64,000 nucleotides of DNA from an uncultured Bacteroidales bacterium. GTDB taxonomy: Bacteria > Bacteroidota > Bacteroidia > Bacteroidales > VadinHA17. The notes under the pieces were generated by a model. That model worked only from the letters and a program-made list of their open reading frames with translations. It was not told the origin of the DNA and made no database searches. Location of the stretch: positions 1,856 to 65,855 of the forward strand of contig CAVVRY010000013.1 in the NCBI GenBank assembly GCA_963750735.1. Direction: 5' to 3'. The position numbers and the translations under genes were made by a program. Every line of letters begins with the position of its first letter. Positions within the stretch are counted from its first letter, which is position 1. Below are positions 1 through 64,000 of the stretch, piece after piece.

Positions 1-797
1 ATTATGTAGTGAAAAGATATCAGGCCTATCCCAACCTGGTGTGGGACATATCAAAGGAAGCCCTCTCTTACGGCCGTGACGATCTTGGGTATATAAGTGA
101 GCGCATTGAACGTTTAAGGTTGCTTGATGGCCATAAAAGACTGCTTTCAGTGCATGATTATATATATTGTTCAGCCTTTCCTGAGAAGGTTGATTTTATT
201 TCCATACAAGAGTGGAAACCCAATATTTACAATGCTATGCGCGATGTAGCAGAACTGTATCCCAATAAACCTGTTTTCAATATTGAACACGGTGGTTATG
301 AGGCTACCCAGCACTTTATTTTTCATGGAGCCTATTCCGATCCGCTAATTTGCCTTGACAGAAACTACCAGTGTGTATTTGCCGGAACATATTCAACCTA
401 CTATTGGCAAAATACATCCTGGTATGAAGTTGTGTACAACCCTTCTTCCCTCCCATTGGAAAATCAGCCTAATCTTTTGTGGTATAAAAACCTGGCTAAG
501 CTTTTTATTTTATACGATTTTAACATCCTCGAGCCAATGCAAAGCAGCTTTTTACCCTATACCCTGACAGATCATAAAACAGTTTATCTTTTTTATATTA
601 CTATGGGAATGGAGACCTTATCGGGAGAAGTAGCTGAATTGAATGGCAAAACAGTTGAGGTAAAATGGTATGACCCTCTCAGTGGAAAACTCCATATTTC
701 AGGCAAAAAAACTTTTGATGGTCCCTGGCTGGGATTCCCAAAACCAGATGAAATAAAATCTCCTTTTGCTGTGGCTATTTTGGAGGTGCAAGACTAA
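1..797 (+). CDS. C-terminal part of a putative glycoside-hydrolase-like protein (5' end outside window)
   Basis: Reading frame is open to the window edge (no stop upstream of position 9). The tail resembles DUF4038/GH140-like hydrolases with a beta-sandwich C-terminus. Family assignment is from memory only. Confidence 0.5.
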   Translation, partial: YVVKRYQAYPNLVWDISKEALSYGRDDLGYISERIERLRLLDGHKRLLSVHDYIYCSAFPEKVDFISIQEWKPNIYNAMRDVAELYPNKPVFNIEHGGYEATQHFIFHGAYSDPLICLDRNYQCVFAGTYSTYYWQNTSWYEVVYNPSSLPLENQPNLLWYKNLAKLFILYDFNILEPMQSSFLPYTLTDHKTVYLFYITMGMETLSGEVAELNGKTVEVKWYDPLSGKLHISGKKTFDGPWLGFPKPDEIKSPFAVAILEVQD

Positions 798-876
798 AAT
801 ATTTTGGTTTTAGGATTTGTAGACAGTTATATACCTAAAAAGAAACCATATATTCAACAGGTAAAAACAAAATCGT

Positions 877-2052
877 ATGAGTAAAAAGCAAACACGCCGT
901 CATTTTATAGGTACTACCCTAAAGGCTGGAATTAGTATTCCCATATTGGGTAATTCTCTTTTATCATGCAATAGTAAAGGCAAAGAACAAAAATCGACAG
1001 AGAATGATGGAAGTAGTAAGCTCAATATTCTGATCCTCGGAGGGACGAGTTTTCTGGGTCCGCATCAGATTGCCTATGCTATGGGTCGTGGTCATTCCAT
1101 AACCACTTTTACTCGTGGGAAAACAAAACCAAGCATTCACAAGGAACTGTTTGAAAATGTAGAATCGCTTATTGGTGATCGTGCTGATAATCTGGAGGCT
1201 CTGAAGAATCGGAAATGGGATGCTGTTATAGATAATTCAGGTCATAATGTGGAATGGACTCGTGATACTGCAGATCTGCTAAAAGATAATGTAGGATTGT
1301 ATATATTCACTTCTTCCACCGGGGTTTATTACCCTTATCTGGGAGATGATATAAAAGAGGATACTGAGTTGCTTCTTACCGAGCCTGAAGGTATCGAGGA
1401 TGAAGAGATGAAGATGGAATACTGGTACGGTGTTATGAAATCGAACTCGGAAATTGAGGCAAGGAAACATTTTGGCTCTGATAGAACCATTGTTGTCCGC
1501 CCTACTTATATGGTTGGACCGGCGGATAAATCAGACCGATTTATTTACTGGCCCGTTCGGCTTGCCAGAGGTGGAGAAATTATGGTCCCCGGAAAGAGTG
1601 ATGATCCTGTTCAGTTTATTGATGTTAGAGATGTTGCTGAATGGATGATTCGATTAATTGAAGGAAAAAATTCAGGAACCTATAATGCGGTTGGACCAAA
1701 ATCACCCACTGGTATGCATGCGTTTATTAAGGAGGCCCATGCATCCTTTAAGTCGGATGCATCCTTTGTTATGATTGACGATTACAATTTCTTAACAGAA
1801 CACAAAGTGCCCTATATCATTCCCTGGATTATGCCAGTAGGAAATAATTATGGATCAGCCCGTATAAATAATGATCTTGCTCTAGCTAATGGACTCAGCT
1901 TTACCCCCCTCTCGAAAACCATGAATGACATTCATACATGGTGGTATTCTGATGCTGTTACAGAAGAACATCGGCAGGATTTTGAATCTAAACCGGATTC
2001 AATTTTGGCCAGGGAAAAAAGCATTATTCAAAACTGGAAAAACAAAACTTAA
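877..2052 (+). CDS. NAD-dependent epimerase/dehydratase (SDR-fold) protein with Tat-type signal
   Basis: 391-aa ORF. N-terminal twin-arginine motif (TRRHFIGTT). Rossmann-type glycine motif ILGGTSFLGPH. Overall extended-SDR look. Confidence 0.75.
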   Translation: MSKKQTRRHFIGTTLKAGISIPILGNSLLSCNSKGKEQKSTENDGSSKLNILILGGTSFLGPHQIAYAMGRGHSITTFTRGKTKPSIHKELFENVESLIGDRADNLEALKNRKWDAVIDNSGHNVEWTRDTADLLKDNVGLYIFTSSTGVYYPYLGDDIKEDTELLLTEPEGIEDEEMKMEYWYGVMKSNSEIEARKHFGSDRTIVVRPTYMVGPADKSDRFIYWPVRLARGGEIMVPGKSDDPVQFIDVRDVAEWMIRLIEGKNSGTYNAVGPKSPTGMHAFIKEAHASFKSDASFVMIDDYNFLTEHKVPYIIPWIMPVGNNYGSARINNDLALANGLSFTPLSKTMNDIHTWWYSDAVTEEHRQDFESKPDSILAREKSIIQNWKNKT

Positions 2053-3261
2053 ATGGAATCGATACGGAAAATATTTAAAATCGGGAACGGACCATCCAGT
2101 AGCCATACTATGGGCCCCAAAAAAGCAGCTGAAATATTTCTTGAAAAAAATCCGGATGCAGAATCCTATAAAGTTCAATTGTATGGCAGCTTAGCGTTAA
2201 CAGGTAAAGGGCACATGACGGATTACATTATCCTGGAAACATTGACAAAACCTACTGAGATAATCTGGAAAAATGAGGAAAGTCTATCCTTACATCCAAA
2301 TGGGATGATATTTGAGGCATTTAATAAGGCTGGAAAGCTTATGGATTCATGGGAAGTGTACAGTGTTGGTGGAGGTGAAATAATGGATAAGAACTCTGAA
2401 TCTACGGCTGAGGATATTTACCCCCAAACAACTATGGCGGATATAATTAAATACCTGGAGAAAAATGGGGGAACTCTTTGGGAGTATGTTTTTGAGGTTG
2501 AAGGAGAAGCTATCACAGATTACTTGAAAGAGGTTTGGGAGGCAATGAAAGCTTCTGTATTAAGAGGGCTTGAATCTGATGGAACATTGCCTGGAGTATT
2601 GAAGTTAACAAGGAAAGCACCCTCCTACCATGTGAAAGCCAATATGCAGAATAAATTTGCTGAAGATGATACCTTTTTATTTGCATATGCTCTGGCTGTG
2701 GCAGAGGAAAATGCCGCAGCTGGGAAAGTGGTAACTGCACCTACCTGTGGTTCATCGGGAATTTTACCTGCAGTGTTGTATTTGTCATATAAGAATTTCG
2801 GGATTTCTGAACAAAGAGTCTTGAAGGCACTTGCTGTTGCCGGATTGATTGGGAATTTAATCAAGGAAAATGCCTCTATTTCAGGGGCAGAGGTAGGCTG
2901 TCAGGGCGAGGTTGGAGCTGCCTGCTCAATGGCTGCGGGAGCTGTCACTCAGATATTAGGCGGTACTACCTACCAGATAGAATATGCAGCATCAACCGGC
3001 CTTGAGCACCATCTTGGGCTTACCTGCGACCCGATTGCAGGCTTAGTACAGATACCCTGTATTGAAAGAAACGCATTTGGTGCCCAACGAGCCCTTGACT
3101 CAGCATTGTACGCCATACATTCTGATGGTAGGCATATGGTTCCATTTGATAACATAGTAGAGGTTATGGAACAAACCGGTCATGATTTACCCAGTTTGTA
3201 TAAAGAAACCTCCAAAGGTGGTCTTGCAACTATTGGATTACATGGTCGCCCGGAAAAATAG
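2053..3261 (+). CDS. sdaA: L-serine ammonia-lyase (iron-sulfur dependent, single chain)
   Basis: 402-aa ORF starting directly after the upstream stop. N-terminal GNGPSSSHTMGP motif. Cys-containing TAPTCGSSG and CQGEVG segments typical of Fe-S L-serine dehydratases. Confidence 0.9.
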   Translation: MESIRKIFKIGNGPSSSHTMGPKKAAEIFLEKNPDAESYKVQLYGSLALTGKGHMTDYIILETLTKPTEIIWKNEESLSLHPNGMIFEAFNKAGKLMDSWEVYSVGGGEIMDKNSESTAEDIYPQTTMADIIKYLEKNGGTLWEYVFEVEGEAITDYLKEVWEAMKASVLRGLESDGTLPGVLKLTRKAPSYHVKANMQNKFAEDDTFLFAYALAVAEENAAAGKVVTAPTCGSSGILPAVLYLSYKNFGISEQRVLKALAVAGLIGNLIKENASISGAEVGCQGEVGAACSMAAGAVTQILGGTTYQIEYAASTGLEHHLGLTCDPIAGLVQIPCIERNAFGAQRALDSALYAIHSDGRHMVPFDNIVEVMEQTGHDLPSLYKETSKGGLATIGLHGRPEK

Positions 3262-3295
3262 TTTACTTCCGGAATATCAATAAATTACTTCTAAA

Positions 3296-4135
3296 ATGAA
3301 AAAGAAGAAATTTCCCATCTTCCTTGCAGCAATGCTTATGTTCCCGGCTTCTTTCGCTGGAACTAAAAATGACTCAGTATCTATTACCTATATCGCAAAT
3401 TGTGGGTTTATGATTGAAATTGATTCAAAAAAAATCTTGATTGATGCTCTTTTCAAAGAAGGATTTAATCATTATACAGTGCCTGATTCCAGTACAATTG
3501 CTTTGATAAACTCTAATAAGAAACCCTTTAATGGTATAGATCTGGTTTTGGTGACGCATAAACATGCTGATCATTTTGATCCAGAAATGCTTATAAGCTT
3601 TATGCTCAGAAACCCAGGTGCCAAGCTAATTTGTCCCACACAGGTTATTGAATTATTAAGTCAACATGAAATTGGGTACAATAAAATCAAATCAAATATC
3701 ATTAATGCGAGCCCTGAATTGTATCGCTCAGAGCTCATCAAGATAGATGGGTTTGAAATATATGCCTGCCGGCTGATGCATGGCCATGTGAATAATAAGG
3801 ACATACAAAATATTGCCTACCTGGTAAGCTATAACGGAAAGTCAGTATTTCATACCGGTGATGCAGATCCACATCAGGTTGATAAATATTCCGGTGTGAA
3901 TATAAATGAAGAGAATATTCTTGTAGGACTTATAAACGATGGTTTTGGGAATATTAAAAATGCAGAAATAACCCGCCAGTTTATAAATGCTCAATACAAT
4001 GTTACTATGCATCTTCCCGAAAAGATTTCTAAAATCTGGCTGGAACCCTTGAAAGATCAACCTGACTTATTTTCAAATCCTTTTGTTTTTACAGAACCCT
4101 TGCAGCAAAAGACCTTTTACACAGAATCTAAATAA
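3296..4135 (+). CDS. MBL-fold metallo-hydrolase, secreted
   Basis: 279-aa ORF with signal peptide. HxHxDH motif (THKHADHFD) and a downstream His/Asp (HTGDAD). Confidence 0.75.
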   Translation: MKKKKFPIFLAAMLMFPASFAGTKNDSVSITYIANCGFMIEIDSKKILIDALFKEGFNHYTVPDSSTIALINSNKKPFNGIDLVLVTHKHADHFDPEMLISFMLRNPGAKLICPTQVIELLSQHEIGYNKIKSNIINASPELYRSELIKIDGFEIYACRLMHGHVNNKDIQNIAYLVSYNGKSVFHTGDADPHQVDKYSGVNINEENILVGLINDGFGNIKNAEITRQFINAQYNVTMHLPEKISKIWLEPLKDQPDLFSNPFVFTEPLQQKTFYTESK

Positions 4136-4189
4136 TTATCCTTTATCCTAACGTGTCATTTAAATATTTATGTTTGTTAAAGACTTGTG

Positions 4190-4625
4190 TGCTATTCAAC
4201 AGTCTAGTCTTCGACGGAGCTCAGACTGACTGGGGATTGTTGAAGTTATTATAAGTAGTTACTCTGAGACTTCGGCGTGAGCTCAGTCGAACGCCTGCCG
4301 AAGGGTAGACGGAACAATTTAATTAGGATTTAAATTGGATTCACGGTAGTATTCCCAGTCTAGTCTTCGACGGAGCTCAGACTGACTGGGGACTGTTGAG
4401 GTTATTATAAGTAGTCACTCTGAGACTTCGGTGTAAGCTCGGTCGAATACCTGCCGAAGGGTAGACGGAACAATTTAATTAGGATTTAAATTGGATTCAT
4501 GGTGGTATTCCCAGTCTAGTCTTCGACGGAGCTCAGACTGACTGGAGATTGTTGAAGTTATTTTGTTACTCTGAGACTTCGGCGTGAGCTCGGTCGAACG
4601 CCTGTCGAAGGGTAGACGGAACAAT
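4190..4625. repeat. Tandem array of three 156-bp structured repeat units
   Basis: Units start at 4201, 4357 and 4513 (exact 156-bp period). The third unit has a small internal deletion and ends near 4625. Each unit contains two hairpins and two copies of a CTTCGRCG..GAGCTCAG sub-motif. No ORF. Confidence 0.9.
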
Positions 4626-4662
4626 AAAACCAAAAAGGGAAGCCACAATGAGTAACTTCCCT
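4626..4662 (-). terminator. Rho-independent terminator candidate (minus strand)
   Basis: 7-bp stem AGGGAAG (4636-4642) / CTTCCCT (4656-4662). On the minus strand it is followed by TTTTTGGTTTT (4626-4635). It lies about 35 nt downstream of the stop of the decayed lipoprotein gene. Confidence 0.6.
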
Positions 4663-4697
4663 TATTAGAATGATTAACTTAAAACTTTAATTTTTAA

Positions 4698-5236
4698 TTA
4701 GTAGGTGATTTCTCCTTCTCCCTTAAGTTCATAAACCATATTGACATCATCAGTTGTACCATACGTAATTATTTCACCTGTTGCACCCTCAAATCGACCG
4801 GTACCATCATAAATCTCATATTATAATAGGATAAACCATTTTCTTGCCATGGTGGCCATATCAATTTAGTATGGAGCTCATCACCATTTGCTGCAGTCAT
4901 GACACCTAACCAGTCGCCCACCGGATAAAATCACCGGAACCATCTGGCATGAATTTTACACAGGCCATATTTTTAACAGTAAAATGCCCTAATAAGTTGG
5001 CATTGCCCTGCCCATTAATTATAAACTGAGCATCAACATCTGGGCAATCAGCAGCTCCTGAATATCTATTCCATAGTGCCCCAACTCCTCTTAATACTTA
5101 GAGTTTTGGTTTTAAGTTTCTTAGATTTTAATTCTGTAAGAACATTCAGGTCTTCATCCTGCAGAAGAGATTCATCCTTACTGCAGGCAAATGCAATAAT
5201 GCAAAATGCGAATAGAAAAATGATGCTTTTCTTCAT
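4698..5236 (-). pseudogene. Decayed small lipoprotein gene (at least 3 frameshifts)
   Basis: ATG at 5236 gives MKKSIIFLFAFCIIAFACSKD (lipobox), then a stop after about 56 codons. The rest of the protein can be followed through three further frames to a TAA at 4698-4700: ALWNRYSGAADCPDVDAQFIINGQGNANLLGHFTVKN.. / DWLGVMTAANGDELH.. / YEIYDGTGRFEGATGEIITYG..GEGEITY. No minus-strand ORF of 60 aa or more in the track. Confidence 0.75.
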
Positions 5237-5424
5237 AATAATAATTTTAAAGGTTAAAAAAAAGTGTAATTAATTAATGGATAATTTGTAATTTAGGGTC
5301 CGGTTTTGTGAAATATAAAATATGAAAATTTCATGTAAAAACCAAAAAAATAATTAGAGTATTGTATAACAACAAGAACTGTTTTGTAAATTGCAAACCC
5401 AAAGTCATTCATTAATATCTCCCT

Positions 5425-6006
5425 ATGGGTACTTTTGAATATTTATCTGTATTTGTCTCAATTATTTTGGGTTTAGGTATAACCTATGGGATAGTCGGAG
5501 TCGGTCAACTGGTAAGAAAAAGAAATCAATATGAATTCTACTGGTTACATACAATTCAAATTTTTGCAACATTTTTGATTTTACTCAACGCCTGGTGGAT
5601 TACCTACAGCTGGGTAGGAATGACAGATCTTTCTTTTTTTCATTACCTGTTTTTAACCTGTGCCCCCTTTGTTATCGTTTTGGCCTCAACTTTCCTTTTT
5701 CCTGGCAGAGAAGAATCAAATAAATGGAGCCTTAAGGATCATTATTTCTCAGTTTCCCGGCCATATTATATTCTAATAAGCCTTGTGTGGCCATTGGATT
5801 TTATCGATACACTATTGAAAGGAACTGATCGGGTTGCGGAACTCGGGTGGACATATGCAGTGATATCCTGGGCTGCATTTCCGATTATTGCTTCAGTGGC
5901 TTTCACTCGCAAGCCATGGTATCATGGATTGGTACAAATTATCAATATCATTGGATTGATTGTAACAAAATTCATGTATGCCCCAACACTTGAGTCACTT
6001 ATTTGA
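5425..6006 (+). CDS. Integral membrane protein, unknown family
   Basis: 193-aa ORF with about 5-6 hydrophobic helices. It has a disrupted paralog at 11270-11850. Confidence 0.7.
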   Translation: MGTFEYLSVFVSIILGLGITYGIVGVGQLVRKRNQYEFYWLHTIQIFATFLILLNAWWITYSWVGMTDLSFFHYLFLTCAPFVIVLASTFLFPGREESNKWSLKDHYFSVSRPYYILISLVWPLDFIDTLLKGTDRVAELGWTYAVISWAAFPIIASVAFTRKPWYHGLVQIINIIGLIVTKFMYAPTLESLI

Positions 6007-6017
6007 GAAATATTCGA

Positions 6018-6881
6018 ATGTGTGAAAAAATAAAATCGGGCAGAAGTATATATTTTGCATTGATATTTGCTATGCTCCTATTCGGCTGTCTGGAAAAGAA
6101 AAAGGAAGAAAGAACAAATCGTTTTAAAGAAGCCAGACAGGTTGTTTTGGAGGAGATTCAGGAGATTATTGACTCGTCCTTTGTAAAAGGCTCAGTATTG
6201 GTTTTTGATCCCCAACGCAATATATATTATTCCAATGATTTCGAATGGGCAAACCAGGGGAAACTTCCAGCTTCTACGTTTAAAATTCCGAATTCAATAA
6301 TAGCCCTGGAAACCGGTATTATTGATAGTGACAGTAGTATAATTAAGTGGGATGGCGAAAAAAGGAATTTGGCTATTTGGGAACAGGATCTTAGCTTTCA
6401 TGACGCATTTCAGTTTTCATGTGTTCCATGTTACCAGGAAATTGCAAGGGAAATTGGTGAAAACAGGATGCGTAAATACCTTGCGAAATTGGAATATGGT
6501 GAAATGGTTTTTGACTCAAATAGCATTGATTGGTTCTGGTTGGTTGGAGAGTCAGCTATATCCCAGTTTCAACAAATTGATTTTCTTGAAAGGTTATACA
6601 ATGGTGAGCTTCAGATATCTGACAGAACAGAGGCAATAATGAAAAGGATGATGCTCATCGAGAAAACAGATGATTATACTTTATCAGGCAAGACAGGCTG
6701 GTCGTATTATAAGGAGATTGATAATGGCTGGTTTGTTGGCTATGTTAACAAAAACAAAGAGATATATTACTTTGCAACGAATATTGAACCCCAAGAGAGC
6801 TTGAACATGGATTTATTTCCTGCCCTGAGGAAGGAAATAACACTGGAAGCATTAAAAATCCTGGGAATTTTAAAATATTGA
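6018..6881 (+). CDS. Class D (OXA-like) beta-lactamase, lipoprotein
   Basis: Motifs S-T-F-K, S-C-V (SxV), Y-G-E (at the YGN position), K-T-G and W-F-V-G in the canonical order. Signal peptide with lipobox LLFGC. ATG at 6018 preferred over the in-frame TTG at 6003 used by the ORF track. Confidence 0.85.
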   Translation: MCEKIKSGRSIYFALIFAMLLFGCLEKKKEERTNRFKEARQVVLEEIQEIIDSSFVKGSVLVFDPQRNIYYSNDFEWANQGKLPASTFKIPNSIIALETGIIDSDSSIIKWDGEKRNLAIWEQDLSFHDAFQFSCVPCYQEIAREIGENRMRKYLAKLEYGEMVFDSNSIDWFWLVGESAISQFQQIDFLERLYNGELQISDRTEAIMKRMMLIEKTDDYTLSGKTGWSYYKEIDNGWFVGYVNKNKEIYYFATNIEPQESLNMDLFPALRKEITLEALKILGILKY

Positions 6882-7004
6882 ATCTTTCCATATTATTATG
6901 AATTTATGAGCATCCATTTGTTGGCTAAAATCAGGGTTAACACTTCAACCTTTTGGTCATTTTTTGTAAATTCGTTGCTTAAACCTGCTAACTAAATATT
7001 CATT

Positions 7005-9311
7005 ATGAGATCATTGACAATTATCTTAATCATCGTACTCTTTTCTGCCTGTAGTTACCATGAAGAAACATCTAACCTAAAGCTCTGGTATGAACAGCCA
7101 GCTGAAGCCTGGACAGATGCACTTCCTGTTGGAAATGGCAGGTTGGGTGCTATGGTGTACGGAGGAGTGGAAAAGGAATATATCCAGTTCAATGAAGAAA
7201 CACTTTGGAAAGGTGGACCACATGACTATGCACATAAGGGAGCGGTGAACTACCTGAGCGAGATAAGACAACTTCTATTTGACGGCAAACAAAACGAGGC
7301 ACACAAGCTGGCAATGGAAAAGTTTATGAGTACTCCATTAACCCAGATGGAATACCAACCCTTTGGTGATCTCTATTTTGAATTTCCCGGGCATGAAGAC
7401 TACAGTAATTATTATCGTGAGCTCGATATTGAGAAAGCTGTTTGTAAAACATCTTACTCAGTAAATGACATTTTATACACCCGTGAAGTAATTGCCAGTT
7501 ATCCAAAACAGGTTATTGCTGTTCATATTGAGGCTAGTAAAGCTAAATCTCTCTCCTTTAGTGTTTATATGGATGCCAGCCATGAAATAAAGTCCCTGTC
7601 TACAGAAGGGAATACCCAGATCTTACAGGTGGCTGTGAAGGATGGTGAATTGAGGGGAACTGCCGGTATAAAAGTTGAATCAGATGGGACGATTTCAAAT
7701 GAAAAAGATAAAATTGTTATAAAAAATGCCAGATCAGCAACCATATTGTTGAGTGCCAGTACGAATTTTATTTCATACAAGGATATTAGCAAAGATCCAC
7801 TGGCCAGCATGCAAAATGTATTGAATGCCTCAGAAGGACTTTCATATAAAGAGATTAAAGAAAATCATATAGCTGACTATCAGTCTCTTTTTAACAGATT
7901 TTCACTGGACCTGGGAACAAATGGAAGGGATAGTCTTCCAACTGATAAGAGACTTGAGGAATTTATTGAATCGCCCGATGATCCCTCCCTAATCAGCCTG
8001 TATACTCAATTTGGACGTTATTTGCTTATTTCATCAAGCAGACCAGGCACTCAACCGGCAACCCTTCAGGGAATTTGGAATAAGGAGCTGGATCCGGCCT
8101 GGGGAAGTAAGTATACTACCAACATCAATGCAGAAATGAATTACTGGCCTGCTGAGTTAACCAATCTCTCAGAATGCAATGAGCCGCTTTTTGGCTTAAT
8201 AGAGGATTGCTCAGAGACAGGAAAAAATGTTGCAAAAGAACATTATGGAGCTGATGGATGGATTTTACATCACAACACAGACCTATGGCGTGGGACGGCT
8301 CCAATAAACCATTCTAATCACGGAATGTGGCTTGGTGGAAGTGGTTGGATGTCAAGTCATCTGTGGGAGCATTATCTATTTACTCAGGATCTTATTTTTT
8401 TAGAAAAAAGGGCCTACCCCATTATGAAAAGTGCTGCTACTTTTTATTCGCAAGTACTTATTGAAGATCCTGAAACAGGCTGGTTGATAAGCACTCCTTC
8501 CAATTCACCGGAGATAGGGGGAATGGTTGCAGGTCCGACTATGGATCACCAGATTATCCGTTCTCTTTTTAAATCATGTGTAGAAGCCTCAGAAATACTG
8601 GGTGTCGATCCTGAATTCAGAAGCCAGTTAAAGACTCTGATTCCAAAAATTGCTCCAAATCAAATTGGAAAATACGGACAATTACAGGAATGGCTGCAAG
8701 ATGTGGATGATCCGGAAGTGAAGCACCGACATGTTTCTCATTTATGGGGCGTGCACCCTGGTAAGGATATTACCTGGGAAAGTGATCCTGAATTGATGGA
8801 AGCTGCCAAACAATCACTCCTTTTCAGAGGAGATGAGGGTACAGGATGGAGCCTTTCCTGGAAAATTAACTTCTGGGCTCGTTTTCTGGATGGAGATCAT
8901 GCCTATGAGTTAATTAAATTACTTTTCAGACCGGTGTCTTCAACAAATACAAAGTACATGGGTGGAGGAGGATCCTATGCAAACCTTTTCGATGCGCATC
9001 CCCCATTCCAGATCGATGGAAATTTTGGTGCTCCTGCAGGTATTGTGGAGATGTTGATACAGTCACATCAATCCGTTATTGATATATTGCCAGCTTTGCC
9101 CTCTGCATTGCCCAATGGTAAAATCTCCGGTGTTTGTGCCCGTGGAGGCTTTGAACTAACATTCAGTTGGGAAAATGGGGCTCTTACAAGCTTAAAAGTT
9201 CTTTCAAAGGCTGGTAAACCTTGCGTTTTGCGTTACAAAGGAGAGATTATAGAGTTAGAAACAATGTCCGGACAAAGCTATATTCTGGATGAGGAAATAA
9301 AGAGTCTTTAA
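7005..9311 (+). CDS. Glycoside hydrolase family 95 (alpha-L-fucosidase-like), lipoprotein
   Basis: 768-aa ORF. The N-terminal LWYEQPAEAWTDALPVGNGRLGAMVYGG..ETLW signature and overall length are typical of GH95. Signal peptide with Cys (FSACS). Confidence 0.85.
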   Translation: MRSLTIILIIVLFSACSYHEETSNLKLWYEQPAEAWTDALPVGNGRLGAMVYGGVEKEYIQFNEETLWKGGPHDYAHKGAVNYLSEIRQLLFDGKQNEAHKLAMEKFMSTPLTQMEYQPFGDLYFEFPGHEDYSNYYRELDIEKAVCKTSYSVNDILYTREVIASYPKQVIAVHIEASKAKSLSFSVYMDASHEIKSLSTEGNTQILQVAVKDGELRGTAGIKVESDGTISNEKDKIVIKNARSATILLSASTNFISYKDISKDPLASMQNVLNASEGLSYKEIKENHIADYQSLFNRFSLDLGTNGRDSLPTDKRLEEFIESPDDPSLISLYTQFGRYLLISSSRPGTQPATLQGIWNKELDPAWGSKYTTNINAEMNYWPAELTNLSECNEPLFGLIEDCSETGKNVAKEHYGADGWILHHNTDLWRGTAPINHSNHGMWLGGSGWMSSHLWEHYLFTQDLIFLEKRAYPIMKSAATFYSQVLIEDPETGWLISTPSNSPEIGGMVAGPTMDHQIIRSLFKSCVEASEILGVDPEFRSQLKTLIPKIAPNQIGKYGQLQEWLQDVDDPEVKHRHVSHLWGVHPGKDITWESDPELMEAAKQSLLFRGDEGTGWSLSWKINFWARFLDGDHAYELIKLLFRPVSSTNTKYMGGGGSYANLFDAHPPFQIDGNFGAPAGIVEMLIQSHQSVIDILPALPSALPNGKISGVCARGGFELTFSWENGALTSLKVLSKAGKPCVLRYKGEIIELETMSGQSYILDEEIKSL

Positions 9312-9369
9312 GATTATATACTATAGTTTATTTTGGCAGATAGTTGGAACCAACTCATCTTTTTGAGAT

Positions 9370-10062
9370 TTATCCACTTCTACTGATTTTTTGTAGTAAT
9401 CCCATGTTAAGGATCTTAAAGCCTTTTCCTTTGGGTTCAATTATCTTATCATCACTGAATTCTGCTAAAATACGGACTACGCTTTCAACAGCCATTCCTG
9501 ACAATTCTGCAAGATCCTTTCGTGACAAATAGGCATATATATCTTCCGATTTAAACTCTTCTCCATTTAAGTAAAGGAGTGTACTTGCCAGTTTACCATG
9601 TAATTGCTTCAATCCCTGATCAAAACATTTGGTAAACATAAGATTGTAATTTTTACAATACCAGCTAACAATTTCATGGGTGAATATGTTACTTTCTGAA
9701 AGTAAATTACGAATTGCATCCACTTCAATAGAACAAATAATTGTATTGGTTAATGCTGCTGCAGAATAATGATAGGTATGGTCGCCATATAAAGATGTAA
9801 GACCCAGGAAATCATTTGATTTTAAAAGTTTGACAATTACATTCTTGCTTGGGCTTTCCAGGTAAACTTTTACAATACCCTCTAAAACATAAAAAACAGA
9901 TGAAACATAGGTTCCTTCTTTAATTATTGTTTCCCCTTTCCTATAGCTGATCTGTACTTTTTGTTGTTCTGCAAACTTTTCTACAAAATCAATTTTTTGC
10001 GTAAAACAATCCGAACTTCTATCGCACTCAATACAATTTCTTTTTTCAATAAATCGATTCAT
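9370..10062 (-). CDS. FNR-type Crp/Fnr family transcriptional regulator (copy 1)
   Basis: 230 aa. N-terminal C-x2-C-x5-C (NCIECDRSSDC) plus a central Cys (IICSIEVD), the same pattern as the E. coli FNR [4Fe-4S] ligands. cNMP-binding-like beta-roll. C-terminal HTH SRKDLAELSGMAVESVVRIL. Confidence 0.8.
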   Translation of the reverse strand: MNRFIEKRNCIECDRSSDCFTQKIDFVEKFAEQQKVQISYRKGETIIKEGTYVSSVFYVLEGIVKVYLESPSKNVIVKLLKSNDFLGLTSLYGDHTYHYSAAALTNTIICSIEVDAIRNLLSESNIFTHEIVSWYCKNYNLMFTKCFDQGLKQLHGKLASTLLYLNGEEFKSEDIYAYLSRKDLAELSGMAVESVVRILAEFSDDKIIEPKGKGFKILNMGLLQKISRSG

Positions 10063-10232
10063 TAGTAGGATTTTTCACCAATGCTTTGTTGTAAACTACA
10101 TTATTATAAAGATACAAATCTTATCTGTAATTGTAGTTATTGGCAATCCTTAAATATGGATGGTTTTAATTTTTTAATTTAATAATATACTCTCTATAGC
10201 CAGGTTAATAATACTTAGGAACAAAGGAGTTT

Positions 10233-10937
10233 CTATACTTCCTCTAACACAAATAATATTGGAAAAGTAAATGATACCCGTACTGGTATTCCCCTTTGTT
10301 TTCCAGGGGTCCATTTTGGTGAAGATTTTACCACACGCAGGGCCTCAGCATCCAGCGCAGGATCTATCCCTCTTAAAATGCTTACATTACTGACTGAGCC
10401 ATCAGGTTCCACAACAAATTTAACAAAAACTCTACCACTGATTCCGTTTTCAGCAGCGACCTGTGGATATTTTAGATTTTGGAAAATATATTTTCTAAAA
10501 CCTTCCTGCCCTTCCCCTCTAAAGTCAGGCATATCTTCCACTATGAAAAAGATTTCCGCTTCTTCCGCTTCTTCTTCAGTTTCCTGCCCAAATTCAGTAA
10601 ATTTCATGATTTCAATCTCAGTATCCTGACTTACTTCAAAATCCTTCAGTATAAATTCATCGTTAATTTCAATTTCATCATCAACGATTTCAAATATTTC
10701 AATGATTTTCTCAGGTTCCGGGGGTGCTAATGGTTCTTGTTTTTCCTGAGTAGTTACAGGAATAATTTCCTCTTCAAATATTTCGGATGTTCCTGCCATA
10801 TATTCATTTAGTGAGGAACTGCTTGAGCTCCATTCAAAGGCAATTACTACGGCAGAAATAGCAATAACCAGGCCTATTTCTAAAAACAAGAATCTTGTTT
10901 TTTCAAGGTCTGCTTTTGGAGATTTTTTTGTTTCCAT
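10233..10937 (-). CDS. TonB family protein (energy transducer)
   Basis: 234 aa. N-terminal membrane anchor, acidic Glu-rich linker, and a C-terminal TonB_C-like segment: YPQVAAENGISGRVFVKFVVEPDGSVSNVSILRGIDPALDAEALRVVKSSPKWTPGKQRG. Confidence 0.8.
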   Translation of the reverse strand: METKKSPKADLEKTRFLFLEIGLVIAISAVVIAFEWSSSSSSLNEYMAGTSEIFEEEIIPVTTQEKQEPLAPPEPEKIIEIFEIVDDEIEINDEFILKDFEVSQDTEIEIMKFTEFGQETEEEAEEAEIFFIVEDMPDFRGEGQEGFRKYIFQNLKYPQVAAENGISGRVFVKFVVEPDGSVSNVSILRGIDPALDAEALRVVKSSPKWTPGKQRGIPVRVSFTFPILFVLEEV

Positions 10938-10988
10938 GGTATTTTATTTTAAATTGTTAAACAAAAACCAGAATCAAAATTGTAAGCT

Positions 10989-11061
10989 TCAATAGCACAT
11001 TTTATCATTTGTTTCAAGGTCCCCTTCGATATAATCTTCTATCAGTTTGTCCGGCTCCTGA
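10989..11061 (-). pseudogene. 73-bp 3' stub of a NifX/NifB-like gene (duplication scar)
   Basis: Near-identical to 18824-18896, the 3' end of the NifX-like gene. Homology stops abruptly after CCGGCTCCTGA. Confidence 0.75.
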
Positions 11062-11269
11062 ATCTTACTGCAGAAGCTATGAGCGTAGTCTTTTTTTTAT
11101 TGTATAAAGTGTAATTAATTAATGGATAATTGTGATTTAGGGTCTGGTTTTGTGAAATATAAAATATGAAAATTTCATGTAAAAACCAAAAAAATATTTG
11201 AGTTTTGTATTACAAGAAAAACTGTTTTGTAAATTGCGAGAGGAAAGTCACTCACTTAAGCTTTACCCT

Positions 11270-11850
11270 ATGGGTACTTTTGAATATTTATCTGTATTTG
11301 TCTCAATTATTTTGGGTTTAGGTATAACCTAGGGATAGTCGGAGTCGGTCAACTGGTGAGAAAAAGAAATCAATATGAATTCTACTGGTTACATACAATT
11401 CAAATTTTTGCAACATTTTTGATTTTGCTCAACGCCTGGTGGATTACCTACAGCTGGGTAGGAATGACAGATCTTTCTTTTTTTCATTATCTGTTTTTAA
11501 CCTGTGCCCCCTTTGTTATCGTTTTGGCCTCTACTTTCCTGTTTCCTGGCAGAGAAGAATCAAATAATAAGAGCCTTAAGGATCATTATTTCTCAGTTTA
11601 CAGACCTTACTATATACTAATAAGCCTTGTATGGCCATTGGATTTTATCGATACACTATTGAAAGGAACTGATCGGGTTGCGGAACTCGGGTGGACATAT
11701 GCAGTGATATCCTGGGCTGCATTTCCTATTATTGCTTCAGTGGCTTTCACTCGCAAGCCATGGTATCATGGATTGGTACAAATTATCAATATCATTGGAT
11801 TGATTGTAACAAAATTCATGTATGCCCCAACACTTGAGTCACTTATTTGA
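11270..11850 (+). pseudogene. Disrupted paralog of the 5425-6006 membrane protein
   Basis: Same ATG context as copy A. A 1-nt deletion turns ACC TAT GGG into ACC TAG at codon 21. The remaining ORF (11356-11850) only restarts at a GTG. Confidence 0.8.
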
Positions 11851-11861
11851 GAAATATTCTA

Positions 11862-12724
11862 ATGTGTGAAAAAATAAAATCGGGCAGGAGTATATATTTT
11901 GCATTGATATTAGCTATGCTTCTATTCGGCTGTCTGGAAAAGAAAAAGGAAGAAAGAACAAATCGTTTTAAAGAATCCAGACAGCTTGTTTTGGAGGAGA
12001 TTCAGGAGATTTTTGATTCTTCCTTTGTAAAAGGTTCAATATTGGTGTTTGATCCCCAACGCAATATATATTATTCCAATGATTTCAAATGGGCAAACCA
12101 GGGGAAACTTCCAGCTTCTACGTTTAAAATTCCGAATTCAATAATAGCCCTGGAAACTGGTATTATTGATAGTGACAGTAGTATAATTAAGTGGGATGGC
12201 GAAAAAAGGAATTTGGCTATTTGGGAACAGAATCTTAGCTTTCATGACGCATTTCAGTTTTCATGTGTTCCATGTTACCAGGAAATTGCAAGGGAAATAG
12301 GTGAAAACAGGATGCGTAAATACCTTGCAAATTGGAATATGGTGAAATGGTTTTTGACTCAAATAGCATTGATTGGTTCTGGTTGGTTGGAGAGTCAGCA
12401 ATATCACAATTCCAACAAATTGATTTTCTTGAAAGATTTTACAATGGTGAGCTTCCAATATCTGACAGAACAGAGACAATAATGAAAAGGATGATGCTCA
12501 TCGAGAAAACAGATGATTATGCTTTATCAGGCAAAACAGGTTGGTCGTATTATAAGGAGATTGATAATGGCTGGTTTGTAGGCTATGTTGCCAAAAACAA
12601 AGAGATATATTACTTTGCCACGAATATTGAACCTCTAGAGAGTTTGAACATGGATTTATTTCCTGACCTGAGGAAGGAAATAACAATGGAAGCATTAAGA
12701 AGACTGGAAATAATAGAATATTAA
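11862..12724 (+). pseudogene. Frameshifted class D beta-lactamase paralog
   Basis: A 1-nt deletion (GCGAAATTGG in copy A versus GCAAATTGG) near 12328 splits the gene into ORFs 11847-12482 and 12332-12724. STFK is still present in the first part and KTG in the second. Confidence 0.85.
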
Positions 12725-12848
12725 TTCGTTCCACATTATTATGAATTCATGAACAGTCTTTTGAAGGTTAAAATCAGGAGTTAGCGCTTCAAGCTTTTGG
12801 TCATTTTTTGTACATTCGTTGCTTAAACCTGATAACTAAATATTTATC

Positions 12849-15153
12849 ATGAGATCATTGACAATTATCTTAATCATCGTAATATTTACTGCATGTAGTT
12901 ACCATGAAGAAACATCTAACCTGAAGCTCTGGTACAACCAGCCGGCAGAGGCCTGGACAGATGCCTTCCAGTTGGCAATGGTCGTTTGGGTGCTATGGTT
13001 CACGGAGGAGTCGCAAAGGAATACATCCAGTTCAATGAAGAAACTCTATGGAAAGGCGGTCCACATGACTATGCCCATAAGGGGGCAGTGAACTACCTGA
13101 GCGAGATAAGACAACTTCTATTTGACGGCAAACAAAACGAGGCACACAAGCTGGCAATGGAAAAGTTTATGAGTACTCCATTAACCCAGATGGAATACCA
13201 ACCCTTTGGTGATCTCTATTTTGAATTTCCCGGGCATGAAGACTACAGTAATTATTATCGTGAGCTCGATATTGAGAAAGCTGTTTGTAAAACATCTTAC
13301 TCAGTGAATGATATTTTATACACCCGTGAAGTAATTGCCAGTTATCCAAGCAGGTAATTGCTGTTCATATTGAGTCTAGTAAGGCGAAATCTCTTTCATT
13401 CAATGTTTATATGGATGCCAGCCATGAAATAAAATCTCTGTCTACAGAAGGGAATACTCAGATTTTGCAGGTGGCTGTGAAGGATGGTGAATTGAGGGGA
13501 ACTGCCGGTATAAAAGTTGAATCAGATGGGACGATTTCAAATGAAAATGATAAAATTGTTATAAAAAATGCCAGATCAGCAACCATATTGTTGAGTGCCA
13601 GCACGAATTTTATTTCATACAAGGATATTAGCAAAGATCCACTGGCCAGCATGCAAAATGTATTGAATGCTTCGGAAGGACTCTCATTTAAAGAGATAAA
13701 AGAAAATCATATAGCTGATTATCAGTCTCTTTTTAACAGATTTTCACTTGACCTGGGAACAAATGGAAGGGATAGTCTTCCAACTGACCAGAGACTTGAG
13801 AAGTTTATTGAATCACCAGAAGATCCATCCCTGATTAGTCTGTATACTCAATTTGGGCGTTACCTGCTGATATCCTCCAGTCGTCCAGGTACTCAACCGG
13901 CAAACTTGCAGGGAATCTGGAACAAGGAACTTGATCCGCCATGGGGAAGTAAGTATACTACCAATATCAATGCAGAAATGAATTACTGGCCGGCTGAGTT
14001 AACCAATCTCTCAGAATGCCATGAACCACTTTTTGGCTTAATAGAGGATTGCTCAGAGACAGGAAAAAATGTTGCAAAGGAACATTATGGAGCTGATGGA
14101 TGGATTTTACATCACAACACAGACCTATGGCGAGGGACGGCTCCAATAAACCATTCAAATCACGGAATGTGGCTTGGTGGAAGTGGTTGGATGTCAAGTC
14201 ATTTGTGGGAGCATTATCTATTTACTCAGGATCTTACATTTTTAGAAAAAAGGGCCTACCCCATTATGAAAAGTGCTGCTACTTTTTATTCGCAAATACT
14301 TATTGAAGATCCTGATACAGGCTGGTTGATAAGCACCCCTTCCAATTCACCGGAGATTGGGGGAATGGTGGCAGGTCCGACTATGGATCATCAGATTATC
14401 CGTTCTCTTTTTAAATCATGTGTAGAAGCCTCAGAAATATTGGGTGTTGATCCTGAATTCAGAAGCCAGTTAAAGACTCTGATTCCAAAAATTGCTCCAA
14501 ATCAAATTGGAAAATACGGACAGTTACAGGAATGGCTTCAGGATATTGATGATCCGGAAGTAAAACACCGCCATGTTTCCCATTTGTGGGGTGTACACCC
14601 TGGTAAGGATATTACCTGGGAAAATAATCCGAAATTGATGGAAGCTGCCAAACAATCACTCCTGTTTCGGGGAGATAATGGCACAGGATGGAGCCTCTCC
14701 TGGAAAATTAACTTCTGGGCTCGTTTTCTGGATGGAGATCATGCCTATGAGTTAATTAAATTACTTTTCAGACCGGTGTCTTCAACAAATACAAAGTACA
14801 TGGGTGGAGGAGGATCCTATGCAAACCTTTTCGATGCGCATCCCCCATTCCAGATTGATGGAAATTTTGGCGCTCCTGCAGGTATTGTGGAGATGTTGAT
14901 ACAGTCACATCAATCTGTTATTGATATATTGCCAGCTTTGCCCTCTGCATTGCCGAATGGTAAAATCTCTGGTGTTTGTGCCCGTGGAGGCTTTGAACTA
15001 ACATTTAGTTGGGAAAATGGGACTCTTACTAGTTTAAAAGTTCTTTCAAAGGCTGGTAAACCTTGCGTTTTGCGTTACAAAGGAGAGATTATAGACTTTG
15101 AAACAATGTCCGGACAAAGCTATATTCTGGATGAGGAAATAAAGAGTCTTTAA
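12849..15153 (+). pseudogene. Frameshifted GH95 paralog
   Basis: Three ORF pieces in three different frames (12849-13091, 12986-13357, 13411-15153). 1-nt deletions relative to copy A lie near 12963 and 13350. Confidence 0.85.
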
Positions 15154-15210
15154 GATTATATACTATATTTATTTTGGCAGATTGTTGGAACCAACTCATC
15201 TTTTTGAGAT

Positions 15211-15903
15211 TTATCCACTTTTACTGATTTTTCGAAGGAGTTCCAGGTTAAGAATTTCGATTTTCTTTCCATTTAATTCAATTATCTTATCATCACTGAA
15301 TTCAGCTAAAATACGAACTACACTTTCTACTGCCATTCCGGACAATTCTGCCAGGTCTTTTCTTGAAAGATATGAGTATATGTCTTCCGATTTAAATTTC
15401 TCTTTATTTAAGTATAGCAAAGTAGCTGCCAGCTTTCCATTTAACTGCTTCAATCCCAGGTTGTAGCACTTTGTAAACATCAGGTTATAGTTTTCACAGT
15501 ACCATCTGACTATTTCGTGTGTGAATTTATGGCTCTCAGATAATAAACCACGCATAGCTTCCACATCAATAGTACAGATTGTAGTGTCTGACAACGCTGT
15601 CGCAGAAAAATAATAGGTGTGGTCTCCGAAAAGAGAGGTTAATCCTAGAAAATCATTTGATTTTAGAAGTTTAACTATGATGTTTCTATTTGGGCCTTCT
15701 AGATAGACTTTTACGAAACCATCCAACAGGTAAAACACCGATGAAACAAAGGTGCCTTTTTTAATTATTGTTTCCCCCTTTTTATAATTAATCTGTACTT
15801 TTTGCTGATTGAAGAATTCTTCATTATGATCTATTAATCGGGTAAAACAGTCCAGATTTCTCCTGCAGTCAATACAATTTGTTTTTTCAATATACTGATT
15901 CAT
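15211..15903 (-). CDS. FNR-type Crp/Fnr family transcriptional regulator (copy 2)
   Basis: 230 aa, same length as copy 1. NCIDCRRNLDC plus TICTIDVE cysteines conserved. HTH SRKDLAELSGMAVESVVRIL identical. Clearly more diverged from copy 1 than the flanking GH95 DNA is from its own copy. Confidence 0.8.
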   Translation of the reverse strand: MNQYIEKTNCIDCRRNLDCFTRLIDHNEEFFNQQKVQINYKKGETIIKKGTFVSSVFYLLDGFVKVYLEGPNRNIIVKLLKSNDFLGLTSLFGDHTYYFSATALSDTTICTIDVEAMRGLLSESHKFTHEIVRWYCENYNLMFTKCYNLGLKQLNGKLAATLLYLNKEKFKSEDIYSYLSRKDLAELSGMAVESVVRILAEFSDDKIIELNGKKIEILNLELLRKISKSG

Positions 15904-16056
15904 GGAGTTGAAATAAGTAATCTTGCCGGAATTGAGTCACAATAGTTTCTCTATATAAAGATATAAAACTTATCAATAGGAAACATGTATAAACCAAATA
16001 TCAGGGTATCACTGTTTTTTTCATATGTAATGTATCCTGACACATTTCTAACCATT

Positions 16057-16094
16057 GAGAAAACATAATCCCATGCTATTTATGAAGTCATGGG
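16057..16094 (-). terminator. Terminator candidate downstream of the oxidoreductase gene
   Basis: Stem CCCATG (16070-16075) / CATGGG (16089-16094). On the minus strand it is followed by ATTATGTTTTCTC. The T-tract is only moderate. Confidence 0.35.
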
Positions 16095-16131
16095 ACCATT
16101 TTTCATTTACCTAAAATACTATGGCTTAATG

Positions 16132-17490
16132 CTAAAACATTATTTGTATTGCTACATTGCCAGCTGCTTTTAAGAGTGGATAGCCAGCTGGTGAAGCAGT
16201 AAGTAATGGATGGGTACCTACCTGCATTGTTAACAGAGAATTTATGTTCATTTTGTTTTGAATAATAATGCCAATAGCATTTATTAGTTCACCTACCGAG
16301 TAGCCACCAAAAACCTCACCTCCAAGAATTACTCCGGATTCTTTTCCAACAATTAGTTTAACCATCTGTTTTTTTGTATCTGTTAATGTACCTGGATGTT
16401 TATCCATTCCCTCAAATACTCCGGTTATTATATCAAATCCTTCAGCCAAGGCCTGCGATTCAGTTATTCCTGCAACACCAAAAGCAGTTTTTCCGATGAC
16501 TGTTGAGAAAATTGAAATTGTGCCACTGAATGTTTTTATTGCACAAAGCTTAAATAAATTAACTCCCGCTATTCTAGCCTCGGCACATGCTGTTGATGCC
16601 AGCATAGCACAGCTAGGTTTCCGGGTAATAAAATCGCGTTTTTCAGCGCAATCACCTATAGCGAAAATGTCTGGGTTATCCGTTCTTAAATACTCATCAA
16701 CCCTAATACATCCATGATTATTTATACTTAATCCAGCTTGCTCTGCTAGCTTAGAATTAGGATGGTACTCAACTGATAAAACAACAGCATCGGTTTCAAC
16801 TCTTGTACCATTTTCCAGAAGTACACTATTTACTTTATCAACTCCCAATAACTCTTTAACTCCAATACCCAACATAATATTAATTCCTTGCTCTTTAAGT
16901 ATTTCCTCTGCTTTTTGAGAAAACTCTTTGTCAAAAGCTGTACTGAGAATATGTGGCAATTTTTCAATAAGGACAATTTCTTTTCCCGATTTTCTCAATT
17001 CATCAGAAAGTTCCACACCAATAAAGCCTGCCCCAATAACAGCAATTTTTTTACAATCCTTAAAGTTATTTTTCATATTGTCGAGATATCCTTTATCCTT
17101 TGGAACTGTAAAAACATTATTTAAACTGGTGCCATTCATCCATTTTGGATTAGTCGGTGTTGAACCAGTGGCCAGGACAAGTTTTACATAAGATATTTCA
17201 CTGCCGTCTTCTAATTCACATGTTTTTTTTATACGGTTAATGGAAATAACTTCACCGATTATTAATTCTATATCAGAGTTTTCAAACATTTTATCTGAGG
17301 GTAAGATATTTTCATCTGTACCTGCAATTGAACTAAATGTGTATGGTATGCCACATGGAACCAGTGTTTTTTCTTCTTTTCTAATAACTGTAATTTTTTT
17401 ATCTGGATATACTCTCTTTCCGGCTAATGCGGCAACTAAACCTGCTGCACTGCTTCCAATGACCAGTACATCTGTAGATTTCATTTTCAT
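16132..17490 (-). CDS. FAD-dependent pyridine nucleotide-disulfide oxidoreductase (NADH oxidase / CoA-disulfide reductase class)
   Basis: 452 aa. FAD fold VLVIGSSAAG. Single redox Cys in TLVPCGIPY. Second dinucleotide fold IAVIGAGFIGVE. GD motif AIGDCA. Confidence 0.85.
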   Translation of the reverse strand: MKMKSTDVLVIGSSAAGLVAALAGKRVYPDKKITVIRKEEKTLVPCGIPYTFSSIAGTDENILPSDKMFENSDIELIIGEVISINRIKKTCELEDGSEISYVKLVLATGSTPTNPKWMNGTSLNNVFTVPKDKGYLDNMKNNFKDCKKIAVIGAGFIGVELSDELRKSGKEIVLIEKLPHILSTAFDKEFSQKAEEILKEQGINIMLGIGVKELLGVDKVNSVLLENGTRVETDAVVLSVEYHPNSKLAEQAGLSINNHGCIRVDEYLRTDNPDIFAIGDCAEKRDFITRKPSCAMLASTACAEARIAGVNLFKLCAIKTFSGTISIFSTVIGKTAFGVAGITESQALAEGFDIITGVFEGMDKHPGTLTDTKKQMVKLIVGKESGVILGGEVFGGYSVGELINAIGIIIQNKMNINSLLTMQVGTHPLLTASPAGYPLLKAAGNVAIQIMF

Positions 17491-17551
17491 GTCTTATAGT
17501 ATTAATATTTTGAATAAAATTAATGTATGCTTTGATATATTTCTATGGCAA

Positions 17552-18007
17552 TTATAGGTTTAAGTTTGCCAGTTTCTCCAGCAATTGTGTATCCTCTTTT
17601 TTTGTCTTTTTAATCATATAGTAGAAGATGCTGGTGACATTTCCGTTGGATTTTTCTTCAAAGGACAAGGCCTCATAAAGCTTTAGCAGGCAATTATCGA
17701 AATGTAGTTCTATGCCGGCTAAATCATCGATTGATAAATCTGGACTGGTGTTTATGTCTTTTAGGCACTCAGAAATCTGATTAGATATTTTATTGGTTGG
17801 AAAAAGCAGCCAGAAATTCATTGCCTTGGCTCTTCTTTTATGCTTTTCAAGATATTCTTCCCTTTGTTTCTCCTGGCGGCACAGATCAGCCAATAAGGTT
17901 TTTACTTTAGTATCCTTAGCTTTGCTGTAAAGGCTAAGATACAATTCACATACCTGCTTGTGGTAGTATTGAATCTGCTCAATTATCTCACTTTTTAATT
18001 TATACAT
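17552..18007 (-). CDS. Uncharacterised all-helical protein, paralog 1 (possibly a degenerate ferritin/rubrerythrin-like four-helix bundle)
   Basis: 151-aa ORF. Paralogous to 19214-19678 with shared blocks MYK, EI..QI...HK, LCR.EK.REE, SIDD, H.D.CL.K.YEAL and KKTK. A purine-rich GGGAG lies before the ATG. Fold assignment is a guess. Confidence 0.6.
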   Translation of the reverse strand: MYKLKSEIIEQIQYYHKQVCELYLSLYSKAKDTKVKTLLADLCRQEKQREEYLEKHKRRAKAMNFWLLFPTNKISNQISECLKDINTSPDLSIDDLAGIELHFDNCLLKLYEALSFEEKSNGNVTSIFYYMIKKTKKEDTQLLEKLANLNL

Positions 18008-18060
18008 TATTTTCTCCCTTCATTATATATAGTTCAAAAACTAGATTATTCTGATGACCT

Positions 18061-18769
18061 TTAAATTGTTGATAATTTGAAGTTAAGGGGGAAATAAAAA
18101 GCAACTCTGACCGGTTTACCTCTCTGCTTTCCTGTTCCATTGGGCGATGATTTTACAACCCTTATTGCTTCTTGGTCAAGGGCAGGATCAACACCACGGA
18201 CCAATTGAACATTTGAAATAGAACCATCAGCTTCAACTACAAATTTTACAAAAACTCTACCACTGATACCGTTTTCAGCTGCAACCGGTGGATATCTTAG
18301 ATTTTCTTAAATATATTTACTAAAGCCAGTTCATGTGTCTTTGCCCTCTAAAGTAGGCATATCTTCCACTATGAAAAAGATTTCCGCTTCTTCCTCTTCT
18401 TCAGTCTTCCTGCTCAAATTCAGTAAATTTCATGATTTCAATCTCAGTATCCTGGCTTACTTCAAAATCCTTCAGTATAAATTCATCGTTAATTTCAATT
18501 TCATCATCAACGATTTCAAATATTTCAATGATTTTCTCAGGTTCAGGGGGTGCTAATAGGTTCTTGTTTTTCCTGAGTAGTTACAGGAATAATTTCCTCT
18601 TCAAATATTTCGGTATAAGTTCCTGCCATATATTCATTTAGTGAGGAACTGCTTGAGCTCCATTCAAAGGCAATTACTGACGGCAGAAATAGCAATAACC
18701 AGGCCTATTTCTAAGAAACAAGAATCTTGTTTTTTCAAGGTCTGCTTTTGGAGATTTTTTTGTTTCCAT
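18061..18769 (-). pseudogene. Decayed TonB-family paralog
   Basis: Collinear with 10233-10937. The start context (TTTCCATGG) is conserved. Several 1-nt indels relative to the intact copy, plus CAA to TAA (..KYI* versus ..KYIFQ). The C-terminal TonB_C segment is still readable (PVAAENGISGRVFVKFVVEADGS..). No long minus-strand ORF. Confidence 0.8.
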
Positions 18770-18823
18770 GGTCATTTTATTTTAAAATTGTTAAACAAAA
18801 ACCAGAATCAAAATTGTAAGCTT

Positions 18824-19162
18824 TCAATAGCACATTTTATCATTTGTTTCAAGGTCCCCTTCGATATAATCTTCTATCAGTTTGTCCGGCTCCTGAGTTG
18901 ATACGCCAACATACAGCTGTATTTTGTTATCGCATAATGATTTGGCTAAATCTTTTCTAATCCATCTGGTTATAACAACATTCACACCTTGATTAGCCAG
19001 GTTTTCCGGAATTACATCCAGCTTTTTATTTTGAATGTTTTCCAAATGCCGGGCAGTAATTAGCGAATCTGATGCATGATAGGTCATAGATCATGAATTG
19101 CTTTGATTTTTCAAATTGAAGGGCTGCTTCCCCGTTTGAAACTGGTATTGCGATTTTAGTCA
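18824..19162 (-). pseudogene. NifX/NifB-like (dinitrogenase Fe-Mo cofactor biosynthesis domain) protein, apparent frameshift
   Basis: The ORF 18824-19087 ends in ..NLANQGVNVVITR..IQLYVGVS..EDYIEGDLET, typical of the family. The expected N-terminus MTKIAIPVSNGEAALQFEKSKQFMIYD is encoded from the ATG at 19162 in another frame. The frames meet near 19080. Confidence 0.55.
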
Positions 19163-19213
19163 TTTTAATCCTGTTTAAATATTATGGTTAGTACGTATTA
19201 TATATTTCAGAAA

Positions 19214-19678
19214 TTACAGGTCATAAAGCAAGTTTACATCTCTTGAAAAGTTCATTTCCTGTTGTTTTGTTTTTTTCATGAGTGCATAAAATATGTTGCT
19301 TACCTTGCTATTTGATTCTTCTTCAACAGCAAGTGCCTCATACACTTTAATAAGGCAATCATCAAGATGCATTGCTACTTCAACAATGTCATCAATTGAG
19401 TACTTTGGTTTATATTCAATTTTATCAAAGCACTTACAGATTTTTTTTGATAGGTGTTCATCTGGCAATTGCAGCCAACTTTGCATTAAAGATTCCGGCG
19501 TAATTTCTTTATACCTGATAATAAATTCTTCTCGAAGCTTCTCATGTCGACATAGATATTCAAGCAGCATAATAGCTTTTTGATTCTCAGCTTTACCTAT
19601 CAGACTGCAGTAAAATTCACTCAGACGCTTATGAAATGACCGGATTTGATCTAATATTTCACGCTCTTGCTTGTACAT
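19214..19678 (-). CDS. Uncharacterised all-helical protein, paralog 2
   Basis: 154-aa ORF. Paralog of 17552-18007 (see that entry). AGGAG lies before the ATG. Confidence 0.6.
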   Translation of the reverse strand: MYKQEREILDQIRSFHKRLSEFYCSLIGKAENQKAIMLLEYLCRHEKLREEFIIRYKEITPESLMQSWLQLPDEHLSKKICKCFDKIEYKPKYSIDDIVEVAMHLDDCLIKVYEALAVEEESNSKVSNIFYALMKKTKQQEMNFSRDVNLLYDL

Positions 19679-20276
19679 TTTATTCTCCTTTCCAATTTGG
19701 TTAATACTAATGCTATTTATTTTTAGTAAACTATTTTACAATTATTCAGTCACCCTGTTCCATTAATTTTCTTTCATTATAAAGTTATGACATTTATAAT
19801 TCCTAAATAATTAATAACTAGGTATATATGATAATTTTGTTCTTGAGATTTGTCATTTATTTTATTGACAAATCACAATTTTTTCTATGATTATATTCTA
19901 TACCATATTATATATGGAGCGTATTCCAATAATTATTGAACTAATTCTGCCAATTAAGATTAATACGGATATTGAAATAATTGATTTACAGGTTAGATTC
20001 AAGCTTATTTTTTAATCCTTGAATTCTTATAATTAAATTAGAGGTTTACTAGGTTTTTTAAGCCAAAACTGTCTAAAATGCTGCGAAGGAGGTCAGTAAA
20101 ATAAAAACAGGCCTTGTTCGCAGGCAAAATGGCCAAATTCTTGCTTTTTCCCCTGAAAAAGGACATTAATTCTGTATCTTAAATAAATCGTATTTTACCT
20201 TGTCTGAGGTAGAGATTATTTTATCAGAAAATTGTTTTTGAATCTATTATAAAAGCTAAAATCTGTTAATAAAATG

Positions 20277-20284
20277 TAGCTTTG
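20277..20284 (+). promoter_or_regulatory. Bacteroidota -7 promoter box candidate (TAGCTTTG)
   Basis: Exact match to TAnnTTTG, 16 nt upstream of the ATG at 20301. Same geometry as the box upstream of tex. Confidence 0.4.
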
Positions 20285-20300
20285 TGGAAAGAAGAAAAAT

Positions 20301-21150
20301 ATGCTTAATCTGGGACAAAAAAATAATCTAATAGCTTTTCGGACGCACGGAGAATGGAATTTACCTTGTGGATGAGGATTTAAATGAGGTTTTGTTGCCA
20401 AACAAATATATTCCTGAAGGTTTTGAACTGGATGACAAAATTGAAGTGTTTCTGTATAAGGATTCTGAAGACAGGATTATCGCCACCACACTTGTTCCAA
20501 AAATCAAACTTAACGGATATGCAGCTTTGGAAGCTAAAATGATTGGCCGGTTTGGTGCCTTTTTTGAATGGGGATTAGAGAAAGATCTGCTTGTTCCATA
20601 TGGTCAACAAGCTCAAAAAATAGAAGAAGGAAAGTCTTATGTAGTTTATTTATACCTGGATGAAGTATCACAGCGCCTTGTGGGGACAACAAAAATCAGT
20701 GGAACATTGGAAAAGGATTCGGTGGAGCTAAGTATTGGTGATAAAGTAGAAATGATTCCATATGAAGAAACGGATATAGGATTTAGTACAATTGTAAATG
20801 AGAAGTACCAGGGGATGTTGTTTAAGAATGAAATATTTGACACCATCAATATAGGAAATAGAATGACAGGCTATGTAAAAAAAATAAGAGATGATAACAA
20901 AGTAGACCTTAGTTTACAAAGATTCGGATACAGAGCTGTTGATGACAATGTAGAAAAGTTACATCAGATACTTTTAGACCACAATGGATATTTGGCCCTG
21001 AATGATAAAAGCTCACCCGAATCTATTTCTAAGCAATTGGGCATGAGTAAAAAGGTGTTTAAAAAGTCCGTAGGCGCCTTATATAAGCAAAAAAGAATAG
21101 AGATTACCGAAGATGGGATCAGGATAAAAGAAAATTCTGGAGGTGATTAA
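20301..21150 (+). CDS. cvfB: CvfB/YitL-family S1-like RNA-binding protein; reading frame broken near the N-terminus
   Basis: The 260-aa ORF from GTG 20368 has the ..VLLPNKYIPEG.. and S1-like repeats typical of CvfB. The expected N-terminus MLNLGQKNNLIAFR is encoded from ATG 20301 in another frame. The frames meet in CGGACGCACGG (about 20340-20350). Confidence 0.7.
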
Positions 21151-21183
21151 TTTTCTATCTCAGATTTGCAAGTCAGAAGCAGA

Positions 21184-21558
21184 CTATATATTCATTCCCA
21201 TCAACATACCACCTATATATGGGATTAGCCAAATAAGCCAGACAAGCAGGCTATATCGGTGAAACTTGTACCTGAGCTCTTTATTGTCCTTTTTTACAAC
21301 CCTGGTTGCCCAGATTGCATGAGCCAGCATTAGCCATAGTGCTATTTGCCCCGTTAAAGTGTGGGAGTCCAATAAATTGAAATTGTCTTTGGCCATCAAA
21401 TGCATAAGAAAGGTTCCGGCAACATCAAATGTAAATCCTATCCAAAACGTTATTACATGCCATGGTTTCAGGTAGCGGGCAATTCGCTCTGACCAAACAC
21501 CCAATGAGTAAAATACCAGAGCTAGAGTAATGAAAATAGTAGAAAGCACAAATAGCAT
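21184..21558 (-). CDS. Small 4-TM membrane protein (HsmA/TIGR03987-like, tentative)
   Basis: 124-aa ORF with four hydrophobic helices. The GVWSERIARYLKPWH motif is remembered from a conserved small membrane protein family. Confidence 0.6.
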   Translation of the reverse strand: MLFVLSTIFITLALVFYSLGVWSERIARYLKPWHVITFWIGFTFDVAGTFLMHLMAKDNFNLLDSHTLTGQIALWLMLAHAIWATRVVKKDNKELRYKFHRYSLLVWLIWLIPYIGGMLMGMNI

Positions 21559-21630
21559 TTAACAAATATAAGTTTATTTATTTATCAAAGGTGTTGCTCC
21601 TACCCTGCTCACAGAACCAAATAAGTAATT

Positions 21631-21673
21631 AATAAAAAATAGCAGGAGGCAACTTGTATAGCTTACCTCCTGC
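21631..21673 (-). terminator. Rho-independent terminator candidate (minus strand)
   Basis: 8-bp stem GCAGGAGG (21642-21649) / CCTCCTGC (21666-21673) with a 16-nt loop. On the minus strand it is followed by ATTTTTTATT. Confidence 0.5.
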
Positions 21674-22020
21674 CAACTTTCTCAACAAAGATTTATCAAT
21701 TATGGAGCAACTACAAACTCCAACTTACTTAACAAACTACTTTTTACCAACATTAACTCTTACTTTTTGGTCCTTCATTGAGAAAGATACTTTCCAGCAA
21801 ATTTCCATTTATAAATAAGTGAAACTGGAGCATTAAAATCTGAATTTTATTGATTCAAATTTTATATAAAAGTACACCTAAAAACAGGTGCTGCACAAGC
21901 CCCAAAAGTGGTAAAAAAGTGTAGTTTTTTATTGAGATAGATAATAAACCTTCCTAATGGATGATTTAATGATGCATAAAAGAAAAATTAACATGTTTTA
22001 TTGAGGATATTTTTTCAGAA

Positions 22021-22908
22021 TTAAAAAATAAAACTTGCTCCAAAGGAAGGTCCCCTAAAATTATAATCGACTATTATGTTAATATTGTTTTGAGGAAAGA
22101 AAACATTCACATCAAACTCTTTGTAACTAATATTTAATCCAAACCATCGTGTAATATTAAAAGTAGCCCCAGCTGTAAGATTGTACACTGACCCTCCAAA
22201 AGTTTCCGAATGCAATGAAAAGAATCCAATTTCACCGTATAGATTAAGCCATTTTGTCAATTCAAAGTTCATTACAAGCCCGAAATTTGGCAATGGGGCA
22301 GTAAAAGAAAATTCAGGATTATATAAATCAGGATCAGAAAGGACGCCTGAACTGAGACCCATAATAAATACATTAAAATAGGCGCCTAAAAAGGCTTTTG
22401 AATCATTAAATAATGAGAGTAGATATCCACTACTCCAAACCCTGGTATTAAAATACATTGTAGCATTTGTACCGGCAGGAATGGTATCATCTAAAAATAC
22501 ATACTCTTTATCAGTTGTGTAGGTATCAGACCTGTTTATTCCATAATACTGAAAATATACGCCACTTCGGGGGGTTATATGCCATATGAACGATGCATTA
22601 GCAAAGAATTTTGCATTCGGAAGACCCAGGTTGCTTTCCAGTCCAAGTTTCGCCGCAAAAATACTATTTGCAGTTTCAAAAGTTACTTCGGTATTGAGCT
22701 GAGCAAACACAGTACTAACATTTATCGCAAACCTCTCATGACTATTTTTTAATGCAAGTCTCGCTTCCTTTTTATTTTCTTTTCTAATTTCTTTTTTGCT
22801 AAGACTGTCAGTCTCTGTTCTGATCCCAGAAATACTGTCATTTTGTGCAAAAGCACTTAAACTAAATATAAAAAACAGAAACAAAGTAATTTGTAACAGT
22901 CTTAGCAT
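22021..22908 (-). CDS. Outer-membrane beta-barrel protein, unknown family
   Basis: 295 aa. Signal peptide, alternating-hydrophobicity strands and a C-terminal ..GASFIF with terminal Phe. Confidence 0.65.
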   Translation of the reverse strand: MLRLLQITLFLFFIFSLSAFAQNDSISGIRTETDSLSKKEIRKENKKEARLALKNSHERFAINVSTVFAQLNTEVTFETANSIFAAKLGLESNLGLPNAKFFANASFIWHITPRSGVYFQYYGINRSDTYTTDKEYVFLDDTIPAGTNATMYFNTRVWSSGYLLSLFNDSKAFLGAYFNVFIMGLSSGVLSDPDLYNPEFSFTAPLPNFGLVMNFELTKWLNLYGEIGFFSLHSETFGGSVYNLTAGATFNITRWFGLNISYKEFDVNVFFPQNNINIIVDYNFRGPSFGASFIF

Positions 22909-22989
22909 AGAAGGGTGTTTGAACTGGATATTGAAAATTTCATAATGTCTTTTCTTAACCTGCTTAAAAAATAAAAGTATTCAGTATAG

Positions 22990-23002
22990 TTGATAGTATC
23001 AA
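22990..23002. promoter_or_regulatory. Perfect 13-bp palindrome TTGATAGTATCAA in a promoter region
   Basis: 6-1-6 palindrome about 85 bp upstream of the start of the 22021-22908 gene. Two AACCAGATT direct repeats follow at 23029 and 23050. Confidence 0.3.
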
Positions 23003-23166
23003 ATTTAAAAAACTTTATTTAAAACTAAAAACCAGATTAGTCTACTTTTTAACCAGATTTAAAAATCAGGCAGATTATCCTCTGGAAATATATAAGCAAT
23101 AAATCAATATAATCAGATAAGGCAAATACGAATAAATAGCTATTCATATTTGCTTTTAAAATATTA

Positions 23167-23928
23167 CTATTTTGGGATATATGAGTATTGAGGAAGGTAC
23201 CAACCCTCAACGGTCTTAACTTTTCTGACTAGATCAAGCATGGCCATCCATAATGCAGCTCCTTCTTCACCAAGGGCTTTAATATTATCTTGCAGGTTAA
23301 GCTGGTAATCAAGCGGGCTTTCTGCCCAGGTAGTAAAGAGAATCACCGGCTGTTCAATACCTACAATGCCTTTAAACACCCTAAAACCATGTGGTGCAGC
23401 ACTATTTGTATATAGATTTTGCCATGCGGCCAGCATTAGCTCCACTTCACTTTCAGTGCCTGGTTTAAAATAATAATAGTTCCAACGGCGGTAAGGGGCT
23501 TCTTCTAACCATACTTTACCATCAGGCACATATGAAAGCTGCGGTTCGTATTTTAATACATAATAGTTAAAACTTTCAATACTTTCATTCAAGTCATTCC
23601 AGATCAGGTTAAAATCAGCGTACTCAGTCTTTTTATTTATAAATGCCTTTATTCCACCTTCTATTTCGTTTAGATTTTTTAGTACGGTTACATGTGAATA
23701 AGTATAGTCATCCTGCAACTGAGTAAGATAATTTACAGTTTTCACCTTGTTCTCATTTAAAAACAGGGTTAAATCCATCAAAGAGGCTTCGTATTCCGCA
23801 GTCATATAAGGCTTAACAAAATCTTCGCGGACGAGAAGAAAGTTCCAGTCCTTATCTGAAGTTTGTGAGAACGATTGATTGGACAAAATTGTAAGAAGTA
23901 CAATTATTAGAATTTTAAGTTTTTTCAT
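23167..23928 (-). CDS. Secreted hypothetical protein
   Basis: The internal start MKKLKILIIVLLTILSNQSFSQ (ATG at 23928) gives a signal peptide and avoids overlap with the upstream gene. 253 aa. Confidence 0.6.
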   Translation of the reverse strand: MKKLKILIIVLLTILSNQSFSQTSDKDWNFLLVREDFVKPYMTAEYEASLMDLTLFLNENKVKTVNYLTQLQDDYTYSHVTVLKNLNEIEGGIKAFINKKTEYADFNLIWNDLNESIESFNYYVLKYEPQLSYVPDGKVWLEEAPYRRWNYYYFKPGTESEVELMLAAWQNLYTNSAAPHGFRVFKGIVGIEQPVILFTTWAESPLDYQLNLQDNIKALGEEGAALWMAMLDLVRKVKTVEGWYLPQYSYIPK

Positions 23929-23950
23929 TTCATCAAGATTTTTAAGATTT

Positions 23951-24463
23951 CTATTTAACAGTATATCCTTTTCCTTCAAGACAAGCAGAAAAGGCCTTTT
24001 TAAATCCCTCAACAAGGTTTTGATTTTGTTGTGCTGCATCTGCATTGGCAGCTCCCTGTTCCATTGATTGGGCCATTCGGCCTCTTCTGCGCCCCATAAT
24101 TGCTCCACTTACTGCTCCTATTGCTGCTCCTTTTCCTGCATCGCCACAGATTGCTCCTATTGCTGCCCCTGCAGCGGCACCTCCGGCTGATCCACGAATA
24201 GCTGAACCATCCGGTCCTCTTTCAACCTGCTGCGCCTGCACGGTTGTTGGATTTATTGGATCATACCCCGATTGTTGCACAGCCCATGTATAACAATCTG
24301 ATTCATCTTTGTCCTGTTGTTCTGCTGTTTGGCTTTTAGCAGGAAATACATATACACCGACTTTTTTAGCCACAGCGGCTCCAGTAGACTGAGCATAAGA
24401 CTCTATTCCATAAATGGACATAATTAATATTGAGAATGCCATTAGAATTTTTCGTGTGTTCAT
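23951..24463 (-). CDS. Glycine-zipper (YMGG-like) envelope protein
   Basis: 170 aa. Signal peptide. Gly/Ala zipper GGAAAGAAIGAICGDAGKGAAIGAVSGAIMG. Confidence 0.7.
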   Translation of the reverse strand: MNTRKILMAFSILIMSIYGIESYAQSTGAAVAKKVGVYVFPAKSQTAEQQDKDESDCYTWAVQQSGYDPINPTTVQAQQVERGPDGSAIRGSAGGAAAGAAIGAICGDAGKGAAIGAVSGAIMGRRRGRMAQSMEQGAANADAAQQNQNLVEGFKKAFSACLEGKGYTVK

Positions 24464-24504
24464 TTTATTTAGTTTTAAAGATTACTTATTATGAAATTTG
24501 CCAT

Positions 24505-24711
24505 TTAATCAAAGCGATAAAGTTTTGGGTCCACCAGTTGAATCGCATTTTCCCAGATTTTAAACCCTTTTTCATCTATTACAATGACCCTGCTATTTTC
24601 TTCGTCAACAGATGCTACTGTTGCACTATTCCAATTGGTTTCATTGTTATCATAAACAATTAGCCTGGTACCTGGTTTTACCTCAATTTTCCTTAACAAG
24701 TCAATGATCAT
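24505..24711 (-). CDS. Small hypothetical protein (68 aa)
   Basis: An ORF within a same-strand gene string with short gaps. No recognisable motif. Confidence 0.4.
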   Translation of the reverse strand: MIIDLLRKIEVKPGTRLIVYDNNETNWNSATVASVDEENSRVIVIDEKGFKIWENAIQLVDPKLYRFD

Positions 24712-24784
24712 ACCTGCGAATTTTAGAAATAAATTTTTCTTACTATGAGTAAATTTCCTATTTAGTTACCGGAATACAGTAAAT

Positions 24785-25957
24785 TTACAATCCAGTTCCA
24801 ATTACAATATACCAGCCAAAATCATCGTTCGCCCAGGCTACATCAATTCCTACACGAACTCCAAAAACTTTCTTAAGCTCCCATCTGAATCCAGTTCCAT
24901 AATTGAATACCCATTGACCCTCAGCAAATTCTGAAAAGGAATTAAATGCCTTACCAGCTCCTGTATAAGCAACCAGAGCAAGATTTTTATAAAAATATCC
25001 TCTCAATTGAACTTCTGCCAACATGGCTTCATTACCCTGGTAGCGCATGGCAGGAGCACCTCTCAAAGCAACAAAGGGTTTCATATAGAAAGGAACATCG
25101 CCTGCAGAAAATTGTGCATCCACATGATAAATTGAAAACAACCATTTGGTAAATGGAACATATCCATAAAAATACACATCTGATAACATGAAATTCTGTG
25201 AGGCACCGAGCCAGGTGGCATTGTAGCTTAATGTAAAACCAGTTTTAAATCCCTTTTTTGGAGAAATAGTATTGTCTCTGTTGTCATAGTCTGCTATAAC
25301 CCCCAGTGCACTCAAATTGCTATGCACATCTATAGTATTTATTAATGAATCTAAATAAGGATGGTCTTGATCCTCAAGATTCAGGCTACTGTTTATACTT
25401 AAAAATCCATATTGGGGTCCAATAAAGAAATTAGATTTTTTCACCCTGAAGCTTGCACTATGAAAGGTTCCCCATCCTTTCAGATTTACTCCAAATGGAT
25501 TGTTTGACAGGTCAATATTTCCCAGCTGGTAGAAATTCAGGTTTACGTTGGCATATAGAATGCCTCCAAAATATCGAATGTCATCATTTTTAAATGACTG
25601 GGAATGGACCAATGCTAACGCCCATGACTTGGCACTCGTACCTCCCCCGGCCACTCCAGTTATAGTTGGTGGAGTATTCTTATTTACTGTTTTTTTATTG
25701 CTATGGATGTAACCAAGTGCAAGAATCCCACCATATCCAAGGTTTTTATCTGTAATAATGAAAGGTACAGGAATTATATGCCCGTTTGATTCTTTTTTTG
25801 TTGAATCTTTAACAGTTTTCCTACTCTTAGAAAAAGCATGCGCCTTTTTTGTGGCATCAGTTACATTCACATTTTGCCCAACGGAATCTGTAAATCCGAA
25901 CAGCAGAATTATAATAGTTAAAAAGAAGAAATGTGAACCGAATCTTTTTTGACACAT
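24785..25957 (-). CDS. Omp85/BamA-superfamily beta-barrel protein without obvious POTRA domains
   Basis: 390 aa with signal peptide. C-terminal region ..ALRGAPAMRYQG..E.R..GAGKAF..YGTGFRWE..VGIDVAW..WYIVIGTGL is typical of surface-antigen (D15) barrels. Confidence 0.55.
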   Translation of the reverse strand: MCQKRFGSHFFFLTIIILLFGFTDSVGQNVNVTDATKKAHAFSKSRKTVKDSTKKESNGHIIPVPFIITDKNLGYGGILALGYIHSNKKTVNKNTPPTITGVAGGGTSAKSWALALVHSQSFKNDDIRYFGGILYANVNLNFYQLGNIDLSNNPFGVNLKGWGTFHSASFRVKKSNFFIGPQYGFLSINSSLNLEDQDHPYLDSLINTIDVHSNLSALGVIADYDNRDNTISPKKGFKTGFTLSYNATWLGASQNFMLSDVYFYGYVPFTKWLFSIYHVDAQFSAGDVPFYMKPFVALRGAPAMRYQGNEAMLAEVQLRGYFYKNLALVAYTGAGKAFNSFSEFAEGQWVFNYGTGFRWELKKVFGVRVGIDVAWANDDFGWYIVIGTGL

Positions 25958-25985
25958 ATGCTTTTTCTTAAGTAGCTTTCCTTAA

Positions 25986-26564
25986 TTATTTTGCTGGTGC
26001 TACCGGATATTTTTTCATTAATGATTTTACTTTTTTAGGAATGGTTTTATCCCTTTTTGAGGCATTTTTTTGCACAACACTTTGAGAAACACCCTGCCAT
26101 TGTAGTTTTTTCGTTGTAGCGTCGTAAGCATCCACCACAAGGGTTCCCTCCTGGTAATCATCTTCTGAGTATGTGGTGGTGGAAGAACCCATTCCAACAG
26201 CGCCTACTCCCATGCCCCAGCCTAATCCAGCCCGCATACCTACACCGCCTGTATAATCAGTATAAGCAGTAGTGCTGGTTTTATTATCAATTACAAGGTA
26301 TAGCGTAACAACCAAATCAGCATTGTCTTTTACTAAAGTTAAATTTCTGCTTTTAAACTCGGCTACAAAAGCGTCGAGTAGTCTTTTACTATCAAGATCA
26401 TTTAGTAGTTTGCCACTGTCTTTCTGCCAACCTGCAAAACTGTAGGTTTTAAACTTGGTAAAATCTACTGACTTATCATAGTCAGCTGTTACCTGCGAGA
26501 ACCCATTCATACTTACCAGAATCAGGAAGATGAGAATCATTGATAATTTACTTGATGTTTTCAT
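25986..26564 (-). CDS. DUF4136-like secreted protein
   Basis: 192 aa with signal peptide. N-terminal ADYDKSVDFTKFKTYSF signature as I remember it for DUF4136. Confidence 0.55.
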   Translation of the reverse strand: MKTSSKLSMILIFLILVSMNGFSQVTADYDKSVDFTKFKTYSFAGWQKDSGKLLNDLDSKRLLDAFVAEFKSRNLTLVKDNADLVVTLYLVIDNKTSTTAYTDYTGGVGMRAGLGWGMGVGAVGMGSSTTTYSEDDYQEGTLVVDAYDATTKKLQWQGVSQSVVQKNASKRDKTIPKKVKSLMKKYPVAPAK

Positions 26565-26606
26565 AATGTAAAATTAAATTGGTTAATAAATATATAAGAT
26601 AACTGT

Positions 26607-27893
26607 TTAAAAATCATAGTACAGCAATATGGATACACGACTAGAACCTCCTTTGTCACCTCCTTTGTCAAAACGTTGCCCGTATGCAATTTCAGCCCCC
26701 AAGCGCGCACCTTCAACTGGTTGCCAGAACGCATTTGCCAGCAGGGAATAGCTCCAATTATAAGCATCATCGGGTTGGTAATCTCTGTTTTGAATTGAAG
26801 CAATTCCGGCAGAAATTGAGGAGTCGATATTATGTGGCCATTTTCGACTATAGGATACATATCCCGAAGTTGAAACGGCAGCTTTAAATTTTTGGGTGTC
26901 GGGATTAAAGCTCGCGTCCTGAAAATTTCCGCTAAAAACATTTAGAAAGTGAGAAATTGCCCGGCCAGTAGTAAAAGAAAAAAGAAAATTCTCCTTTTCA
27001 CTGATTTCAAGCTTTCCTGAAAGCGATCCACCTATGCCAAAAGAATAATTAATATTTCCTTCAGTATTTTTACCCGACATGGTGGTAACCACACCAGAAA
27101 ATTGAAGTGATAATGAACCAGTCTTGTAAGTAAACCGACCAGTAAAGTCAGGTATCACCTGAAGGAGATTTCCCTCAATTGAGTCTGGAATCTCAAGATC
27201 GGGGGTGGAATATTCTATAGCAGCTGAAAACCCCAAAATTTTTTTAATCGAGGCGTAATACCTTATTTGAGGAGTACGTTGGGTTGCTGAACCAGGGACA
27301 CCATTACTGCTTACGGTAGCTGGAACAAAGCTAACATTGCTAAATAGAGACCAGGTTTGACCAATCAGTAACCTCTTCGTTTGCCCATAAGCATGCCTGA
27401 TTCTTAATGTATGTGACGATCCATTAAAATCAGTTTCTAGGCGAATAAACATATCACCAATCTTCTTTGTACGTCGTGTAACCTCAAAACCAATTCTAGA
27501 TTGAGAAAGGTTGGCATAGAAATTAGGTGCAGATCCTGTAACATCTGTAGGAATATCATAGGGATTAAAACTGGTTTTATTTTCCATTTCCTGGTCGCTG
27601 TAATTTAACAATGCACGAACCGATCCTAAAATCCTCATCTGCATCAGCTTATCAGGTGAAAGTATGAATAATCCCCTGTCACTGCCTATATCAAGGGGGC
27701 TCACTTCTTTGTGAATTTCTACAGAATCACCAGTTAGTTGGGAATTAAGTATTTTGCTTGAGCCTATTTTTACTTTCGCAGTATCCTTTTTCTCTATTTC
27801 CTGAGCAAATGCATGAATGGTATTTCCATTAAAAATTAAGATGGTTAAAAGGCTAATTAAATAAATTATAAGTTTTATTCGTGTTGGATACAT
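26607..27893 (-). CDS. Porin-like outer-membrane beta-barrel protein
   Basis: ATG at 27893 gives MYPTRIKLIIYLISLLTILIF..AFAQ (signal peptide). The track's TTG at 27938 overlaps the predicted -7 box. C-terminal ..ILLYYDF with terminal Phe. Confidence 0.65.
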   Translation of the reverse strand: MYPTRIKLIIYLISLLTILIFNGNTIHAFAQEIEKKDTAKVKIGSSKILNSQLTGDSVEIHKEVSPLDIGSDRGLFILSPDKLMQMRILGSVRALLNYSDQEMENKTSFNPYDIPTDVTGSAPNFYANLSQSRIGFEVTRRTKKIGDMFIRLETDFNGSSHTLRIRHAYGQTKRLLIGQTWSLFSNVSFVPATVSSNGVPGSATQRTPQIRYYASIKKILGFSAAIEYSTPDLEIPDSIEGNLLQVIPDFTGRFTYKTGSLSLQFSGVVTTMSGKNTEGNINYSFGIGGSLSGKLEISEKENFLFSFTTGRAISHFLNVFSGNFQDASFNPDTQKFKAAVSTSGYVSYSRKWPHNIDSSISAGIASIQNRDYQPDDAYNWSYSLLANAFWQPVEGARLGAEIAYGQRFDKGGDKGGSSRVSILLYYDF

Positions 27894-27973
27894 GTTTACC
27901 TTAACGCCACTTAATACTGCACAATAACTACTATACAAATATCCTGCTTTATAAAAGATTTTTAATTACCCTA

Positions 27974-27995
27974 AAGTGGAATAAAAGTGGAATAT
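27974..27995 (-). promoter_or_regulatory. 22-bp direct-repeat operator candidate (ATATTCCACTTTTATTCCACTT on the minus strand)
   Basis: Identical 22-mer at 29449-29470. It contains ATTCCAC twice with 11-bp spacing. It lies exactly 30 nt upstream of a near-consensus -7 box (GATATTTG, 27936-27943). Confidence 0.55.
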
Positions 27996-28304
27996 TTGGC
28001 AACAAAAGCAGCTTTAGAAACTAAAAGATATTGTGAGATGGGTATTCAAAAATCAATTAATATAAAGTTGACGGAAACGAAATTTTTATGGATCGAAATT
28101 TTATAGAATTTTGGATACGATAAAAATTAGATGAGCAAGCGCATCTGCAGAGTTTTTTAAGTAAAAGAAGTCCAAAAAAACAGACAATTTCGAGAGTTTT
28201 ATTTATTATAGAGGAAAAATTAAACAAATATTGACTTGTCTAAAAATAAGTGAATTTACCGTAATGAAATTGTGGGATTAACTTTCCTGCAGGACAATAA
28301 AAGT

Positions 28305-29375
28305 TTAACTTTCACTAAGGCTCGGATCTTTTAATATTTTGTTAGCATCTTCTTCTGTGCCCAGAATAACAGCAAGCCATTTGGTTTTCGGATTCTGCTC
28401 AAGCATAATTTTTATTGACATGGTCAGGGGAACAGAAAGAAACATACCCACAGTACCCAGCACGAAACCCCAAAAAATCAAGCCAAAAAATACTATAAAA
28501 GTGGATAATCCAAGTCCTTTTCCCATAAGTTTTGGTTCCACTATACTGCCAATGACCATATTCACAACAAGAAAAATTACACCTGTCCAGACAACACCTC
28601 CAAAACCCAACTGCACAAGGGCAAATAAAACTGCAGGAACCGCCGCAATTATGGAACCAATAGTTGGTATATAATTCAGAAGAAAAGCAATCAATGCCCA
28701 AATAATTGCATGCTCTACTCCAACAATTGACAGGCCTATCCAGATCAAAGCACCAGTTGCAAGGCTCGTAACTGTTTTAATGGATAAATAATGCTTGATA
28801 TTTTCACCAATCGTTTCCATAAACGAAAAAGTAAGCTTCGAACTTTTTGCAATAGCTTTGGCTTTTAATCCAATGCTGTCAATTTCTAATAAAAGGAATA
28901 GTGCCAGGAAAAAAATAGTCATGGCATTGCCCATAACATTACCAAGTTGTCCTAAAAGATTAGAGGTAAAACTCATAACCTTTGATGGGTTAATACTTTT
29001 TGATAATTCTTCAGTGGATATATTTAATCCTTTCTTGTCAAGAAATTTAAAAACAGAATCCCCTATATCTTTGAGGTTATCTTCATATTGTGCAGACTCC
29101 TCTGAGAAAGAAGACAATGAGGAACCGATTATTTCTCCAAATCCCCAAAAAATGGCCACTATTCCTATAAAGACTATGGAAATTGCCAATCCATTTGGAA
29201 CTTTCTTCTTTCTTAGCCAGATGATTGGACTTGTACAAATTATACTTATAAATAGTGCCAACAGAAAAGGGATTACTACAGAGCTTGAGGCCATTACTCC
29301 TGCGATTACAATTATAAAAATAGCGATAGATAACCCTGGAACCGTAATATTTGCAATTTCCTTCTTGTCCATCAT
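28305..29375 (-). CDS. AI-2E family (PerM-like) transporter
   Basis: 356 aa, about 8 TM helices. C-terminal LSVPLTMSIKIML motif typical of the family. Confidence 0.8.
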   Translation of the reverse strand: MMDKKEIANITVPGLSIAIFIIVIAGVMASSSVVIPFLLALFISIICTSPIIWLRKKKVPNGLAISIVFIGIVAIFWGFGEIIGSSLSSFSEESAQYEDNLKDIGDSVFKFLDKKGLNISTEELSKSINPSKVMSFTSNLLGQLGNVMGNAMTIFFLALFLLLEIDSIGLKAKAIAKSSKLTFSFMETIGENIKHYLSIKTVTSLATGALIWIGLSIVGVEHAIIWALIAFLLNYIPTIGSIIAAVPAVLFALVQLGFGGVVWTGVIFLVVNMVIGSIVEPKLMGKGLGLSTFIVFFGLIFWGFVLGTVGMFLSVPLTMSIKIMLEQNPKTKWLAVILGTEEDANKILKDPSLSES

Positions 29376-29448
29376 AAATTAAATATTTTGTGAATGAAAA
29401 ATCGTTGTTACAAATTTGAATTTTAAAAATGGATTATAAAACCCACTT

Positions 29449-29470
29449 AAGTGGAATAAAAGTGGAATAT
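29449..29470 (-). promoter_or_regulatory. 22-bp direct-repeat operator candidate (second copy)
   Basis: Identical to 27974-27995. It lies exactly 30 nt upstream of CAAATTTG (29411-18), which is 35 nt upstream of the ATG at 29375. Confidence 0.55.
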
Positions 29471-29510
29471 ATCAGCTATATCTGAACAGTTTGGATGTAT
29501 TTCAAAAATT

Positions 29511-30413
29511 CTATGCCCAGCTATTGATTATTTTCAAGTCTTTCTTCACACATTCAAGGGGTGCTATTCCCTGGTATGATTCCTGTTCAATTATAAATAA
29601 CCATGTCCCCCCTTTTTCTCTGCTTAAATTCATAACTTTTTCCGGATCAATAAGCCCTTCACCAAGGATCGTACTTTCAAAGCCCTCACCACCACTTTCT
29701 TTTTTGATCATATCTTTCACATGAATATTTTCAAAGCGGCCCGGATAGCGATTGATAATATCAATGGCTTTTGCACCAGCGATGTACATATTGCCAATAT
29801 CAAGCTGCATGCCAACTTTATCCGCATCTGTGTTGGTCATTATAAGATCGAACATTGTTTTGTTGTTTAGTTCGAGGCTGAATTCAAAATCATGGTTGTG
29901 ATACCCAAACTTCATTCCTGACTTCTGACAGAGCTCACCACATTTGTTAAATACCTCCATGAATTCCATAAAAGGTTCATAGGTCCTAAGATTATTATCA
30001 AGTGATGGAGAAACTACAAATTTCTGACCGCAGGTAGCCGCATCATCGATGGTATATTTCCAAGCATCCGTAAAGTCATTTTTCTTCTTATCCCAATGAT
30101 TTGCACTTAACACTGTATGTCCACTTGGCATCTTCAGGCCCAGATCATCGAGTATTTTTTTAAATTCAGCTGCTGAATAACCATAGAATTTCCGGTTTAC
30201 ATAATTTGCATGCTCCACATGTTTGTATCCCATGGCTGCAATTTGTTTTAATGTACCCAGGGGATCTTCTCCCATTTCTGTTCGAACACTATAAAGTTGA
30301 ATACCTATTACATCTTTTTTCTTTGCTGCTGCAAAAAGTGAATGCGAGAAAATAGATGTGCCTGCAATTGTAATTGCACCGGTTTTGATGAAGTTACGCC
30401 GTGAAGTTTTCAT
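29511..30413 (-). CDS. Sugar phosphate isomerase/epimerase (xylose-isomerase-like TIM barrel) with Tat signal
   Basis: 300 aa. Tat motif SRRNFIKTGA. HNHDFEF and DIGN motifs typical of AP-endonuclease-2/xylose-isomerase-like barrels. Confidence 0.75.
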   Translation of the reverse strand: MKTSRRNFIKTGAITIAGTSIFSHSLFAAAKKKDVIGIQLYSVRTEMGEDPLGTLKQIAAMGYKHVEHANYVNRKFYGYSAAEFKKILDDLGLKMPSGHTVLSANHWDKKKNDFTDAWKYTIDDAATCGQKFVVSPSLDNNLRTYEPFMEFMEVFNKCGELCQKSGMKFGYHNHDFEFSLELNNKTMFDLIMTNTDADKVGMQLDIGNMYIAGAKAIDIINRYPGRFENIHVKDMIKKESGGEGFESTILGEGLIDPEKVMNLSREKGGTWLFIIEQESYQGIAPLECVKKDLKIINSWA

Positions 30414-30502
30414 GTTTACTTTATTTGTAGTTAGTTGAATTTTGAAGAAAAGTAAATGTACAAATATTTTTTTATTGATTGTTTGCTCTTAAATGAGAAC
30501 CC

Positions 30503-31534
30503 TTAATTAGATGGATTAAAAAGGATTTTAATTACAGGTGCCGGATTATCAGCCCAATTTTTAACAACTTCGGTCACATTATGGCTATCAACAATCCTTG
30601 TAATAATTTTATTCACTTGAAGCTCACCTTTTTTCAAAAATCTTATTACATTTCTAAAATCCTCAGGTGTGGCATTTCGGGAGCCCATGATATCCAATTC
30701 CTTTTGCACCCAGAGTTTTGTAGGCATGAGAGTGTCTTCTTTTGTATAGCCAATGCATACTACTCTGCCTGAAAAAGCCACCGTATCTATCGCCAACTTA
30801 TATGTGATAGAATTACCAACTGCCTCTATAATAACATCCGGGCCATTATGGAAGCCAAATTTATTCAGAGCTTCAGAAAGATCTTCCAATTTACTATTTA
30901 TTGTGTGTTGTGCCCCCAGGCTCTTTGCCAGTTCCAGCTTATTCTCATCCACGTCAACTGCTATAACTATTGATTTGCGAACCAAGGCACCAATAATGGC
31001 ACCCATTCCTATCATACCACATCCAAGAACCATTACCAATTCATTTTTTGATACTCTACCCCTGTCCACAGCGTGAAAACCAACTGTCAATGGTTCAACC
31101 AAAGCCAGTTCTTCATACGTTAAATCATTATCAATCAGTACCTTTTGCCAGGGTGTAACTAAAAAGTCACTCATTGCACCATCCCTTTGTACACCGAGGG
31201 TTTCATTGTACCTACATGCATTAAACCGACCATTTTTACAGGAAGCACATGAACCACAATTTGTATATGGAATTACAGTTGCTTTAAGTCCCGGCTTATA
31301 TTCTTTTGGTACATCTCCACCTGTCTTTTCTATTGTTGCAGCTACTTCATGTCCTGGTATTCGCGGATACGAAACCATAGGATTTTTCCCCAGGTAGGTA
31401 CTCAGGTCAGATCCACAAAATCCCACATATTCAATTTTAAGCAATACTTCTAAAGGACCTGGCTCTGGGACTGGCATGTCTATTATCTCAATTTTTCCGG
31501 GTTCTGATATTTGCAGTGATTTCATTCTTAGCAC
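30503..31534 (-). CDS. Zinc-dependent medium-chain alcohol/polyol dehydrogenase
   Basis: 343 aa. Catalytic-zinc motifs CGSD..GHE. Structural-zinc Cys cluster CGSCASCKNGRFNAC. Rossmann motif LGCGMIGMG. Confidence 0.85.
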   Translation of the reverse strand: MLRMKSLQISEPGKIEIIDMPVPEPGPLEVLLKIEYVGFCGSDLSTYLGKNPMVSYPRIPGHEVAATIEKTGGDVPKEYKPGLKATVIPYTNCGSCASCKNGRFNACRYNETLGVQRDGAMSDFLVTPWQKVLIDNDLTYEELALVEPLTVGFHAVDRGRVSKNELVMVLGCGMIGMGAIIGALVRKSIVIAVDVDENKLELAKSLGAQHTINSKLEDLSEALNKFGFHNGPDVIIEAVGNSITYKLAIDTVAFSGRVVCIGYTKEDTLMPTKLWVQKELDIMGSRNATPEDFRNVIRFLKKGELQVNKIITRIVDSHNVTEVVKNWADNPAPVIKILFNPSN

Positions 31535-31556
31535 AAGGATTTTAAATAATAGCTGT

Positions 31557-32609
31557 TTATTTAAGCAAGGATGGAAATATATGGTTGATAATACCTTCAG
31601 ATTTTAATTTCAACCAGAATTCTGAAGGCAATTCTTTGTTTAGGATTTGTTTATTCCGCATAATGCGTTCAGGTTTGCTGGGATTCAGGGCCACAGCCTG
31701 TACCTCTTTGGGTGCCAGAGAATAATACAAACAAGCATCACCGGGTTCAACATCAAATTCCTGACAAGTCTTGAAAAAGTCTGCTCTCCAATCCAATCGA
31801 TGTTGGTCTTCTTCTAAAGTTGGATCAATTAGTCTGTAATCAAAATACGCTCCTCCGGTGAGAAACCCGGCATTGAAAATAGCTGAATTGATGATGCCTA
31901 CTCCATCTTGATGAAGCCGGCCTATAAATTCCAACAATTCCTGTGGATGTCGGTATATTGTCAGACTATTTGCCAGCATAACCCAGTCAAAAGGAATTTC
32001 TTTGTACAACTCCCGGATAATATGCCAATCTTTTGCACCAATCCCCACCGCTTTGACTTCTCCTATCGATTTCAGTTCAAACAATGAACTATAGGCATCG
32101 ATTATATCTTTTTTTCTTGTAATTCTATCTTCCTTAGAATTTGCTGCGGCCAGATATTCATCCGGGTCATGAACAGAAATAAGTTGGGATGTGTAGGTTG
32201 CACCTAAAAGTTCATTTCCCTGCTTCCAGCAATCCAGAATGCCCTCTTTATTAATTCTTTGGTTGGCATCATATTGCAAACTGGCCCATGCACCTGGTTC
32301 AAAAGTGGGCTCTTTGGTTTTAAGTGGAACACGATACCAGCCTAATTTATTGCTTATTACAATATTTTCAGTTGGAATATTTAATTCCGATAATCCTTTG
32401 CCAATTACTTCCAGGGCCAATCCTGCTCCGTATTTTCCAGCAGTGTCAATTAGCACCATAGAATCACCTGCTTCGAACCATTTTTTAATAATTTCCAGCT
32501 TTAAGTCCCAGCCGATGTCCCTGTAAAGGTTACCAAGAAAGCTGGTTCCGTAAACAATGGGTGGTACTTGCAGTCCGGTGTTTCCAAAAGATGACAAATG
32601 CATTGACAT
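31557..32609 (-). CDS. Aldo/keto reductase family oxidoreductase
   Basis: 350 aa. N-terminal GNTGLQVPPIVYG and DTAGKYG (Asp/Tyr catalytic region) resemble AKRs. Confidence 0.7.
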   Translation of the reverse strand: MSMHLSSFGNTGLQVPPIVYGTSFLGNLYRDIGWDLKLEIIKKWFEAGDSMVLIDTAGKYGAGLALEVIGKGLSELNIPTENIVISNKLGWYRVPLKTKEPTFEPGAWASLQYDANQRINKEGILDCWKQGNELLGATYTSQLISVHDPDEYLAAANSKEDRITRKKDIIDAYSSLFELKSIGEVKAVGIGAKDWHIIRELYKEIPFDWVMLANSLTIYRHPQELLEFIGRLHQDGVGIINSAIFNAGFLTGGAYFDYRLIDPTLEEDQHRLDWRADFFKTCQEFDVEPGDACLYYSLAPKEVQAVALNPSKPERIMRNKQILNKELPSEFWLKLKSEGIINHIFPSLLK

Positions 32610-32722
32610 ATTCGATTTATAGTCTTGAGGTCCTTGTAAAGATAAAAGAAACTATTGAGATTGGACTTTTGAAACTCCGGGTAAGTTTGAAATTCAGACC
32701 AGTTATCCAATTAAAAATTCCT

Positions 32723-32730
32723 TACTTTTG
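32723..32730 (+). promoter_or_regulatory. Bacteroidota -7 promoter box candidate (TACTTTTG)
   Basis: Exact TAnnTTTG match 17 nt upstream of the tex ATG. Confidence 0.4.
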
Positions 32731-32747
32731 AATCCAAATTTTGAAAC

Positions 32748-34874
32748 ATGGACTTAGCTATTGTAAATCGTTTATCAAACGAAGTAAATATTCCTGAAAA
32801 TCAGGTAGAAAAAACATTAACCCTACTTAATGAGGGAGCTACAATCCCATTTATTTCGCGATACAGAAAAGAGCACACAGGTAATCTCGATGAAGTTGAA
32901 ATTGCCCTTATAAAAACTGCTCATGAAAGGATGGTAGCACTTGAAAGCCGAAAAGAAACAATTTTAAAGGCCATTGAGGAACAGGGGAAGCTTACTGAGG
33001 AGCTTAAAGAGAGAATTCAAAATACTTATGAAAGCAGGGAACTGGAAGATATATACCTGCCATATAAACAAAAAAGAAAAACCAAAGCCGAAGTCGCTCG
33101 AAAAAATGGTTTGGAACCCCTTGCAAAAATCATAATGTCTCAAAATGAGCCTGACATTGAAAACAGGGCACATGCTTTTGTGAAAGGTGAAATAAAATCC
33201 ACCGATGAAGCATTGCAGGGAGCAAGAGACATTATTGCCGAATGGGTAAACGAAAATATAAGAGCACGAGAAATTATCCGTACACTCTTCGAAAGAACAG
33301 CAATAATAAGTGCTAAGCTAGTAAAGGCCAAGGAAGAAGATGCTTCGAAGTTTAAGGACTATTTTAACTATGAAGAAAAGCTATCACGTTGTAAATCGCA
33401 TCAATTACTTGCAATGCGACGTGGTGAAAATGAAGGATTTCTTAAGGTAAGTATCCGACCACCTGAGGAAGAGGCTCTTGAACGTTTACATAGAATATTC
33501 ATTAAGAATGATGTGTCCGGTAACGTAGAAATGGCTATTGATGATTCTTATAAGCGGCTACTGGCTCCTTCTCTCGAAAATGAATTTGCCAGTCTATCAA
33601 AACAAAAGGCCGATGAGGAAGCCATAAGGGTATTTGCTGAAAACCTCCGGCAATTGCTGATTGGAGCTCCACTGGGTGAAAAAAGAATACTGGCTATTGA
33701 TCCGGGATTCAGAACCGGTTGTAAGCTCGTTTGCCTTGACGAAAAGGGTGACCTCCTGCACAATGATACCATTTATCCCCATCCCCCACAATCACAATCA
33801 AATCAGGCCATGCATAAAATAAGTACCCTTATTGAGCAATATAAAATTCAAGCCATTGCCATTGGTAACGGCACTGCCGGAAGGGAAACTGAAAACCTGA
33901 TCAGGAGAATGCGGTTTAAAGAGGATCTCCAGGTATTTATTGTGAGTGAGGCAGGTGCTTCGATATATTCTGCTTCCTCTATTGCTAGGGAGGAATTTCC
34001 AGCCTATGATGTAACGGTTCGTGGTGCTGTTTCCATTGGTCGAAGGCTTATGGATCCTCTGGCTGAACTTGTAAAGATTGAACCAAAATCAATTGGTGTT
34101 GGACAGTATCAACACGATGTGGATCAAAACACACTGAAAGAATCTTTGGACAGAGTGGTTGAAAGTTGTGTAAATATGGTGGGTGTGGATGTAAATACAG
34201 CCAGCAAACATTTGCTAACCTATGTATCAGGCCTGGGACCTCAATTGGCCCAGAATATAGTTGATTACCGTAAGGAATATGGCATATTCAAGGAGAGAAA
34301 AGCGCTTCAGAAGGTGCCTCGAATGGGTGCAAAGGCTTTTGAACAGTGTGCCGGCTTCCTTCGGATTAAAAATGGGAAAAACCCTCTTGATAACAGTGCG
34401 GTACACCCTGAAAGATATACTCTTGTTGAAAAAATTGCAAAGGATGCATCTGTGTCGGTATCTGAGATAATAGGAAAAGCAGATATAATTAATACAATTC
34501 CTTTTGAAAAATATGAAAATGCGGAAATAGGAACTGCCACCCTGAATGATATAAAGGCTGAATTGTTAAAACCAGGCCTGGATCCCCGGAAAAAGGCAAA
34601 GGTGTTTTCATTTGCCGAAGGAATCAGGAAAATAGAAGATTTAAAACCAGGGATGGAGCTGCCAGGAATCGTTACGAATATTACCAATTTTGGTGCTTTT
34701 GTTGATGTAGGGGTAAAACAGGATGGACTGGTACATATATCAAACCTTGCCAACGAATATGTAAGCAATCCGGCAGATTTTGTAAAGCTTAACCAGCATG
34801 TAAAAGTTAAAGTGCTTGAGGTGGATGCAGAGCGAAAACGAATTGGCCTTTCAATGAAAGATGTTGAGCAATAG
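32748..34874 (+). CDS. tex: Tex-like transcription accessory protein (YqgF + HhH + S1 domains)
   Basis: 708 aa. N-terminal TIPFISRYRKE signature, a central RuvC/YqgF-like region (ILAIDPGFRTGCK), and a C-terminal S1 domain (GIVTNITNFGAFVDVG..DGLVHIS). Confidence 0.9.
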   Translation: MDLAIVNRLSNEVNIPENQVEKTLTLLNEGATIPFISRYRKEHTGNLDEVEIALIKTAHERMVALESRKETILKAIEEQGKLTEELKERIQNTYESRELEDIYLPYKQKRKTKAEVARKNGLEPLAKIIMSQNEPDIENRAHAFVKGEIKSTDEALQGARDIIAEWVNENIRAREIIRTLFERTAIISAKLVKAKEEDASKFKDYFNYEEKLSRCKSHQLLAMRRGENEGFLKVSIRPPEEEALERLHRIFIKNDVSGNVEMAIDDSYKRLLAPSLENEFASLSKQKADEEAIRVFAENLRQLLIGAPLGEKRILAIDPGFRTGCKLVCLDEKGDLLHNDTIYPHPPQSQSNQAMHKISTLIEQYKIQAIAIGNGTAGRETENLIRRMRFKEDLQVFIVSEAGASIYSASSIAREEFPAYDVTVRGAVSIGRRLMDPLAELVKIEPKSIGVGQYQHDVDQNTLKESLDRVVESCVNMVGVDVNTASKHLLTYVSGLGPQLAQNIVDYRKEYGIFKERKALQKVPRMGAKAFEQCAGFLRIKNGKNPLDNSAVHPERYTLVEKIAKDASVSVSEIIGKADIINTIPFEKYENAEIGTATLNDIKAELLKPGLDPRKKAKVFSFAEGIRKIEDLKPGMELPGIVTNITNFGAFVDVGVKQDGLVHISNLANEYVSNPADFVKLNQHVKVKVLEVDAERKRIGLSMKDVEQ

Positions 34875-34968
34875 CTAAAATATGATTAAATGCAATATCT
34901 ATTGAATGAAGTATGATTATAATAATTATCTAAAAGTATTTGTTGGTTGTTTTTTGACCAAATTCTCT

Positions 34969-35370
34969 TCATTCTATTGTCATACCAGTGCTACTTCCTT
35001 TGCCAAATACTTCAAAAGAAATCTTCGTATCAGTTTTGGAGTTAATTAAACCAATAATCACAGTAGTATCATTCTTCCACTTAAACTTAGCCTGGTCATA
35101 AGCTTCTTCTGTCCCATAGAAGGCGGTATGTGATAGCAGCTCACCAGTAAGATCACTAAAAAAGGTCACATTATAACCTTCATCCATAAATATAGTTCTG
35201 TAAATATCAACATCACCTGATTTATGTTCCTCAAGGTTGATTTCAGGTGCCGCCTGGTTCCGGTAATCTTGGATAAGTAATGACTTTTCTTGATTAGTAT
35301 TATAACTACATCCCCAAAGTAAAGCTACAATAAAGGCTATTCCAGAAAAGTTACTGAGTAGTTTTTTCAT
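34969..35370 (-). CDS. Hypothetical lipoprotein
   Basis: 133 aa with lipobox LLWGCS. Confidence 0.55.
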   Translation of the reverse strand: MKKLLSNFSGIAFIVALLWGCSYNTNQEKSLLIQDYRNQAAPEINLEEHKSGDVDIYRTIFMDEGYNVTFFSDLTGELLSHTAFYGTEEAYDQAKFKWKNDTTVIIGLINSKTDTKISFEVFGKGSSTGMTIE

Positions 35371-35440
35371 GATTCATCTTAAATTTTTTTCATTATTTAA
35401 ATGTTAGTTATAATGCTCTTTATAAAGTGTTAACAAATGT

Positions 35441-36988
35441 TTACTCTATTAATTTTGCATCAGATGGGTACCATTGACCATCAAACCATGGTTCCAATGG
35501 ACCGTAAAGTCTAAAAATAGTATTCCAGCCTTTTCCAGGAACTGTCTGAATCCAATTGTTCTCAAATCCTTTTGGAGCTAAAGGGCCAAAATAGATGTCA
35601 TAAGAACCATCTTCATTTTTTACAATTCCATCTTTGTTGCTATCCACTCCCGGAAACTGCTGATCTGTTTGAAGCATTGATCTAGTTTGGTTATCGTAAA
35701 CCGTAAATGACCAAAAATCTTTCATGGGAGGATTGGCAGGCACATTGAATTTATAAGTCTTACTTCCATCAAAGGTGTTACCTTCAAAATCAGAATAAGC
35801 AATAGCATACTGAGAGCCCTTGCCAATAATTTTCATAGACATAGCTGGTGTAATACCAGTAGCATAAAAATGAAAAGCTGCACGTGCATCCAAAAGTCTA
35901 ACTCCTTCGTGCTCGAATAAGTAACTCTTGTAAGCTAGAGGATTGAGCCATTTTGTGCCGGGGAATTTTGTCAGGTATTCTGATCTAGGTTTGGCCATTT
36001 GGGTGCGAACGATTGCAGCACCAATTTTTGTTGCCTCTTCTAATATTTTTTGCATCCGCTCATCTGGTGCAAAGTCTTGTCCTTTTTTAATCCCTATAGC
36101 TGCCAAGGCACCTAGAATTTCAGGATTCTGCCCTTCACTTGGCTCAGCCTGAACAACAGCATTGATTTCGTTATAAATTTCGGCATCCATACGATGAATG
36201 GTATTGTTTAGCACCCCAGACGCATTGATGAAGCTCATTGCTGGCGGATTGTTTTTCTTAGAAAGAGGATAGACTTTAAATGTTTTTTTAGTCGCGTCTA
36301 CTGCTGGCTTAGGACTACCATCGACTTGGAAGCCTCTCCAAATCACCCAATGCTCATAGGTCTTAGCCTGATAAGCGAAATAACCATCCGGTATCTTTCC
36401 CTCATACCCTGGAGGAATAATTAAAAACTTACCGCCTTTTGCTTTGTCTGGGCCTAAACGACCAAAGTCGGCAACGTATTGAAACCAATGATCATCAATA
36501 ATACCTAACACATCTGGTGGCGTCTCAATGACCATAGGTTCATCGCCTAGTTGTAACCACGTGGCCATATATACCGAAGTGGTGTTAGGCGTTAGCCAAA
36601 AGGCTTTTGAATCCATCAAATCTTCAAAAAGAACGGCCGTGTAGTTGGCAGGACCAAATGAAAGAATACCTTGTTTTAGACCTTCCATAGAAGCAATTTG
36701 AATGCCTTTTAAAAAGGCCTCCACGCCATTGTGAAGATCAATATAGTCATAAACTTTCTGAACGGTTTCTTTTTCGGGTACTCCATCGAAAAAGTTGAGT
36801 TCACCAATGTGTGTGTCAAGTTTGTTAGGCGTTGAAATGCCATCAGGTATGGCTGTCGTCATTTTCATTTTTGGTGGGGCAACCTGAGTAACAGAATCTT
36901 CTTGATCAGTCTTTTTTGTTTCCTTTGTATTACAGCTTATAATGAATAAGCACGCTATCGCAATGGCTGTTAAAACTATTACTTTCAT
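35441..36988 (-). CDS. DUF1254/DUF1214 domain protein, lipoprotein
   Basis: 515 aa. Lipobox FIISCN. Sequence blocks typical of the DUF1254 (N-terminal) and DUF1214 (C-terminal, ..GWNTIFRLYGP..) pair. Confidence 0.65.
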   Translation of the reverse strand: MKVIVLTAIAIACLFIISCNTKETKKTDQEDSVTQVAPPKMKMTTAIPDGISTPNKLDTHIGELNFFDGVPEKETVQKVYDYIDLHNGVEAFLKGIQIASMEGLKQGILSFGPANYTAVLFEDLMDSKAFWLTPNTTSVYMATWLQLGDEPMVIETPPDVLGIIDDHWFQYVADFGRLGPDKAKGGKFLIIPPGYEGKIPDGYFAYQAKTYEHWVIWRGFQVDGSPKPAVDATKKTFKVYPLSKKNNPPAMSFINASGVLNNTIHRMDAEIYNEINAVVQAEPSEGQNPEILGALAAIGIKKGQDFAPDERMQKILEEATKIGAAIVRTQMAKPRSEYLTKFPGTKWLNPLAYKSYLFEHEGVRLLDARAAFHFYATGITPAMSMKIIGKGSQYAIAYSDFEGNTFDGSKTYKFNVPANPPMKDFWSFTVYDNQTRSMLQTDQQFPGVDSNKDGIVKNEDGSYDIYFGPLAPKGFENNWIQTVPGKGWNTIFRLYGPLEPWFDGQWYPSDAKLIE

Positions 36989-37265
36989 TTGAGATATTTT
37001 TATTAAGATTATTATTAATTGTTGCTAACTAATTTATAGTATAAATTTCTGTCCTAAAATTAACATTTATTGCCCAATGTGGCATGTTAGTGCTAGTTTT
37101 TCACCATAAGAGCTATCATTTATATTTTTACAAAGATCATCAAAAGTATCAATTAATATTTTGTAAAAGAGCGGAAATATATGGGTAAATAATCCATACA
37201 ATGAATTGAATTTGGTATCTTGTAAGGTAAAATATTTACTCATCCAAATTCAAATTTTTAGGGAA

Positions 37266-37673
37266 ATGAACTTAACGAATCAGAATTTGAAATCCCGAGA
37301 ATGGACTGAACGCATTTTTCTGGCAATAATCTTCGCAGGCTTTGGCAGCCTGATTATGATTGTATTTAGTCCCTGGCATCCAATACTGGGCAAGGTGCAG
37401 GATTATTTGGGCAGAATATCAATTGTTGCCCTTTTACTTTTAATATTTTATTTTTTACGGGCCAGGAATCAATTTAAGAACTATCAACAGATAATATGGG
37501 GGCTATTTATTATGGCCCTTGCAGTTTCACTTGACTGGGTTTTCGGATTATACCTGATTGATTCTCTCGGAGTTGATGGAAACACACATTCAGGTTTTGC
37601 ACTTTTAAAGCTGAATGAATGTATTCGTTGTTCTCGCTGTTATCATTGTTTTTACAAAATTATCAGGAGATGA
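37266..37673 (+). CDS. Membrane protein; possibly the N-terminal part of the following CPBP protease
   Basis: Four hydrophobic helices. It overlaps the next ORF by 59 nt in a different frame. Confidence 0.45.
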   Translation: MNLTNQNLKSREWTERIFLAIIFAGFGSLIMIVFSPWHPILGKVQDYLGRISIVALLLLIFYFLRARNQFKNYQQIIWGLFIMALAVSLDWVFGLYLIDSLGVDGNTHSGFALLKLNECIRCSRCYHCFYKIIRR

Positions 37674-38139
37674 TCTTGGCTCTCTATATATTCAGAAGGG
37701 AAACCTGAAACTTGGACTGATTATAGGCCTGGGTACTTTTTTTCTGGCAGCTGCAGGATCAATACCTATGGCTGCCTCATTATTTAAGGGTCAGGAACTG
37801 GAATTTTCCAGAATTTTGCCATGGATCCCCTGGATATTGATTTTTGTTCTCGCCAATGCAACCCTCGAGGAAACACTTTTTAGAGGTCTGTTTTTAAAGA
37901 AGCTTGAGCCGGTTTATGGCAAGTTTGTTTCCAATCTGTTAATTGCAATAATTTTCACGGGTCTACACTTATTTGCAAGTTACACGTCTGATCAATATTT
38001 ATTTATAGCTATTTTATTTCCATTGGCCTTACTTTGGGGATTTATTATACAGAAAACAAATAGTTTGTTTGCTTCCATTTTGTTTCATGCAGGTATGGAT
38101 ATCCCGATAATTCTGGGAGTATTCTCAAACCTGTCATAA
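37615..38139 (+). CDS. CPBP (CAAX) family intramembrane metalloprotease
   Basis: 174 aa. Motifs EETLFRG, FTGLHL and FHAGMD, which match the EExxxR, FxxxH and HxxxD pattern. Confidence 0.75.
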   Translation: MNVFVVLAVIIVFTKLSGDDLGSLYIQKGNLKLGLIIGLGTFFLAAAGSIPMAASLFKGQELEFSRILPWIPWILIFVLANATLEETLFRGLFLKKLEPVYGKFVSNLLIAIIFTGLHLFASYTSDQYLFIAILFPLALLWGFIIQKTNSLFASILFHAGMDIPIILGVFSNLS

Positions 38140-38209
38140 ATACTTATTAAATTAGAGAGCTAAAACTTATTCTATAAACTCGCTATAACTCATCTTAAAA
38201 ATTGCCGAA

Positions 38210-38884
38210 ATGAAGAATGCCGGAAAAGTTCATACAATTGTGCTGATTGCGATACTGTTGATTTGTAATCATTCATCATATTCGCAGGAAAATTCTGAAG
38301 AATTCTTAAGAATTGTCCGACATGGAAATATTGAGAGAGTGGATAGCTGCATAAAAGCAGGATTTGATGTGAATTTAATAGATAATGACAGGTATACGCC
38401 TCTCATGTTTGCAATATGGGGAAACCATTTTGAAATTGTCAAACTCCTTATTGAACAGGGTGCCGATATAAATATGCAAACAGAAAAAGGTGGCAATGCC
38501 ATGACTGTTGCCGGGGGAATGGGAAACCTGGAAATATGCACGTACCTCCTAGGTAAGGGCGGTGATATTGAGGCAGTTGATAATGAAGGGAAAACAGTGT
38601 TAATGAATGCTGTGTACAATATGAAAAATGAGGTAATACCTTATTTTATTCAGCAGGGTGCAAATGTAAATGCTAAAGAACACAATGGATACTCTGCCCT
38701 CATGTTTGCTACTATATTAAATACTCCTGAAAGTGTAAAATTATTGATTAAGGCTGGAGCAAATGTAAACGAACTTTCCAATGAAGGAGAAACAGCCCTG
38801 CAAAGGGCGAAAAAAATACAAGATGCCAAGTTAGGTGATATGAGCGATGTAATTAAACTCCTTGAAAAGTCTGGTGCAAATTAA
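38210..38884 (+). CDS. Secreted ankyrin-repeat protein
   Basis: 224 aa. Signal peptide followed by about five ANK repeats (..TPLMFA..GH.EIVKLLIEQGADIN..). Confidence 0.8.
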   Translation: MKNAGKVHTIVLIAILLICNHSSYSQENSEEFLRIVRHGNIERVDSCIKAGFDVNLIDNDRYTPLMFAIWGNHFEIVKLLIEQGADINMQTEKGGNAMTVAGGMGNLEICTYLLGKGGDIEAVDNEGKTVLMNAVYNMKNEVIPYFIQQGANVNAKEHNGYSALMFATILNTPESVKLLIKAGANVNELSNEGETALQRAKKIQDAKLGDMSDVIKLLEKSGAN

Positions 38885-39007
38885 ATAGCTATTTCCCGAA
38901 GTTCCCAAATTAAATTTTTGCTCAATTATAAGCTTATTTGGAATTATTCTAAGTTGTATTATATTTGCTCTACAATTATCTCTCTTATTTTAACTAAAAT
39001 ATTAATT

Positions 39008-39427
39008 ATGAAGGAATTAAAGATTAATCATCTTGCTGTACTTGTAGCGGTAGTTCTACAATTTGTACTTGGATTTTTATGGTACGGACCTCTTTTCGGT
39101 GAGGCCTGGATGGAAATGGTTGGACTGGATTCAGCAAGCGTTGAAGCCAACCCTGCGGATGCTGGTGTTTGGTTTACCAATGTTTTTACAGCTGTTCTCT
39201 CAATGTATGTATTGGCCTGGTTGTTTGTTCAGATGAATGTAAATTCACTTTTAAAGGGAGCTGGATATGGCTTTCTTATTGGCTTTGCTTTTGTATACAT
39301 GACGGTGAAGACATCAGGAATGTTTGCTCAGGAGCCTTATTGGCTGGCATGGATTACCGGAGGAAACACTACAGTTGGATTGACGCTTGGTGGAGCTGTT
39401 CTGGGTGCATGGACAAAAAAGAGATAA
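39008..39427 (+). CDS. DUF1761 family membrane protein
   Basis: The start at ATG 39008 gives MKELKINHLAVLVAVVLQFVLGFLWYGPLFG, typical of DUF1761. The longer track ORF (from 38918) adds an implausible leader. Confidence 0.6.
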   Translation: MKELKINHLAVLVAVVLQFVLGFLWYGPLFGEAWMEMVGLDSASVEANPADAGVWFTNVFTAVLSMYVLAWLFVQMNVNSLLKGAGYGFLIGFAFVYMTVKTSGMFAQEPYWLAWITGGNTTVGLTLGGAVLGAWTKKR

Positions 39428-39433
39428 TGATAA

Positions 39434-39850
39434 ATGGCCGAATTGAAAACACAACCTACTGATCAAAGGGTTGAAGATTTCCTGAATACCATTGATGATG
39501 AGCAGAAACGCAGTGATGCATTTGCTTTGCTTGAATTCATGAAGGAAATTACCGGGGAAGAGCCTGTTATGTGGGGCCCAGCCATAATTGGATTTGGTTC
39601 ATATCATTACAAATATGCAAGTGGCCGCGAAGCGGATTGGATGCTGACCGGGTTTTCTCCTCGCAAGAATAATTTAACCCTTTACATCATGCAGGGCTTT
39701 GATAATTATGAACACCATCTTACTCAATTGGGAAAACATAAAACAGGAAAATCCTGTCTCTATGTCAAAAGACTGGAAGACCTGGATCTGGATGTGCTAA
39801 GGAAACTTATTTCGGAATCAGTTGAGTATATGAGAAATAAAAAATGGTGA
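39434..39850 (+). CDS. DUF1801 (YdhG-like) domain protein
   Basis: 138 aa. V.DFL..I.D..KR.D...L...M and GFG.Y.YKY blocks as in DUF1801. Confidence 0.65.
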   Translation: MAELKTQPTDQRVEDFLNTIDDEQKRSDAFALLEFMKEITGEEPVMWGPAIIGFGSYHYKYASGREADWMLTGFSPRKNNLTLYIMQGFDNYEHHLTQLGKHKTGKSCLYVKRLEDLDLDVLRKLISESVEYMRNKKW

Positions 39851-39890
39851 TCAGAATTCTTTAAAATGATTAATTTTGTTAATATTTAAA

Positions 39891-39912
39891 GCCCGTTTTA
39901 CGGGCTTTTTTC
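39891..39912 (+). terminator. Rho-independent terminator
   Basis: GCCCG-TTTTA-CGGGC followed by TTTTTTC, about 40 nt after the stop at 39850. Confidence 0.7.
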
Positions 39913-40051
39913 TTTTAATAATTCTCATTCTTATGATATAATTAAAAAGCTTAGAAATTTAAATAACCAATAAATTGGATTAATTTTATTCCGGCATTTT
40001 TATTTTTATGTTGCTTTCCAAAGAGCTTTTTAATTGTTTATATAATAAGCT

Positions 40052-42837
40052 ATGTACAAACAAACCTTTCTTATTTTTTTTTCAATTGTACTTCTAATCG
40101 TACTTACAAAATGTAGTGGCACAAAACCTGCAGTTACCGGGGATCCATCCGGTAGAACTCCCAGTGCCGAACGAGAATTTCGTGCAGCATGGGTAGCGAC
40201 AGTAGCCAATATAAACTGGCCCAGCAAACCAGGTATTCCTGTCGAGGAGCAGAAAAAAGAGGCAGTTGTATTATTGGACCTCCTGGCTGATAATAATTAC
40301 AATGCAGTTATTTTCCAGGTGAGACCCCATTGTGATGCTTTATATAGTAGTGAACTGGAACCCTGGTCTTATTATTTAACAGGCGAACAGGGGAAAGCAC
40401 CAGAGCCATTTTATGATCCATTAGAATTCTGGATTGAAGAGGCACATAACCGGGGCCTTGAATTGCATGCCTGGTTGAATCCTTACCGTGCTCACCATGT
40501 TGCTGGTGGAGATGTTACGGATAAATCTATTGTAAAACTGAAGCCTGAACTGGTGGTGGAACTGGAAAGGGGCTATTGGTGGCTCGATCCAAGTAAAAAA
40601 GAAACCCAGGATCATTCCTACAATGTTGTTATGGACCTTGTGCAACGATATGATTTAGATGGAATCCATTTTGATGATTATTTTTACCCCTACCCCGATT
40701 ACAATAATTTCAAAGATTTTCCTGATGACGAAAGCTGGAAATCTTATCAGGATGAAGGCGGTAAACTTTCAAGAGGTGATTGGAGGAGGGAAAGTGTTAA
40801 TACTTTTATAGAACGACTTTATAAGGGGATAAAAGAAGAAAAACCTCATGTTAAATTCGGTTTGAGCCCGTTTGGATTCTGGCGACCCTATTATCCGCCT
40901 TCCATTACAGTTGGTTTCGACCAACACAATGAGCTCTATGCTGACGCAAAACTCTGGTTAAACAAAGGTTGGATTGATTACTATACACCACAACTTTACT
41001 GGCCTATTAACCGAATATCCTTGAGTTTTCCAGTTTTACTTGGCTGGTGGGAAGGAGAAAATAAGAAAGGAAGGCATTTATGGCCTGGAATGAGTGTGGG
41101 ACGGTTGCAAGGAGAACAGGGCATAGATGAAACACTTAACCAGATAATGATTACCAGAGGCATGCTGCCTGAAAGTCCAGGTGCTGTACATTGGAGTATA
41201 GGGCCTCTGGTCTCCTCCCCTTCTCTGGTCCAGGCTATTGCAGATGGACCCTATAAAAGGCAGGCACTTGTGCCTCCGTCTCCCTGGTTGGATAAAAAAG
41301 CTCCTGTAGCACCAAAGGTTGAGATTTCATGGGATAAAGACAGTGTAGATGTTTCCTGGGAGCATCTTGAAAAAAATGATGTTTCACGTTGGGTAGTCTA
41401 TTACAAACATGGAAACCGATGGGATCACCAGATCTTAGGAAGTGGATATACATCAGAAAAGGTTCCCGGATTCATTTTAAATGAGAGTTTTTTAAACCAG
41501 GCAGACATTGATAGTGTAAAAAATATTGAGGACATCCTTATTCCAATAAAAAAGGTTGCTGTTACTGCCGTTGACCGATTTGGAAACGAATCTGAACTAA
41601 CTGAGAAGGCTATTTCAGATGTTTCGTTTGAGTTTGCTCCACCATTGGAGGATATAATAAATGAATATGCTTTGAGTAAAAAGGAACCAGCTTTTAAAAC
41701 CCCGCTTGTAAAACCAGGGATTGATGTACTTGTAGAGGATCATCTTGATCTTATTCGGGGCAAGAAAGTAGGGTTGATCACAAACCCATCAGCTGTTGGA
41801 GCTGACCTCAGAAGTAGTATTGATATCCTTGCCAGTACTCCCGGAGTAAACCTTGTTGCCTTATTTGGAGCTGAGCATGGAGTCAGGGGAGCCAAACAGG
41901 GAAAAATCATACAGGAAGGTGAGTTGGACCCTGCAACAGGCATACCGGTGTATAGTATGTATGGTGACTCATATGCACCTAATAAGGAATGGCTGGAGGA
42001 TCTGGATGTCTTGATTTTTGACATTCAGGGTGTTGGTTCAGCCTGGTATACATTTAAATATTCCATGTCATTTGCCATGGAAGCCTGCTCTGAGGTGGGA
42101 ATACCTTTCATTGTTCTAGACAGGCCAAATCCTTTAGGAGGGCGTATTGTTGAAGGTCCGAATCTGGATCTGGGCCGGATTTTCCGACATACACTTCCTT
42201 TGCGACATGGGATGACCTACGGAGAGCTTGCTACCATGTGGAATGAGACAGAAAATTATGGAACCGACCTGACAGTGATAAAAATGAAAGGCTGGCAACG
42301 GTATATGACCTGGGATAAAACCGGCTTGTTCTGGATTATGCCCTCACCCAATATGGGTACCCTTGAAACTGCGATTGTGTATCCCGGGCAATGTCTTTTT
42401 GAAAGAATGAATATGTCGGAAGGAAGAGGAACAACCAAACCTTTTCTTATTAACCGGGGCACCCTGGGTAGATGCGGAAAAAGCGGCGACTGACTTAAAT
42501 AACAGGGGAATTGAAGGGGCTGTTTTCAGACCTGTTTATTTTATACCTAAGAACGCAAATCCTGGCTCTAATCCAAGGGGCAAACCCTGGAATAAAATGA
42601 GTGGTGGAGTTGAAATATATGTTGACCGATTATGATAGCTATAGATCGGTAGAAGGGGCACTTCATATTATAGATGCTTATCGAAAAACCAATCCTGATT
42701 CCCTTGTCTGGTCACCTCCTGCCCCATTGGAACAGTTGGAGGAACCTGAAATGACCGTTGAAAAGCTGGTTGAAAAATGTCAGGAGGACATTCAGGAGTT
42801 TATTGAAATTCGTAAGAAATACCTAATATATCGATGA
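40052..42837 (+). CDS. Lipoprotein fusion: GHL10 (DUF187, YngK-like) domain + DUF1343/NamZ-like exo-beta-N-acetylmuramidase domain; frame broken twice near the 3' end
   Basis: Lipobox LTKCS. N-terminal REFRAAWVATVANINWPS..FQVRP..DALY..PWS..LTG..HAWLNPY (GHL10). C-terminal KKVGLITNPSAVGADL..LFGAEHGVRG..DIQGVGSAWYTF (DUF1343). The continuation GAPWVDAEKAATDLNNRGIEGAVFRPVYF.. lies in a second frame (about 42457-42630). ..TDYDSYRSVEGALHIIDAY.. lies in a third frame (42601-42837). Confidence 0.75.
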
Positions 42838-44480
42838 AAACCAAACTCATTATTTCGTTTGTTCTTATTCTACTTTGCTTTATTTCGGGATGTAAAACTA
42901 CTGAAGTAATATCTCCTGCCCTGCCAGCAGAAATAATATCTCCAGTGGAGCCAACAGAGGTTACATCTCCTGAGCAGTCTTTAGAAGTTGAAATAAAACC
43001 TACCAGCGAATTGCGTGGTGTTCAGGTAAACCCTGATTTATGGCTAGATGGTGATTCAGAAAAAATGAAAGATAATATTGAAGCCATAGTAACCAAAGCT
43101 GCTGGTGAAAATTATAATCTTATTTTATTTATTGTAAGAGAAGATGCTGAGGTTTATTATTCATCGAACATTGAAAAATGGTCAAAGAAATTCACTTCGG
43201 TATCCGCTGGATTTGATCCACTTGAATTTGCCATCGAAACAGCGCACAATCAAGGATTAAAAATAATGGCAGGTATTGATCTTCTGGGTTTAGGTGATGG
43301 AGGAGCTGAGGTAGAGAAACTTAAAATAAATAGTGGTATTTTGCTAAATCCAGCTGATCCTGCTGGTAAATCATATCTAAAAAAAATAATCATTGAATTA
43401 ACAGAAAAATATGATATTGATGGTTTTAGTTTTGATCTTTCAGGGTATAAGCCGGATTCTATGTTATCAGATAGTTATTCTCTGCGAAGCTTTCATCAGG
43501 ACAGTCTGCAGAATTCCATTTCCATGGATGATTGGTCAAATGAGAGGCTAACCGACCTTGTTGAGGATATTGCTGTGGAAGTTATGTTGACTAAACCTTA
43601 CCTGATTCATTCCGCTTCATTAACAACTGAACAAAGTGAAAGTGCAATTAATTGGTTGGAAAATGGAATAGTAGATTTTATCCAGTTCAATTTAAATGCG
43701 GATGACAGTTCACCAATTGAATCGTTTAAGGATTTATGGGATGCAAAATTTGATGGTACGGAATTATCAGAAAAAGTTTTCCCCAATCTATTGGTGAGCA
43801 ATCAGAGTATTCAAGATTCCGGATTTAAAGAGTGGATTGAGATATTCCTAAGCAAAGGAGGAAGAGGTTTGGTGACTTCCGGTAATTATTTTCATGAGTT
43901 TACAGATGAACTTGATTTTCCTCAGGATATAAAAACTGTAACACCTGAGCAGGTATTTGAACTGAATACTTCCGCTTTTTTTGAAGATAACCCGGGTGGT
44001 CAACCAGTGATTTATAATAATAGAGTTCACAAAACCGATCAGGAAGGAAACATTGGTTTTATTGGACCATTGCAAGATTCAATATTACTTAATATTTTAG
44101 ATAAATCAATTGAACTCTACACAGGCGACTGGTCCATTCCATATAAATTCACGGTGAAAACGGATAATATTGTTGAACGAAGCTCACCATGGGTGGAATT
44201 CCGAAGAATGCCAGCTAAAAATACCGATATGCAGGATTATCATGTATTGTTTAAAACTGATTTTCCAGCAGAAGCCCAAATTAACGGAGAGTCAGTTAAA
44301 GTATATAAAACAGGGATTTTTTTCAGTAAAATCAGCCTGAAGGAGGGTGCGAACCGGATAAGAGCCAGTGTTGTGACGCCAGATTCAAAATCGGTATTTT
44401 ATGAACGTGAATTTATTTATGAAGAAGTTGACAAAACAAAAAAGGCTTTTCCTTTATGGATTGACCAAAAGATCTGTTGA
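42834..44480 (+). CDS. Lipoprotein with a divergent GHL10 (DUF187)-like domain; probably the N-terminal part of a fusion with the following amidase
   Basis: ATGA overlap with the upstream stop. Lipobox ISGCK. GHL10-like LRGVQV....YNLILFIVRED.EVYY.S......GFDPLEFAIETAHNQGLKIMA. The ORF ends inside an A-run (CCAAAAGATC) where the next ORF's frame takes over. Confidence 0.7.
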   Translation: MKTKLIISFVLILLCFISGCKTTEVISPALPAEIISPVEPTEVTSPEQSLEVEIKPTSELRGVQVNPDLWLDGDSEKMKDNIEAIVTKAAGENYNLILFIVREDAEVYYSSNIEKWSKKFTSVSAGFDPLEFAIETAHNQGLKIMAGIDLLGLGDGGAEVEKLKINSGILLNPADPAGKSYLKKIIIELTEKYDIDGFSFDLSGYKPDSMLSDSYSLRSFHQDSLQNSISMDDWSNERLTDLVEDIAVEVMLTKPYLIHSASLTTEQSESAINWLENGIVDFIQFNLNADDSSPIESFKDLWDAKFDGTELSEKVFPNLLVSNQSIQDSGFKEWIEIFLSKGGRGLVTSGNYFHEFTDELDFPQDIKTVTPEQVFELNTSAFFEDNPGGQPVIYNNRVHKTDQEGNIGFIGPLQDSILLNILDKSIELYTGDWSIPYKFTVKTDNIVERSSPWVEFRRMPAKNTDMQDYHVLFKTDFPAEAQINGESVKVYKTGIFFSKISLKEGANRIRASVVTPDSKSVFYEREFIYEEVDKTKKAFPLWIDQKIC

Positions 44481-45897
44481 ACCATCAGTTAATCTGGAAT
44501 TACTTCCTGAGGATAATGTTTTTGTTCAATTTAAAGGGTCGCTGTCTCAGAATGGTATAATTGAAATACTTCCAGGAAAACTCATTTTTGAGTGTGCACG
44601 AGAGGATTTTGCAGATTACAGTCTTTACCAGGCTGAACTGCCTTTGCGAATGCTTGAACCCAATAATGAATATAAAATTACCCTGAAATTAATAGCCTCT
44701 AACAGCAAAAATGAAAATTCTATTTTTGAATGGCCGCTGAATAGTTCAATTAGGGTATTTGAACGGGACCAATTCCCACTTCTTAAAGTTGTAAAAAAAG
44801 ATTCAAGATTAACTTACAATACCGGCCCTACACGACTGGGAGGTCCCATCCGGTCTGAATTGCAACCGGGAGTCATTCTTCAGGCAAGTGGTAAAATCGG
44901 TAATAATTACAGGATAAGACTCGATAAGGTTGAAGAGGGTATTATACATCAGAGTAGTGTTCAGGTATTGGCAGATGAGCAGATTCAAACACCCTATTTT
45001 ATTACGAATATGTCCTGTGGCCCTTCTAGGGGAGGTGATATTGTTAGTATACCCTATTTAGAATCAATACCTTATATGGTATACCCTGATCCTGATCAAA
45101 ACAGGCTTGTTGTTACTCTTTATGGTGCAAAAACCAGTAGTACCTGGATTACGCACCGGAAGGGGCGCAAAATTGTTGATAAACTCACCTGGAAGCAAAC
45201 AACTCCTGAAACCTATGAAGTATATGTAAAACTGAAGAGCTCAAAAATATGGGGCTATAGCATCAGGCAGGTTGGTAAAAGCCTTCGGCTGTTTATCAAG
45301 TACCCACCTGAATACAATGTTGATAATACCAAGCCTTTATCAGGTCTGAAAATCGCCATTGAAGCCGGACACGGAGGTGAAAGTACCGGAGCAATAGGCT
45401 TGTCAGGTTTGGTTGAGAAAGACATAAACCTCGATTTGGCTTTAAAATTAGGTGAGCTTTGTAAATCAATGGGTGCGGAGGTTTTTCAGGTACGGGATAC
45501 GGATAAAAGCATGTCCCTATTAGAAAAACGTAGCAATGCAATATCCTCTGGAGCCGATTTGCTGGTAAGTATTCATGCAAATGCAGCAGGTATAAGCCAG
45601 GGATATCTTCGCGTACCAGGTACAAGCACCTATTACAATAATCCATTTTGGGCACCGCTTGCAGAGAATATCTATGACCGCCTATTGGAACTAAAACTGG
45701 CTGAATTTGGTGTTATTGGTTCATTTAATTATACAGTAATACGTGTATCGCAGATGCCATCGATTCTGGTGGAGCAGGCTTTTTTGACCCATGCTGAAGA
45801 CGAAGAAAAAATGGCAGATCCAGAGTTTCGGGAGGATATGGCTCATAAAATTTATGAAGGGATAATTGACTATCTCAAATTCATGAAAATAAAATAA
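44401..45897 (+). CDS. N-acetylmuramoyl-L-alanine amidase (Amidase_3) C-terminal domain protein
   Basis: Amidase_3 block LKIAIEAGHGGESTGAIG..EKDINLDLALKL......DLLVSIHANA...FLTHAEDE. The first 23 codons of the track ORF overlap the previous ORF. The sequence reads through as ..PLWIDQ(K/R)SVEPSVNLE.. if one A is removed near 44466. Confidence 0.8.
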   Translation: MNVNLFMKKLTKQKRLFLYGLTKRSVEPSVNLELLPEDNVFVQFKGSLSQNGIIEILPGKLIFECAREDFADYSLYQAELPLRMLEPNNEYKITLKLIASNSKNENSIFEWPLNSSIRVFERDQFPLLKVVKKDSRLTYNTGPTRLGGPIRSELQPGVILQASGKIGNNYRIRLDKVEEGIIHQSSVQVLADEQIQTPYFITNMSCGPSRGGDIVSIPYLESIPYMVYPDPDQNRLVVTLYGAKTSSTWITHRKGRKIVDKLTWKQTTPETYEVYVKLKSSKIWGYSIRQVGKSLRLFIKYPPEYNVDNTKPLSGLKIAIEAGHGGESTGAIGLSGLVEKDINLDLALKLGELCKSMGAEVFQVRDTDKSMSLLEKRSNAISSGADLLVSIHANAAGISQGYLRVPGTSTYYNNPFWAPLAENIYDRLLELKLAEFGVIGSFNYTVIRVSQMPSILVEQAFLTHAEDEEKMADPEFREDMAHKIYEGIIDYLKFMKIK

Positions 45898-45947
45898 AGA
45901 TGTTTTATATACATGGATATTGTATTTTAGATTTTAACTGAAAAGGA

Positions 45948-46325
45948 ATGAGTACAACAAGTGAAAGAACAGAATTGGCCCAGGTAGTATTTAAGGCGAT
46001 GAATAGTCGAGACTTAAGCATTGCCGAGTCACTTTTACATGAGAATGTGGTTTTTGATTTCCCGGGAAACGGAATAATGGAGGGACCCAAAAGAGTCAGT
46101 CTTTTCATAAGAGTTTTGCTCAGGAAGTTTCCTGAACTCACATTTACAATTAAGAATGTAATCCTTGATGGAGATCAGGCCTGCACTGTCTGGACCAACA
46201 AAGGTAAGAACCTGGATGGCAGCCTTTATGAAAACAGTGGAATCACTCTTTTTCATTTTTCTGAAGGTAAAATTACTTTTATGAGCGATTATTTTAAAAA
46301 CACCTCATTTGTGAACCAATCTTAA
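45948..46325 (+). CDS. SnoaL-like / NTF2-fold protein
   Basis: 125 aa. Size and pattern (..HENVVFDFPG..; ..FHFSEGKI..) are typical of SnoaL-like polyketide-cyclase-fold proteins. Confidence 0.55.
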   Translation: MSTTSERTELAQVVFKAMNSRDLSIAESLLHENVVFDFPGNGIMEGPKRVSLFIRVLLRKFPELTFTIKNVILDGDQACTVWTNKGKNLDGSLYENSGITLFHFSEGKITFMSDYFKNTSFVNQS

Positions 46326-46329
46326 CCAT

Positions 46330-46992
46330 ATGAAAAAAGTCCTGGCATTCAACGGCAGTCCGCGAAGATTTGGTAATACATCTATATTATTACAGCACTT
46401 CAGAAGAGGCACTGAAATAAATACTACCTCCTTTAAAGAAGTGTTAATGAATGATTTGAAATTGGATTTTTGCAATGGGTGTTTGCGGTGTAACCTTATA
46501 GGCCGGTGTTCTATCTCAGGGGACGATTGGAATGATATCAGTAAGCAAATTCTTGAATCGGATGTACTTGTTTTTGCGTCGCCAGTATATTTTCATCATC
46601 TCGCAGGGCCCATGAAAGTCCTTATCGATCGGTTTAGGTCTTTTGTAAAGGTTCAGATAACAGAATCAGGTTTGAACCATATTCCATGGCAATCATGGAA
46701 TAAAGAGTTTGTTTTGCTGTTAAGTATGGGATCTTCTGATGATTCGGATGCCAGCTCAATTATTGAACTTTTCTATTATATGACCTCTATATTAGGACCA
46801 GAAAATAAGCTTAGTATAGTTACGGCCACAAGACTTGCAGTTATCCGGCAGGTAGAGAAAACAGAAGAAGAACTTACAGTTCTTTACCCCAAATTAGGCT
46901 TGTCTCATAAGCTGGCGAAATCAGATGCTGAGAAAAACAAGAAGGTTTTGAATGATTGCTATACCCTGGGTTTAGAAAAAACCCGTATTTAA
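46330..46992 (+). CDS. Flavodoxin-fold NAD(P)H-dependent FMN reductase / iron-sulfur flavoprotein (ISF)-like
   Basis: 220 aa. N-terminal KVLAFNGSPRRFGNT. Compact Cys motif C-x2-C-x2-C-x5-C (CNGCLRCNLIGRC). The PVYFHHLAGPMK block. Confidence 0.75.
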   Translation: MKKVLAFNGSPRRFGNTSILLQHFRRGTEINTTSFKEVLMNDLKLDFCNGCLRCNLIGRCSISGDDWNDISKQILESDVLVFASPVYFHHLAGPMKVLIDRFRSFVKVQITESGLNHIPWQSWNKEFVLLLSMGSSDDSDASSIIELFYYMTSILGPENKLSIVTATRLAVIRQVEKTEEELTVLYPKLGLSHKLAKSDAEKNKKVLNDCYTLGLEKTRI

Positions 46993-48119
46993 AGCCCTTT
47001 CCACCAATTAGTGTTGGGAAATGATCCATCAGACAATATAATTTGTTCTCCAATCCGAGGTGTTGTAATGGGCATATTTTTTGATGCTGCTGCCTGGCTG
47101 ACTCTTTCAACGGGATCTGTCCAGCTGTGTAAGGCAAGTTTAAAAGCACCCCAGTGTATGGGCATCATTGTTTTAGCATTTACATCAATTGCGGCCTGAA
47201 CTGTTTCCTCTGGTAACATATGTATATCGTGCCATCTTTTATCATATTGTCCGCATTCCAGTAATGCCAGGTCAAAAGGGCCATAGGCCTCCCCTATTTC
47301 TTTAAAATGAGGGCCATATCCACTATCTCCACTAAAATAGATTCTTTCATTCGACCCAAGTATAACCCATGAACTCCATAAGGTAGTGAATCTGTCCATC
47401 AATCGACGACCAGAGAAATGGCGTGAAGGAGCACAAACCAGGGTAAGTTCACCTGCTTTAACTTCATCCCACCATTGCAGCTCATGGATTTTATTTTCAT
47501 CTACTCCCCACTTTTCAAGATGGGCAGAAACTCCAAGTGGCACATAAAATGCATCAACTTTTTCGCTTAATTTTTTAATAGAACCATAATCCAGGTGATC
47601 ATAATGATCATGAGAAATAATGACTATTTGGATCCCAGGTAGCTTTTCTATCTCTATGGGTAAATCCTTTGTGAATCTGGGAGATCCAAGCATTGGATGC
47701 GGCGAAGGAGTATTTCCAAACATTGGGTCTAACAATATATTTACACCATCTATTTCCAACAGGAAACTTGAATGACCAAACCATGTTAAGCGGGTGAGGT
47801 TCTCATTTTTATTGACAATTTCCAGGGAGTCAATTTTCAGGACAGGAAGATCTGAAATTGGTTTACCATTAGCCGTCCCTTTTATAAATTCTCGCATTAC
47901 CGAAATCCCGGTTCGAAAATTCATATCCATCATCGTTGGTAGCTGGTTAAAGAACTTCCCATCTTTATAATTGCTTGAAAGTAAATATTTTTCTTTTTGT
48001 TCTTGTGTTGGCCTTCCTCCAAAGTCTGGGCGAAGGTTTACAAATAAAAACACAGTAATAACAAACAGGATTATAAAGCCTGCAAGGATGTATCCTATCA
48101 TTTTAGATATTCTTTTCAC
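46989..48119 (-). CDS. MBL-fold metal-dependent hydrolase (NAPE-PLD-like), membrane anchored
   Basis: 376 aa. N-terminal TM helix. HxHxDH motif (ISHDHYDHLD). WFGHSSF block. Confidence 0.75.
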   Translation of the reverse strand: MKRISKMIGYILAGFIILFVITVFLFVNLRPDFGGRPTQEQKEKYLLSSNYKDGKFFNQLPTMMDMNFRTGISVMREFIKGTANGKPISDLPVLKIDSLEIVNKNENLTRLTWFGHSSFLLEIDGVNILLDPMFGNTPSPHPMLGSPRFTKDLPIEIEKLPGIQIVIISHDHYDHLDYGSIKKLSEKVDAFYVPLGVSAHLEKWGVDENKIHELQWWDEVKAGELTLVCAPSRHFSGRRLMDRFTTLWSSWVILGSNERIYFSGDSGYGPHFKEIGEAYGPFDLALLECGQYDKRWHDIHMLPEETVQAAIDVNAKTMMPIHWGAFKLALHSWTDPVERVSQAAASKNMPITTPRIGEQIILSDGSFPNTNWWKGL

Positions 48120-48194
48120 TTTTTTTAATATATAACAATCTACCAGTGGGTTTTGTTGAAAAATCCCCAGATTTATAATCCAATCAACAAGATT

Positions 48195-49976
48195 CTAAAG
48201 GGTTAACTGCAATTCACTAAGGTTTCTATAAATTCCTGATGGAAGTTTCATCAATTCTTCATGATTTCCTTTTTCAATCAACTTACCTCTATCCAGAACA
48301 ATGATTTGATCTGCCTTGCGTATGGTGGAGAGCCGGTGAGCTATAACTATTGAAGTTCGACCATTCATGAGTTTTTCGAGAGCATCCTGAACCAGTCTTT
48401 CCGATTCAGAATCGAGGGAGGATGTAGCTTCATCCAGTATCAAAATCCTGGGATCTTTCAACACTGCACGTGCGATGGCTACTCTTTGTCTTTGGCCCCC
48501 AGACAATTGTGTGCCACGCTCACCAACAAGGGTTTCCATCTTATCCGGAAAACGATCAATAAATTCCAGGGCATTGGCTTTGCTTGCGGCTTCCTCAATT
48601 TCCATATCGCTGGCACCAGGTTTTCCATACCCTATATTTTCCTTTATAGTTCCACCAAATAAAAATATATCCTGGGGCACCAGAGCAATCTGACGGCGTA
48701 GTATTGATACGGGAATATCTTGAGATTCCTTTTCTCCAAAAAAGATTTTCCCACTAGTAGGTTCGTGTAATCGCAATAGAAGGGATGTGAAGGTTGATTT
48801 TCCCGCTCCGCTCGGACCAGCCAGAGCGGTTATCTGGTTCTTGGGTATTGAAAGGTTAATATTTGTAAGGACTTCCTCTGTTGGCCTGGATGGATAAGAG
48901 AAATGAAGGTTTTTAATTTCTACCTCTCCACTGCATTCAAATTTTTGATCTATTTTACCAATTTCCTGAATATCTTCTTCTTCCACATCAAATATTTCGA
49001 ATAAATCCTCTGTTGCACCAATGAATCGCTGAATGCGTGTAATAACACTGGCTAAGCCGCCTATATTTCCTCCAATAAAACCAGAATATAGAACAAAAGA
49101 GAACAACTCACCAGAATCCAGCTCACCCGATCCCAGCAAGCCTGCACCTTTCCAGATCACTGCCACCAGGGAGCCAAATAATCCGAGAATTACAAAAGAA
49201 AAAAAAGCTCCTCGGTAGCGACCACCTTTCATACCCAGCTGTGCAATTTCAAGCGTTCTTTCTTTGTATCGACCCATCTCAAGAAACTCGTTGGTGAATG
49301 TTTTAACACTCCTTATCCCCTGTAAGGTTTCTTCCACAATAGTATTTGACTCGGCTACTTGCTTTTGCATATCTCTGGAGTATTTGCGAATGAAACGACC
49401 AAAGAAAAATACCATTAATACAATGGCCGGTAAAATGGCCAGCATAAAGAGAGTAAGCTGTAATGAAGTATATACCAGCAAGCTTATACCTCCAATGATA
49501 ATGATTAGTTGGCGAAGAAATTCAGCCAGTGTGCTGGTAAGTGTATCCTGAAGAAGAGCAATGTCAGCTGAAATACGGCTATTCAACTCTCCTACCCTTT
49601 TTTGTTCAAAGAATTTAAGTGGAAGCTTGATTAAATGATTGTAAGTGTCCTGGCGAAGATTGGCCAATGACTTTTCGGTAACATTTACAAATAGAATTGT
49701 TCTGAAATAGGAGAAAACAGATTGAATTATTAAAATTACAACTAAGAATAAAGCAATTCTATTTATTGATTCTGAAATATTTCCTTCTACACCTGAACTT
49801 ACAAGTTCACCCAATAATTTTGGAAAAGCCAGGCTGGCAAGGCTGGAGACAAAAAGGAATAAAAGTCCAATTCCAAACTCAACCCGGAAAGGCCTGATGT
49901 ATCGGTATAGTTTCAAAGCATTACCAAGACCTGTAAGGGTTATTTTCTTCCTTGGTATTTCAGGATCCAAAGCCAT
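48195..49976 (-). CDS. ABC transporter, fused permease/ATPase (MsbA-like exporter)
   Basis: 593 aa. Six-TM N-terminal domain. Walker A GPSGAGKST, signature LSGGQRQR, Walker B ILILDEATS. Confidence 0.9.
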   Translation of the reverse strand: MALDPEIPRKKITLTGLGNALKLYRYIRPFRVEFGIGLLFLFVSSLASLAFPKLLGELVSSGVEGNISESINRIALFLVVILIIQSVFSYFRTILFVNVTEKSLANLRQDTYNHLIKLPLKFFEQKRVGELNSRISADIALLQDTLTSTLAEFLRQLIIIIGGISLLVYTSLQLTLFMLAILPAIVLMVFFFGRFIRKYSRDMQKQVAESNTIVEETLQGIRSVKTFTNEFLEMGRYKERTLEIAQLGMKGGRYRGAFFSFVILGLFGSLVAVIWKGAGLLGSGELDSGELFSFVLYSGFIGGNIGGLASVITRIQRFIGATEDLFEIFDVEEEDIQEIGKIDQKFECSGEVEIKNLHFSYPSRPTEEVLTNINLSIPKNQITALAGPSGAGKSTFTSLLLRLHEPTSGKIFFGEKESQDIPVSILRRQIALVPQDIFLFGGTIKENIGYGKPGASDMEIEEAASKANALEFIDRFPDKMETLVGERGTQLSGGQRQRVAIARAVLKDPRILILDEATSSLDSESERLVQDALEKLMNGRTSIVIAHRLSTIRKADQIIVLDRGKLIEKGNHEELMKLPSGIYRNLSELQLTL

Positions 49977-50314
49977 AAAAGGATTCTTAATTTATCTGAT
50001 TGCAAAAATAGTTTTGTTTAACAAAAAATAATATACTGCGAAAGTATTATTTTTATTCAATCTAAATAGTAAAATATTGATATTTTTAATATTTTTGTGC
50101 GTTCATTTTTTGTTTAGAAATGAAGACTAAGACCTGGGTTATATTTAATTGATTATATGAGTTTTAATCTTTGGTGAAAGTAAAATAAGATTATTCCTTG
50201 GATAAGGCATCATTAGCATATTTAAAAAATATTTGAATTAAGGGAATAATTATGCAAGCATTTTTGTCAAACATTAAGGGCCTGAAATTGTTATATAGAT
50301 AAAATTATCTTTTC

Positions 50315-51523
50315 ATGAGAAAAATAGACAGACGAATTGTCATTATTGCTGCTTTAATCTTTATTGTAGCCATGGCATATGGGTTAATGAAGTATTTAAT
50401 CTCCTTGAAGGAGGAGCCTCCTATGCGGCCGGCGGTAGAGGCAAAAAGATTTGTAAAAACAGAAACTGTGGCATACAGCTCAATTTATACACCTGTATCC
50501 GAACCTGGTCGACTTTCATCCATTGCTGAGGTGGATATTATTGCCGAAGCATCGGGAAAAATACAATCAGGTAATGTTCCACTTAAAAAATCTTCCAGTT
50601 TCTCAAAGGGAGATAAATTATTTGTGGTGTACCCCGATGAAGCAGCACTGGCATTAAAGGCTCGTAAAAGTCAGTACTTAAATATTCTTGCAAATATAAT
50701 TCCTGATATCCGACTCGATTTTCCCGACCGAGAATCAGATTATATGGAATTCTTTTCTTCTATTAGTTCAGATAAACCATTGCCGAAATTTCCTGAAATA
50801 ATGGACGAGAAATTGCGCATATTTCTGACAACGAGAAATGTTCTTGGCGAGTATTACAGCATTCAGAAAGACGAGCTCCAGTTAAGACGACACACTGTAT
50901 ATGCTCCTTTTGATGGAACTTATACCGACGTTTACCTTGAAGTAGGTGCTTATACCAATACAGGTGGACGAGTCGCCCATGCAATTCGGACCAATGATCT
51001 TGAACTGGAAGTTCCATTGCAAATATTCGATGCTAAGTGGGTAAAAATTGGAGATAATGTAACTGCCAGGTCTGAAACAAGAGACCTGGAATGGACTGGA
51101 AAGGTTATAAGAAAAAGTGAGTTTCTGGATGATAACAGTCAAAGGCAGTCTGTTTTTGTCAGATTAAACAACACAGGCCCCAAAAATACGGTTCTTAGTG
51201 GCGAATATCTTTCTACAGTATTCCCGGGGCATCCGGTTGAAGATGTTATGGAGATACCGCGAAACGCTGTTTTTAATACCAATGAAGTATTCGTTGTAGT
51301 GGATGGAAGACTGGAGAATAGAACCATAAATATTATAAAAACAAACGAAAGAACACTTATATTTAATGGATTAGAAGTTGGCGAGATAATAGTTGTTCAA
51401 CCACTTATTAATGTTCTGGAGGGTACACTTGTCGAAGTAGAGGGCTCTGGTCCAAAACAGAACCAGGAAATCGTTGATGCCCCTCCAAAGCAAGATGATA
51501 ATGCCAAACCAGAAAAGGAATAA
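50315..51523 (+). CDS. RND efflux periplasmic adaptor (membrane fusion protein)
   Basis: 402 aa. N-terminal anchor. A beta-barrel/lipoyl-like pattern. Located immediately upstream (2-nt gap) of the RND pump. Confidence 0.75.
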   Translation: MRKIDRRIVIIAALIFIVAMAYGLMKYLISLKEEPPMRPAVEAKRFVKTETVAYSSIYTPVSEPGRLSSIAEVDIIAEASGKIQSGNVPLKKSSSFSKGDKLFVVYPDEAALALKARKSQYLNILANIIPDIRLDFPDRESDYMEFFSSISSDKPLPKFPEIMDEKLRIFLTTRNVLGEYYSIQKDELQLRRHTVYAPFDGTYTDVYLEVGAYTNTGGRVAHAIRTNDLELEVPLQIFDAKWVKIGDNVTARSETRDLEWTGKVIRKSEFLDDNSQRQSVFVRLNNTGPKNTVLSGEYLSTVFPGHPVEDVMEIPRNAVFNTNEVFVVVDGRLENRTINIIKTNERTLIFNGLEVGEIIVVQPLINVLEGTLVEVEGSGPKQNQEIVDAPPKQDDNAKPEKE

Positions 51524-51525
51524 GC

Positions 51526-54500
51526 ATGAGAAAAATAGTTGAAAAATTTGTTGAGTATCCGATTTATGCCAACCTGATTATTTTAGTAGTGATCCTTGCA
51601 GGGACACTTAGCTACATCAATATGAAGAAGGCATTCTTCCCCGAGACAGAAAGCCGGATGATCACTGTTTCCGTTTTATACCCTGGCGCTTCACCTGTGG
51701 AGATGGAAGAGGGTGTAACATCCAGGATTGAGGAGGCGATTAGAGGTTTAATAGGTATCAAAGAGATAAATTCTACTTCTGTTGAAAACCGGTCTTCAGT
51801 TTCTATTGAAACCACTGGAGAATACCCTATTGATGAAATCCTTATAGAAGTTAAAAATGCGGTAGATGGTATATCTTCATTGCCCTCTGCTGCAGAGCGT
51901 CCAATTGTATCAAAGCAGCGGTCCCGTGCTATGGCGCTGTTTATGGAACTTACATCGGATGAGAATTCCAATGTCGATTTAATGACATTAAAAAACTATG
52001 CCCAACGAATTGAGGAAGACTTTTTTAATTCAGGGGTAATGAGTCAAATTAGTATTTCTGGCTTTCCCACACCAGAGATTTCCGTTGAGGTAAAAGAGGA
52101 AGTCCTTTTGCGTCATAATTTAAAATTCGATGATATAGCCAGGGCAATTCAAATGAACAATCGGGATGTTTCCGGAGGTCAGATTAAATCAGACGTTGAG
52201 GAACTTTTGATTCGGCTTCGCTCAAGAAGTGCGGATCCAAACAAGATTGGTGAAATTATCATACGAGGGGAAGAAGATGGAAGCTATCTTAGGGTGCGCG
52301 ATGTGGCAGAAGTAAAGAAGAAATTTGCCGAAACATCAAATAAATCCTGGATTAATGGAAAGCCTGGTGTATCCATTCGAGTTGAGAAACTTCCCGAGGA
52401 AGACCTTGAAGCGATTACAGAATATGCCAGAGAATATATGGAGGCATTTAATAAAAAAGATAATGGGGTTCAATTGATAATGTCAAGGGCCTTTCTCGAT
52501 ATCCTGCATAGCCGTTTAAAACTTTTGACAGACAATGGGATGCTAGGAATTACTCTGATAATTATTTCCTTGTCACTTTTTCTAAGTGTACGGTTATCCT
52601 TATGGGTTGCCTGGGGGATTCCATTTAGTTTCCTGGCCATGTTTATATTTGCCAACTATTTGGGCGTCACTATTAATATCATGTCTTTGTTCGGGATGAT
52701 CCTTGTTATTGGGATACTGGTGGATGACGGAATTGTTATTGCTGAGAATATTTATGTTCATTTTGAAAGGGGAAAAACTCCTATGCAGGCCGCAGTTGAC
52801 GGAACCATGGAGGTTATGCCTGCAGTTTTAACTTCTGTAACAACAACTATTGTTGCATTTTCACCCTTGTTATTCCTGGGTGGCACCAGAATGGAAATGA
52901 TGTTTGACATGGCGATAGTGGTTATTCTGAGTCTTTTCTTTTCTCTTTTTGAAGCCTTTCTTGTACTACCAGCACACCTTAGCAACCAACGGGTTCTAAG
53001 CCAAAAGAGTCTGGATGCCAGGCACAAAGGGATTAAGAAATATTTTGAGGGCCTTTTAGTTTGGCTGAGGGATAGAATCTACAAGCATTCACTCATATGG
53101 CTAATTAGGTGGCGCCATGCTGTTATAGGAATTCCAATTGCCTTATTGCTTATTACAGCAGGTTTGTTTTTTGGAGGACATATAAAAAGTACCTTCTTTC
53201 CGATGGTTGATTTCGATCAATTTACAGTTAACGTGGCATTTACTCCTGGTGATGGTGAGAAACAAACAGAAGAGTTCCTATTCAGGTTCTCAGACTCGAT
53301 TTGGGCTGTAAACGAGGATTTGAAGGAAGAACTCGGTGTGGATATTGATATTATTGAAAGGGTTAATGTGAACATTGGTAGATCCTTTAGTGGTCAGGAA
53401 TCAGGTGCTCATGCCGGAAGTATTAATGTTTATCCAGTTGACCTGGAAGGATATCCCTTAACCGGATTTGCCATAGCAAATATGGTACGAAAAAAAATCG
53501 GACCCGTACCTGAAGCAAGAAAATATACTGTTGGTGGACGAAACCGCTGGGGCGCTCCGGTTTCTATAGGTCTAATGTCAAAAAATCTACTTGAACTAGA
53601 GGAAGCTAAAGATTATATGATGAGTCGCCTGGATGAACTTCCTGCCTTAAAAGATATAAACGAAAATATCGCTTTGGGAAAACAGGAAGTGCGTTTGAAA
53701 TTAAAACCAAGGGCATATTTTCTAGGGCTTGATGAAAGTACAATTGCCAACCAGGTCAGACAGGGATTCTATGGAGGCCAGGCACAAAGACTTCAGGAAG
53801 GCCGGGATGAACTCCGGGTTTGGGTTCGTTATCCTCAATCGGATAGGCTAACGCTGGGCCAGATGGAAAAAATGAAGATTAAGACAAATTCTGGAGAATT
53901 TCCACTGAGTGAATTGGCTGAATACGATCTCGTAAGAGGTCCTGTAGCCATTCGCAGATATAATGGCAACCGTGAAATCCGTGTGGAAGCTGAGACAGTT
54001 GATCCTTTTGCATCAGTACCTGAAATTCTGGAGCAGATAAGCGTCGAAATTATGCCAGATCTATTGGCTCAGTATTCAGGGATAAGCTATACTTATCAAG
54101 GCCAGCAAAAGGCTAGTAATGAAGCTCTGCAAAAAGTAACCCGTTACTTTGCCATTGCTTTTGTGGTAATTATTTTATTGTTGATTTTGCACTTTAAGAG
54201 TGTTAATCAAACACTGATCATTATGATGATGATTCCATTGTCTATGCTTGGTGTCTTCTGGGGCCATGGTATACATGGGAAACCCATTTCACTCATGAGC
54301 CTATGGGGAATCGTGGCCTTAACCGGGGTTATTATTAATGATGCAATTGTCTTCCTTGCAAAATACGATGGATTATTATTGGAAGGAAAAAAGGTTAAGG
54401 ATGCTGTTGTAGAGGCCGGAATGGTCAGGCTCAGACCAATACTCTTAACAACCATCACTACAACCATAGGAATGTTTCCTATTATCCTTGAGAAAAGTGT

Positions 54501-54759
54501 TCAGGCACAGTTCGTTATACCAATGGCAATAAGCCTGGCATATGGTGTGGCTGTTGGAACCGTTTTCATCCTTATATTCTTCCCTATTCTGATAATGCTA
54601 TTGAATGATGTCAGGGTATATGCCAGATACCTCTGGACAGGAGTCAGACCTGAAAAGGAAGAGGTTGAAGTTGCGATTATTCAACAGAAGCGTAAACTTA
54701 AATACGAGGAAGGCTCTAAAGAAACGGTTGATAAGGTTATAGTTAATCCACAGATTTAA
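51526..54759 (+). CDS. RND family efflux permease (AcrB/CzcA superfamily)
   Basis: 1077 aa. 12-TM two-fold repeat architecture with large periplasmic loops. The VDDGIVIAENI motif. Confidence 0.9.
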   Translation: MRKIVEKFVEYPIYANLIILVVILAGTLSYINMKKAFFPETESRMITVSVLYPGASPVEMEEGVTSRIEEAIRGLIGIKEINSTSVENRSSVSIETTGEYPIDEILIEVKNAVDGISSLPSAAERPIVSKQRSRAMALFMELTSDENSNVDLMTLKNYAQRIEEDFFNSGVMSQISISGFPTPEISVEVKEEVLLRHNLKFDDIARAIQMNNRDVSGGQIKSDVEELLIRLRSRSADPNKIGEIIIRGEEDGSYLRVRDVAEVKKKFAETSNKSWINGKPGVSIRVEKLPEEDLEAITEYAREYMEAFNKKDNGVQLIMSRAFLDILHSRLKLLTDNGMLGITLIIISLSLFLSVRLSLWVAWGIPFSFLAMFIFANYLGVTINIMSLFGMILVIGILVDDGIVIAENIYVHFERGKTPMQAAVDGTMEVMPAVLTSVTTTIVAFSPLLFLGGTRMEMMFDMAIVVILSLFFSLFEAFLVLPAHLSNQRVLSQKSLDARHKGIKKYFEGLLVWLRDRIYKHSLIWLIRWRHAVIGIPIALLLITAGLFFGGHIKSTFFPMVDFDQFTVNVAFTPGDGEKQTEEFLFRFSDSIWAVNEDLKEELGVDIDIIERVNVNIGRSFSGQESGAHAGSINVYPVDLEGYPLTGFAIANMVRKKIGPVPEARKYTVGGRNRWGAPVSIGLMSKNLLELEEAKDYMMSRLDELPALKDINENIALGKQEVRLKLKPRAYFLGLDESTIANQVRQGFYGGQAQRLQEGRDELRVWVRYPQSDRLTLGQMEKMKIKTNSGEFPLSELAEYDLVRGPVAIRRYNGNREIRVEAETVDPFASVPEILEQISVEIMPDLLAQYSGISYTYQGQQKASNEALQKVTRYFAIAFVVIILLLILHFKSVNQTLIIMMMIPLSMLGVFWGHGIHGKPISLMSLWGIVALTGVIINDAIVFLAKYDGLLLEGKKVKDAVVEAGMVRLRPILLTTITTTIGMFPIILEKSVQAQFVIPMAISLAYGVAVGTVFILIFFPILIMLLNDVRVYARYLWTGVRPEKEEVEVAIIQQKRKLKYEEGSKETVDKVIVNPQI

Positions 54760-54781
54760 TGAATTTTAGAAATATTTCACA

Positions 54782-56092
54782 ATGGGAAAATGGATACCGG
54801 TAAATAGATTTACTTCATTTTTAATTTTACTTTTTGTCATTGGTTCTAATGCTCGGGCGCAGGAAGAGGACTTATCACTTGCTCTAGCCCTTGAAAAAGC
54901 TCTTGACAACAACTATGGGATTATTATTTCCAGATCGGAGACTGAGATATCCACTGTAAATAATGCCTGGGGTACAGCTGGCAGGTATCCATCAATTGAT
55001 TTTAGTGGAGGTTCATACAATAATTATGATATAAATAATACTGCTAATTTTTCAACCAACAGGCTTTCTGCAGGCCTCGGTTTGAGATGGACGATTTTTG
55101 ACGGATTCCGTGTTAAGGTAACAAAAGATAAGCTTAGCCAGCTTGAGGTCCTGGCAAAAGGCCGTTTGGCAGTAATTGTTGAAAGTACCATTATGGATGT
55201 GGTAATGGCCTACTACCTGGTGTTGCTTCAACAGGAAGAACTGGTGGTATTAGAAGATGTAATGAAATTATCAGAGGATAGGTATAATTATGAACAATCA
55301 CGCTACGAGATTGGGAGTACAGCCAGTTATAACGTGCTTCAGGCCAAAAACGTGTACCTGAATGATAAAACCTTGTTTATGAACCAGGAAATGGTGCTCA
55401 GAAACTCTGTTAGAAACTTTAACTTTCTAATAGGAGAAGAACCTACCATGACCTGGAATTTTATTGAGGAATTTAAACCTGGAGATGCTAAGTACAAGCT
55501 TGGAGATTTGCTCGATAAGATGATGGCCAGTAATCAGACCTTACAAAATCAATATGCCAACCTGGTTCTTCAGCAAAATGAAATAAAACTTAAAAAGAGT
55601 GATCTTTATCCTTCTCTGGACCTTTCAGCCGGTATTACTGATAGCTGGGCATATATTAACAGAGATAACTCTGATCCGACAAGAGGCAATGCATTAAACT
55701 CCTATGGAAATTTATTACTTTCTTACCCAATTTACACAGGAGGAACCCGAAAGAGAGCCATAGAAGTTGCCCGGATAAATGAGGAAATTGCGGATGTAGA
55801 GATTGACCAGATGCAGCATAGCCTTACAAACCAGCTCATGAATACCTATGATTTCCATGAGGTGAGGGTAGCCCTGTTAGGGGTTGCTGAGGAAAGCCTG
55901 GAGGCTGCTGAGCTAAATATGCAAATTGCTGGTGAAAAGTTTCGTAGTGGTGCTATCAATTCATTTAACTATAGAGATATACAAGTTATTTATCTGACAT
56001 CTGCACTTAGGCGATTAGAAGCCATTTACGATGTAATTGATTCCCGAACAAACCTTACACGTCTTATTGGCGGCTTTATTACTGAGAATTAG
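54782..56092 (+). CDS. TolC-family outer membrane efflux protein
   Basis: 436 aa with signal peptide. Two-repeat helical/beta pattern. N-terminal LSLALALEKALDNNYGI is typical of OEP family members. Confidence 0.8.
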   Translation: MGKWIPVNRFTSFLILLFVIGSNARAQEEDLSLALALEKALDNNYGIIISRSETEISTVNNAWGTAGRYPSIDFSGGSYNNYDINNTANFSTNRLSAGLGLRWTIFDGFRVKVTKDKLSQLEVLAKGRLAVIVESTIMDVVMAYYLVLLQQEELVVLEDVMKLSEDRYNYEQSRYEIGSTASYNVLQAKNVYLNDKTLFMNQEMVLRNSVRNFNFLIGEEPTMTWNFIEEFKPGDAKYKLGDLLDKMMASNQTLQNQYANLVLQQNEIKLKKSDLYPSLDLSAGITDSWAYINRDNSDPTRGNALNSYGNLLLSYPIYTGGTRKRAIEVARINEEIADVEIDQMQHSLTNQLMNTYDFHEVRVALLGVAEESLEAAELNMQIAGEKFRSGAINSFNYRDIQVIYLTSALRRLEAIYDVIDSRTNLTRLIGGFITEN

Positions 56093-56104
56093 AAGTGAAT
56101 ATAG

Positions 56105-56270
56105 ATGTCATTTCGAACTAATTGAGACCTGTCTGCCGACAGGCAGGAATCTTTGGATTAAGCTTCAAAAGCTAATATATTAGATTTCTCAGTCGCTTGC
56201 TCCTTCGAAATGACATGTTTTGTTTTAGATGATGTTTATCATACTGTCATTTCGAACGAAGAGAGAAATC
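56105..56270. repeat. MITE-like composite of GTCATTTCGAA-type repeats
   Basis: Perfect 13-bp inverted arms ATGTCATTTCGAA (56105-56117) and TTCGAAATGACAT (56204-56216). Internal hairpin CCTGTCTGCCGACAGG. A third direct copy TGTCATTTCGAACGAAGAGAGAAATC lies at 56245-56270, and its tail is complementary to AGATTTCTC at 56182-56190. Confidence 0.8.
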
Positions 56271-56367
56271 TGAAACCTATTCATTTTGAAAGATTTTTTT
56301 TTTCTTTCAAACCCTCATAAAACCTTTAACTTCTTCTTGTTTTTCTTCGCAGAAACCAATAAATATT

Positions 56368-56670
56368 GTGATTTGCAGAGGTATAAGGGGGCGAGGGTAT
56401 TACAATGGCCGGTATATTGATAAACAAATGTACTCTCTCCAATTAGAATACCGTATGCGACTGCACCCAAAATGGAGCATAGCTTTTTTTGGCTCAGGAG
56501 GTGAAGTAGCAGCAAATTCGAGAGAGTATTTTTCGGATTTTCATTTCAGTTTTGGTGGTGGAATCCGGTTTAAACCCCTAAAAAAGAATCCTACCATACT
56601 TCGATTGGATTACGGTAAAGGAGCCGGAACAAGTTCTGGAATCTACTTTGGCATAAATGAGGCGTTCTAG
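56368..56670 (+). pseudogene. 3' stub of an Omp85/BamA-superfamily barrel gene
   Basis: The 100-aa ORF corresponds only to the last strands of such barrels: IRGRGYYNGRY....LQLEYR......FFGSGGEV.....FGGGIRF...LRLDYG..GIYFGINEAF. There is no signal peptide or upstream coding sequence. The frame opens at 56290, right after the repeat element. Confidence 0.65.
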
Positions 56671-56780
56671 TTTGTGCATACCATCTTAAAAAAACTTTAT
56701 GCTTATTCTTTCGTTAAAGAGGATATAAAGGTATACACAACCGTTTGCCTGTGAATGGGTGTGTTTAAATTTTATGAAAG

Positions 56781-57995
56781 ATGAAAAAGCTTTTATTCAT
56801 ACTTATGATTCTGGTTTTGGGGAGCTCGGGGTTCTCACAATTTTTAATAAGCGATTGCTGCACCTGCTTTTCTTATCAATATGGGAGTAATTCAGGCTAC
56901 TTCAGGGACTCAACCATTCATTATATAATTGATCGTAGCAATGGGAATATGCTGGAAAGCTCATTTACAAGATATATTTACAGCAATGGCAAACTAGCAG
57001 AAACGATCGGATATCGATTTGATCATGATTTTTACCGTAGAGAAGAATCATACATGCAGATAAAGAAGTTTAATGCCTATAAAAATGATACGGAAAGATT
57101 AAATTATCGCTGGGATAAGAATTTCCAGAGCTGGAAAGAAAGTAGCAAGGGTGTAAATTACTATACGGAAGCCCAAAAACTCTCCCATACCGTGGATTTT
57201 AAGTTTAATGAGTATTCCAGAGCCTGGGAGAACAATTTTATGAATGAGACATTTTTGGAAAGGAATGGAGCCATCAGAACAAATGCTTCTAAAAAATGGG
57301 ATGCGCCTTCTGGCAAGTGGATTGTGAAATCAAGAAATACATGTAAAGATGAGGTGGGCATACTTCAAAGAATATGCATATCGACAGAATGGAAGGAAGA
57401 TGTAGGTAGCTGGGTGCAATCCCAAAAAACAATCAATCAGTTTAATTCCGACATGACCCTTGCAGAGACCTTCCTGTATACCTGGGATGAAGAAAATGAT
57501 AGCTGGGGTAATTTACGGCATTTTGAGTATGAATATGATGCTTCCGGTAGAAAAAAAGCCTGGTTTAGCTGGGTTTATGATGAAGAAACCGGAGAAAAAG
57601 TAAGCAGAGGGTACCAACAATATATTTATGACAAGAACGGAAATAATTCGGAGGTATTAAGCCTCTCCTGGGATAAAGTTTCCAAACAGTGGAAGGTTTA
57701 CCAGAAGCAGGTTCATTATTGGTCGAAAAATGGTGAAGGAAACAGCGGGGATGTTTTATTTGAATCACTCAGTGTTTATCCCAATCCTTTTAGCGATCAG
57801 GCCCGCCTTAGCCTTTCCGGCATTACCAACATTAAAAAGGTTGAACTCAGGGATATATACAGCAAACTGGTAAAGAATTATGATTTTGACAATGAGGAGG
57901 AAATAATTATAACGCGAAGTGGATTAAAACCAGGGGTATATTTTATAAAAGTTTATGCGGACAAGGTATTCTCAACAAGGGTAGTTATTCATTAA
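56781..57995 (+). CDS. Secreted protein with T9SS type A C-terminal sorting domain
   Basis: 404 aa with signal peptide. C-terminal LSVYPNPFSDQARLSL...GVYFIKVYADKVFSTRVVIH is typical of a Por secretion tail. Confidence 0.8.
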   Translation: MKKLLFILMILVLGSSGFSQFLISDCCTCFSYQYGSNSGYFRDSTIHYIIDRSNGNMLESSFTRYIYSNGKLAETIGYRFDHDFYRREESYMQIKKFNAYKNDTERLNYRWDKNFQSWKESSKGVNYYTEAQKLSHTVDFKFNEYSRAWENNFMNETFLERNGAIRTNASKKWDAPSGKWIVKSRNTCKDEVGILQRICISTEWKEDVGSWVQSQKTINQFNSDMTLAETFLYTWDEENDSWGNLRHFEYEYDASGRKKAWFSWVYDEETGEKVSRGYQQYIYDKNGNNSEVLSLSWDKVSKQWKVYQKQVHYWSKNGEGNSGDVLFESLSVYPNPFSDQARLSLSGITNIKKVELRDIYSKLVKNYDFDNEEEIIITRSGLKPGVYFIKVYADKVFSTRVVIH

Positions 57996-58099
57996 AGTAC
58001 AATTCAATCTATCAAGAAGGTTTTATTTTCCTTGCCAGAATTATAGGAATACCCCTCCAAAATTTTAAGATTGAAACAAAATAAACAATTTAGCTTTAT

Positions 58100-58654
58100 T
58101 TAAAAATATCCCGTAATTGGAATCAAAGAGATCTCCAATTTAAATATTAAATCATCATCGCTGTCCTCTTCATGCACTTCGGCTAATTCAGGGATAGGCA
58201 AACTGGTGTTAAAAATATCATGCGTAATTTTCCAGGTACCATCTTCCTGCTTCCTCCAAATCTCAATATATTTCCCATTGTCTCCTGGTATATCATCTCC
58301 GAAATCAAGATTATATATTCCATAGACATACGCCAAATCTTCTGCTCCCTTAAGCTCATCTATATTAAACTCCATTTCAAAATCTGGGAATAAGCCAAAA
58401 AACTCAACAATGTTATCTCTTCCTTTAACAGGGTCAGAATTTGGAGCTAAAACTAATGCATCCTCAGTATAATACATAACTGTATATACTGCAATATCTC
58501 CAGTTTCATTCATTAATTGCATTGCTTTTGCAGCGGTTTCCCGGATAGCAGCTTCGTCTTCTTCCGTAAATCTAACGGAAGTTTTTTGCTCACAAGAACT
58601 GAATAATAAAATACCAGAAATAAAGAGCCCGAATAAAATTTTTTTGTTTTGCAT
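58100..58654 (-). CDS. DUF4440/SnoaL-like lipoprotein
   Basis: 184 aa. Lipobox FSSCE. NTF2-like pattern (..KGRDNIVEFF..; GKYIEIWRKQEDGTWKITHDIFN). Confidence 0.6.
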   Translation of the reverse strand: MQNKKILFGLFISGILLFSSCEQKTSVRFTEEDEAAIRETAAKAMQLMNETGDIAVYTVMYYTEDALVLAPNSDPVKGRDNIVEFFGLFPDFEMEFNIDELKGAEDLAYVYGIYNLDFGDDIPGDNGKYIEIWRKQEDGTWKITHDIFNTSLPIPELAEVHEEDSDDDLIFKLEISLIPITGYF

Positions 58655-58837
58655 GACAATGGGTTTTAGTGAAATGTATTGTAAAATTGACTTAAATCCG
58701 AACTGAGGGACAAAGGAGAGTTGTTTTTCAATATAACACCCTGTTAACGAATATATGACAATTTTATGAGAAAGTCAATAGTAAAATATTCTTTTTATGG
58801 AAGGTGTAATTCGTTTGTAATAAACTCCTGATTCTCA

Positions 58838-60733
58838 TTATTCAACAAACTCATCCAGGTCCATCCAACGCATGGTTTTTTCATCCAATAATTCCATTGT
58901 CGCTTTAACCTCAACTGAAATTTTTTCCAATTCCAGGTAATCCAGAACACCGGAATTCAGCGATACTTCAAGTTCCTTCTTTTTTCTTTCCAATTCTTCT
59001 ATTTCCTGCTCCAATTGTTCATATTCTCGTTGCTCCTTAAAGCTTAATTTCTTCTTAACCTGAGGCTCATTCTTCTCCTTATCCTTTTTTGCTGATTTTT
59101 TGAACTGTTGAAGTTCAGCCCTGTCTTTTTTTACTTTGGCCTCCCTTTTCAATTGATACTCAGTATAGGTTCCGTAAAAATCAAGGATTCTCCCCTCCCC
59201 TTCAAAAATAAAGAAATGATCGACCAGCCTATCCAGCAAATACCGGTCATGCGAGACAAGAATAAGAACTCCTTTAAAACCGGCAAGAAATTCTTCCAGT
59301 TTGTTCAGTGTTAAGATATCCAGGTCATTTGTGGGTTCATCCAAAATCAGAAAATTAGGATTTTTCATTAGTACCGTTAAAAGGTACAAGCGGCGCTTTT
59401 CTCCCCCGCTTAACTTAGCCACCTGGGTATATTGCATTACAGGATTAAACATGAAAAATTGCAAAAACTGTGATACAGAAACGACCGAACCATTTCCCAT
59501 TGTTATTACCTCTGCGATATCCTTTAAAACATCTATTACCCTTTTTCCATCATCAAATACAATCCCCTCCTGTGCATAATATGAATGTACTATTGTTTCT
59601 CCGGTAATTACCTCCCCTGAATCAGGCAACTCTATTCCTGTTATAATATTTAAATAACTGGTTTTTCCAGTTCCATTGTGCCCAATAATTCCAAGCCTTT
59701 CACCACGATGAAAAGTATAATTATAGTCTTTCAATATTGTTATTTCACCATAACTTTTGCTGATTTTCTTTAGTTCCAGTACCTTTTTTCCCATTCTTGA
59801 CATTTTAACGTCGAATTTGAGATCAGGATCTTGTTTATTTGTCTTTGCTTTTTCTTCAGTTCTGTAAAATGCATCTATCCTTGATTTAGATTTATGCGTC
59901 CTTGCTTTTGGCATCCGACGCATCCATTCTAATTCCTGTTTTAGCAATTTGCCTGCGCCTGCTGTTTCTGCACGTAAAACTTCTTCCCTGGCTGCTTTTT
60001 TTTCAAGAAAGTATGCATAGTTGCCATTGTATGCATATATTTTTTCGTCACTGAGCTCTAATATTCTAGTACATACCCTGTCAAGAAAATATCGGTCATG
60101 GGTAACCATTAAAAGAGTAATGCTGGATGTCAATATATATTTTTCAATCCACTCAATCATTTCAATATCAAGATGGTTTGTTGGCTCATCAAGTATTAGA
60201 AGATCTGGATCATCGAGCAATACCAGAGCCAGAGCCAGTCTTTTTTTCTGGCCTCCTGAAAGTGTACCAACCTGCTGGTCAATCTGGGTAATTCTAAACC
60301 TGGCCAGAATCTCTTTCATCCTTCTTTCGTAATCCCAGCCATTTATTTCATCCATCTTTGCCGATAACTTCTCAAAGCTTTTTTGAGTTTCTCCAGAATA
60401 ATTTTCAGATTGCTCTTTTACTGCCTGTTCATAGCTTTTGATCAAACTAACCGTCTCGGAATTTGTTTCAAGGATCAGTTGCTGTATACTTAGATTATCA
60501 TCCAGTTCTGGCTCCTGGTCAAGCATTGACACCCGAAGGCCATCTCTAACTGCAACTTCACCAGAATCTGCTACATCTTTCCCTGCAAGAATTCGAAGTA
60601 AGGTTGATTTACCAGCGCCATTGCTGGCGATCAGGGCCACCCGGTCTCCTTTGCTTAACCCAAAACCAAGGTTCTCAAAAAGGATCCGTTCTCCATAATA
60701 TTTTGTTAAATCTTCTGCTGATAAATAATTCAT
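58838..60733 (-). CDS. ABC-F family ATPase (two ABC domains, no TM domain, C-terminal coiled coil)
   Basis: 631 aa. Two Walker A motifs (ASNGAGKST, GHNGTGKTS). Two signatures (LSGGQKKR, LSGGEKRR). Lys/Glu-rich tail. Confidence 0.9.
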   Translation of the reverse strand: MNYLSAEDLTKYYGERILFENLGFGLSKGDRVALIASNGAGKSTLLRILAGKDVADSGEVAVRDGLRVSMLDQEPELDDNLSIQQLILETNSETVSLIKSYEQAVKEQSENYSGETQKSFEKLSAKMDEINGWDYERRMKEILARFRITQIDQQVGTLSGGQKKRLALALVLLDDPDLLILDEPTNHLDIEMIEWIEKYILTSSITLLMVTHDRYFLDRVCTRILELSDEKIYAYNGNYAYFLEKKAAREEVLRAETAGAGKLLKQELEWMRRMPKARTHKSKSRIDAFYRTEEKAKTNKQDPDLKFDVKMSRMGKKVLELKKISKSYGEITILKDYNYTFHRGERLGIIGHNGTGKTSYLNIITGIELPDSGEVITGETIVHSYYAQEGIVFDDGKRVIDVLKDIAEVITMGNGSVVSVSQFLQFFMFNPVMQYTQVAKLSGGEKRRLYLLTVLMKNPNFLILDEPTNDLDILTLNKLEEFLAGFKGVLILVSHDRYLLDRLVDHFFIFEGEGRILDFYGTYTEYQLKREAKVKKDRAELQQFKKSAKKDKEKNEPQVKKKLSFKEQREYEQLEQEIEELERKKKELEVSLNSGVLDYLELEKISVEVKATMELLDEKTMRWMDLDEFVE

Positions 60734-60778
60734 GAGATTTTCTGTCAGTCTTTATCTTGAAAATACTTTAAGCGATAA

Positions 60779-61243
60779 TCACTTATCAAGCTTAAGATCC
60801 CGAAAAGGATGTGCCTTTGGGCTATTAACCACCCAGAGAGAAAATAGATTTAGGTAATTCCAAAATGAAATAACATACTCTTTTGGAACATTAAGTGCAG
60901 GCAACAAATCCTTATAGCAAGCCAGCCATATCTCCCTGGCCTTGCTCGTTATTTCAAAGGGTTCGTGTCTTTTGGTCATCATCGGCATGCCTCTGTTTTC
61001 TTTGTAATAGGGATACCCGCCACATATCTGAATAAAGAAATCTGAGGCTCTTTGTTTTGCTTTTTCAAGCTCACCGATGGTTGATGGAAAAAGATGTTTG
61101 ACATCAGATTTTACCAGCAGGTCATAATGATCACTGATTAAATTCCGCATGCCCTTCTCCCCTAACGATTTCAAAAATTCGGGATCAGGAAGTTGAACGT
61201 GTGGTCTTGATCCTTCCTTCCAATCTATTATTTGTAAATCCAT
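60779..61243 (-). CDS. Truncated-haemoglobin-like bacterial globin
   Basis: 154 aa. KAKQRASDFFIQICGGYPYY...MMTKRHEPFEITSKAREIWLACY matches the trHb pattern (..Q..F......GGP..Y.......RH..F.I....RD.WL.CM) with the proximal His. Confidence 0.7.
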   Translation of the reverse strand: MDLQIIDWKEGSRPHVQLPDPEFLKSLGEKGMRNLISDHYDLLVKSDVKHLFPSTIGELEKAKQRASDFFIQICGGYPYYKENRGMPMMTKRHEPFEITSKAREIWLACYKDLLPALNVPKEYVISFWNYLNLFSLWVVNSPKAHPFRDLKLDK

Positions 61244-61251
61244 TTTTTCAC

Positions 61252-61533
61252 CTATACAATAATTTTAACACCATTCCAGAATGCAATGTGCCCCTCAATG
61301 CTTTTTGCTTCTGCAGAGGCATTAGGATAATACCATGCAGCATCTTCATTTCTTTTTCCATCCACCTCCAGGGAATAATAGCTCGCTGTACCTTTCCATG
61401 GACAGACAGTTTGTGTGCCTGATTCAACGAATAATTCCCTATTAATAGAATTTGGTGGAAAATAATGATTTCCTTCAATTATAATGGTGTCATTGCTTTC
61501 CGCGAGTATTTTATTGTTCCAAATAGCTTTCAT
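61252..61533 (-). CDS. DUF427 domain protein
   Basis: 93 aa. ..IIEGNHYFP.......TVCPWKG.ASYY......DAAWYYP......I.GHIAFW is the DUF427 pattern. Confidence 0.7.
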   Translation of the reverse strand: MKAIWNNKILAESNDTIIIEGNHYFPPNSINRELFVESGTQTVCPWKGTASYYSLEVDGKRNEDAAWYYPNASAEAKSIEGHIAFWNGVKIIV

Positions 61534-61542
61534 ATATATTAA

Positions 61543-62484
61543 TTAAGTTAATTGCTTTTCAAATAAGGCATTGCAAAAATATTTCCGACTATCGTAAAAT
61601 AGCTTGTTAAGTTTTAAGCCCGAGCCTGCAATTATTTTTTGCAGAATCTGTTCATCATATTTCCTGGAGATCTCTGTATGAATTTTCTCCCCTTTTTTGA
61701 AGCCAAAAGATTCATTCAATTCCTTTATAAACACAACTTGTTCTTTTTCACTCTGTAGATAGCTGTATGCTACCCCTGCCTCTTCATCGTATTCAGGTTG
61801 GTGGGAAAAATTCTTAATATCAAATGTTCCCCCAAGTTCGTGGTTAATTCTTTTTAGTAAATTAAGATTAAATTCGGCTGTAATACCCTGATTATCATTG
61901 TAAGCCGGAAGTATAATATCCTTACTTTTTTTGAGATCTACACCAAGAAAAAACATATCTCCATTGTTCATTTTTGATGCAATATTGCATATAAATGACC
62001 TTGCCTCGTTATCATTTAAGTTCCCAATATTTGATCCTAAAAATAGAATGATTTTTTTTTCAGTACCTTTTAAGCTGTTTAATATTTCAAAATACTCACC
62101 CTGTCTTGCATCAATTTGCAATTCTGGCAATACACCCTTAAGTTTTTCTGATAGTGTATTCAACGCATTTGAAGATATGTCAATAGGTATAAACCTGAAA
62201 TTCTTATGCCTGATTTCCTTCAGCAGTTCAATGGTTTTTGTTCCATCCCCAGCCCCCAGCTCGTAGATCTCAAATGATTGGTTTTGAATTTTAAATGCCT
62301 CAATTATTTTGTCAGATTGTTCGTTGAATATCTCAAGTTCACAATCGGTAAGATAGTACTCGGGCAACTGCATAATTTTTATAAACAGTTCATCTCCAAC
62401 AGAATCATAGAAATATTTTGAAGACAAAAATTTCGGATCTGATTCCAATCCTTTTTTAACATCAATGGCGAACGTACTATCCAT
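61543..62484 (-). CDS. egtD: L-histidine N-alpha-methyltransferase (ergothioneine biosynthesis EgtD)
   Basis: 313 aa. N-terminal PKFLSSKYFYDSVGDELFIKIMQLPEYYLTDCE and the SAM fold ELGAGDGTKT are typical of EgtD. Directly downstream of egtB (3-nt gap). Confidence 0.85.
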   Translation of the reverse strand: MDSTFAIDVKKGLESDPKFLSSKYFYDSVGDELFIKIMQLPEYYLTDCELEIFNEQSDKIIEAFKIQNQSFEIYELGAGDGTKTIELLKEIRHKNFRFIPIDISSNALNTLSEKLKGVLPELQIDARQGEYFEILNSLKGTEKKIILFLGSNIGNLNDNEARSFICNIASKMNNGDMFFLGVDLKKSKDIILPAYNDNQGITAEFNLNLLKRINHELGGTFDIKNFSHQPEYDEEAGVAYSYLQSEKEQVVFIKELNESFGFKKGEKIHTEISRKYDEQILQKIIAGSGLKLNKLFYDSRKYFCNALFEKQLT

Positions 62485-62487
62485 AGT

Positions 62488-63645
62488 TTATTTTTTTGCC
62501 AACCGAATTCCTGTAAATTGCCATTGAAAATGGGGATGAAAAAAATTCCTGTAGGTTTTACGGCTGTGTCCAGGAGATGTGGCAATTGAAGCCCCGCGCA
62601 GCACCATCTGATTAACCATAAATTTTCCATTGTATTCCCCTACAGCACCACTGGCTTTGAGATAGCCTGGATAAGGCAGATACGCACTATTTGTCCATTC
62701 CCATCTTATGCCCCAATTCAATTGATCAGCAGCTGCTTCCCACTCAAATTCAGTAGGCAATCGCATATTTTTCCATTCGGCAAAAGCACTTGCTTCATAA
62801 AAACTTACATGGCTGAGAATTTCATCCCTCTTTATTTCATTCAGTCCATACAATGAATATCTATACCATTTATCACCTTCCTTAAGCCAATATAATGGAG
62901 AATTAATGTTGTTTTCACTTACCCAGGTCCAACCTTCATCCTGCCAGAGATCAAATCTTTTATAACCCTGATCTTCAATGAAATCCAGGAAATCTCCATT
63001 GGTTACCAGGCCACGGCTGATTTCATATTCATTTAGGTGCACCTTATGGTTAGCCAGTTCATTATCAAAACAAAATCCATAAGCCTTATAACCAATTTCA
63101 TACAATCCGGTTGAAATTTTAATAAAGCCTGAATTTAAATTAAAATCATCCTGGAATCTACCTTCATTTGAATAGGCCGGATAGAGTGGGTTATGACCCA
63201 AAATAAATTTTATATCAGTTAAAAACAATTCCTGATGCTGTTGCTCATGATTCAGTCCCAATTCAATCAAATCAACAAGTTCCTTTGATATTTCAGGCCC
63301 GTTAAGTAGATCAAGCATTGCTTCATCAACATGTTTTCTATAACTATAGACCTCATCAACAGTAGGCCTGCTTAGCGCTCCGCGGTTAGACCTTATTACT
63401 CTGTCACCAATTGCATTGTAATAACTGTTAAATAAAAATGAAAATTTCGGATGATAGAGAGCATAATCCGGAACATAACTTTTTAAAATAAACTCTTCGA
63501 AAAACCAGCTTGTATGTCCAAGGTGCCATTTTGGGGGACTGGTATAATAAACAGGCTGAGGCACATAATCCTCAGTTTTTAAAGGAGAACATAAATCTTC
63601 TGTATATTTTCTTATTTCTTTGAATTTTTCCTTCATTTCCGACAT
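62488..63645 (-). CDS. egtB: Ergothioneine biosynthesis sulfoxide synthase EgtB (DinB-like + FGE-sulfatase-like domains), short form
   Basis: 385 aa. DinB-type His ligands (WHLGHTSWFFE; NHEQQHQELF). C-terminal FGE-like WEWT.S.Y.PYPG..........LRGAS..T region. Confidence 0.8.
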   Translation of the reverse strand: MSEMKEKFKEIRKYTEDLCSPLKTEDYVPQPVYYTSPPKWHLGHTSWFFEEFILKSYVPDYALYHPKFSFLFNSYYNAIGDRVIRSNRGALSRPTVDEVYSYRKHVDEAMLDLLNGPEISKELVDLIELGLNHEQQHQELFLTDIKFILGHNPLYPAYSNEGRFQDDFNLNSGFIKISTGLYEIGYKAYGFCFDNELANHKVHLNEYEISRGLVTNGDFLDFIEDQGYKRFDLWQDEGWTWVSENNINSPLYWLKEGDKWYRYSLYGLNEIKRDEILSHVSFYEASAFAEWKNMRLPTEFEWEAAADQLNWGIRWEWTNSAYLPYPGYLKASGAVGEYNGKFMVNQMVLRGASIATSPGHSRKTYRNFFHPHFQWQFTGIRLAKK

Positions 63646-63750
63646 TTGTCACGGTTTATAGTTTTGGGATTTAAAACACTCGCAAAATACGCATTATACT
63701 TCAAGGGTAAAAGTCATGCATATGACAATCAAAAACAATAGAAATTACAT

Positions 63751-64000
63751 TTATAACCATTTTACTCTAACTACTGAATATGGGATTTTGTTTTTTTCAA
63801 AGTATCGAAGCCATCTTTTCTGATTGGGACGAAGCTGATCACCAGGGCCTTTCACTTCAATTAGCTGATAAGTATTTGATTGTGGGTAAAAAATAACCAG
63901 ATCGGGAAAACCTGATGTAAAATCTGATAAATTGCCGGCCATTCGGGTGAGAATGGACCTGATATCCTCAGCCGGAACTTTGTTAATAAGGGTTTTTATT
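63751..64000 (-). CDS. VRR-NUC domain nuclease, C-terminal part (5' end outside window)
   Basis: GFPDLVIF....YQLIEVKGPGDQLRPNQKRWL is the VRR-NUC (PD-(D/E)xK) core. The frame stays open from 63942 to the window edge. Confidence 0.7.
   Translation of the reverse strand, partial: IKTLINKVPAEDIRSILTRMAGNLSDFTSGFPDLVIFYPQSNTYQLIEVKGPGDQLRPNQKRWLRYFEKNKIPYSVVRVKWL

Follow-up and report, generated by a model that had tools for sequence, protein, structure and literature searches.

A tandem gene cluster on a Bacteroidales metagenome contig most likely brings together natural versions of a single-copy locus, with apparent decay that resembles consensus error

Introduction

In a 64,000-nt stretch of a metagenome contig from an uncultured Bacteroidales bacterium (the window), the same cluster of hydrolase, regulator and TonB genes occurs twice in direct succession, the second time with several broken reading frames. 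An earlier note read this as a tandem duplication with strictly one-sided gene decay, persisting because of its regulator and redox module. The question is whether the two units are indeed a duplicated pair of which one is decaying. The tandem is most likely something more ordinary, namely natural versions of a single-copy cluster on a metagenome contig, with a unit-2 decay that resembles consensus error.

Layout of the tandem and its junction

Pairwise alignment bears out the imperfect tandem repeat. The two units are collinear and head-to-tail, with segment A matching 5261-10062 to 11106-15903 (91.4% over 4811 columns, blastn) and segment B matching 10396-11061 to 18221-18896 (94%, 13 gap openings); sequence comparison found no further unit copy within the window. 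The left boundary, previously set at 5175, really lies at about 5261/11106, as the homology between 5175-5260 and 11062-11105 is not significant. Left flank, unit 1 and junction comprise:

3296..4135, plus strand: MBL-fold hydrolase gene, with which the conserved left flank ends (Pfam Lactamase_B_2/3)
4189..4625, unstranded: 156-nt repeat occurring three times in tandem, outside the duplication
4698..5236, minus strand: lipoprotein gene, single-copy, directly left of unit 1, split over three reading frames
5261..10062: segment A1 of unit 1 (upstream region, membrane protein, class D beta-lactamase, GH95, FNR1)
5425..6006, plus strand: copy 1 of the membrane protein, an intact frame of 193 aa outside any Pfam family
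6003..6881, plus strand: class D beta-lactamase copy 1, intact, STFK and KTG motifs in the translation
7005..9311, plus strand: GH95 glycoside hydrolase copy 1, 768 aa, intact
9370..10062, minus strand: FNR1, CRP/FNR-family regulator of the alpha allele, 230 aa (Pfam cNMP_binding and HTH_Crp_2)
10233..10937, minus strand: TonB1, alpha allele, 234 aa, intact (Pfam TonB_C)
10988..11061, minus strand: 3' stub of a NifX-like gene, right end of unit 1, 100% identical to 18823-18896
11062..11105: 44-nt junction filler between unit 1 and unit 2

The gene identities assigned earlier are supported by TonB_C, by all three GH95 domains (Pfam Glyco_hyd_65N_2, Glyco_hydro_95_cat and Glyco_hydro_95_C) and by NCBIfam NF012161, for which beta-lactamase copy 1 scores 269 bits and passes the equivalog cut-off of 250. 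The Cys residues of FNR1 are at positions 10, 13, 19 and 110. Unit 2 and the right flank comprise:

11270..11850, plus strand: membrane protein copy 2, 1-nt deletion after 11331
11847..12724, plus strand: class D beta-lactamase copy 2, 1-nt deletion after 12328
12849..15153, plus strand: GH95 copy 2, 1-nt deletions after 12964 and 13347
15211..15903, minus strand: FNR2, intact 230-aa regulator, beta allele (ancestral type)
16132..17490, minus strand: NADH-oxidase / CoA-disulfide-reductase-like flavoprotein, beta allele only, 452 aa
17552..18007, minus strand: 151-aa helical protein, beta allele only
18049..18769, minus strand: TonB2, N-terminal part alpha-like, C-terminal part (from about 18420) beta-like
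18824..19163, minus strand: complete NifX-like gene, of which the last 74 nt at the 3' end lie in unit 2 and the remainder in the right flank
19214..19678, minus strand: 154-aa helical protein, first intact right-flank gene, conserved in contigs L082 and L174

The insert described earlier as specific to unit 2 was recovered with an extent of 15904-18220, encoding the pyridine-nucleotide-disulphide oxidoreductase and the 151-aa protein. The former carries Pfam Pyr_redox_2, Pyr_redox and Pyr_redox_dim domains and does not reach the NCBIfam equivalog cut-offs; the latter and the 154-aa protein are paralogs (44% aa), both present in L174 and L082.

No inverted repeat, transposase or integrase was found at the unit boundaries, as the earlier note had observed, and its preference for a recombination-type origin over transposition is the more plausible view because these hallmarks of mobile elements are absent. 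No flanking repeat that might have mediated a duplication was found either. The stub that ends unit 1 is where it had been reported, 74 nt long and cleanly truncated. Comparison of the filler with the NifX-like gene, the 5' region of the lipoprotein gene and a set of sequencing adapters gave no significant match, and the 3' end of NifX shares with the sequence preceding the membrane gene no similarity able to create a false overlap.

These features bear on the possibility that the tandem is an assembly artefact, in which the haplotypes of co-occurring alpha and beta strains were strung in series and polishing of the second copy and its adjoining flanks with mixed reads produced the indels. The novel junction, rather than a switch inside shared sequence, argues for a physical join, and neither a random chimera nor a haplotype overlap would be likely to place the start of a locus, in direct orientation, after its own end; a chimeric read would rarely connect both ends of one 6-kb locus in this way. 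The join is probably physical, a misassembly being possible but less likely.

Two alleles of one locus

Identity between the units is a mosaic, reaching 95-99% over the hydrolase genes and the TonB N-terminus versus 71-77% over the FNR genes and the TonB C-terminus. Synonymous divergence follows the same partition, with dS of 1.8-2.6 in the core (FNR, TonB C-terminus) versus 0.09-0.26 in the flanking genes. Both FNR-type frames are intact at 230 aa, as first described, but the suggestion that they are retained duplicates is not supported: the two proteins share 74.8% of their residues at dS of about 1.8, against 0.10-0.26 in the flanks. FNR1 is equidistant from FNR2, from L082 and from its ortholog in a different MAG (L174, 74.3% aa), and is 95% identical to that of L081, which bears the alpha core; FNR2 is 96% identical to the protein of the related contig L082 and 78% to that of L174. 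FNR1 and FNR2 are therefore old alleles or xenologs, not a retained duplicate pair.

In other assemblies both unit types are single-copy alleles of one locus. L093 has the full NifX, TonB-alpha and FNR1 in order and is 97.2% identical to unit 1 without gaps (TonB1, 99.1% aa), and membrane protein alleles of the copy-1 type occur in other assemblies (P0252, P0257). L082 and L083 show the order 154-aa protein, NifX, TonB, 151-aa protein, oxidoreductase, FNR2, GH95, and the flavoprotein gene recurs at its unit-2 position in L082, L083, L084 and L174. The Bacteroidales MAG L174 contains the whole syntenic cluster once, in the beta (unit-2) layout, its GH95 being 84.6% identical in amino acids to copy 1. 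L175 passes from the left flank through the lipoprotein gene to a membrane gene of the unit-2 type. The MBL-fold gene, 97.6% identical to that of L175 without gaps, anchors the synteny, with matching neighbour order in L174 and L175; at the position of the 156-nt repeat L175 has roughly one related copy.

The sequences of unit 2 likewise point outside the contig. Unit 2 and the intact L088 group against unit 1 at 124 sites, GH95 copy 2 is 95.6% identical to L088 compared with 93.2% for unit 1, and unit-2 genes are nearer to intact genes of other samples (up to 99.7%, L175) than to unit 1. Simple duplication followed by decay was considered and rejected on the mosaic identity and on the occurrence of each version as a single copy in independent assemblies.

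An old in-situ tandem could in principle generate such a mosaic, if gene conversion had homogenised the flanks while the cores around a 2.3-kb indel diverged and the regulators were sub- or neofunctionalised. The steep drop of identity around the insertion/deletion, as if heterology blocked conversion, is in keeping with this history, and the observed beta or alpha single-copy layouts are exactly what recombination across the A or B repeats would restore. This scenario, with its corollary that the single-copy alpha and beta contigs elsewhere are secondary collapses, is nevertheless very improbable. The distance between FNR1 and FNR2 is at least that to the L174 ortholog, so the tandem would have to be older than the divergence from L174, but neither L174 nor any of the seven other contigs that cross a boundary has more than one copy. 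The affinity of unit 2 to L088 and L175 fits allelic exchange between genomes, not conversion within one, and long direct repeats of 95-99% identity are unstable.

The single-copy contigs speak for an artefact as well: all independent contigs that cross a boundary carry one copy (left, L175, L089, L090 and L174; right, L093, L082, L083 and L174), a search of JGI metagenomes gave no match to the junction pattern, and the unit-2-type membrane gene of L175 adjoins the left flank, where unit 1 sits in the source contig.

Frameshifts in unit 2 and elsewhere in the window

The lesions reported for the membrane, beta-lactamase and GH95 genes of unit 2 are present as 1-nt deletions, and three of the four are unique to unit 2 when polarised by an outgroup. 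The several indels noted in TonB2 are also real features of the sequence, comprising at least three +1 insertions relative to unit 1 and the outgroups plus other lesions. Nearly all unit-2 lesions are 1-nt indels; there is one candidate nonsense change, near 18546.

The damage is neither strictly one-sided nor limited to the duplicate. In the full NifX-like gene, to the right of unit 2, a +1 shift near 19077 places residues 1-29 and 30-112 in different frames (by reference to the intact 112-aa gene of L093). In the lipoprotein gene the signal peptide MKKSIIFLFAFCIIAFACSKD is followed by a remainder traceable through frames 1, 2, 1 and 0, and the ortholog is intact in L089 and L175 (173 aa). 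Frameshifts also affect the single-copy genes CvfB (about 20.3 kb) and NamZ (two shifts, about 42.45 and 42.59 kb) and a CPBP protease gene (about 37.6 kb); two repairs restore NamZ_C to one domain and a single repair lengthens the S1 domain of CvfB.

That the lesions are real, with redundant unit-2 hydrolase and TonB genes very recently frameshifted after the alleles were brought together, would agree with their distribution. This would be the picture of the earlier note with an allelic in place of an in-situ origin. Frameshift density is 1.0 per kb in unit 2 versus 0.16 in the rest of the window (about 6-fold, Poisson p = 5e-5), and unit 1 (5.9 kb) has none. The changes are derived in unit 2 relative to outgroups, they lie mostly outside homopolymers, unlike typical nanopore errors (PMC9262707), and the genes confined to unit 2 (FNR2, oxidoreductase, 151-aa protein) have unbroken frames, which selection would predict. 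The beta core (2.8 kb) has no frameshift and shows 1 gap versus 126 mismatches against L084.

The substitutions tell against real lesions, which we regard as unlikely. Pairwise dN/dS between the unit copies is 0.07-0.23, and of the 41 codons changed along the branch specific to unit 2, 10 are nonsynonymous, where neutrality would give about 76% (p = 5e-12). Unit-2-specific substitutions thus show purifying selection, and the cargo described as decayed shows no neutral evolution. There would have to be at least eight independent frameshifts with no nonsynonymous excess, although neutral decay normally gives several substitutions per indel. The unit-2 membrane gene differs from the intact gene of L175, a contig of an independent MEGAHIT assembly, by one substitution and the frameshift, and is otherwise essentially identical; the frameshifted beta-lactamase frame (P0127) is recorded from the source contig only; and like damage affects the non-redundant NifX-like, lipoprotein, CvfB and NamZ genes, the last of them twice. 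Gap-to-mismatch ratios are locally raised, at 14:30 for 18221-19243 against 0:43 for unit 1 (both compared with L093, p = 4e-5) and at 6:7 for the membrane region of unit 2 where the left flank has 0:26 (both compared with L175, p = 5e-4).

Several indels lie exactly on allelic SNP sites. The deletion after 13347 falls on an A/C difference between the alleles, and 4 of the 13 unit-2-specific 1-nt indels delete or double such a site (p of about 0.005-0.05, from only 13 events). Two further insertions, at 18715 and 18679, add the base that beta-type L082 carries there. Together with the local clustering, this points to pile-ups of mixed alleles rather than to classic homopolymer error. Mixed alleles are also what an assembly artefact would imply, as are the frameshift clusters beside both outer boundaries, in the lipoprotein and NifX-like genes. 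For the lesions of unit 2, consensus error or an extremely recent origin is the likelier explanation.

A proposed history of the locus

The idea that the duplication persists through its regulator and redox module finds no support, because the FNR genes are old alleles, the cargo is without neutral decay and both unit types are single-copy elsewhere. The reading we favour, tentatively, is that the two units are diverged alleles of one normally single-copy locus, physically joined, with lesions that are mostly consensus error. The locus would run from the MBL-fold gene through the lipoprotein, membrane protein, class D beta-lactamase and GH95 genes and continue on the other strand with the FNR-type regulator, the optional NADH-oxidase-like enzyme and 151-aa protein, TonB, the NifX-like gene and the 154-aa protein. 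Of the two cores, the beta type (FNR2, oxidoreductase, 151-aa protein) would be the ancestral layout, and the alpha type, with FNR1 directly beside TonB, a variant that occurs in other populations.

A recent heteroallelic merodiploid may then have formed from a fragment of about 5.9 kb that came from a strain with the other allele. Its ends would have been joined illegitimately, leaving the filler of 44 nt, and a crossover would have brought it into the resident locus, with which it is homologous. The unit-2 frameshifts would mostly be consensus errors of an indel-noisy metagenome assembly, arising where reads of near-identical copies or strains pile up together, and both gene sets would have been functional until at most very recently, without pseudogenisation.

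Some observations sit awkwardly with a physical join and consensus noise. The noise would have to be very local, as unit 1 and the beta core are free of frameshifts, and its indels are mostly not in homopolymers. The junction is absent from independent assemblies, whose boundary-crossing contigs are single-copy, and tandem repeats of 4.8 kb at about 95% identity are expected to be lost quickly by homologous recombination.

Comparison with known systems

Tandem duplications or merodiploids arise during recombination with incoming DNA, for example in Streptococcus pneumoniae transformation (PMC3784515). The source contig resembles them in its direct head-to-tail repeat, novel junction and lack of a transposase or integrase, and in being expected to be recent and unstable. 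The pneumococcal copies, however, are identical, whereas the alleles here are 5-28% apart; on the source contig no mediating flanking repeat was found, and the uncultured Bacteroidales bacterium is known from a MAG contig alone.

False (haplotypic) duplications are a documented class of assembly error, described mainly from diploid eukaryotes, in vertebrate genomes mostly at gaps or contig ends (PMC9516828). As here, two haplotypes become adjacent and one resembles a damaged paralog, giving an apparent gain followed by pseudogenes; the present case differs in its metagenomic strain mixture, its join inside a contig and its unique 44-nt filler. Indel consensus errors are known from metagenome-assembled genomes built with long reads (PMC9262707; proovframe preprint 10.1101/2021.08.23.457338), where single-base indels likewise split conserved frames, scattered over the contig and without substitutional decay. 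Nanopore errors concentrate in homopolymers (PMC9262707), whereas those in unit 2 are mostly non-homopolymer, locally clustered and in several cases on allelic SNPs.

Allelic cassette variation, kept up at a conserved locus by recombination between homologous flanks, offers a further parallel. A divergent core, consisting either of FNR1 only or of FNR2 together with oxidoreductase and 151-aa protein, lies between conserved flanks of mosaic identity, and both versions circulate in related populations. Such variation normally places one cassette in each genome, whereas the source contig has both.

Tandem organisation and gene content

Self-comparison of the window found one pair of collinear direct repeats, arranged head-to-tail, and no other such pair. 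Two segments, A and B, are shared between the units, at the following positions:

5261-10062, segment A of unit 1 (A1), aligned with 11106-15903, segment A of unit 2 (A2), at 91.4% identity over 4811 columns
10396-11061, segment B of unit 1 (B1), aligned with 18221-18896, segment B of unit 2 (B2), at 94% identity with 13 gap openings
11062-11105, 44 nt separating B1 from A2

Unit 1 is laid out as A1, 333 nt and B1, and unit 2 as A2, 2317 nt and B2. Domain searches confirmed the gene content listed in the earlier note.

Genes of the two units
Membrane protein, both units: no known family
Class D beta-lactamase, copy 1: NF012161 at 269 bits (cut-off 250), STFK and KTG in the translation
GH95, copy 1: PF14498, PF22124 (E = 4.5e-176) and PF21307, that is, N-terminal, catalytic and C-terminal domains all found
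FNR1 (unit 1) and FNR2 (unit 2): PF00027 and PF13545 (cNMP-binding-like and Crp-type HTH) in both
Oxidoreductase, unit 2 only: 452 aa, pyridine-nucleotide-disulphide oxidoreductase Pfam domains
151-aa protein, unit 2 only
TonB, followed by the last 74 nt of a NifX-like gene (3' stub): end of unit 1

By the family cut-off together with the S-x-x-K and K-T-G motifs, the beta-lactamase is a predicted class D (OXA-type) enzyme. Both regulators carry cysteines at positions 10, 13, 19 and 110, forming a C-x2-C-x5-C N-terminal cluster plus a central cysteine; the corresponding residues of E. coli FNR are Cys20/23/29/122. Their scores against the Fnr family model NF008365 (40-47 bits) lie below its cut-off of 228, and judged from sequence they are better described as members of the CRP/FNR family that have an FNR-like cysteine motif. 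The 452-aa oxidoreductase scores highest among NCBIfam models against CoA-disulfide reductase (226 vs a cut-off of 458) and NADH oxidase (181 vs 600).

Mobile-element-mediated duplication found no support, there being no transposase, integrase or inverted repeats at the boundaries: no inverted repeats of at least 40 nt occur within 3000-22000, and no transposase or integrase Pfam domains were found among the ORFs tested. tRNA and Rfam scans found no tRNA genes or Rfam families in the window, and no compositional anomaly marks either unit. Two tandem copies in direct orientation, free of mobile-element marks, thus stand as first described. The scores of the 44-nt filler against the NifX-like gene and the 5' end of the lipoprotein gene to the left of unit 1 were equalled in 432 and 207 of 2000 shuffles, respectively; a repeat start at 5175, proposed earlier and dependent on the filler-lipoprotein homology, does no better than these shuffled controls and was discarded. 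The filler gave no significant match to ONT, PacBio or Illumina adapter sequences compared with it, and the junction pattern TCCGGCTCCTGA-N30-60-GTGTAATTAATTAATGG had zero matches in JGI metagenomes.

Single-copy relatives and two alleles

A GH95-based synteny search of GTDB genomes and metagenome contigs gave best matches of only 66% identity, without the neighbouring genes; useful relatives emerged when close homologs of the regulators and of neighbouring genes were looked up by exact protein. These contigs, from independent assemblies, include carriers of the beta core (FNR2, oxidoreductase and 151-aa protein) and of the alpha core (FNR1 directly beside TonB).

Related contigs
L174 (GCA_033791445.1, a Bacteroidales MAG): entire neighbourhood, single copy
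L082 and L083, 89% identical: beta layout, intact 239-aa TonB, 112-aa NifX
L084-L087: beta core at 90-96%
L093: full NifX, TonB (234 aa) and FNR1, 97.2% to unit 1 with zero gaps
L081: TonB, FNR1 and the end of GH95
L175, a MEGAHIT contig: serine dehydratase, MBL-fold protein, intact lipoprotein gene, membrane gene
L088: intact membrane, beta-lactamase and GH95 genes, 95.6% identical with unit 2 and 93.2% with unit 1

In L174 the order is DUF5060 protein, epimerase, serine dehydratase, MBL-fold protein, membrane protein, (GH43), beta-lactamase, GH95, FNR, oxidoreductase, 151-aa protein, TonB, NifX (112 aa) and 153-aa protein, and the genes upstream of the locus match those at window positions 1-4135. 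As this MAG carries the beta layout once, the layout of unit 2 is taken to be ancestral and single-copy. In L093 and L081 the alpha core occurs once, as an allele that runs straight into the right flank. The membrane gene of L175 is of the unit-2 type, with one substitution and no frameshift, and the unit-2 allele therefore adjoins the left flank elsewhere. The two copies of the window thus match alleles that occupy one position elsewhere, as seen in the unit-2-type membrane gene of L175 and the unit-1-type core of L093. When unit 1, unit 2 and L088 are aligned together, 124 sites place unit 2 with L088 against unit 1.

The synteny check proposed in the earlier note accordingly returned a single-copy locus: besides the full locus of L174, the boundary positions are crossed without a junction in L175, L089, L090, L093, L082 and L083, and the junction is seen in none of the related contigs. 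No independent contig has a second copy at either boundary, and L175 has the unit-2 allele at the position of unit 1. Both observations would suit an assembler that stacked two haplotypes of one locus in series, false haplotypic duplications being a known class of assembly error (PMC9516828); this reading is a serious rival, though somewhat less favoured. The direct-orientation link of the end of the locus to its own start seems poorly explained by haplotype overlap or a random chimera. Because the junction is of novel sequence and the gene stub beside it is cleanly cut off, we lean towards a physical head-to-tail join; a join of two alleles with erroneous lesions is the tentatively preferred reading. 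Mechanistically, exactly this tandem structure would result if a foreign fragment had been circularised and then integrated through a single crossover.

The 151-aa protein (17552-18007) and a 154-aa helical protein (19214-19678) are paralogs with 44% amino acid identity and no known family. Both hold the same positions in L082 and L174, and are therefore members of an old conserved cluster, ordered 154-aa protein, NifX-like, TonB, 151-aa protein, oxidoreductase, FNR. A GH43-related gene at 8481-9404 of L174, between the membrane-protein and beta-lactamase genes, is missing in both units, L088 and L089.

Divergence between the units

Identity between the units is 95-99% over the TonB N-terminus and the greater part of the membrane, beta-lactamase and GH95 genes, and 71-77% over the FNR genes and the TonB C-terminus.

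Divergence of gene pairs between units 1 and 2
Membrane protein: dS 0.10, dN/dS 0.09
Beta-lactamase: dS 0.14, dN/dS 0.23
GH95: dS 0.26 (by block 0.10-0.55), dN/dS 0.07
FNR: dS 1.8, dN/dS 0.09
TonB C-terminus: dS 2.6, dN/dS 0.10

These values do not agree with copies that are closest mutual relatives with uniform silent divergence, since dS is 0.10-0.26 in the flanks vs 1.8-2.6 in the core. By silent divergence the two regulators are about ten times older than the remaining gene pairs; what had been described as regulators kept in both copies are instead old alleles. FNR1 is equally distant from three other regulators, with amino acid identities of 74.8% (FNR2), 75.2% (FNR of L082) and 74.3% (FNR of L174), while FNR2 is 96% identical to the regulator of L082 and 78% to that of L174. 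FNR2 groups with L082 and L084 rather than with FNR1, and A2 likewise falls with L088 and L175 and apart from unit 1. An old duplication homogenised by gene conversion is very improbable, because L174 is single-copy and unit 2 is nearer to the alleles of other samples than to unit 1.

Unit 2 itself is mosaic in two places. At the GH95 3' end (14968-15232) the window and the beta-core contigs of other samples (L082, L084-L087) share ~81% identity, and unit 2 is there 97-99% identical to unit 1 and L081, which places an allele switch at the FNR2/GH95 intergenic region. A second switch lies inside TonB2, near 18,420.

Lesions of unit 2

The lesions reported for unit 2 are present, with 1-nt deletions after 11331, 12328, 12964 and 13347 and multiple lesions in TonB2. 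Relaxed constraint, with dN/dS approaching 1, would be expected of a decaying copy; codon changes specific to unit 2, polarised with unit 1 as outgroup, instead comprise 31 synonymous and 10 nonsynonymous ones, a nonsynonymous share far below the ~76% neutral expectation (p = 5e-12) and a constraint like that of intact lineages. Nearly all lesions are 1-nt indels, and the extreme ratio of indels to substitutions is confined to particular stretches.

Gaps and mismatches against related contigs
18221-19243 vs L093: 14 gaps, 30 mismatches
Unit 1 vs L093: 0 gaps, 43 mismatches
Unit-2 membrane region vs L175: 6 gaps, 7 mismatches
Left flank vs L175: 0 gaps, 26 mismatches
Beta core vs L084: 1 gap, 126 mismatches

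The contrast is significant for the L093 pair (18221-19243 vs unit 1, Fisher p = 4e-5) and for the L175 pair (unit-2 membrane region vs left flank, Fisher p = 5e-4). The 1-nt indels specific to unit 2 number 13, at 11129, 11331, 12328, 12777, 12964, 13347, 18355, 18558, 18679, 18715, 18774, 18784 and 18824. Four of them delete or double exact sites of allelic difference (11129, 13347, 18558 and 18774), against a background difference density of 5.7% (p ~0.005-0.05, n = 13 indels), and the insertions at 18715 and 18679 are of the base carried there by the beta-type L082. Indels falling on allelic sites are what would be expected of a consensus drawn from a mixed pile-up of two alleles. The frameshifted (truncated) beta-lactamase ORF is on record from the source contig only. 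Against consensus error it should be noted that most of the indels lie outside homopolymers, where nanopore consensus errors concentrate (PMC9262707). A physical join with real lesions is considered unlikely.

Frameshifts outside unit 2

Codon-usage frame tracking over the whole window was too noisy, and frameshifts outside unit 2 were found by ORF inspection and Pfam searches:

4698-5236, minus strand: lipoprotein gene left of unit 1 (signal peptide, lipobox AFAC|SKD), split over three reading frames
18824-19163, minus strand: full-length NifX-like gene (Nitro_FeMo-Co domain), +1 frameshift near 19077
~20290-21150: CvfB-like S1-domain gene, apparent N-terminal truncation, frameshift near 20,340
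37206-38139: overlapping ORFs of 155 and 174 aa, CPBP/Rce1-like intramembrane protease
40052-42837: GHL10 and NamZ (exo-beta-N-acetylmuramidase) fusion gene, two frameshifts at ~42,450 and ~42,595, ~150 nt apart

L082, L093 and L174 each have an intact NifX-like gene of 112 aa. Repair of both frameshifts in the fusion gene regains the NamZ_C domain as a single stretch, joining the frames of the CvfB-like gene moves the start of the S1_2 match from profile position 21 to 9, and a frameshift near 37,620-37,670 probably divides a single gene into the two CPBP ORFs. The density of frameshifts is ~6-fold higher in unit 2 than elsewhere, and unit 1 has none.

An 87-aa ORF noted previously is only the downstream part of the full-length NifX-like gene. 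The lipoprotein gene is ~99% identical to that of L175 at its ends and only ~60-70% over the central 300 nt, and is absent from the more distant L174; it is hypervariable between strains. Between the MBL-fold and lipoprotein genes, 4189-4625 contains a 156-nt unit repeated three times in tandem (copies 90-98% identical, no Rfam match), of which L175 has about one related copy at the same position, so the copy number of the array varies between populations.

Discussion

Two scenarios, the physical join with erroneous lesions and the stacking of haplotypes, together make it likely that the units represent two alleles of a locus that is normally present once, rather than an in-situ duplicate with a decaying twin, and that the lesions are mostly consensus errors rather than pseudogenisation. 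At face value the locus would illustrate, in almost textbook form, how genes are differentially retained once duplicated, with regulators kept and cargo lost. Although the earlier note was largely correct in what it observed at the sequence level, one-sided decay and a duplication persisting for the sake of its regulator are unsupported: the supposedly retained duplicates are alleles of long standing, and the apparent decay bears the marks of consensus error. What emerges is a Bacteroidales lineage with a conserved cluster beside GH95, class D beta-lactamase and membrane protein genes, in at least two allelic forms, set apart by a 2.3-kb oxidoreductase module and by a regulator with 25% divergence.

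A natural heteroallelic merodiploid, in which a second, diverged allele was captured in tandem and then very recently inactivated by indels, is a rather improbable reading. A Bacteroidales cell would have gained an allele of an FNR-controlled redox, TonB and hydrolase locus by illegitimate and homologous recombination. An indel-biased process would then have inactivated the surplus hydrolase operon and TonB almost at once, leaving both regulators and the oxidoreductase module intact. If true, this would be a snapshot of the earliest steps after gene duplication by allele capture. For genome scans, a near-identical second copy with many 1-nt indels in a metagenome contig needs testing before evolutionary claims are made, and useful tests include branch-specific dN/dS, frameshifts in single-copy genes of the same contig and the comparison of independent assemblies.

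Among the closest known things are bacterial tandem merodiploids that arise when incoming DNA recombines (PMC3784515), haplotypes falsely duplicated in assemblies (PMC9516828) and frameshift errors in long-read MAGs (PMC9262707; 10.1101/2021.08.23.457338). The locus requires no new kind of system.

Follow-up and report, generated by a model that had tools for sequence, protein, structure and literature searches.

The locus lies in a 64,000-nucleotide stretch of DNA from an uncultured Bacteroidales bacterium (the window) and consists of two overlapping lipoprotein genes on the plus strand (Table 1). The first encodes a GHL10 domain followed by a probable Ig-like domain and a NamZ domain, and the second combines a degenerate GHL10-like barrel with beta domains, an AMIN-like domain and an Amidase_3 domain. 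The analysis established the identities of these domains, the conservation of active-site residues and of the operon, and the decay of the second barrel. The domain matches greatly exceed what chance would produce, and dozens of species have the same pairing of genes.

As assembled, gene 1 starts at 40052 and its open reading frame stops at 42493 after 813 aa, and the full-length products of both genes are recovered once single-base insertions are removed. An earlier sequence-only reading of this DNA had reported one such frameshift, in an A-run of gene 2 near 44466. This was confirmed as a +1 shift, and the bridged 1020-aa protein is collinear with intact orthologues and reaches the Amidase_3 domain, as that reading had anticipated. 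It had also described an ATGA overlap between the two genes; the overlap is present, but two insertions that it did not mention leave gene 1 closed before 42837 in the assembly, so the coupling exists only in the corrected frame. Upstream of the module, the AT-rich 143-nt spacer that follows a terminator-like hairpin probably holds the promoter, and a consensus scan of this spacer found no Bacteroidetes TAnnTTTG motif.

Table 1. Coordinates of the two genes and their features, counted from the first nucleotide of the window
Feature	Position	Strand	Remarks
Terminator-like hairpin, 9-bp stem and T-run	39888..39908	+	Closes upstream DUF1801 gene; consensus scan only
Gene 1, GHL10-Ig-NamZ lipoprotein	40052..42837	+	927 aa after removal of two 1-nt insertions
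Gene 1 signal peptide and lipobox (…VLTKC)	40052..40114	+	Cys21 invariant (n=44 sequences)
Gene 1 GHL10 TIM-barrel, predicted catalytic, canonical HFDDYFYP type	40145..41239	+	aa 32-396
Gene 1 all-beta domain, probably Ig-like	41303..41611	+	aa ~418-520, between GHL10 and NamZ
Gene 1 NamZ (GH171/DUF1343) exo-beta-N-acetylmuramidase domain	41768..42831	+	aa 573-926, NamZ_N and NamZ_C
Frameshift 1, gene 1	42446..42455	+	One surplus base (…ATTAACCGGGGCA…); relatives' consensus KPFLLTGAPW
Frameshift 2, gene 1	42618..42624	+	One surplus base (…TATGTTGACC…)
ATGA start/stop overlap, gene 1/gene 2	42834..42837	+	Same overlap in ~30 of 52 related loci
Gene 2 lipoprotein	42834..45897	+	1020 aa after removal of one 1-nt insertion; degenerate GHL10, beta domains, AMIN-like, Amidase_3
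Gene 2 degenerate GHL10-like (beta/alpha)8 barrel	43011..43883	+	aa 60-350; probably non-catalytic
Gene 2 all-beta region	43953..45324	+	aa 374-830
Frameshift 3, gene 2	44465..44470	+	+1, surplus A in CAAAAG; L001 orthologue has WIDSNSVKPS
Gene 2 Amidase_3 N-acetylmuramoyl-L-alanine amidase domain	45352..45867	+	aa 840-1011

The GHL10 and NamZ domains of gene 1

Pfam searches on both proteins support the GHL10, NamZ and Amidase_3 assignments, and for gene 1 they bear out the described joining of GHL10 to DUF1343/NamZ. The GHL10 profile PF02638 matches residues 42-338 (4e-56, 190.8 bits, profile positions 1-284 of 311, with a gathering cut-off of 27.9 bits), and the closest solved structure is Cwp19 (5OQ2, 3e-72). 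All 13 positions of the Cwp19 active-site set (W36, Q77, W127, R132, D195, D196, Y197, S250, Q295, Y297, G328, F367 and S368; list from PMC5765458) are retained in this domain, F367 as Trp; 11 show no variation among 44 homologues. By inspection for the motif, the lipobox reads LTKC, in which Lys at -1 is atypical and C21 is invariant in the family. The all-beta domain that follows the barrel shows strands over residues 422-520 in the AF2 model at a pLDDT of about 75-90, and stand-alone GHL10 proteins of cultured Bacteroidota (Rufibacter, Joostella, Sinomicrobium) match gene-1 residues 1-520, that is, through this Ig-like region.

The C-terminal part of gene 1 gives full-length profile matches to both NamZ halves, NamZ_N (PF07075, aa 573-771, 4e-69, 232.5 bits) and NamZ_C (PF20732, aa 775-926, 1e-33, 117.4 bits), a double match that holds only with both gene-1 frameshifts bridged. 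Of the solved structures, it matches 4K05 (BfNamZ1) at 8e-69 and 4JJA (BfNamZ2) at 3e-39. The motifs E608-H609-G610 and E790-R792-G793 are invariant across the gene-1 family; E608 aligns to the EHG motif in both structures, and R792 (EGRG) aligns to the Arg of 4JJA, where 4K05 has Val. In BsNamZ, Glu92 is the putative catalytic residue and Arg279 lies in the active site (PMC8054146). Overall the domain is nearer to BfNamZ1, yet its Arg motif is that of BfNamZ2; BfNamZ1 clusters with the disaccharide-releasing TfNamZ1, and according to the T. forsythia preprint the NamZ subtype is not predictable from sequence (10.1101/2021.12.02.470905). Like the NamZ/GH171 enzymes (B. subtilis NamZ, T. forsythia NamZ1 and NamZ2, B. 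fragilis 4K05 and 4JJA), gene 1 has both Pfam halves, and its EHG Glu and GRG Arg are conserved. Characterized NamZ proteins are stand-alone, soluble, ~400-aa products with Sec/signal peptidase I signal peptides, whereas in gene 1 a lipoprotein of 927 aa carries NamZ at its C-terminal end.

The sequence-only reading had regarded the biochemical function of GHL10 as not established, and this view is superseded by two members that have already been tested. For Cwp19 of C. difficile, lytic transglycosylase activity residing in the GHL10 domain was shown in 2018 (PMC6016235), and its structure is available as 5OQ2/5OQ3 (PMC5765458). E. coli DigH (YddW), which our profile search identifies as a GHL10 protein (PF02638, 6e-136), is described in PMC12288456, citing Yakhnina and Bernhardt 2020, as a hydrolase specific for denuded glycans. 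The bond that is cut differs between reports, DigH being termed a "glucosaminidase or muramidase". Cwp19 is the best structural relative of both the gene-1 GHL10 domain and the gene-2 barrel fold and has proven peptidoglycan cleavage, but it is a Gram-positive S-layer protein carried on three CWB2 repeats, with a role in autolysis and without a NamZ or amidase partner. DigH is a divisome-localized lipoprotein in which 12 of the 13 active-site positions agree with Cwp19 and 11 agree with gene 1, and its substrate is given as peptide-free glycans generated by amidases (PMC12288456), the same logic as we propose for the present module. It differs in being a 439-aa single-domain protein without an exo-glycosidase fusion or a coupled amidase gene, where gene 1 adds the Ig-like domain and a complete NamZ. 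The residues retained in gene 1 fit a GHL10 domain that would cleave peptidoglycan glycan strands, as Cwp19 and DigH do. The earlier Rosetta-stone argument, which deduced such an activity from the fusion partners, agrees with the known activity of GHL10 but reveals no new function; since the family has tested members, it only confirms existing knowledge.

The amidase and beta domains of gene 2

Gene 2 carries the lipobox ISGC, with C20 conserved in at least 90% of the family, and ends in an Amidase_3 domain (PF01520, 3e-34, 119 bits) that is matched without a break over profile positions 1-173. Residues H846, E861, H914 and E980, which we take to be the zinc ligands (His, Glu, His) and the catalytic Glu, are at least 90% conserved (n=47 sequences), and the best fold matches of the catalytic domain are AmiC2 and CwlV (TM 0.84-0.85). 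The AF2 model shows no AmiA/B/C-type autoinhibitory helix, since H914 is separated from the next strand by ~12 residues (917-928, a low-confidence loop), and the AmiA/B/C NCBIfam models align to gene 2 as two separate segments, the best of which stops at residues 916-918. Without the helix that the division amidases of E. coli possess, the enzyme would probably be constitutively active, and activation by LytM factors would not be expected.

Within the all-beta region, conservation across the family peaks at residues 433-540 (invariant columns), and the AF2 model places an AMIN-like domain before the amidase; AmiC (4BIN) aligns across 359 columns and the orthologue at locus L002 gives a weak AMIN match. 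The order of an AMIN-like beta domain followed by Amidase_3, with the metal ligands kept, recalls cell-separation amidases of the AmiC type (E. coli AmiC, 4BIN; Nostoc AmiC2, 5EMI). Gene 2 differs from these in the missing regulatory helix, in being a lipoprotein, in ~800 additional N-terminal residues that include the dead GHL10 barrel, and in the coupling of its gene to a glycosidase gene.

Spread of the module and its proposed role

At least 52 species genomes of Bacteroidales carry the GHL10-NamZ gene, and the gene-2 family lies directly downstream of it in 48 of the 53 loci examined, while the flanking genes vary from locus to locus. Among the matches listed, relatives of gene 1 fall into over 120 clusters, with lengths of 914-980 aa and identities of 67-83%, three shorter entries excepted, and at 50% clustering a single representative covers the whole fusion, which therefore constitutes one tight clade. 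We found no description of the GHL10-NamZ fusion in the searchable literature. In P0171, a singleton, the gene-1 GHL10 and the body of gene 2 share a single reading frame. In about 20 species murA and murB adjoin the module; murA is convergent with it and not co-transcribed, and the adjacency may reflect shared ancestry only. A BNR sialidase-like gene lies 25 nt upstream of the module in one lineage, and the record titles of the carrier MAGs suggest sediment, biofilm, groundwater and digester samples.

The two genes fairly probably constitute a translationally coupled periplasmic module that dismantles peptidoglycan glycan strands by denuding, cutting and trimming them. The zinc-dependent Amidase_3 of gene 2 would strip stem peptides off MurNAc to leave peptide-free glycan, with the beta and AMIN-like domains, and possibly the dead GHL10 barrel too, anchoring the amidase on the wall or on bare glycan. 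The GHL10 domain of gene 1, with its full Cwp19/DigH active site, would cleave the bare glycan internally and so create new chain ends, and the NamZ domain would shorten the glycan from its ends. NamZ enzymes act only on peptide-free glycans and thus depend on an amidase, which the T. forsythia salvage pathway also requires and which had not been identified there as of the preprint (10.1101/2021.12.02.470905); denuded oligosaccharides are trimmed by NamZ (PMC13627109). We infer the order of action, the periplasmic site and the physiological role. The earlier proposal that GHL10 acts on glycan strands of peptidoglycan, within a device for cell-wall turnover or scavenging, fits all of the findings.

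That proposal had allowed either a surface or a periplasmic site. An acidic motif after the lipobox cysteine acts as a surface-export signal, and no such motif was seen after the lipobox cysteine of gene 1 or gene 2, so surface exposure is unsupported; the periplasmic location is taken solely from this absence. It also bears on the purpose of the module, as the same biochemistry could serve to forage necromass peptidoglycan for carbon and nitrogen or for MurNAc, as proposed for Tannerella forsythia NamZ1/NamZ2. Characterized NamZ enzymes do work in recycling or salvage (PMC8054146; 10.1101/2021.12.02.470905), prior removal of peptides has been proposed to distinguish foreign from own wall (10.1101/2021.12.02.470905), and both the apparent habitats of the carriers and the sialidase-like gene of one lineage would suit a forager. 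We nevertheless regard foraging as rather unlikely. The neighbors in the window include no MurNAc kinase, etherase or transporter gene adjoining the module, in agreement with the sequence-only reading; a SusC/SusD pair of the PUL type is absent from them and from the recurrent neighbors in 53 loci, MurT, AmpG, MurQ and kinase genes are neither in the window nor recurrent in related loci, and no uptake or catabolic genes lie near the module. The ~20 carrier species with murA and murB beside it are not MurNAc auxotrophs, and the amidase has an AMIN-like domain in front of it, as does septal AmiC. By analogy with DigH, clearance or turnover of the cell's own wall is favored.

It is also improbable that the genes are a pseudogene pair in this genome, with three real frameshifts and proteins that are not made, in which case the module would be dead in this organism. 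Three single-base insertions fall inside 5.8 kb, the 22 kb that are syntenic with locus L001 show four frameshifts, of which the module has three, and elsewhere in the window a gene for a PBP transpeptidase is split as well. Against this, the corrected frames are clean, with zero in-frame stops, and identity to the L001 orthologues is still ~81% for gene 1 and 42-64% for gene 2; all relatives listed or aligned have intact reading frames. The unrelated GH95 and Rce1-like genes of the window are likewise split, approximately one break per 10 kb with two of the three module sites in short homopolymers is the pattern of assembly indels, and three of four breaks falling in 29% of the sequence do not amount to a significant excess (estimate, p about 0.08). 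Since the breaks also affect further genes of the window, errors of assembly are the most probable source of the three frameshifts.

The second GHL10 barrel and a possible three-step architecture

The sequence-only reading had recognized a second, divergent GHL10-like domain in gene 2. The family match stands (1.5e-17, 64.1 bits against the cut-off of 27.9), although its best stretch covers only profile positions 129-256; an orthologue of gene 1 from locus L001 detects the region by tblastn at 2.5e-14. The AF2 model shows eight strand-helix units, most blocks having a pLDDT above 85 with dips to ~57-65, and Cwp19 5OQ2 is the top Foldseek match (E 6.5e-14, TM 0.65). If this complete (beta/alpha)8 fold were still an active glycosidase, the operon would encode two glycan-cutting GHL10 enzymes, as the sequence-only reading implied, and the catalytic residues of the family are proposals so far (PMC5765458). 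We judge this very unlikely. The Cwp19 sites that can be aligned read Q77I, W127G, R132G, D196L and Y197S, so that the proposed catalytic Asp is gone, while the other eight positions are unalignable and the second half of the barrel (strands 5-8) can no longer be aligned to the family profile. The motifs of its own closest subfamily (FDRIRYPG, SAATWG and VPMIYWD) are lost as well, and identity to orthologues is ~40% for the barrel, the lowest of the protein's three parts, vs ~78% for the amidase. Most operon-linked orthologues have the domain shortened or missing, with the N-terminal part ranging from 499 down to 113 aa and the shortest whole proteins at about 600 aa, which argues against a second glycosidase. 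On sequence grounds the domain is almost certainly a decayed, non-catalytic barrel.

The two GHL10 domains are assigned by their sequences to different subfamilies, which makes the fusions independent, as had been claimed, but the gene-2 copy has decayed and is truncated or absent in most orthologues. Stand-alone GHL10-Amidase_3 fusions (for example P0139, P0143, P0157 and P0162), which align to 94-99% of the query at 39-43% identity, share the body plan of gene 2 and are likely its ancestral form; they differ in that their barrel is complete with the three variant motifs conserved, and none of the four contexts checked has a GHL10-NamZ gene upstream.

A GHL10 domain in gene 1 that acts on a non-peptidoglycan glycan (capsule, PNAG or alpha-glucan), with an incidental NamZ fusion, could find a precedent in DogH, a GHL10 protein reported to release maltose from starch (PMC9967864), and in the PNAG-acting PgaB C-terminal domain, the closest non-GHL10 fold (PMC5765458; fold search), but is most improbable given that both the NamZ partner and the product of the coupled downstream gene are specific for peptidoglycan, that the domain is far nearer to Cwp19 and has its whole active site in common with DigH, and that the arrangement is kept in at least 48 loci.

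Within the preferred reading of the locus as a module that denudes, cuts and trims the cell's own glycan strands, we tentatively suggest that the GHL10-NamZ fusion and the coupled amidase form a self-contained three-step machine in which the product of the endo-cut is handed straight to the exo-enzyme. The dead barrel would then be a pseudo-enzyme reused for bare-glycan binding or hand-off, which became dispensable and disappeared step by step after a neighboring gene had come to encode an active GHL10. Every enzyme family in the module, GHL10 included, already has a known cell-wall function. If the three-step hand-off is true, the architecture would predict which bond GHL10 attacks: a disaccharide-releasing NamZ would be supplied by cleavage of the lytic transglycosylase or muramidase type, and a MurNAc-releasing NamZ by cleavage of the glucosaminidase type.

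Domain architecture of the fusion lipoprotein

Profile searches with the protein encoded by gene 1 placed a GHL10 domain (aa 42-338, 4e-56) ahead of NamZ_N (573-771, 4e-69) and NamZ_C (775-926, 1e-33) domains of the GH171 exo-beta-N-acetylmuramidase family. Among solved structures the GHL10 domain matched Clostridioides difficile Cwp19 (5OQ2, 3e-72) and the NamZ part matched two Bacteroides fragilis proteins (4K05, 8e-69; 4JJA, 3e-39), confirming the GHL10 and DUF1343 domains named in the sequence-only reading; a search of NCBIfam returned zero families. A moderate AF2 model (pLDDT 67, probably limited by an alignment of close relatives only) was used solely to identify the all-beta middle domain. 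An N-terminal signal peptide that closes with a conserved Cys is present in this protein and in the product of gene 2.

The GHL10 domain retains 13 of 13 Cwp19 active-site positions, with Trp at F367, and E. coli DigH retains 12 of 13, with Arg at S368. Among 44 sequences of the gene-1 family there is no variation at D208-D209-Y210, at R146 or in the E608-H609-G610 and E790-R792-G793 motifs of NamZ. In its relatives gene 1 is a conserved, intact gene whose product is predicted to be active. More than 120 clusters of relatives were listed at 67-83% identity, nearly all open and 914-980 aa long, and the complete fusion was present in at least 52 species when one genome per species was scanned. 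Nearly all carriers are uncultured Bacteroidales or MAGs with a Rikenellaceae label; the four cultured Bacteroidota that also matched were covered over the GHL10 and Ig part only (residues 1 to ~520-595). On clustering at 50% one representative covered the entire protein, and the fusion therefore forms a single tight clade, which already carries the JGI label "YbbC (DUF1343)/lipoprotein YddW".

The GHL10 domain of Cwp19 is a peptidoglycan lytic transglycosylase (PMC6016235) whose structure defined the putative active site (PMC5765458), and E. coli DigH (YddW) is described as degrading the peptide-free "denuded" glycans left by division amidases (cited in PMC12288456). The digH product of strain MG1655 is a full-length PF02638 protein (6e-136). 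The earlier view that GHL10 function was not established is thus contradicted by two proteins with glycan-cleaving function, and the proposal that GHL10 acts on peptidoglycan, although correct, restates existing knowledge because both activities had been reported; the module reveals no new enzyme family and, contrary to what was hoped, gives no orphan domain a function. In the literature searched, no paper described the GHL10-NamZ fusion. The new part is the architecture, undescribed in that literature, in which an endo-acting GHL10 is fused to an exo-acting NamZ and coupled to an amidase with a decaying pseudo-GHL10.

The amidase protein and its degenerate barrel

Gene 2 gave an Amidase_3 match (aa 840-1011, 3e-34) and a partial GHL10 match of 64 bits (1.5e-17). 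Its AF2 model (pLDDT 84.8) resolves eight beta/alpha units (aa 60-350), an all-beta region (374-830) and the amidase (839-1018). Foldseek returned Cwp19 as the best match of the barrel (E 6.5e-14, TM 0.65) and AmiC (AMIN plus catalytic domain), AmiC2 and CwlV for the C-terminus, in agreement with the divergent GHL10-like and Amidase_3 domains first proposed. Relative to Cwp19, Leu replaces the proposed catalytic Asp196, Ser replaces Tyr197, Gly stands in place of both Trp127 and Arg132, and Ile in place of Gln77; alignment to the family profile is lost over strands 5-8.

Stand-alone GHL10-Amidase_3 relatives (1017-1092 aa) have a complete barrel with conserved motifs of their own (FDRIRYPG, NLLxLW, SAATWG, VPMIYWD), which gene 2 lacks as well; no GHL10-NamZ gene lies upstream of them in the four contexts checked. 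As the gene-2 barrel derives from a distinct GHL10 subfamily with its own motif set, the two GHL10 fusions are independent. The suggestion that GHL10 was fused twice therefore stands, from different subfamilies, but the copy in gene 2 has decayed and lost the proposed catalytic Asp and most other active-site residues. Partner-linked amidase proteins usually have no barrel and measure 596-760 aa; lengths of 816-920 aa occur sometimes, and a length above 1000 aa in just two cases. Among aligned homologues the length of the N-terminal part varies between 113 and 499 aa. Gene 2 and its nearest orthologues share ~40% identity over the barrel, 58% over the beta region and 78% over the amidase, with 81-83% for gene 1 in the same genome pair. 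These sequence comparisons indicate that the barrel is a relic in which constraint was relaxed before the domain was lost.

Several further NamZ proteins were also noted. A full-length fusion gene (64% identity, contig JAZBPW010000077.1), followed by an unrelated 581-aa ORF, occurs in a MAG that bears the label candidate division KSB1, owing to horizontal transfer or to misbinning. In a more distant 895-aa fusion from a Saprospiraceae MAG (P0172/P0320, NRB62034.1) the match to NamZ_N is lost over the first ~70 positions, among them the EHG catalytic-Glu region, and this may be a second example of one catalytic domain decaying inside a fusion. Other multi-domain architectures comprise large proteins with tandem double NamZ, accompanied by wall-binding SLH, LysM or FIVAR domains (P0179, P0225, P0271), by a bacterial surface Ig-like domain (P0177) or by no further domain (P0296).

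Reading frames and genomic setting

As assembled, both genes are broken (see table). Three-frame translation shows that gene 1 resumes in the next frame from ~42455, shifts again at ~42624 and ends at the TGA within ATGA at 42834-42837, and that gene 2 has a single shift in CAAAAG at ~44469. The sequence-only reading had recognised the latter and missed the two breaks in gene 1. With one base deleted per site, gene 1 encodes 927 aa and gene 2 encodes 1020 aa. A DNA alignment with the closest related locus (L001) gives gene 1 precisely two extra bases, the unmatched single-base insertions at ~42446 and ~42618. Genes for a PBP transpeptidase, a GH95 enzyme and an Rce1-like protease are also split, giving at least six or seven breaks in the 64 kb, and assembly indels are the simplest explanation. 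That the shifts are real and the module genes are pseudogenes in this genome is improbable; three of the four frameshifts in the region syntenic with L001 do fall inside the module. This clustering, together with the split PBP, was not read as a meaningful enrichment in cell-wall genes because unrelated genes are split as well. Programmed frameshifting was rejected, as no motif is common to the three sites and all relatives examined have a single open frame.

Features of the window and of related loci (window positions unless a locus is named)
Feature	Position	Strand	Remarks
GH95 (alpha-L-fucosidase family) paralogue	7005-9311	+	intact, 768 aa
ORF preceding PBP	11356-11850	+	may be N-terminus of split PBP; one or two frameshifts (locus 11356-12724)
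PBP transpeptidase domain, split	11847-12482, 12332-12724	+	profile positions 37-127 and 147-279; overlapping ORFs
GH95 second paralogue, broken	12986-15153	+	partial GH65N_2 N-terminal domain (profile 21-139) in 12986-13357; catalytic part 13411-15153
Rce1-like (CPBP) membrane protease, split	37206-38139	+	frameshift ~37615-37673; L001 orthologue one 289-aa protein
Ankyrin-repeat protein	38210-38884	+	224 aa, almost wholly repeats; hydrophobic signal-peptide-like N-terminus; L001 orthologue 66% identity
Gene 1 as assembled	40052, stop at 42493		813 aa
Gene 2 as assembled	42834-44480, 44401-45897		two ORFs
RND efflux operon	50315-56092	+	membrane-fusion protein, AcrB-type pump, outer-membrane factor
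Type IX sorting-domain protein	56781-57995	+	C-terminal sorting domain; after RND operon; fits Bacteroidota origin
BNR_2 sialidase-like gene	8849-9976 (L002-L004)	+	GWF2_41_9 lineage; ends 25 nt before fusion gene, same strand
murA/murB next to module	~9.5-12 kb in each locus		L013, L014, L017, L021, L030-L033, L043, L046, L048, L051, L057, L059, L060, L067

In 48 of 53 loci the next gene downstream of the fusion belongs to the gene-2 family, ~30 of them with the identical ATGA overlap, and since the flanking genes differ between lineages, the gene pair is the conserved unit. A 1355-aa singleton (P0171, on a 12.4-kb Logan contig) joins a gene-1-type, predicted active GHL10 and Ig in frame to a gene-2-type body of remnant barrel, beta domains and Amidase_3, with NamZ missing; it may be a true deletion-fusion or an assembly artefact, and as a single contig it is suggestive. 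In ~20 of the 53 related species a convergent murA, then murB, directly follows the amidase gene. At L017 and L043, where no amidase gene was found, murA lies within ~60 nt of the fusion-gene end. MurA and MurB make UDP-MurNAc. The adjacency is only suggestive because murA is convergent and the arrangement is confined to those ~20 loci; neither gene occurs in this window, where the module has unrelated neighbours (DUF1801, SnoaL, flavodoxin-like and metallo-beta-lactamase fold proteins, an ABC exporter and the RND pump). The ankyrin-repeat make-up of one nearby protein is uncommon in bacteria. A terminator-like hairpin lies 5' of gene 1; sigma-70-like promoter matches were no commoner than in shuffled sequence, and no TAnnTTTG motif was found between terminator and gene.

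Proposed order of action and role

Peptide-free glycans are the only substrates of NamZ enzymes, which leave intact sacculi alone (10.1101/2021.12.02.470905) and trim denuded oligosaccharides residue by residue (PMC13627109); DigH reportedly prefers denuded glycan (PMC12288456). On these grounds the gene-2 amidase would strip stem peptides, the gene-1 GHL10 would then cut the bare glycan internally, and NamZ would trim from the non-reducing ends. The modelled amidase domain could not accommodate the inhibitory helix of AmiA/B/C and is therefore likely to be constitutively active. Because the acidic surface-export motif after the lipobox Cys is absent from both proteins, we infer that they face the periplasm. 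Given the AMIN-like domain, the murA/murB neighbours in many species and the lack of PUL or import genes nearby, our preferred reading is that the module turns over the cell's own wall or clears denuded glycan. Foraging for peptidoglycan, a use of the same activities that would sit less easily with that lack, seems less likely.

The module gathers into two coupled genes an amidase, a GHL10 glycan-cutter and an exo-muramidase, steps that had been worked out in different organisms: E. coli (amidases then DigH), Bacillus subtilis (AmiE, NagZ, NamZ) and Tannerella forsythia (a presumed amidase then NamZ1/2). Its amidase represents a kind of enzyme that may be the "so far unidentified" amidase supplying NamZ with substrates in Bacteroidota, and its barrel offers a case of a catalytic domain in decay, perhaps into a binding module, followed by loss. 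As a natural construct, the GHL10-NamZ fusion could serve to settle the bond specificity of GHL10 enzymes.
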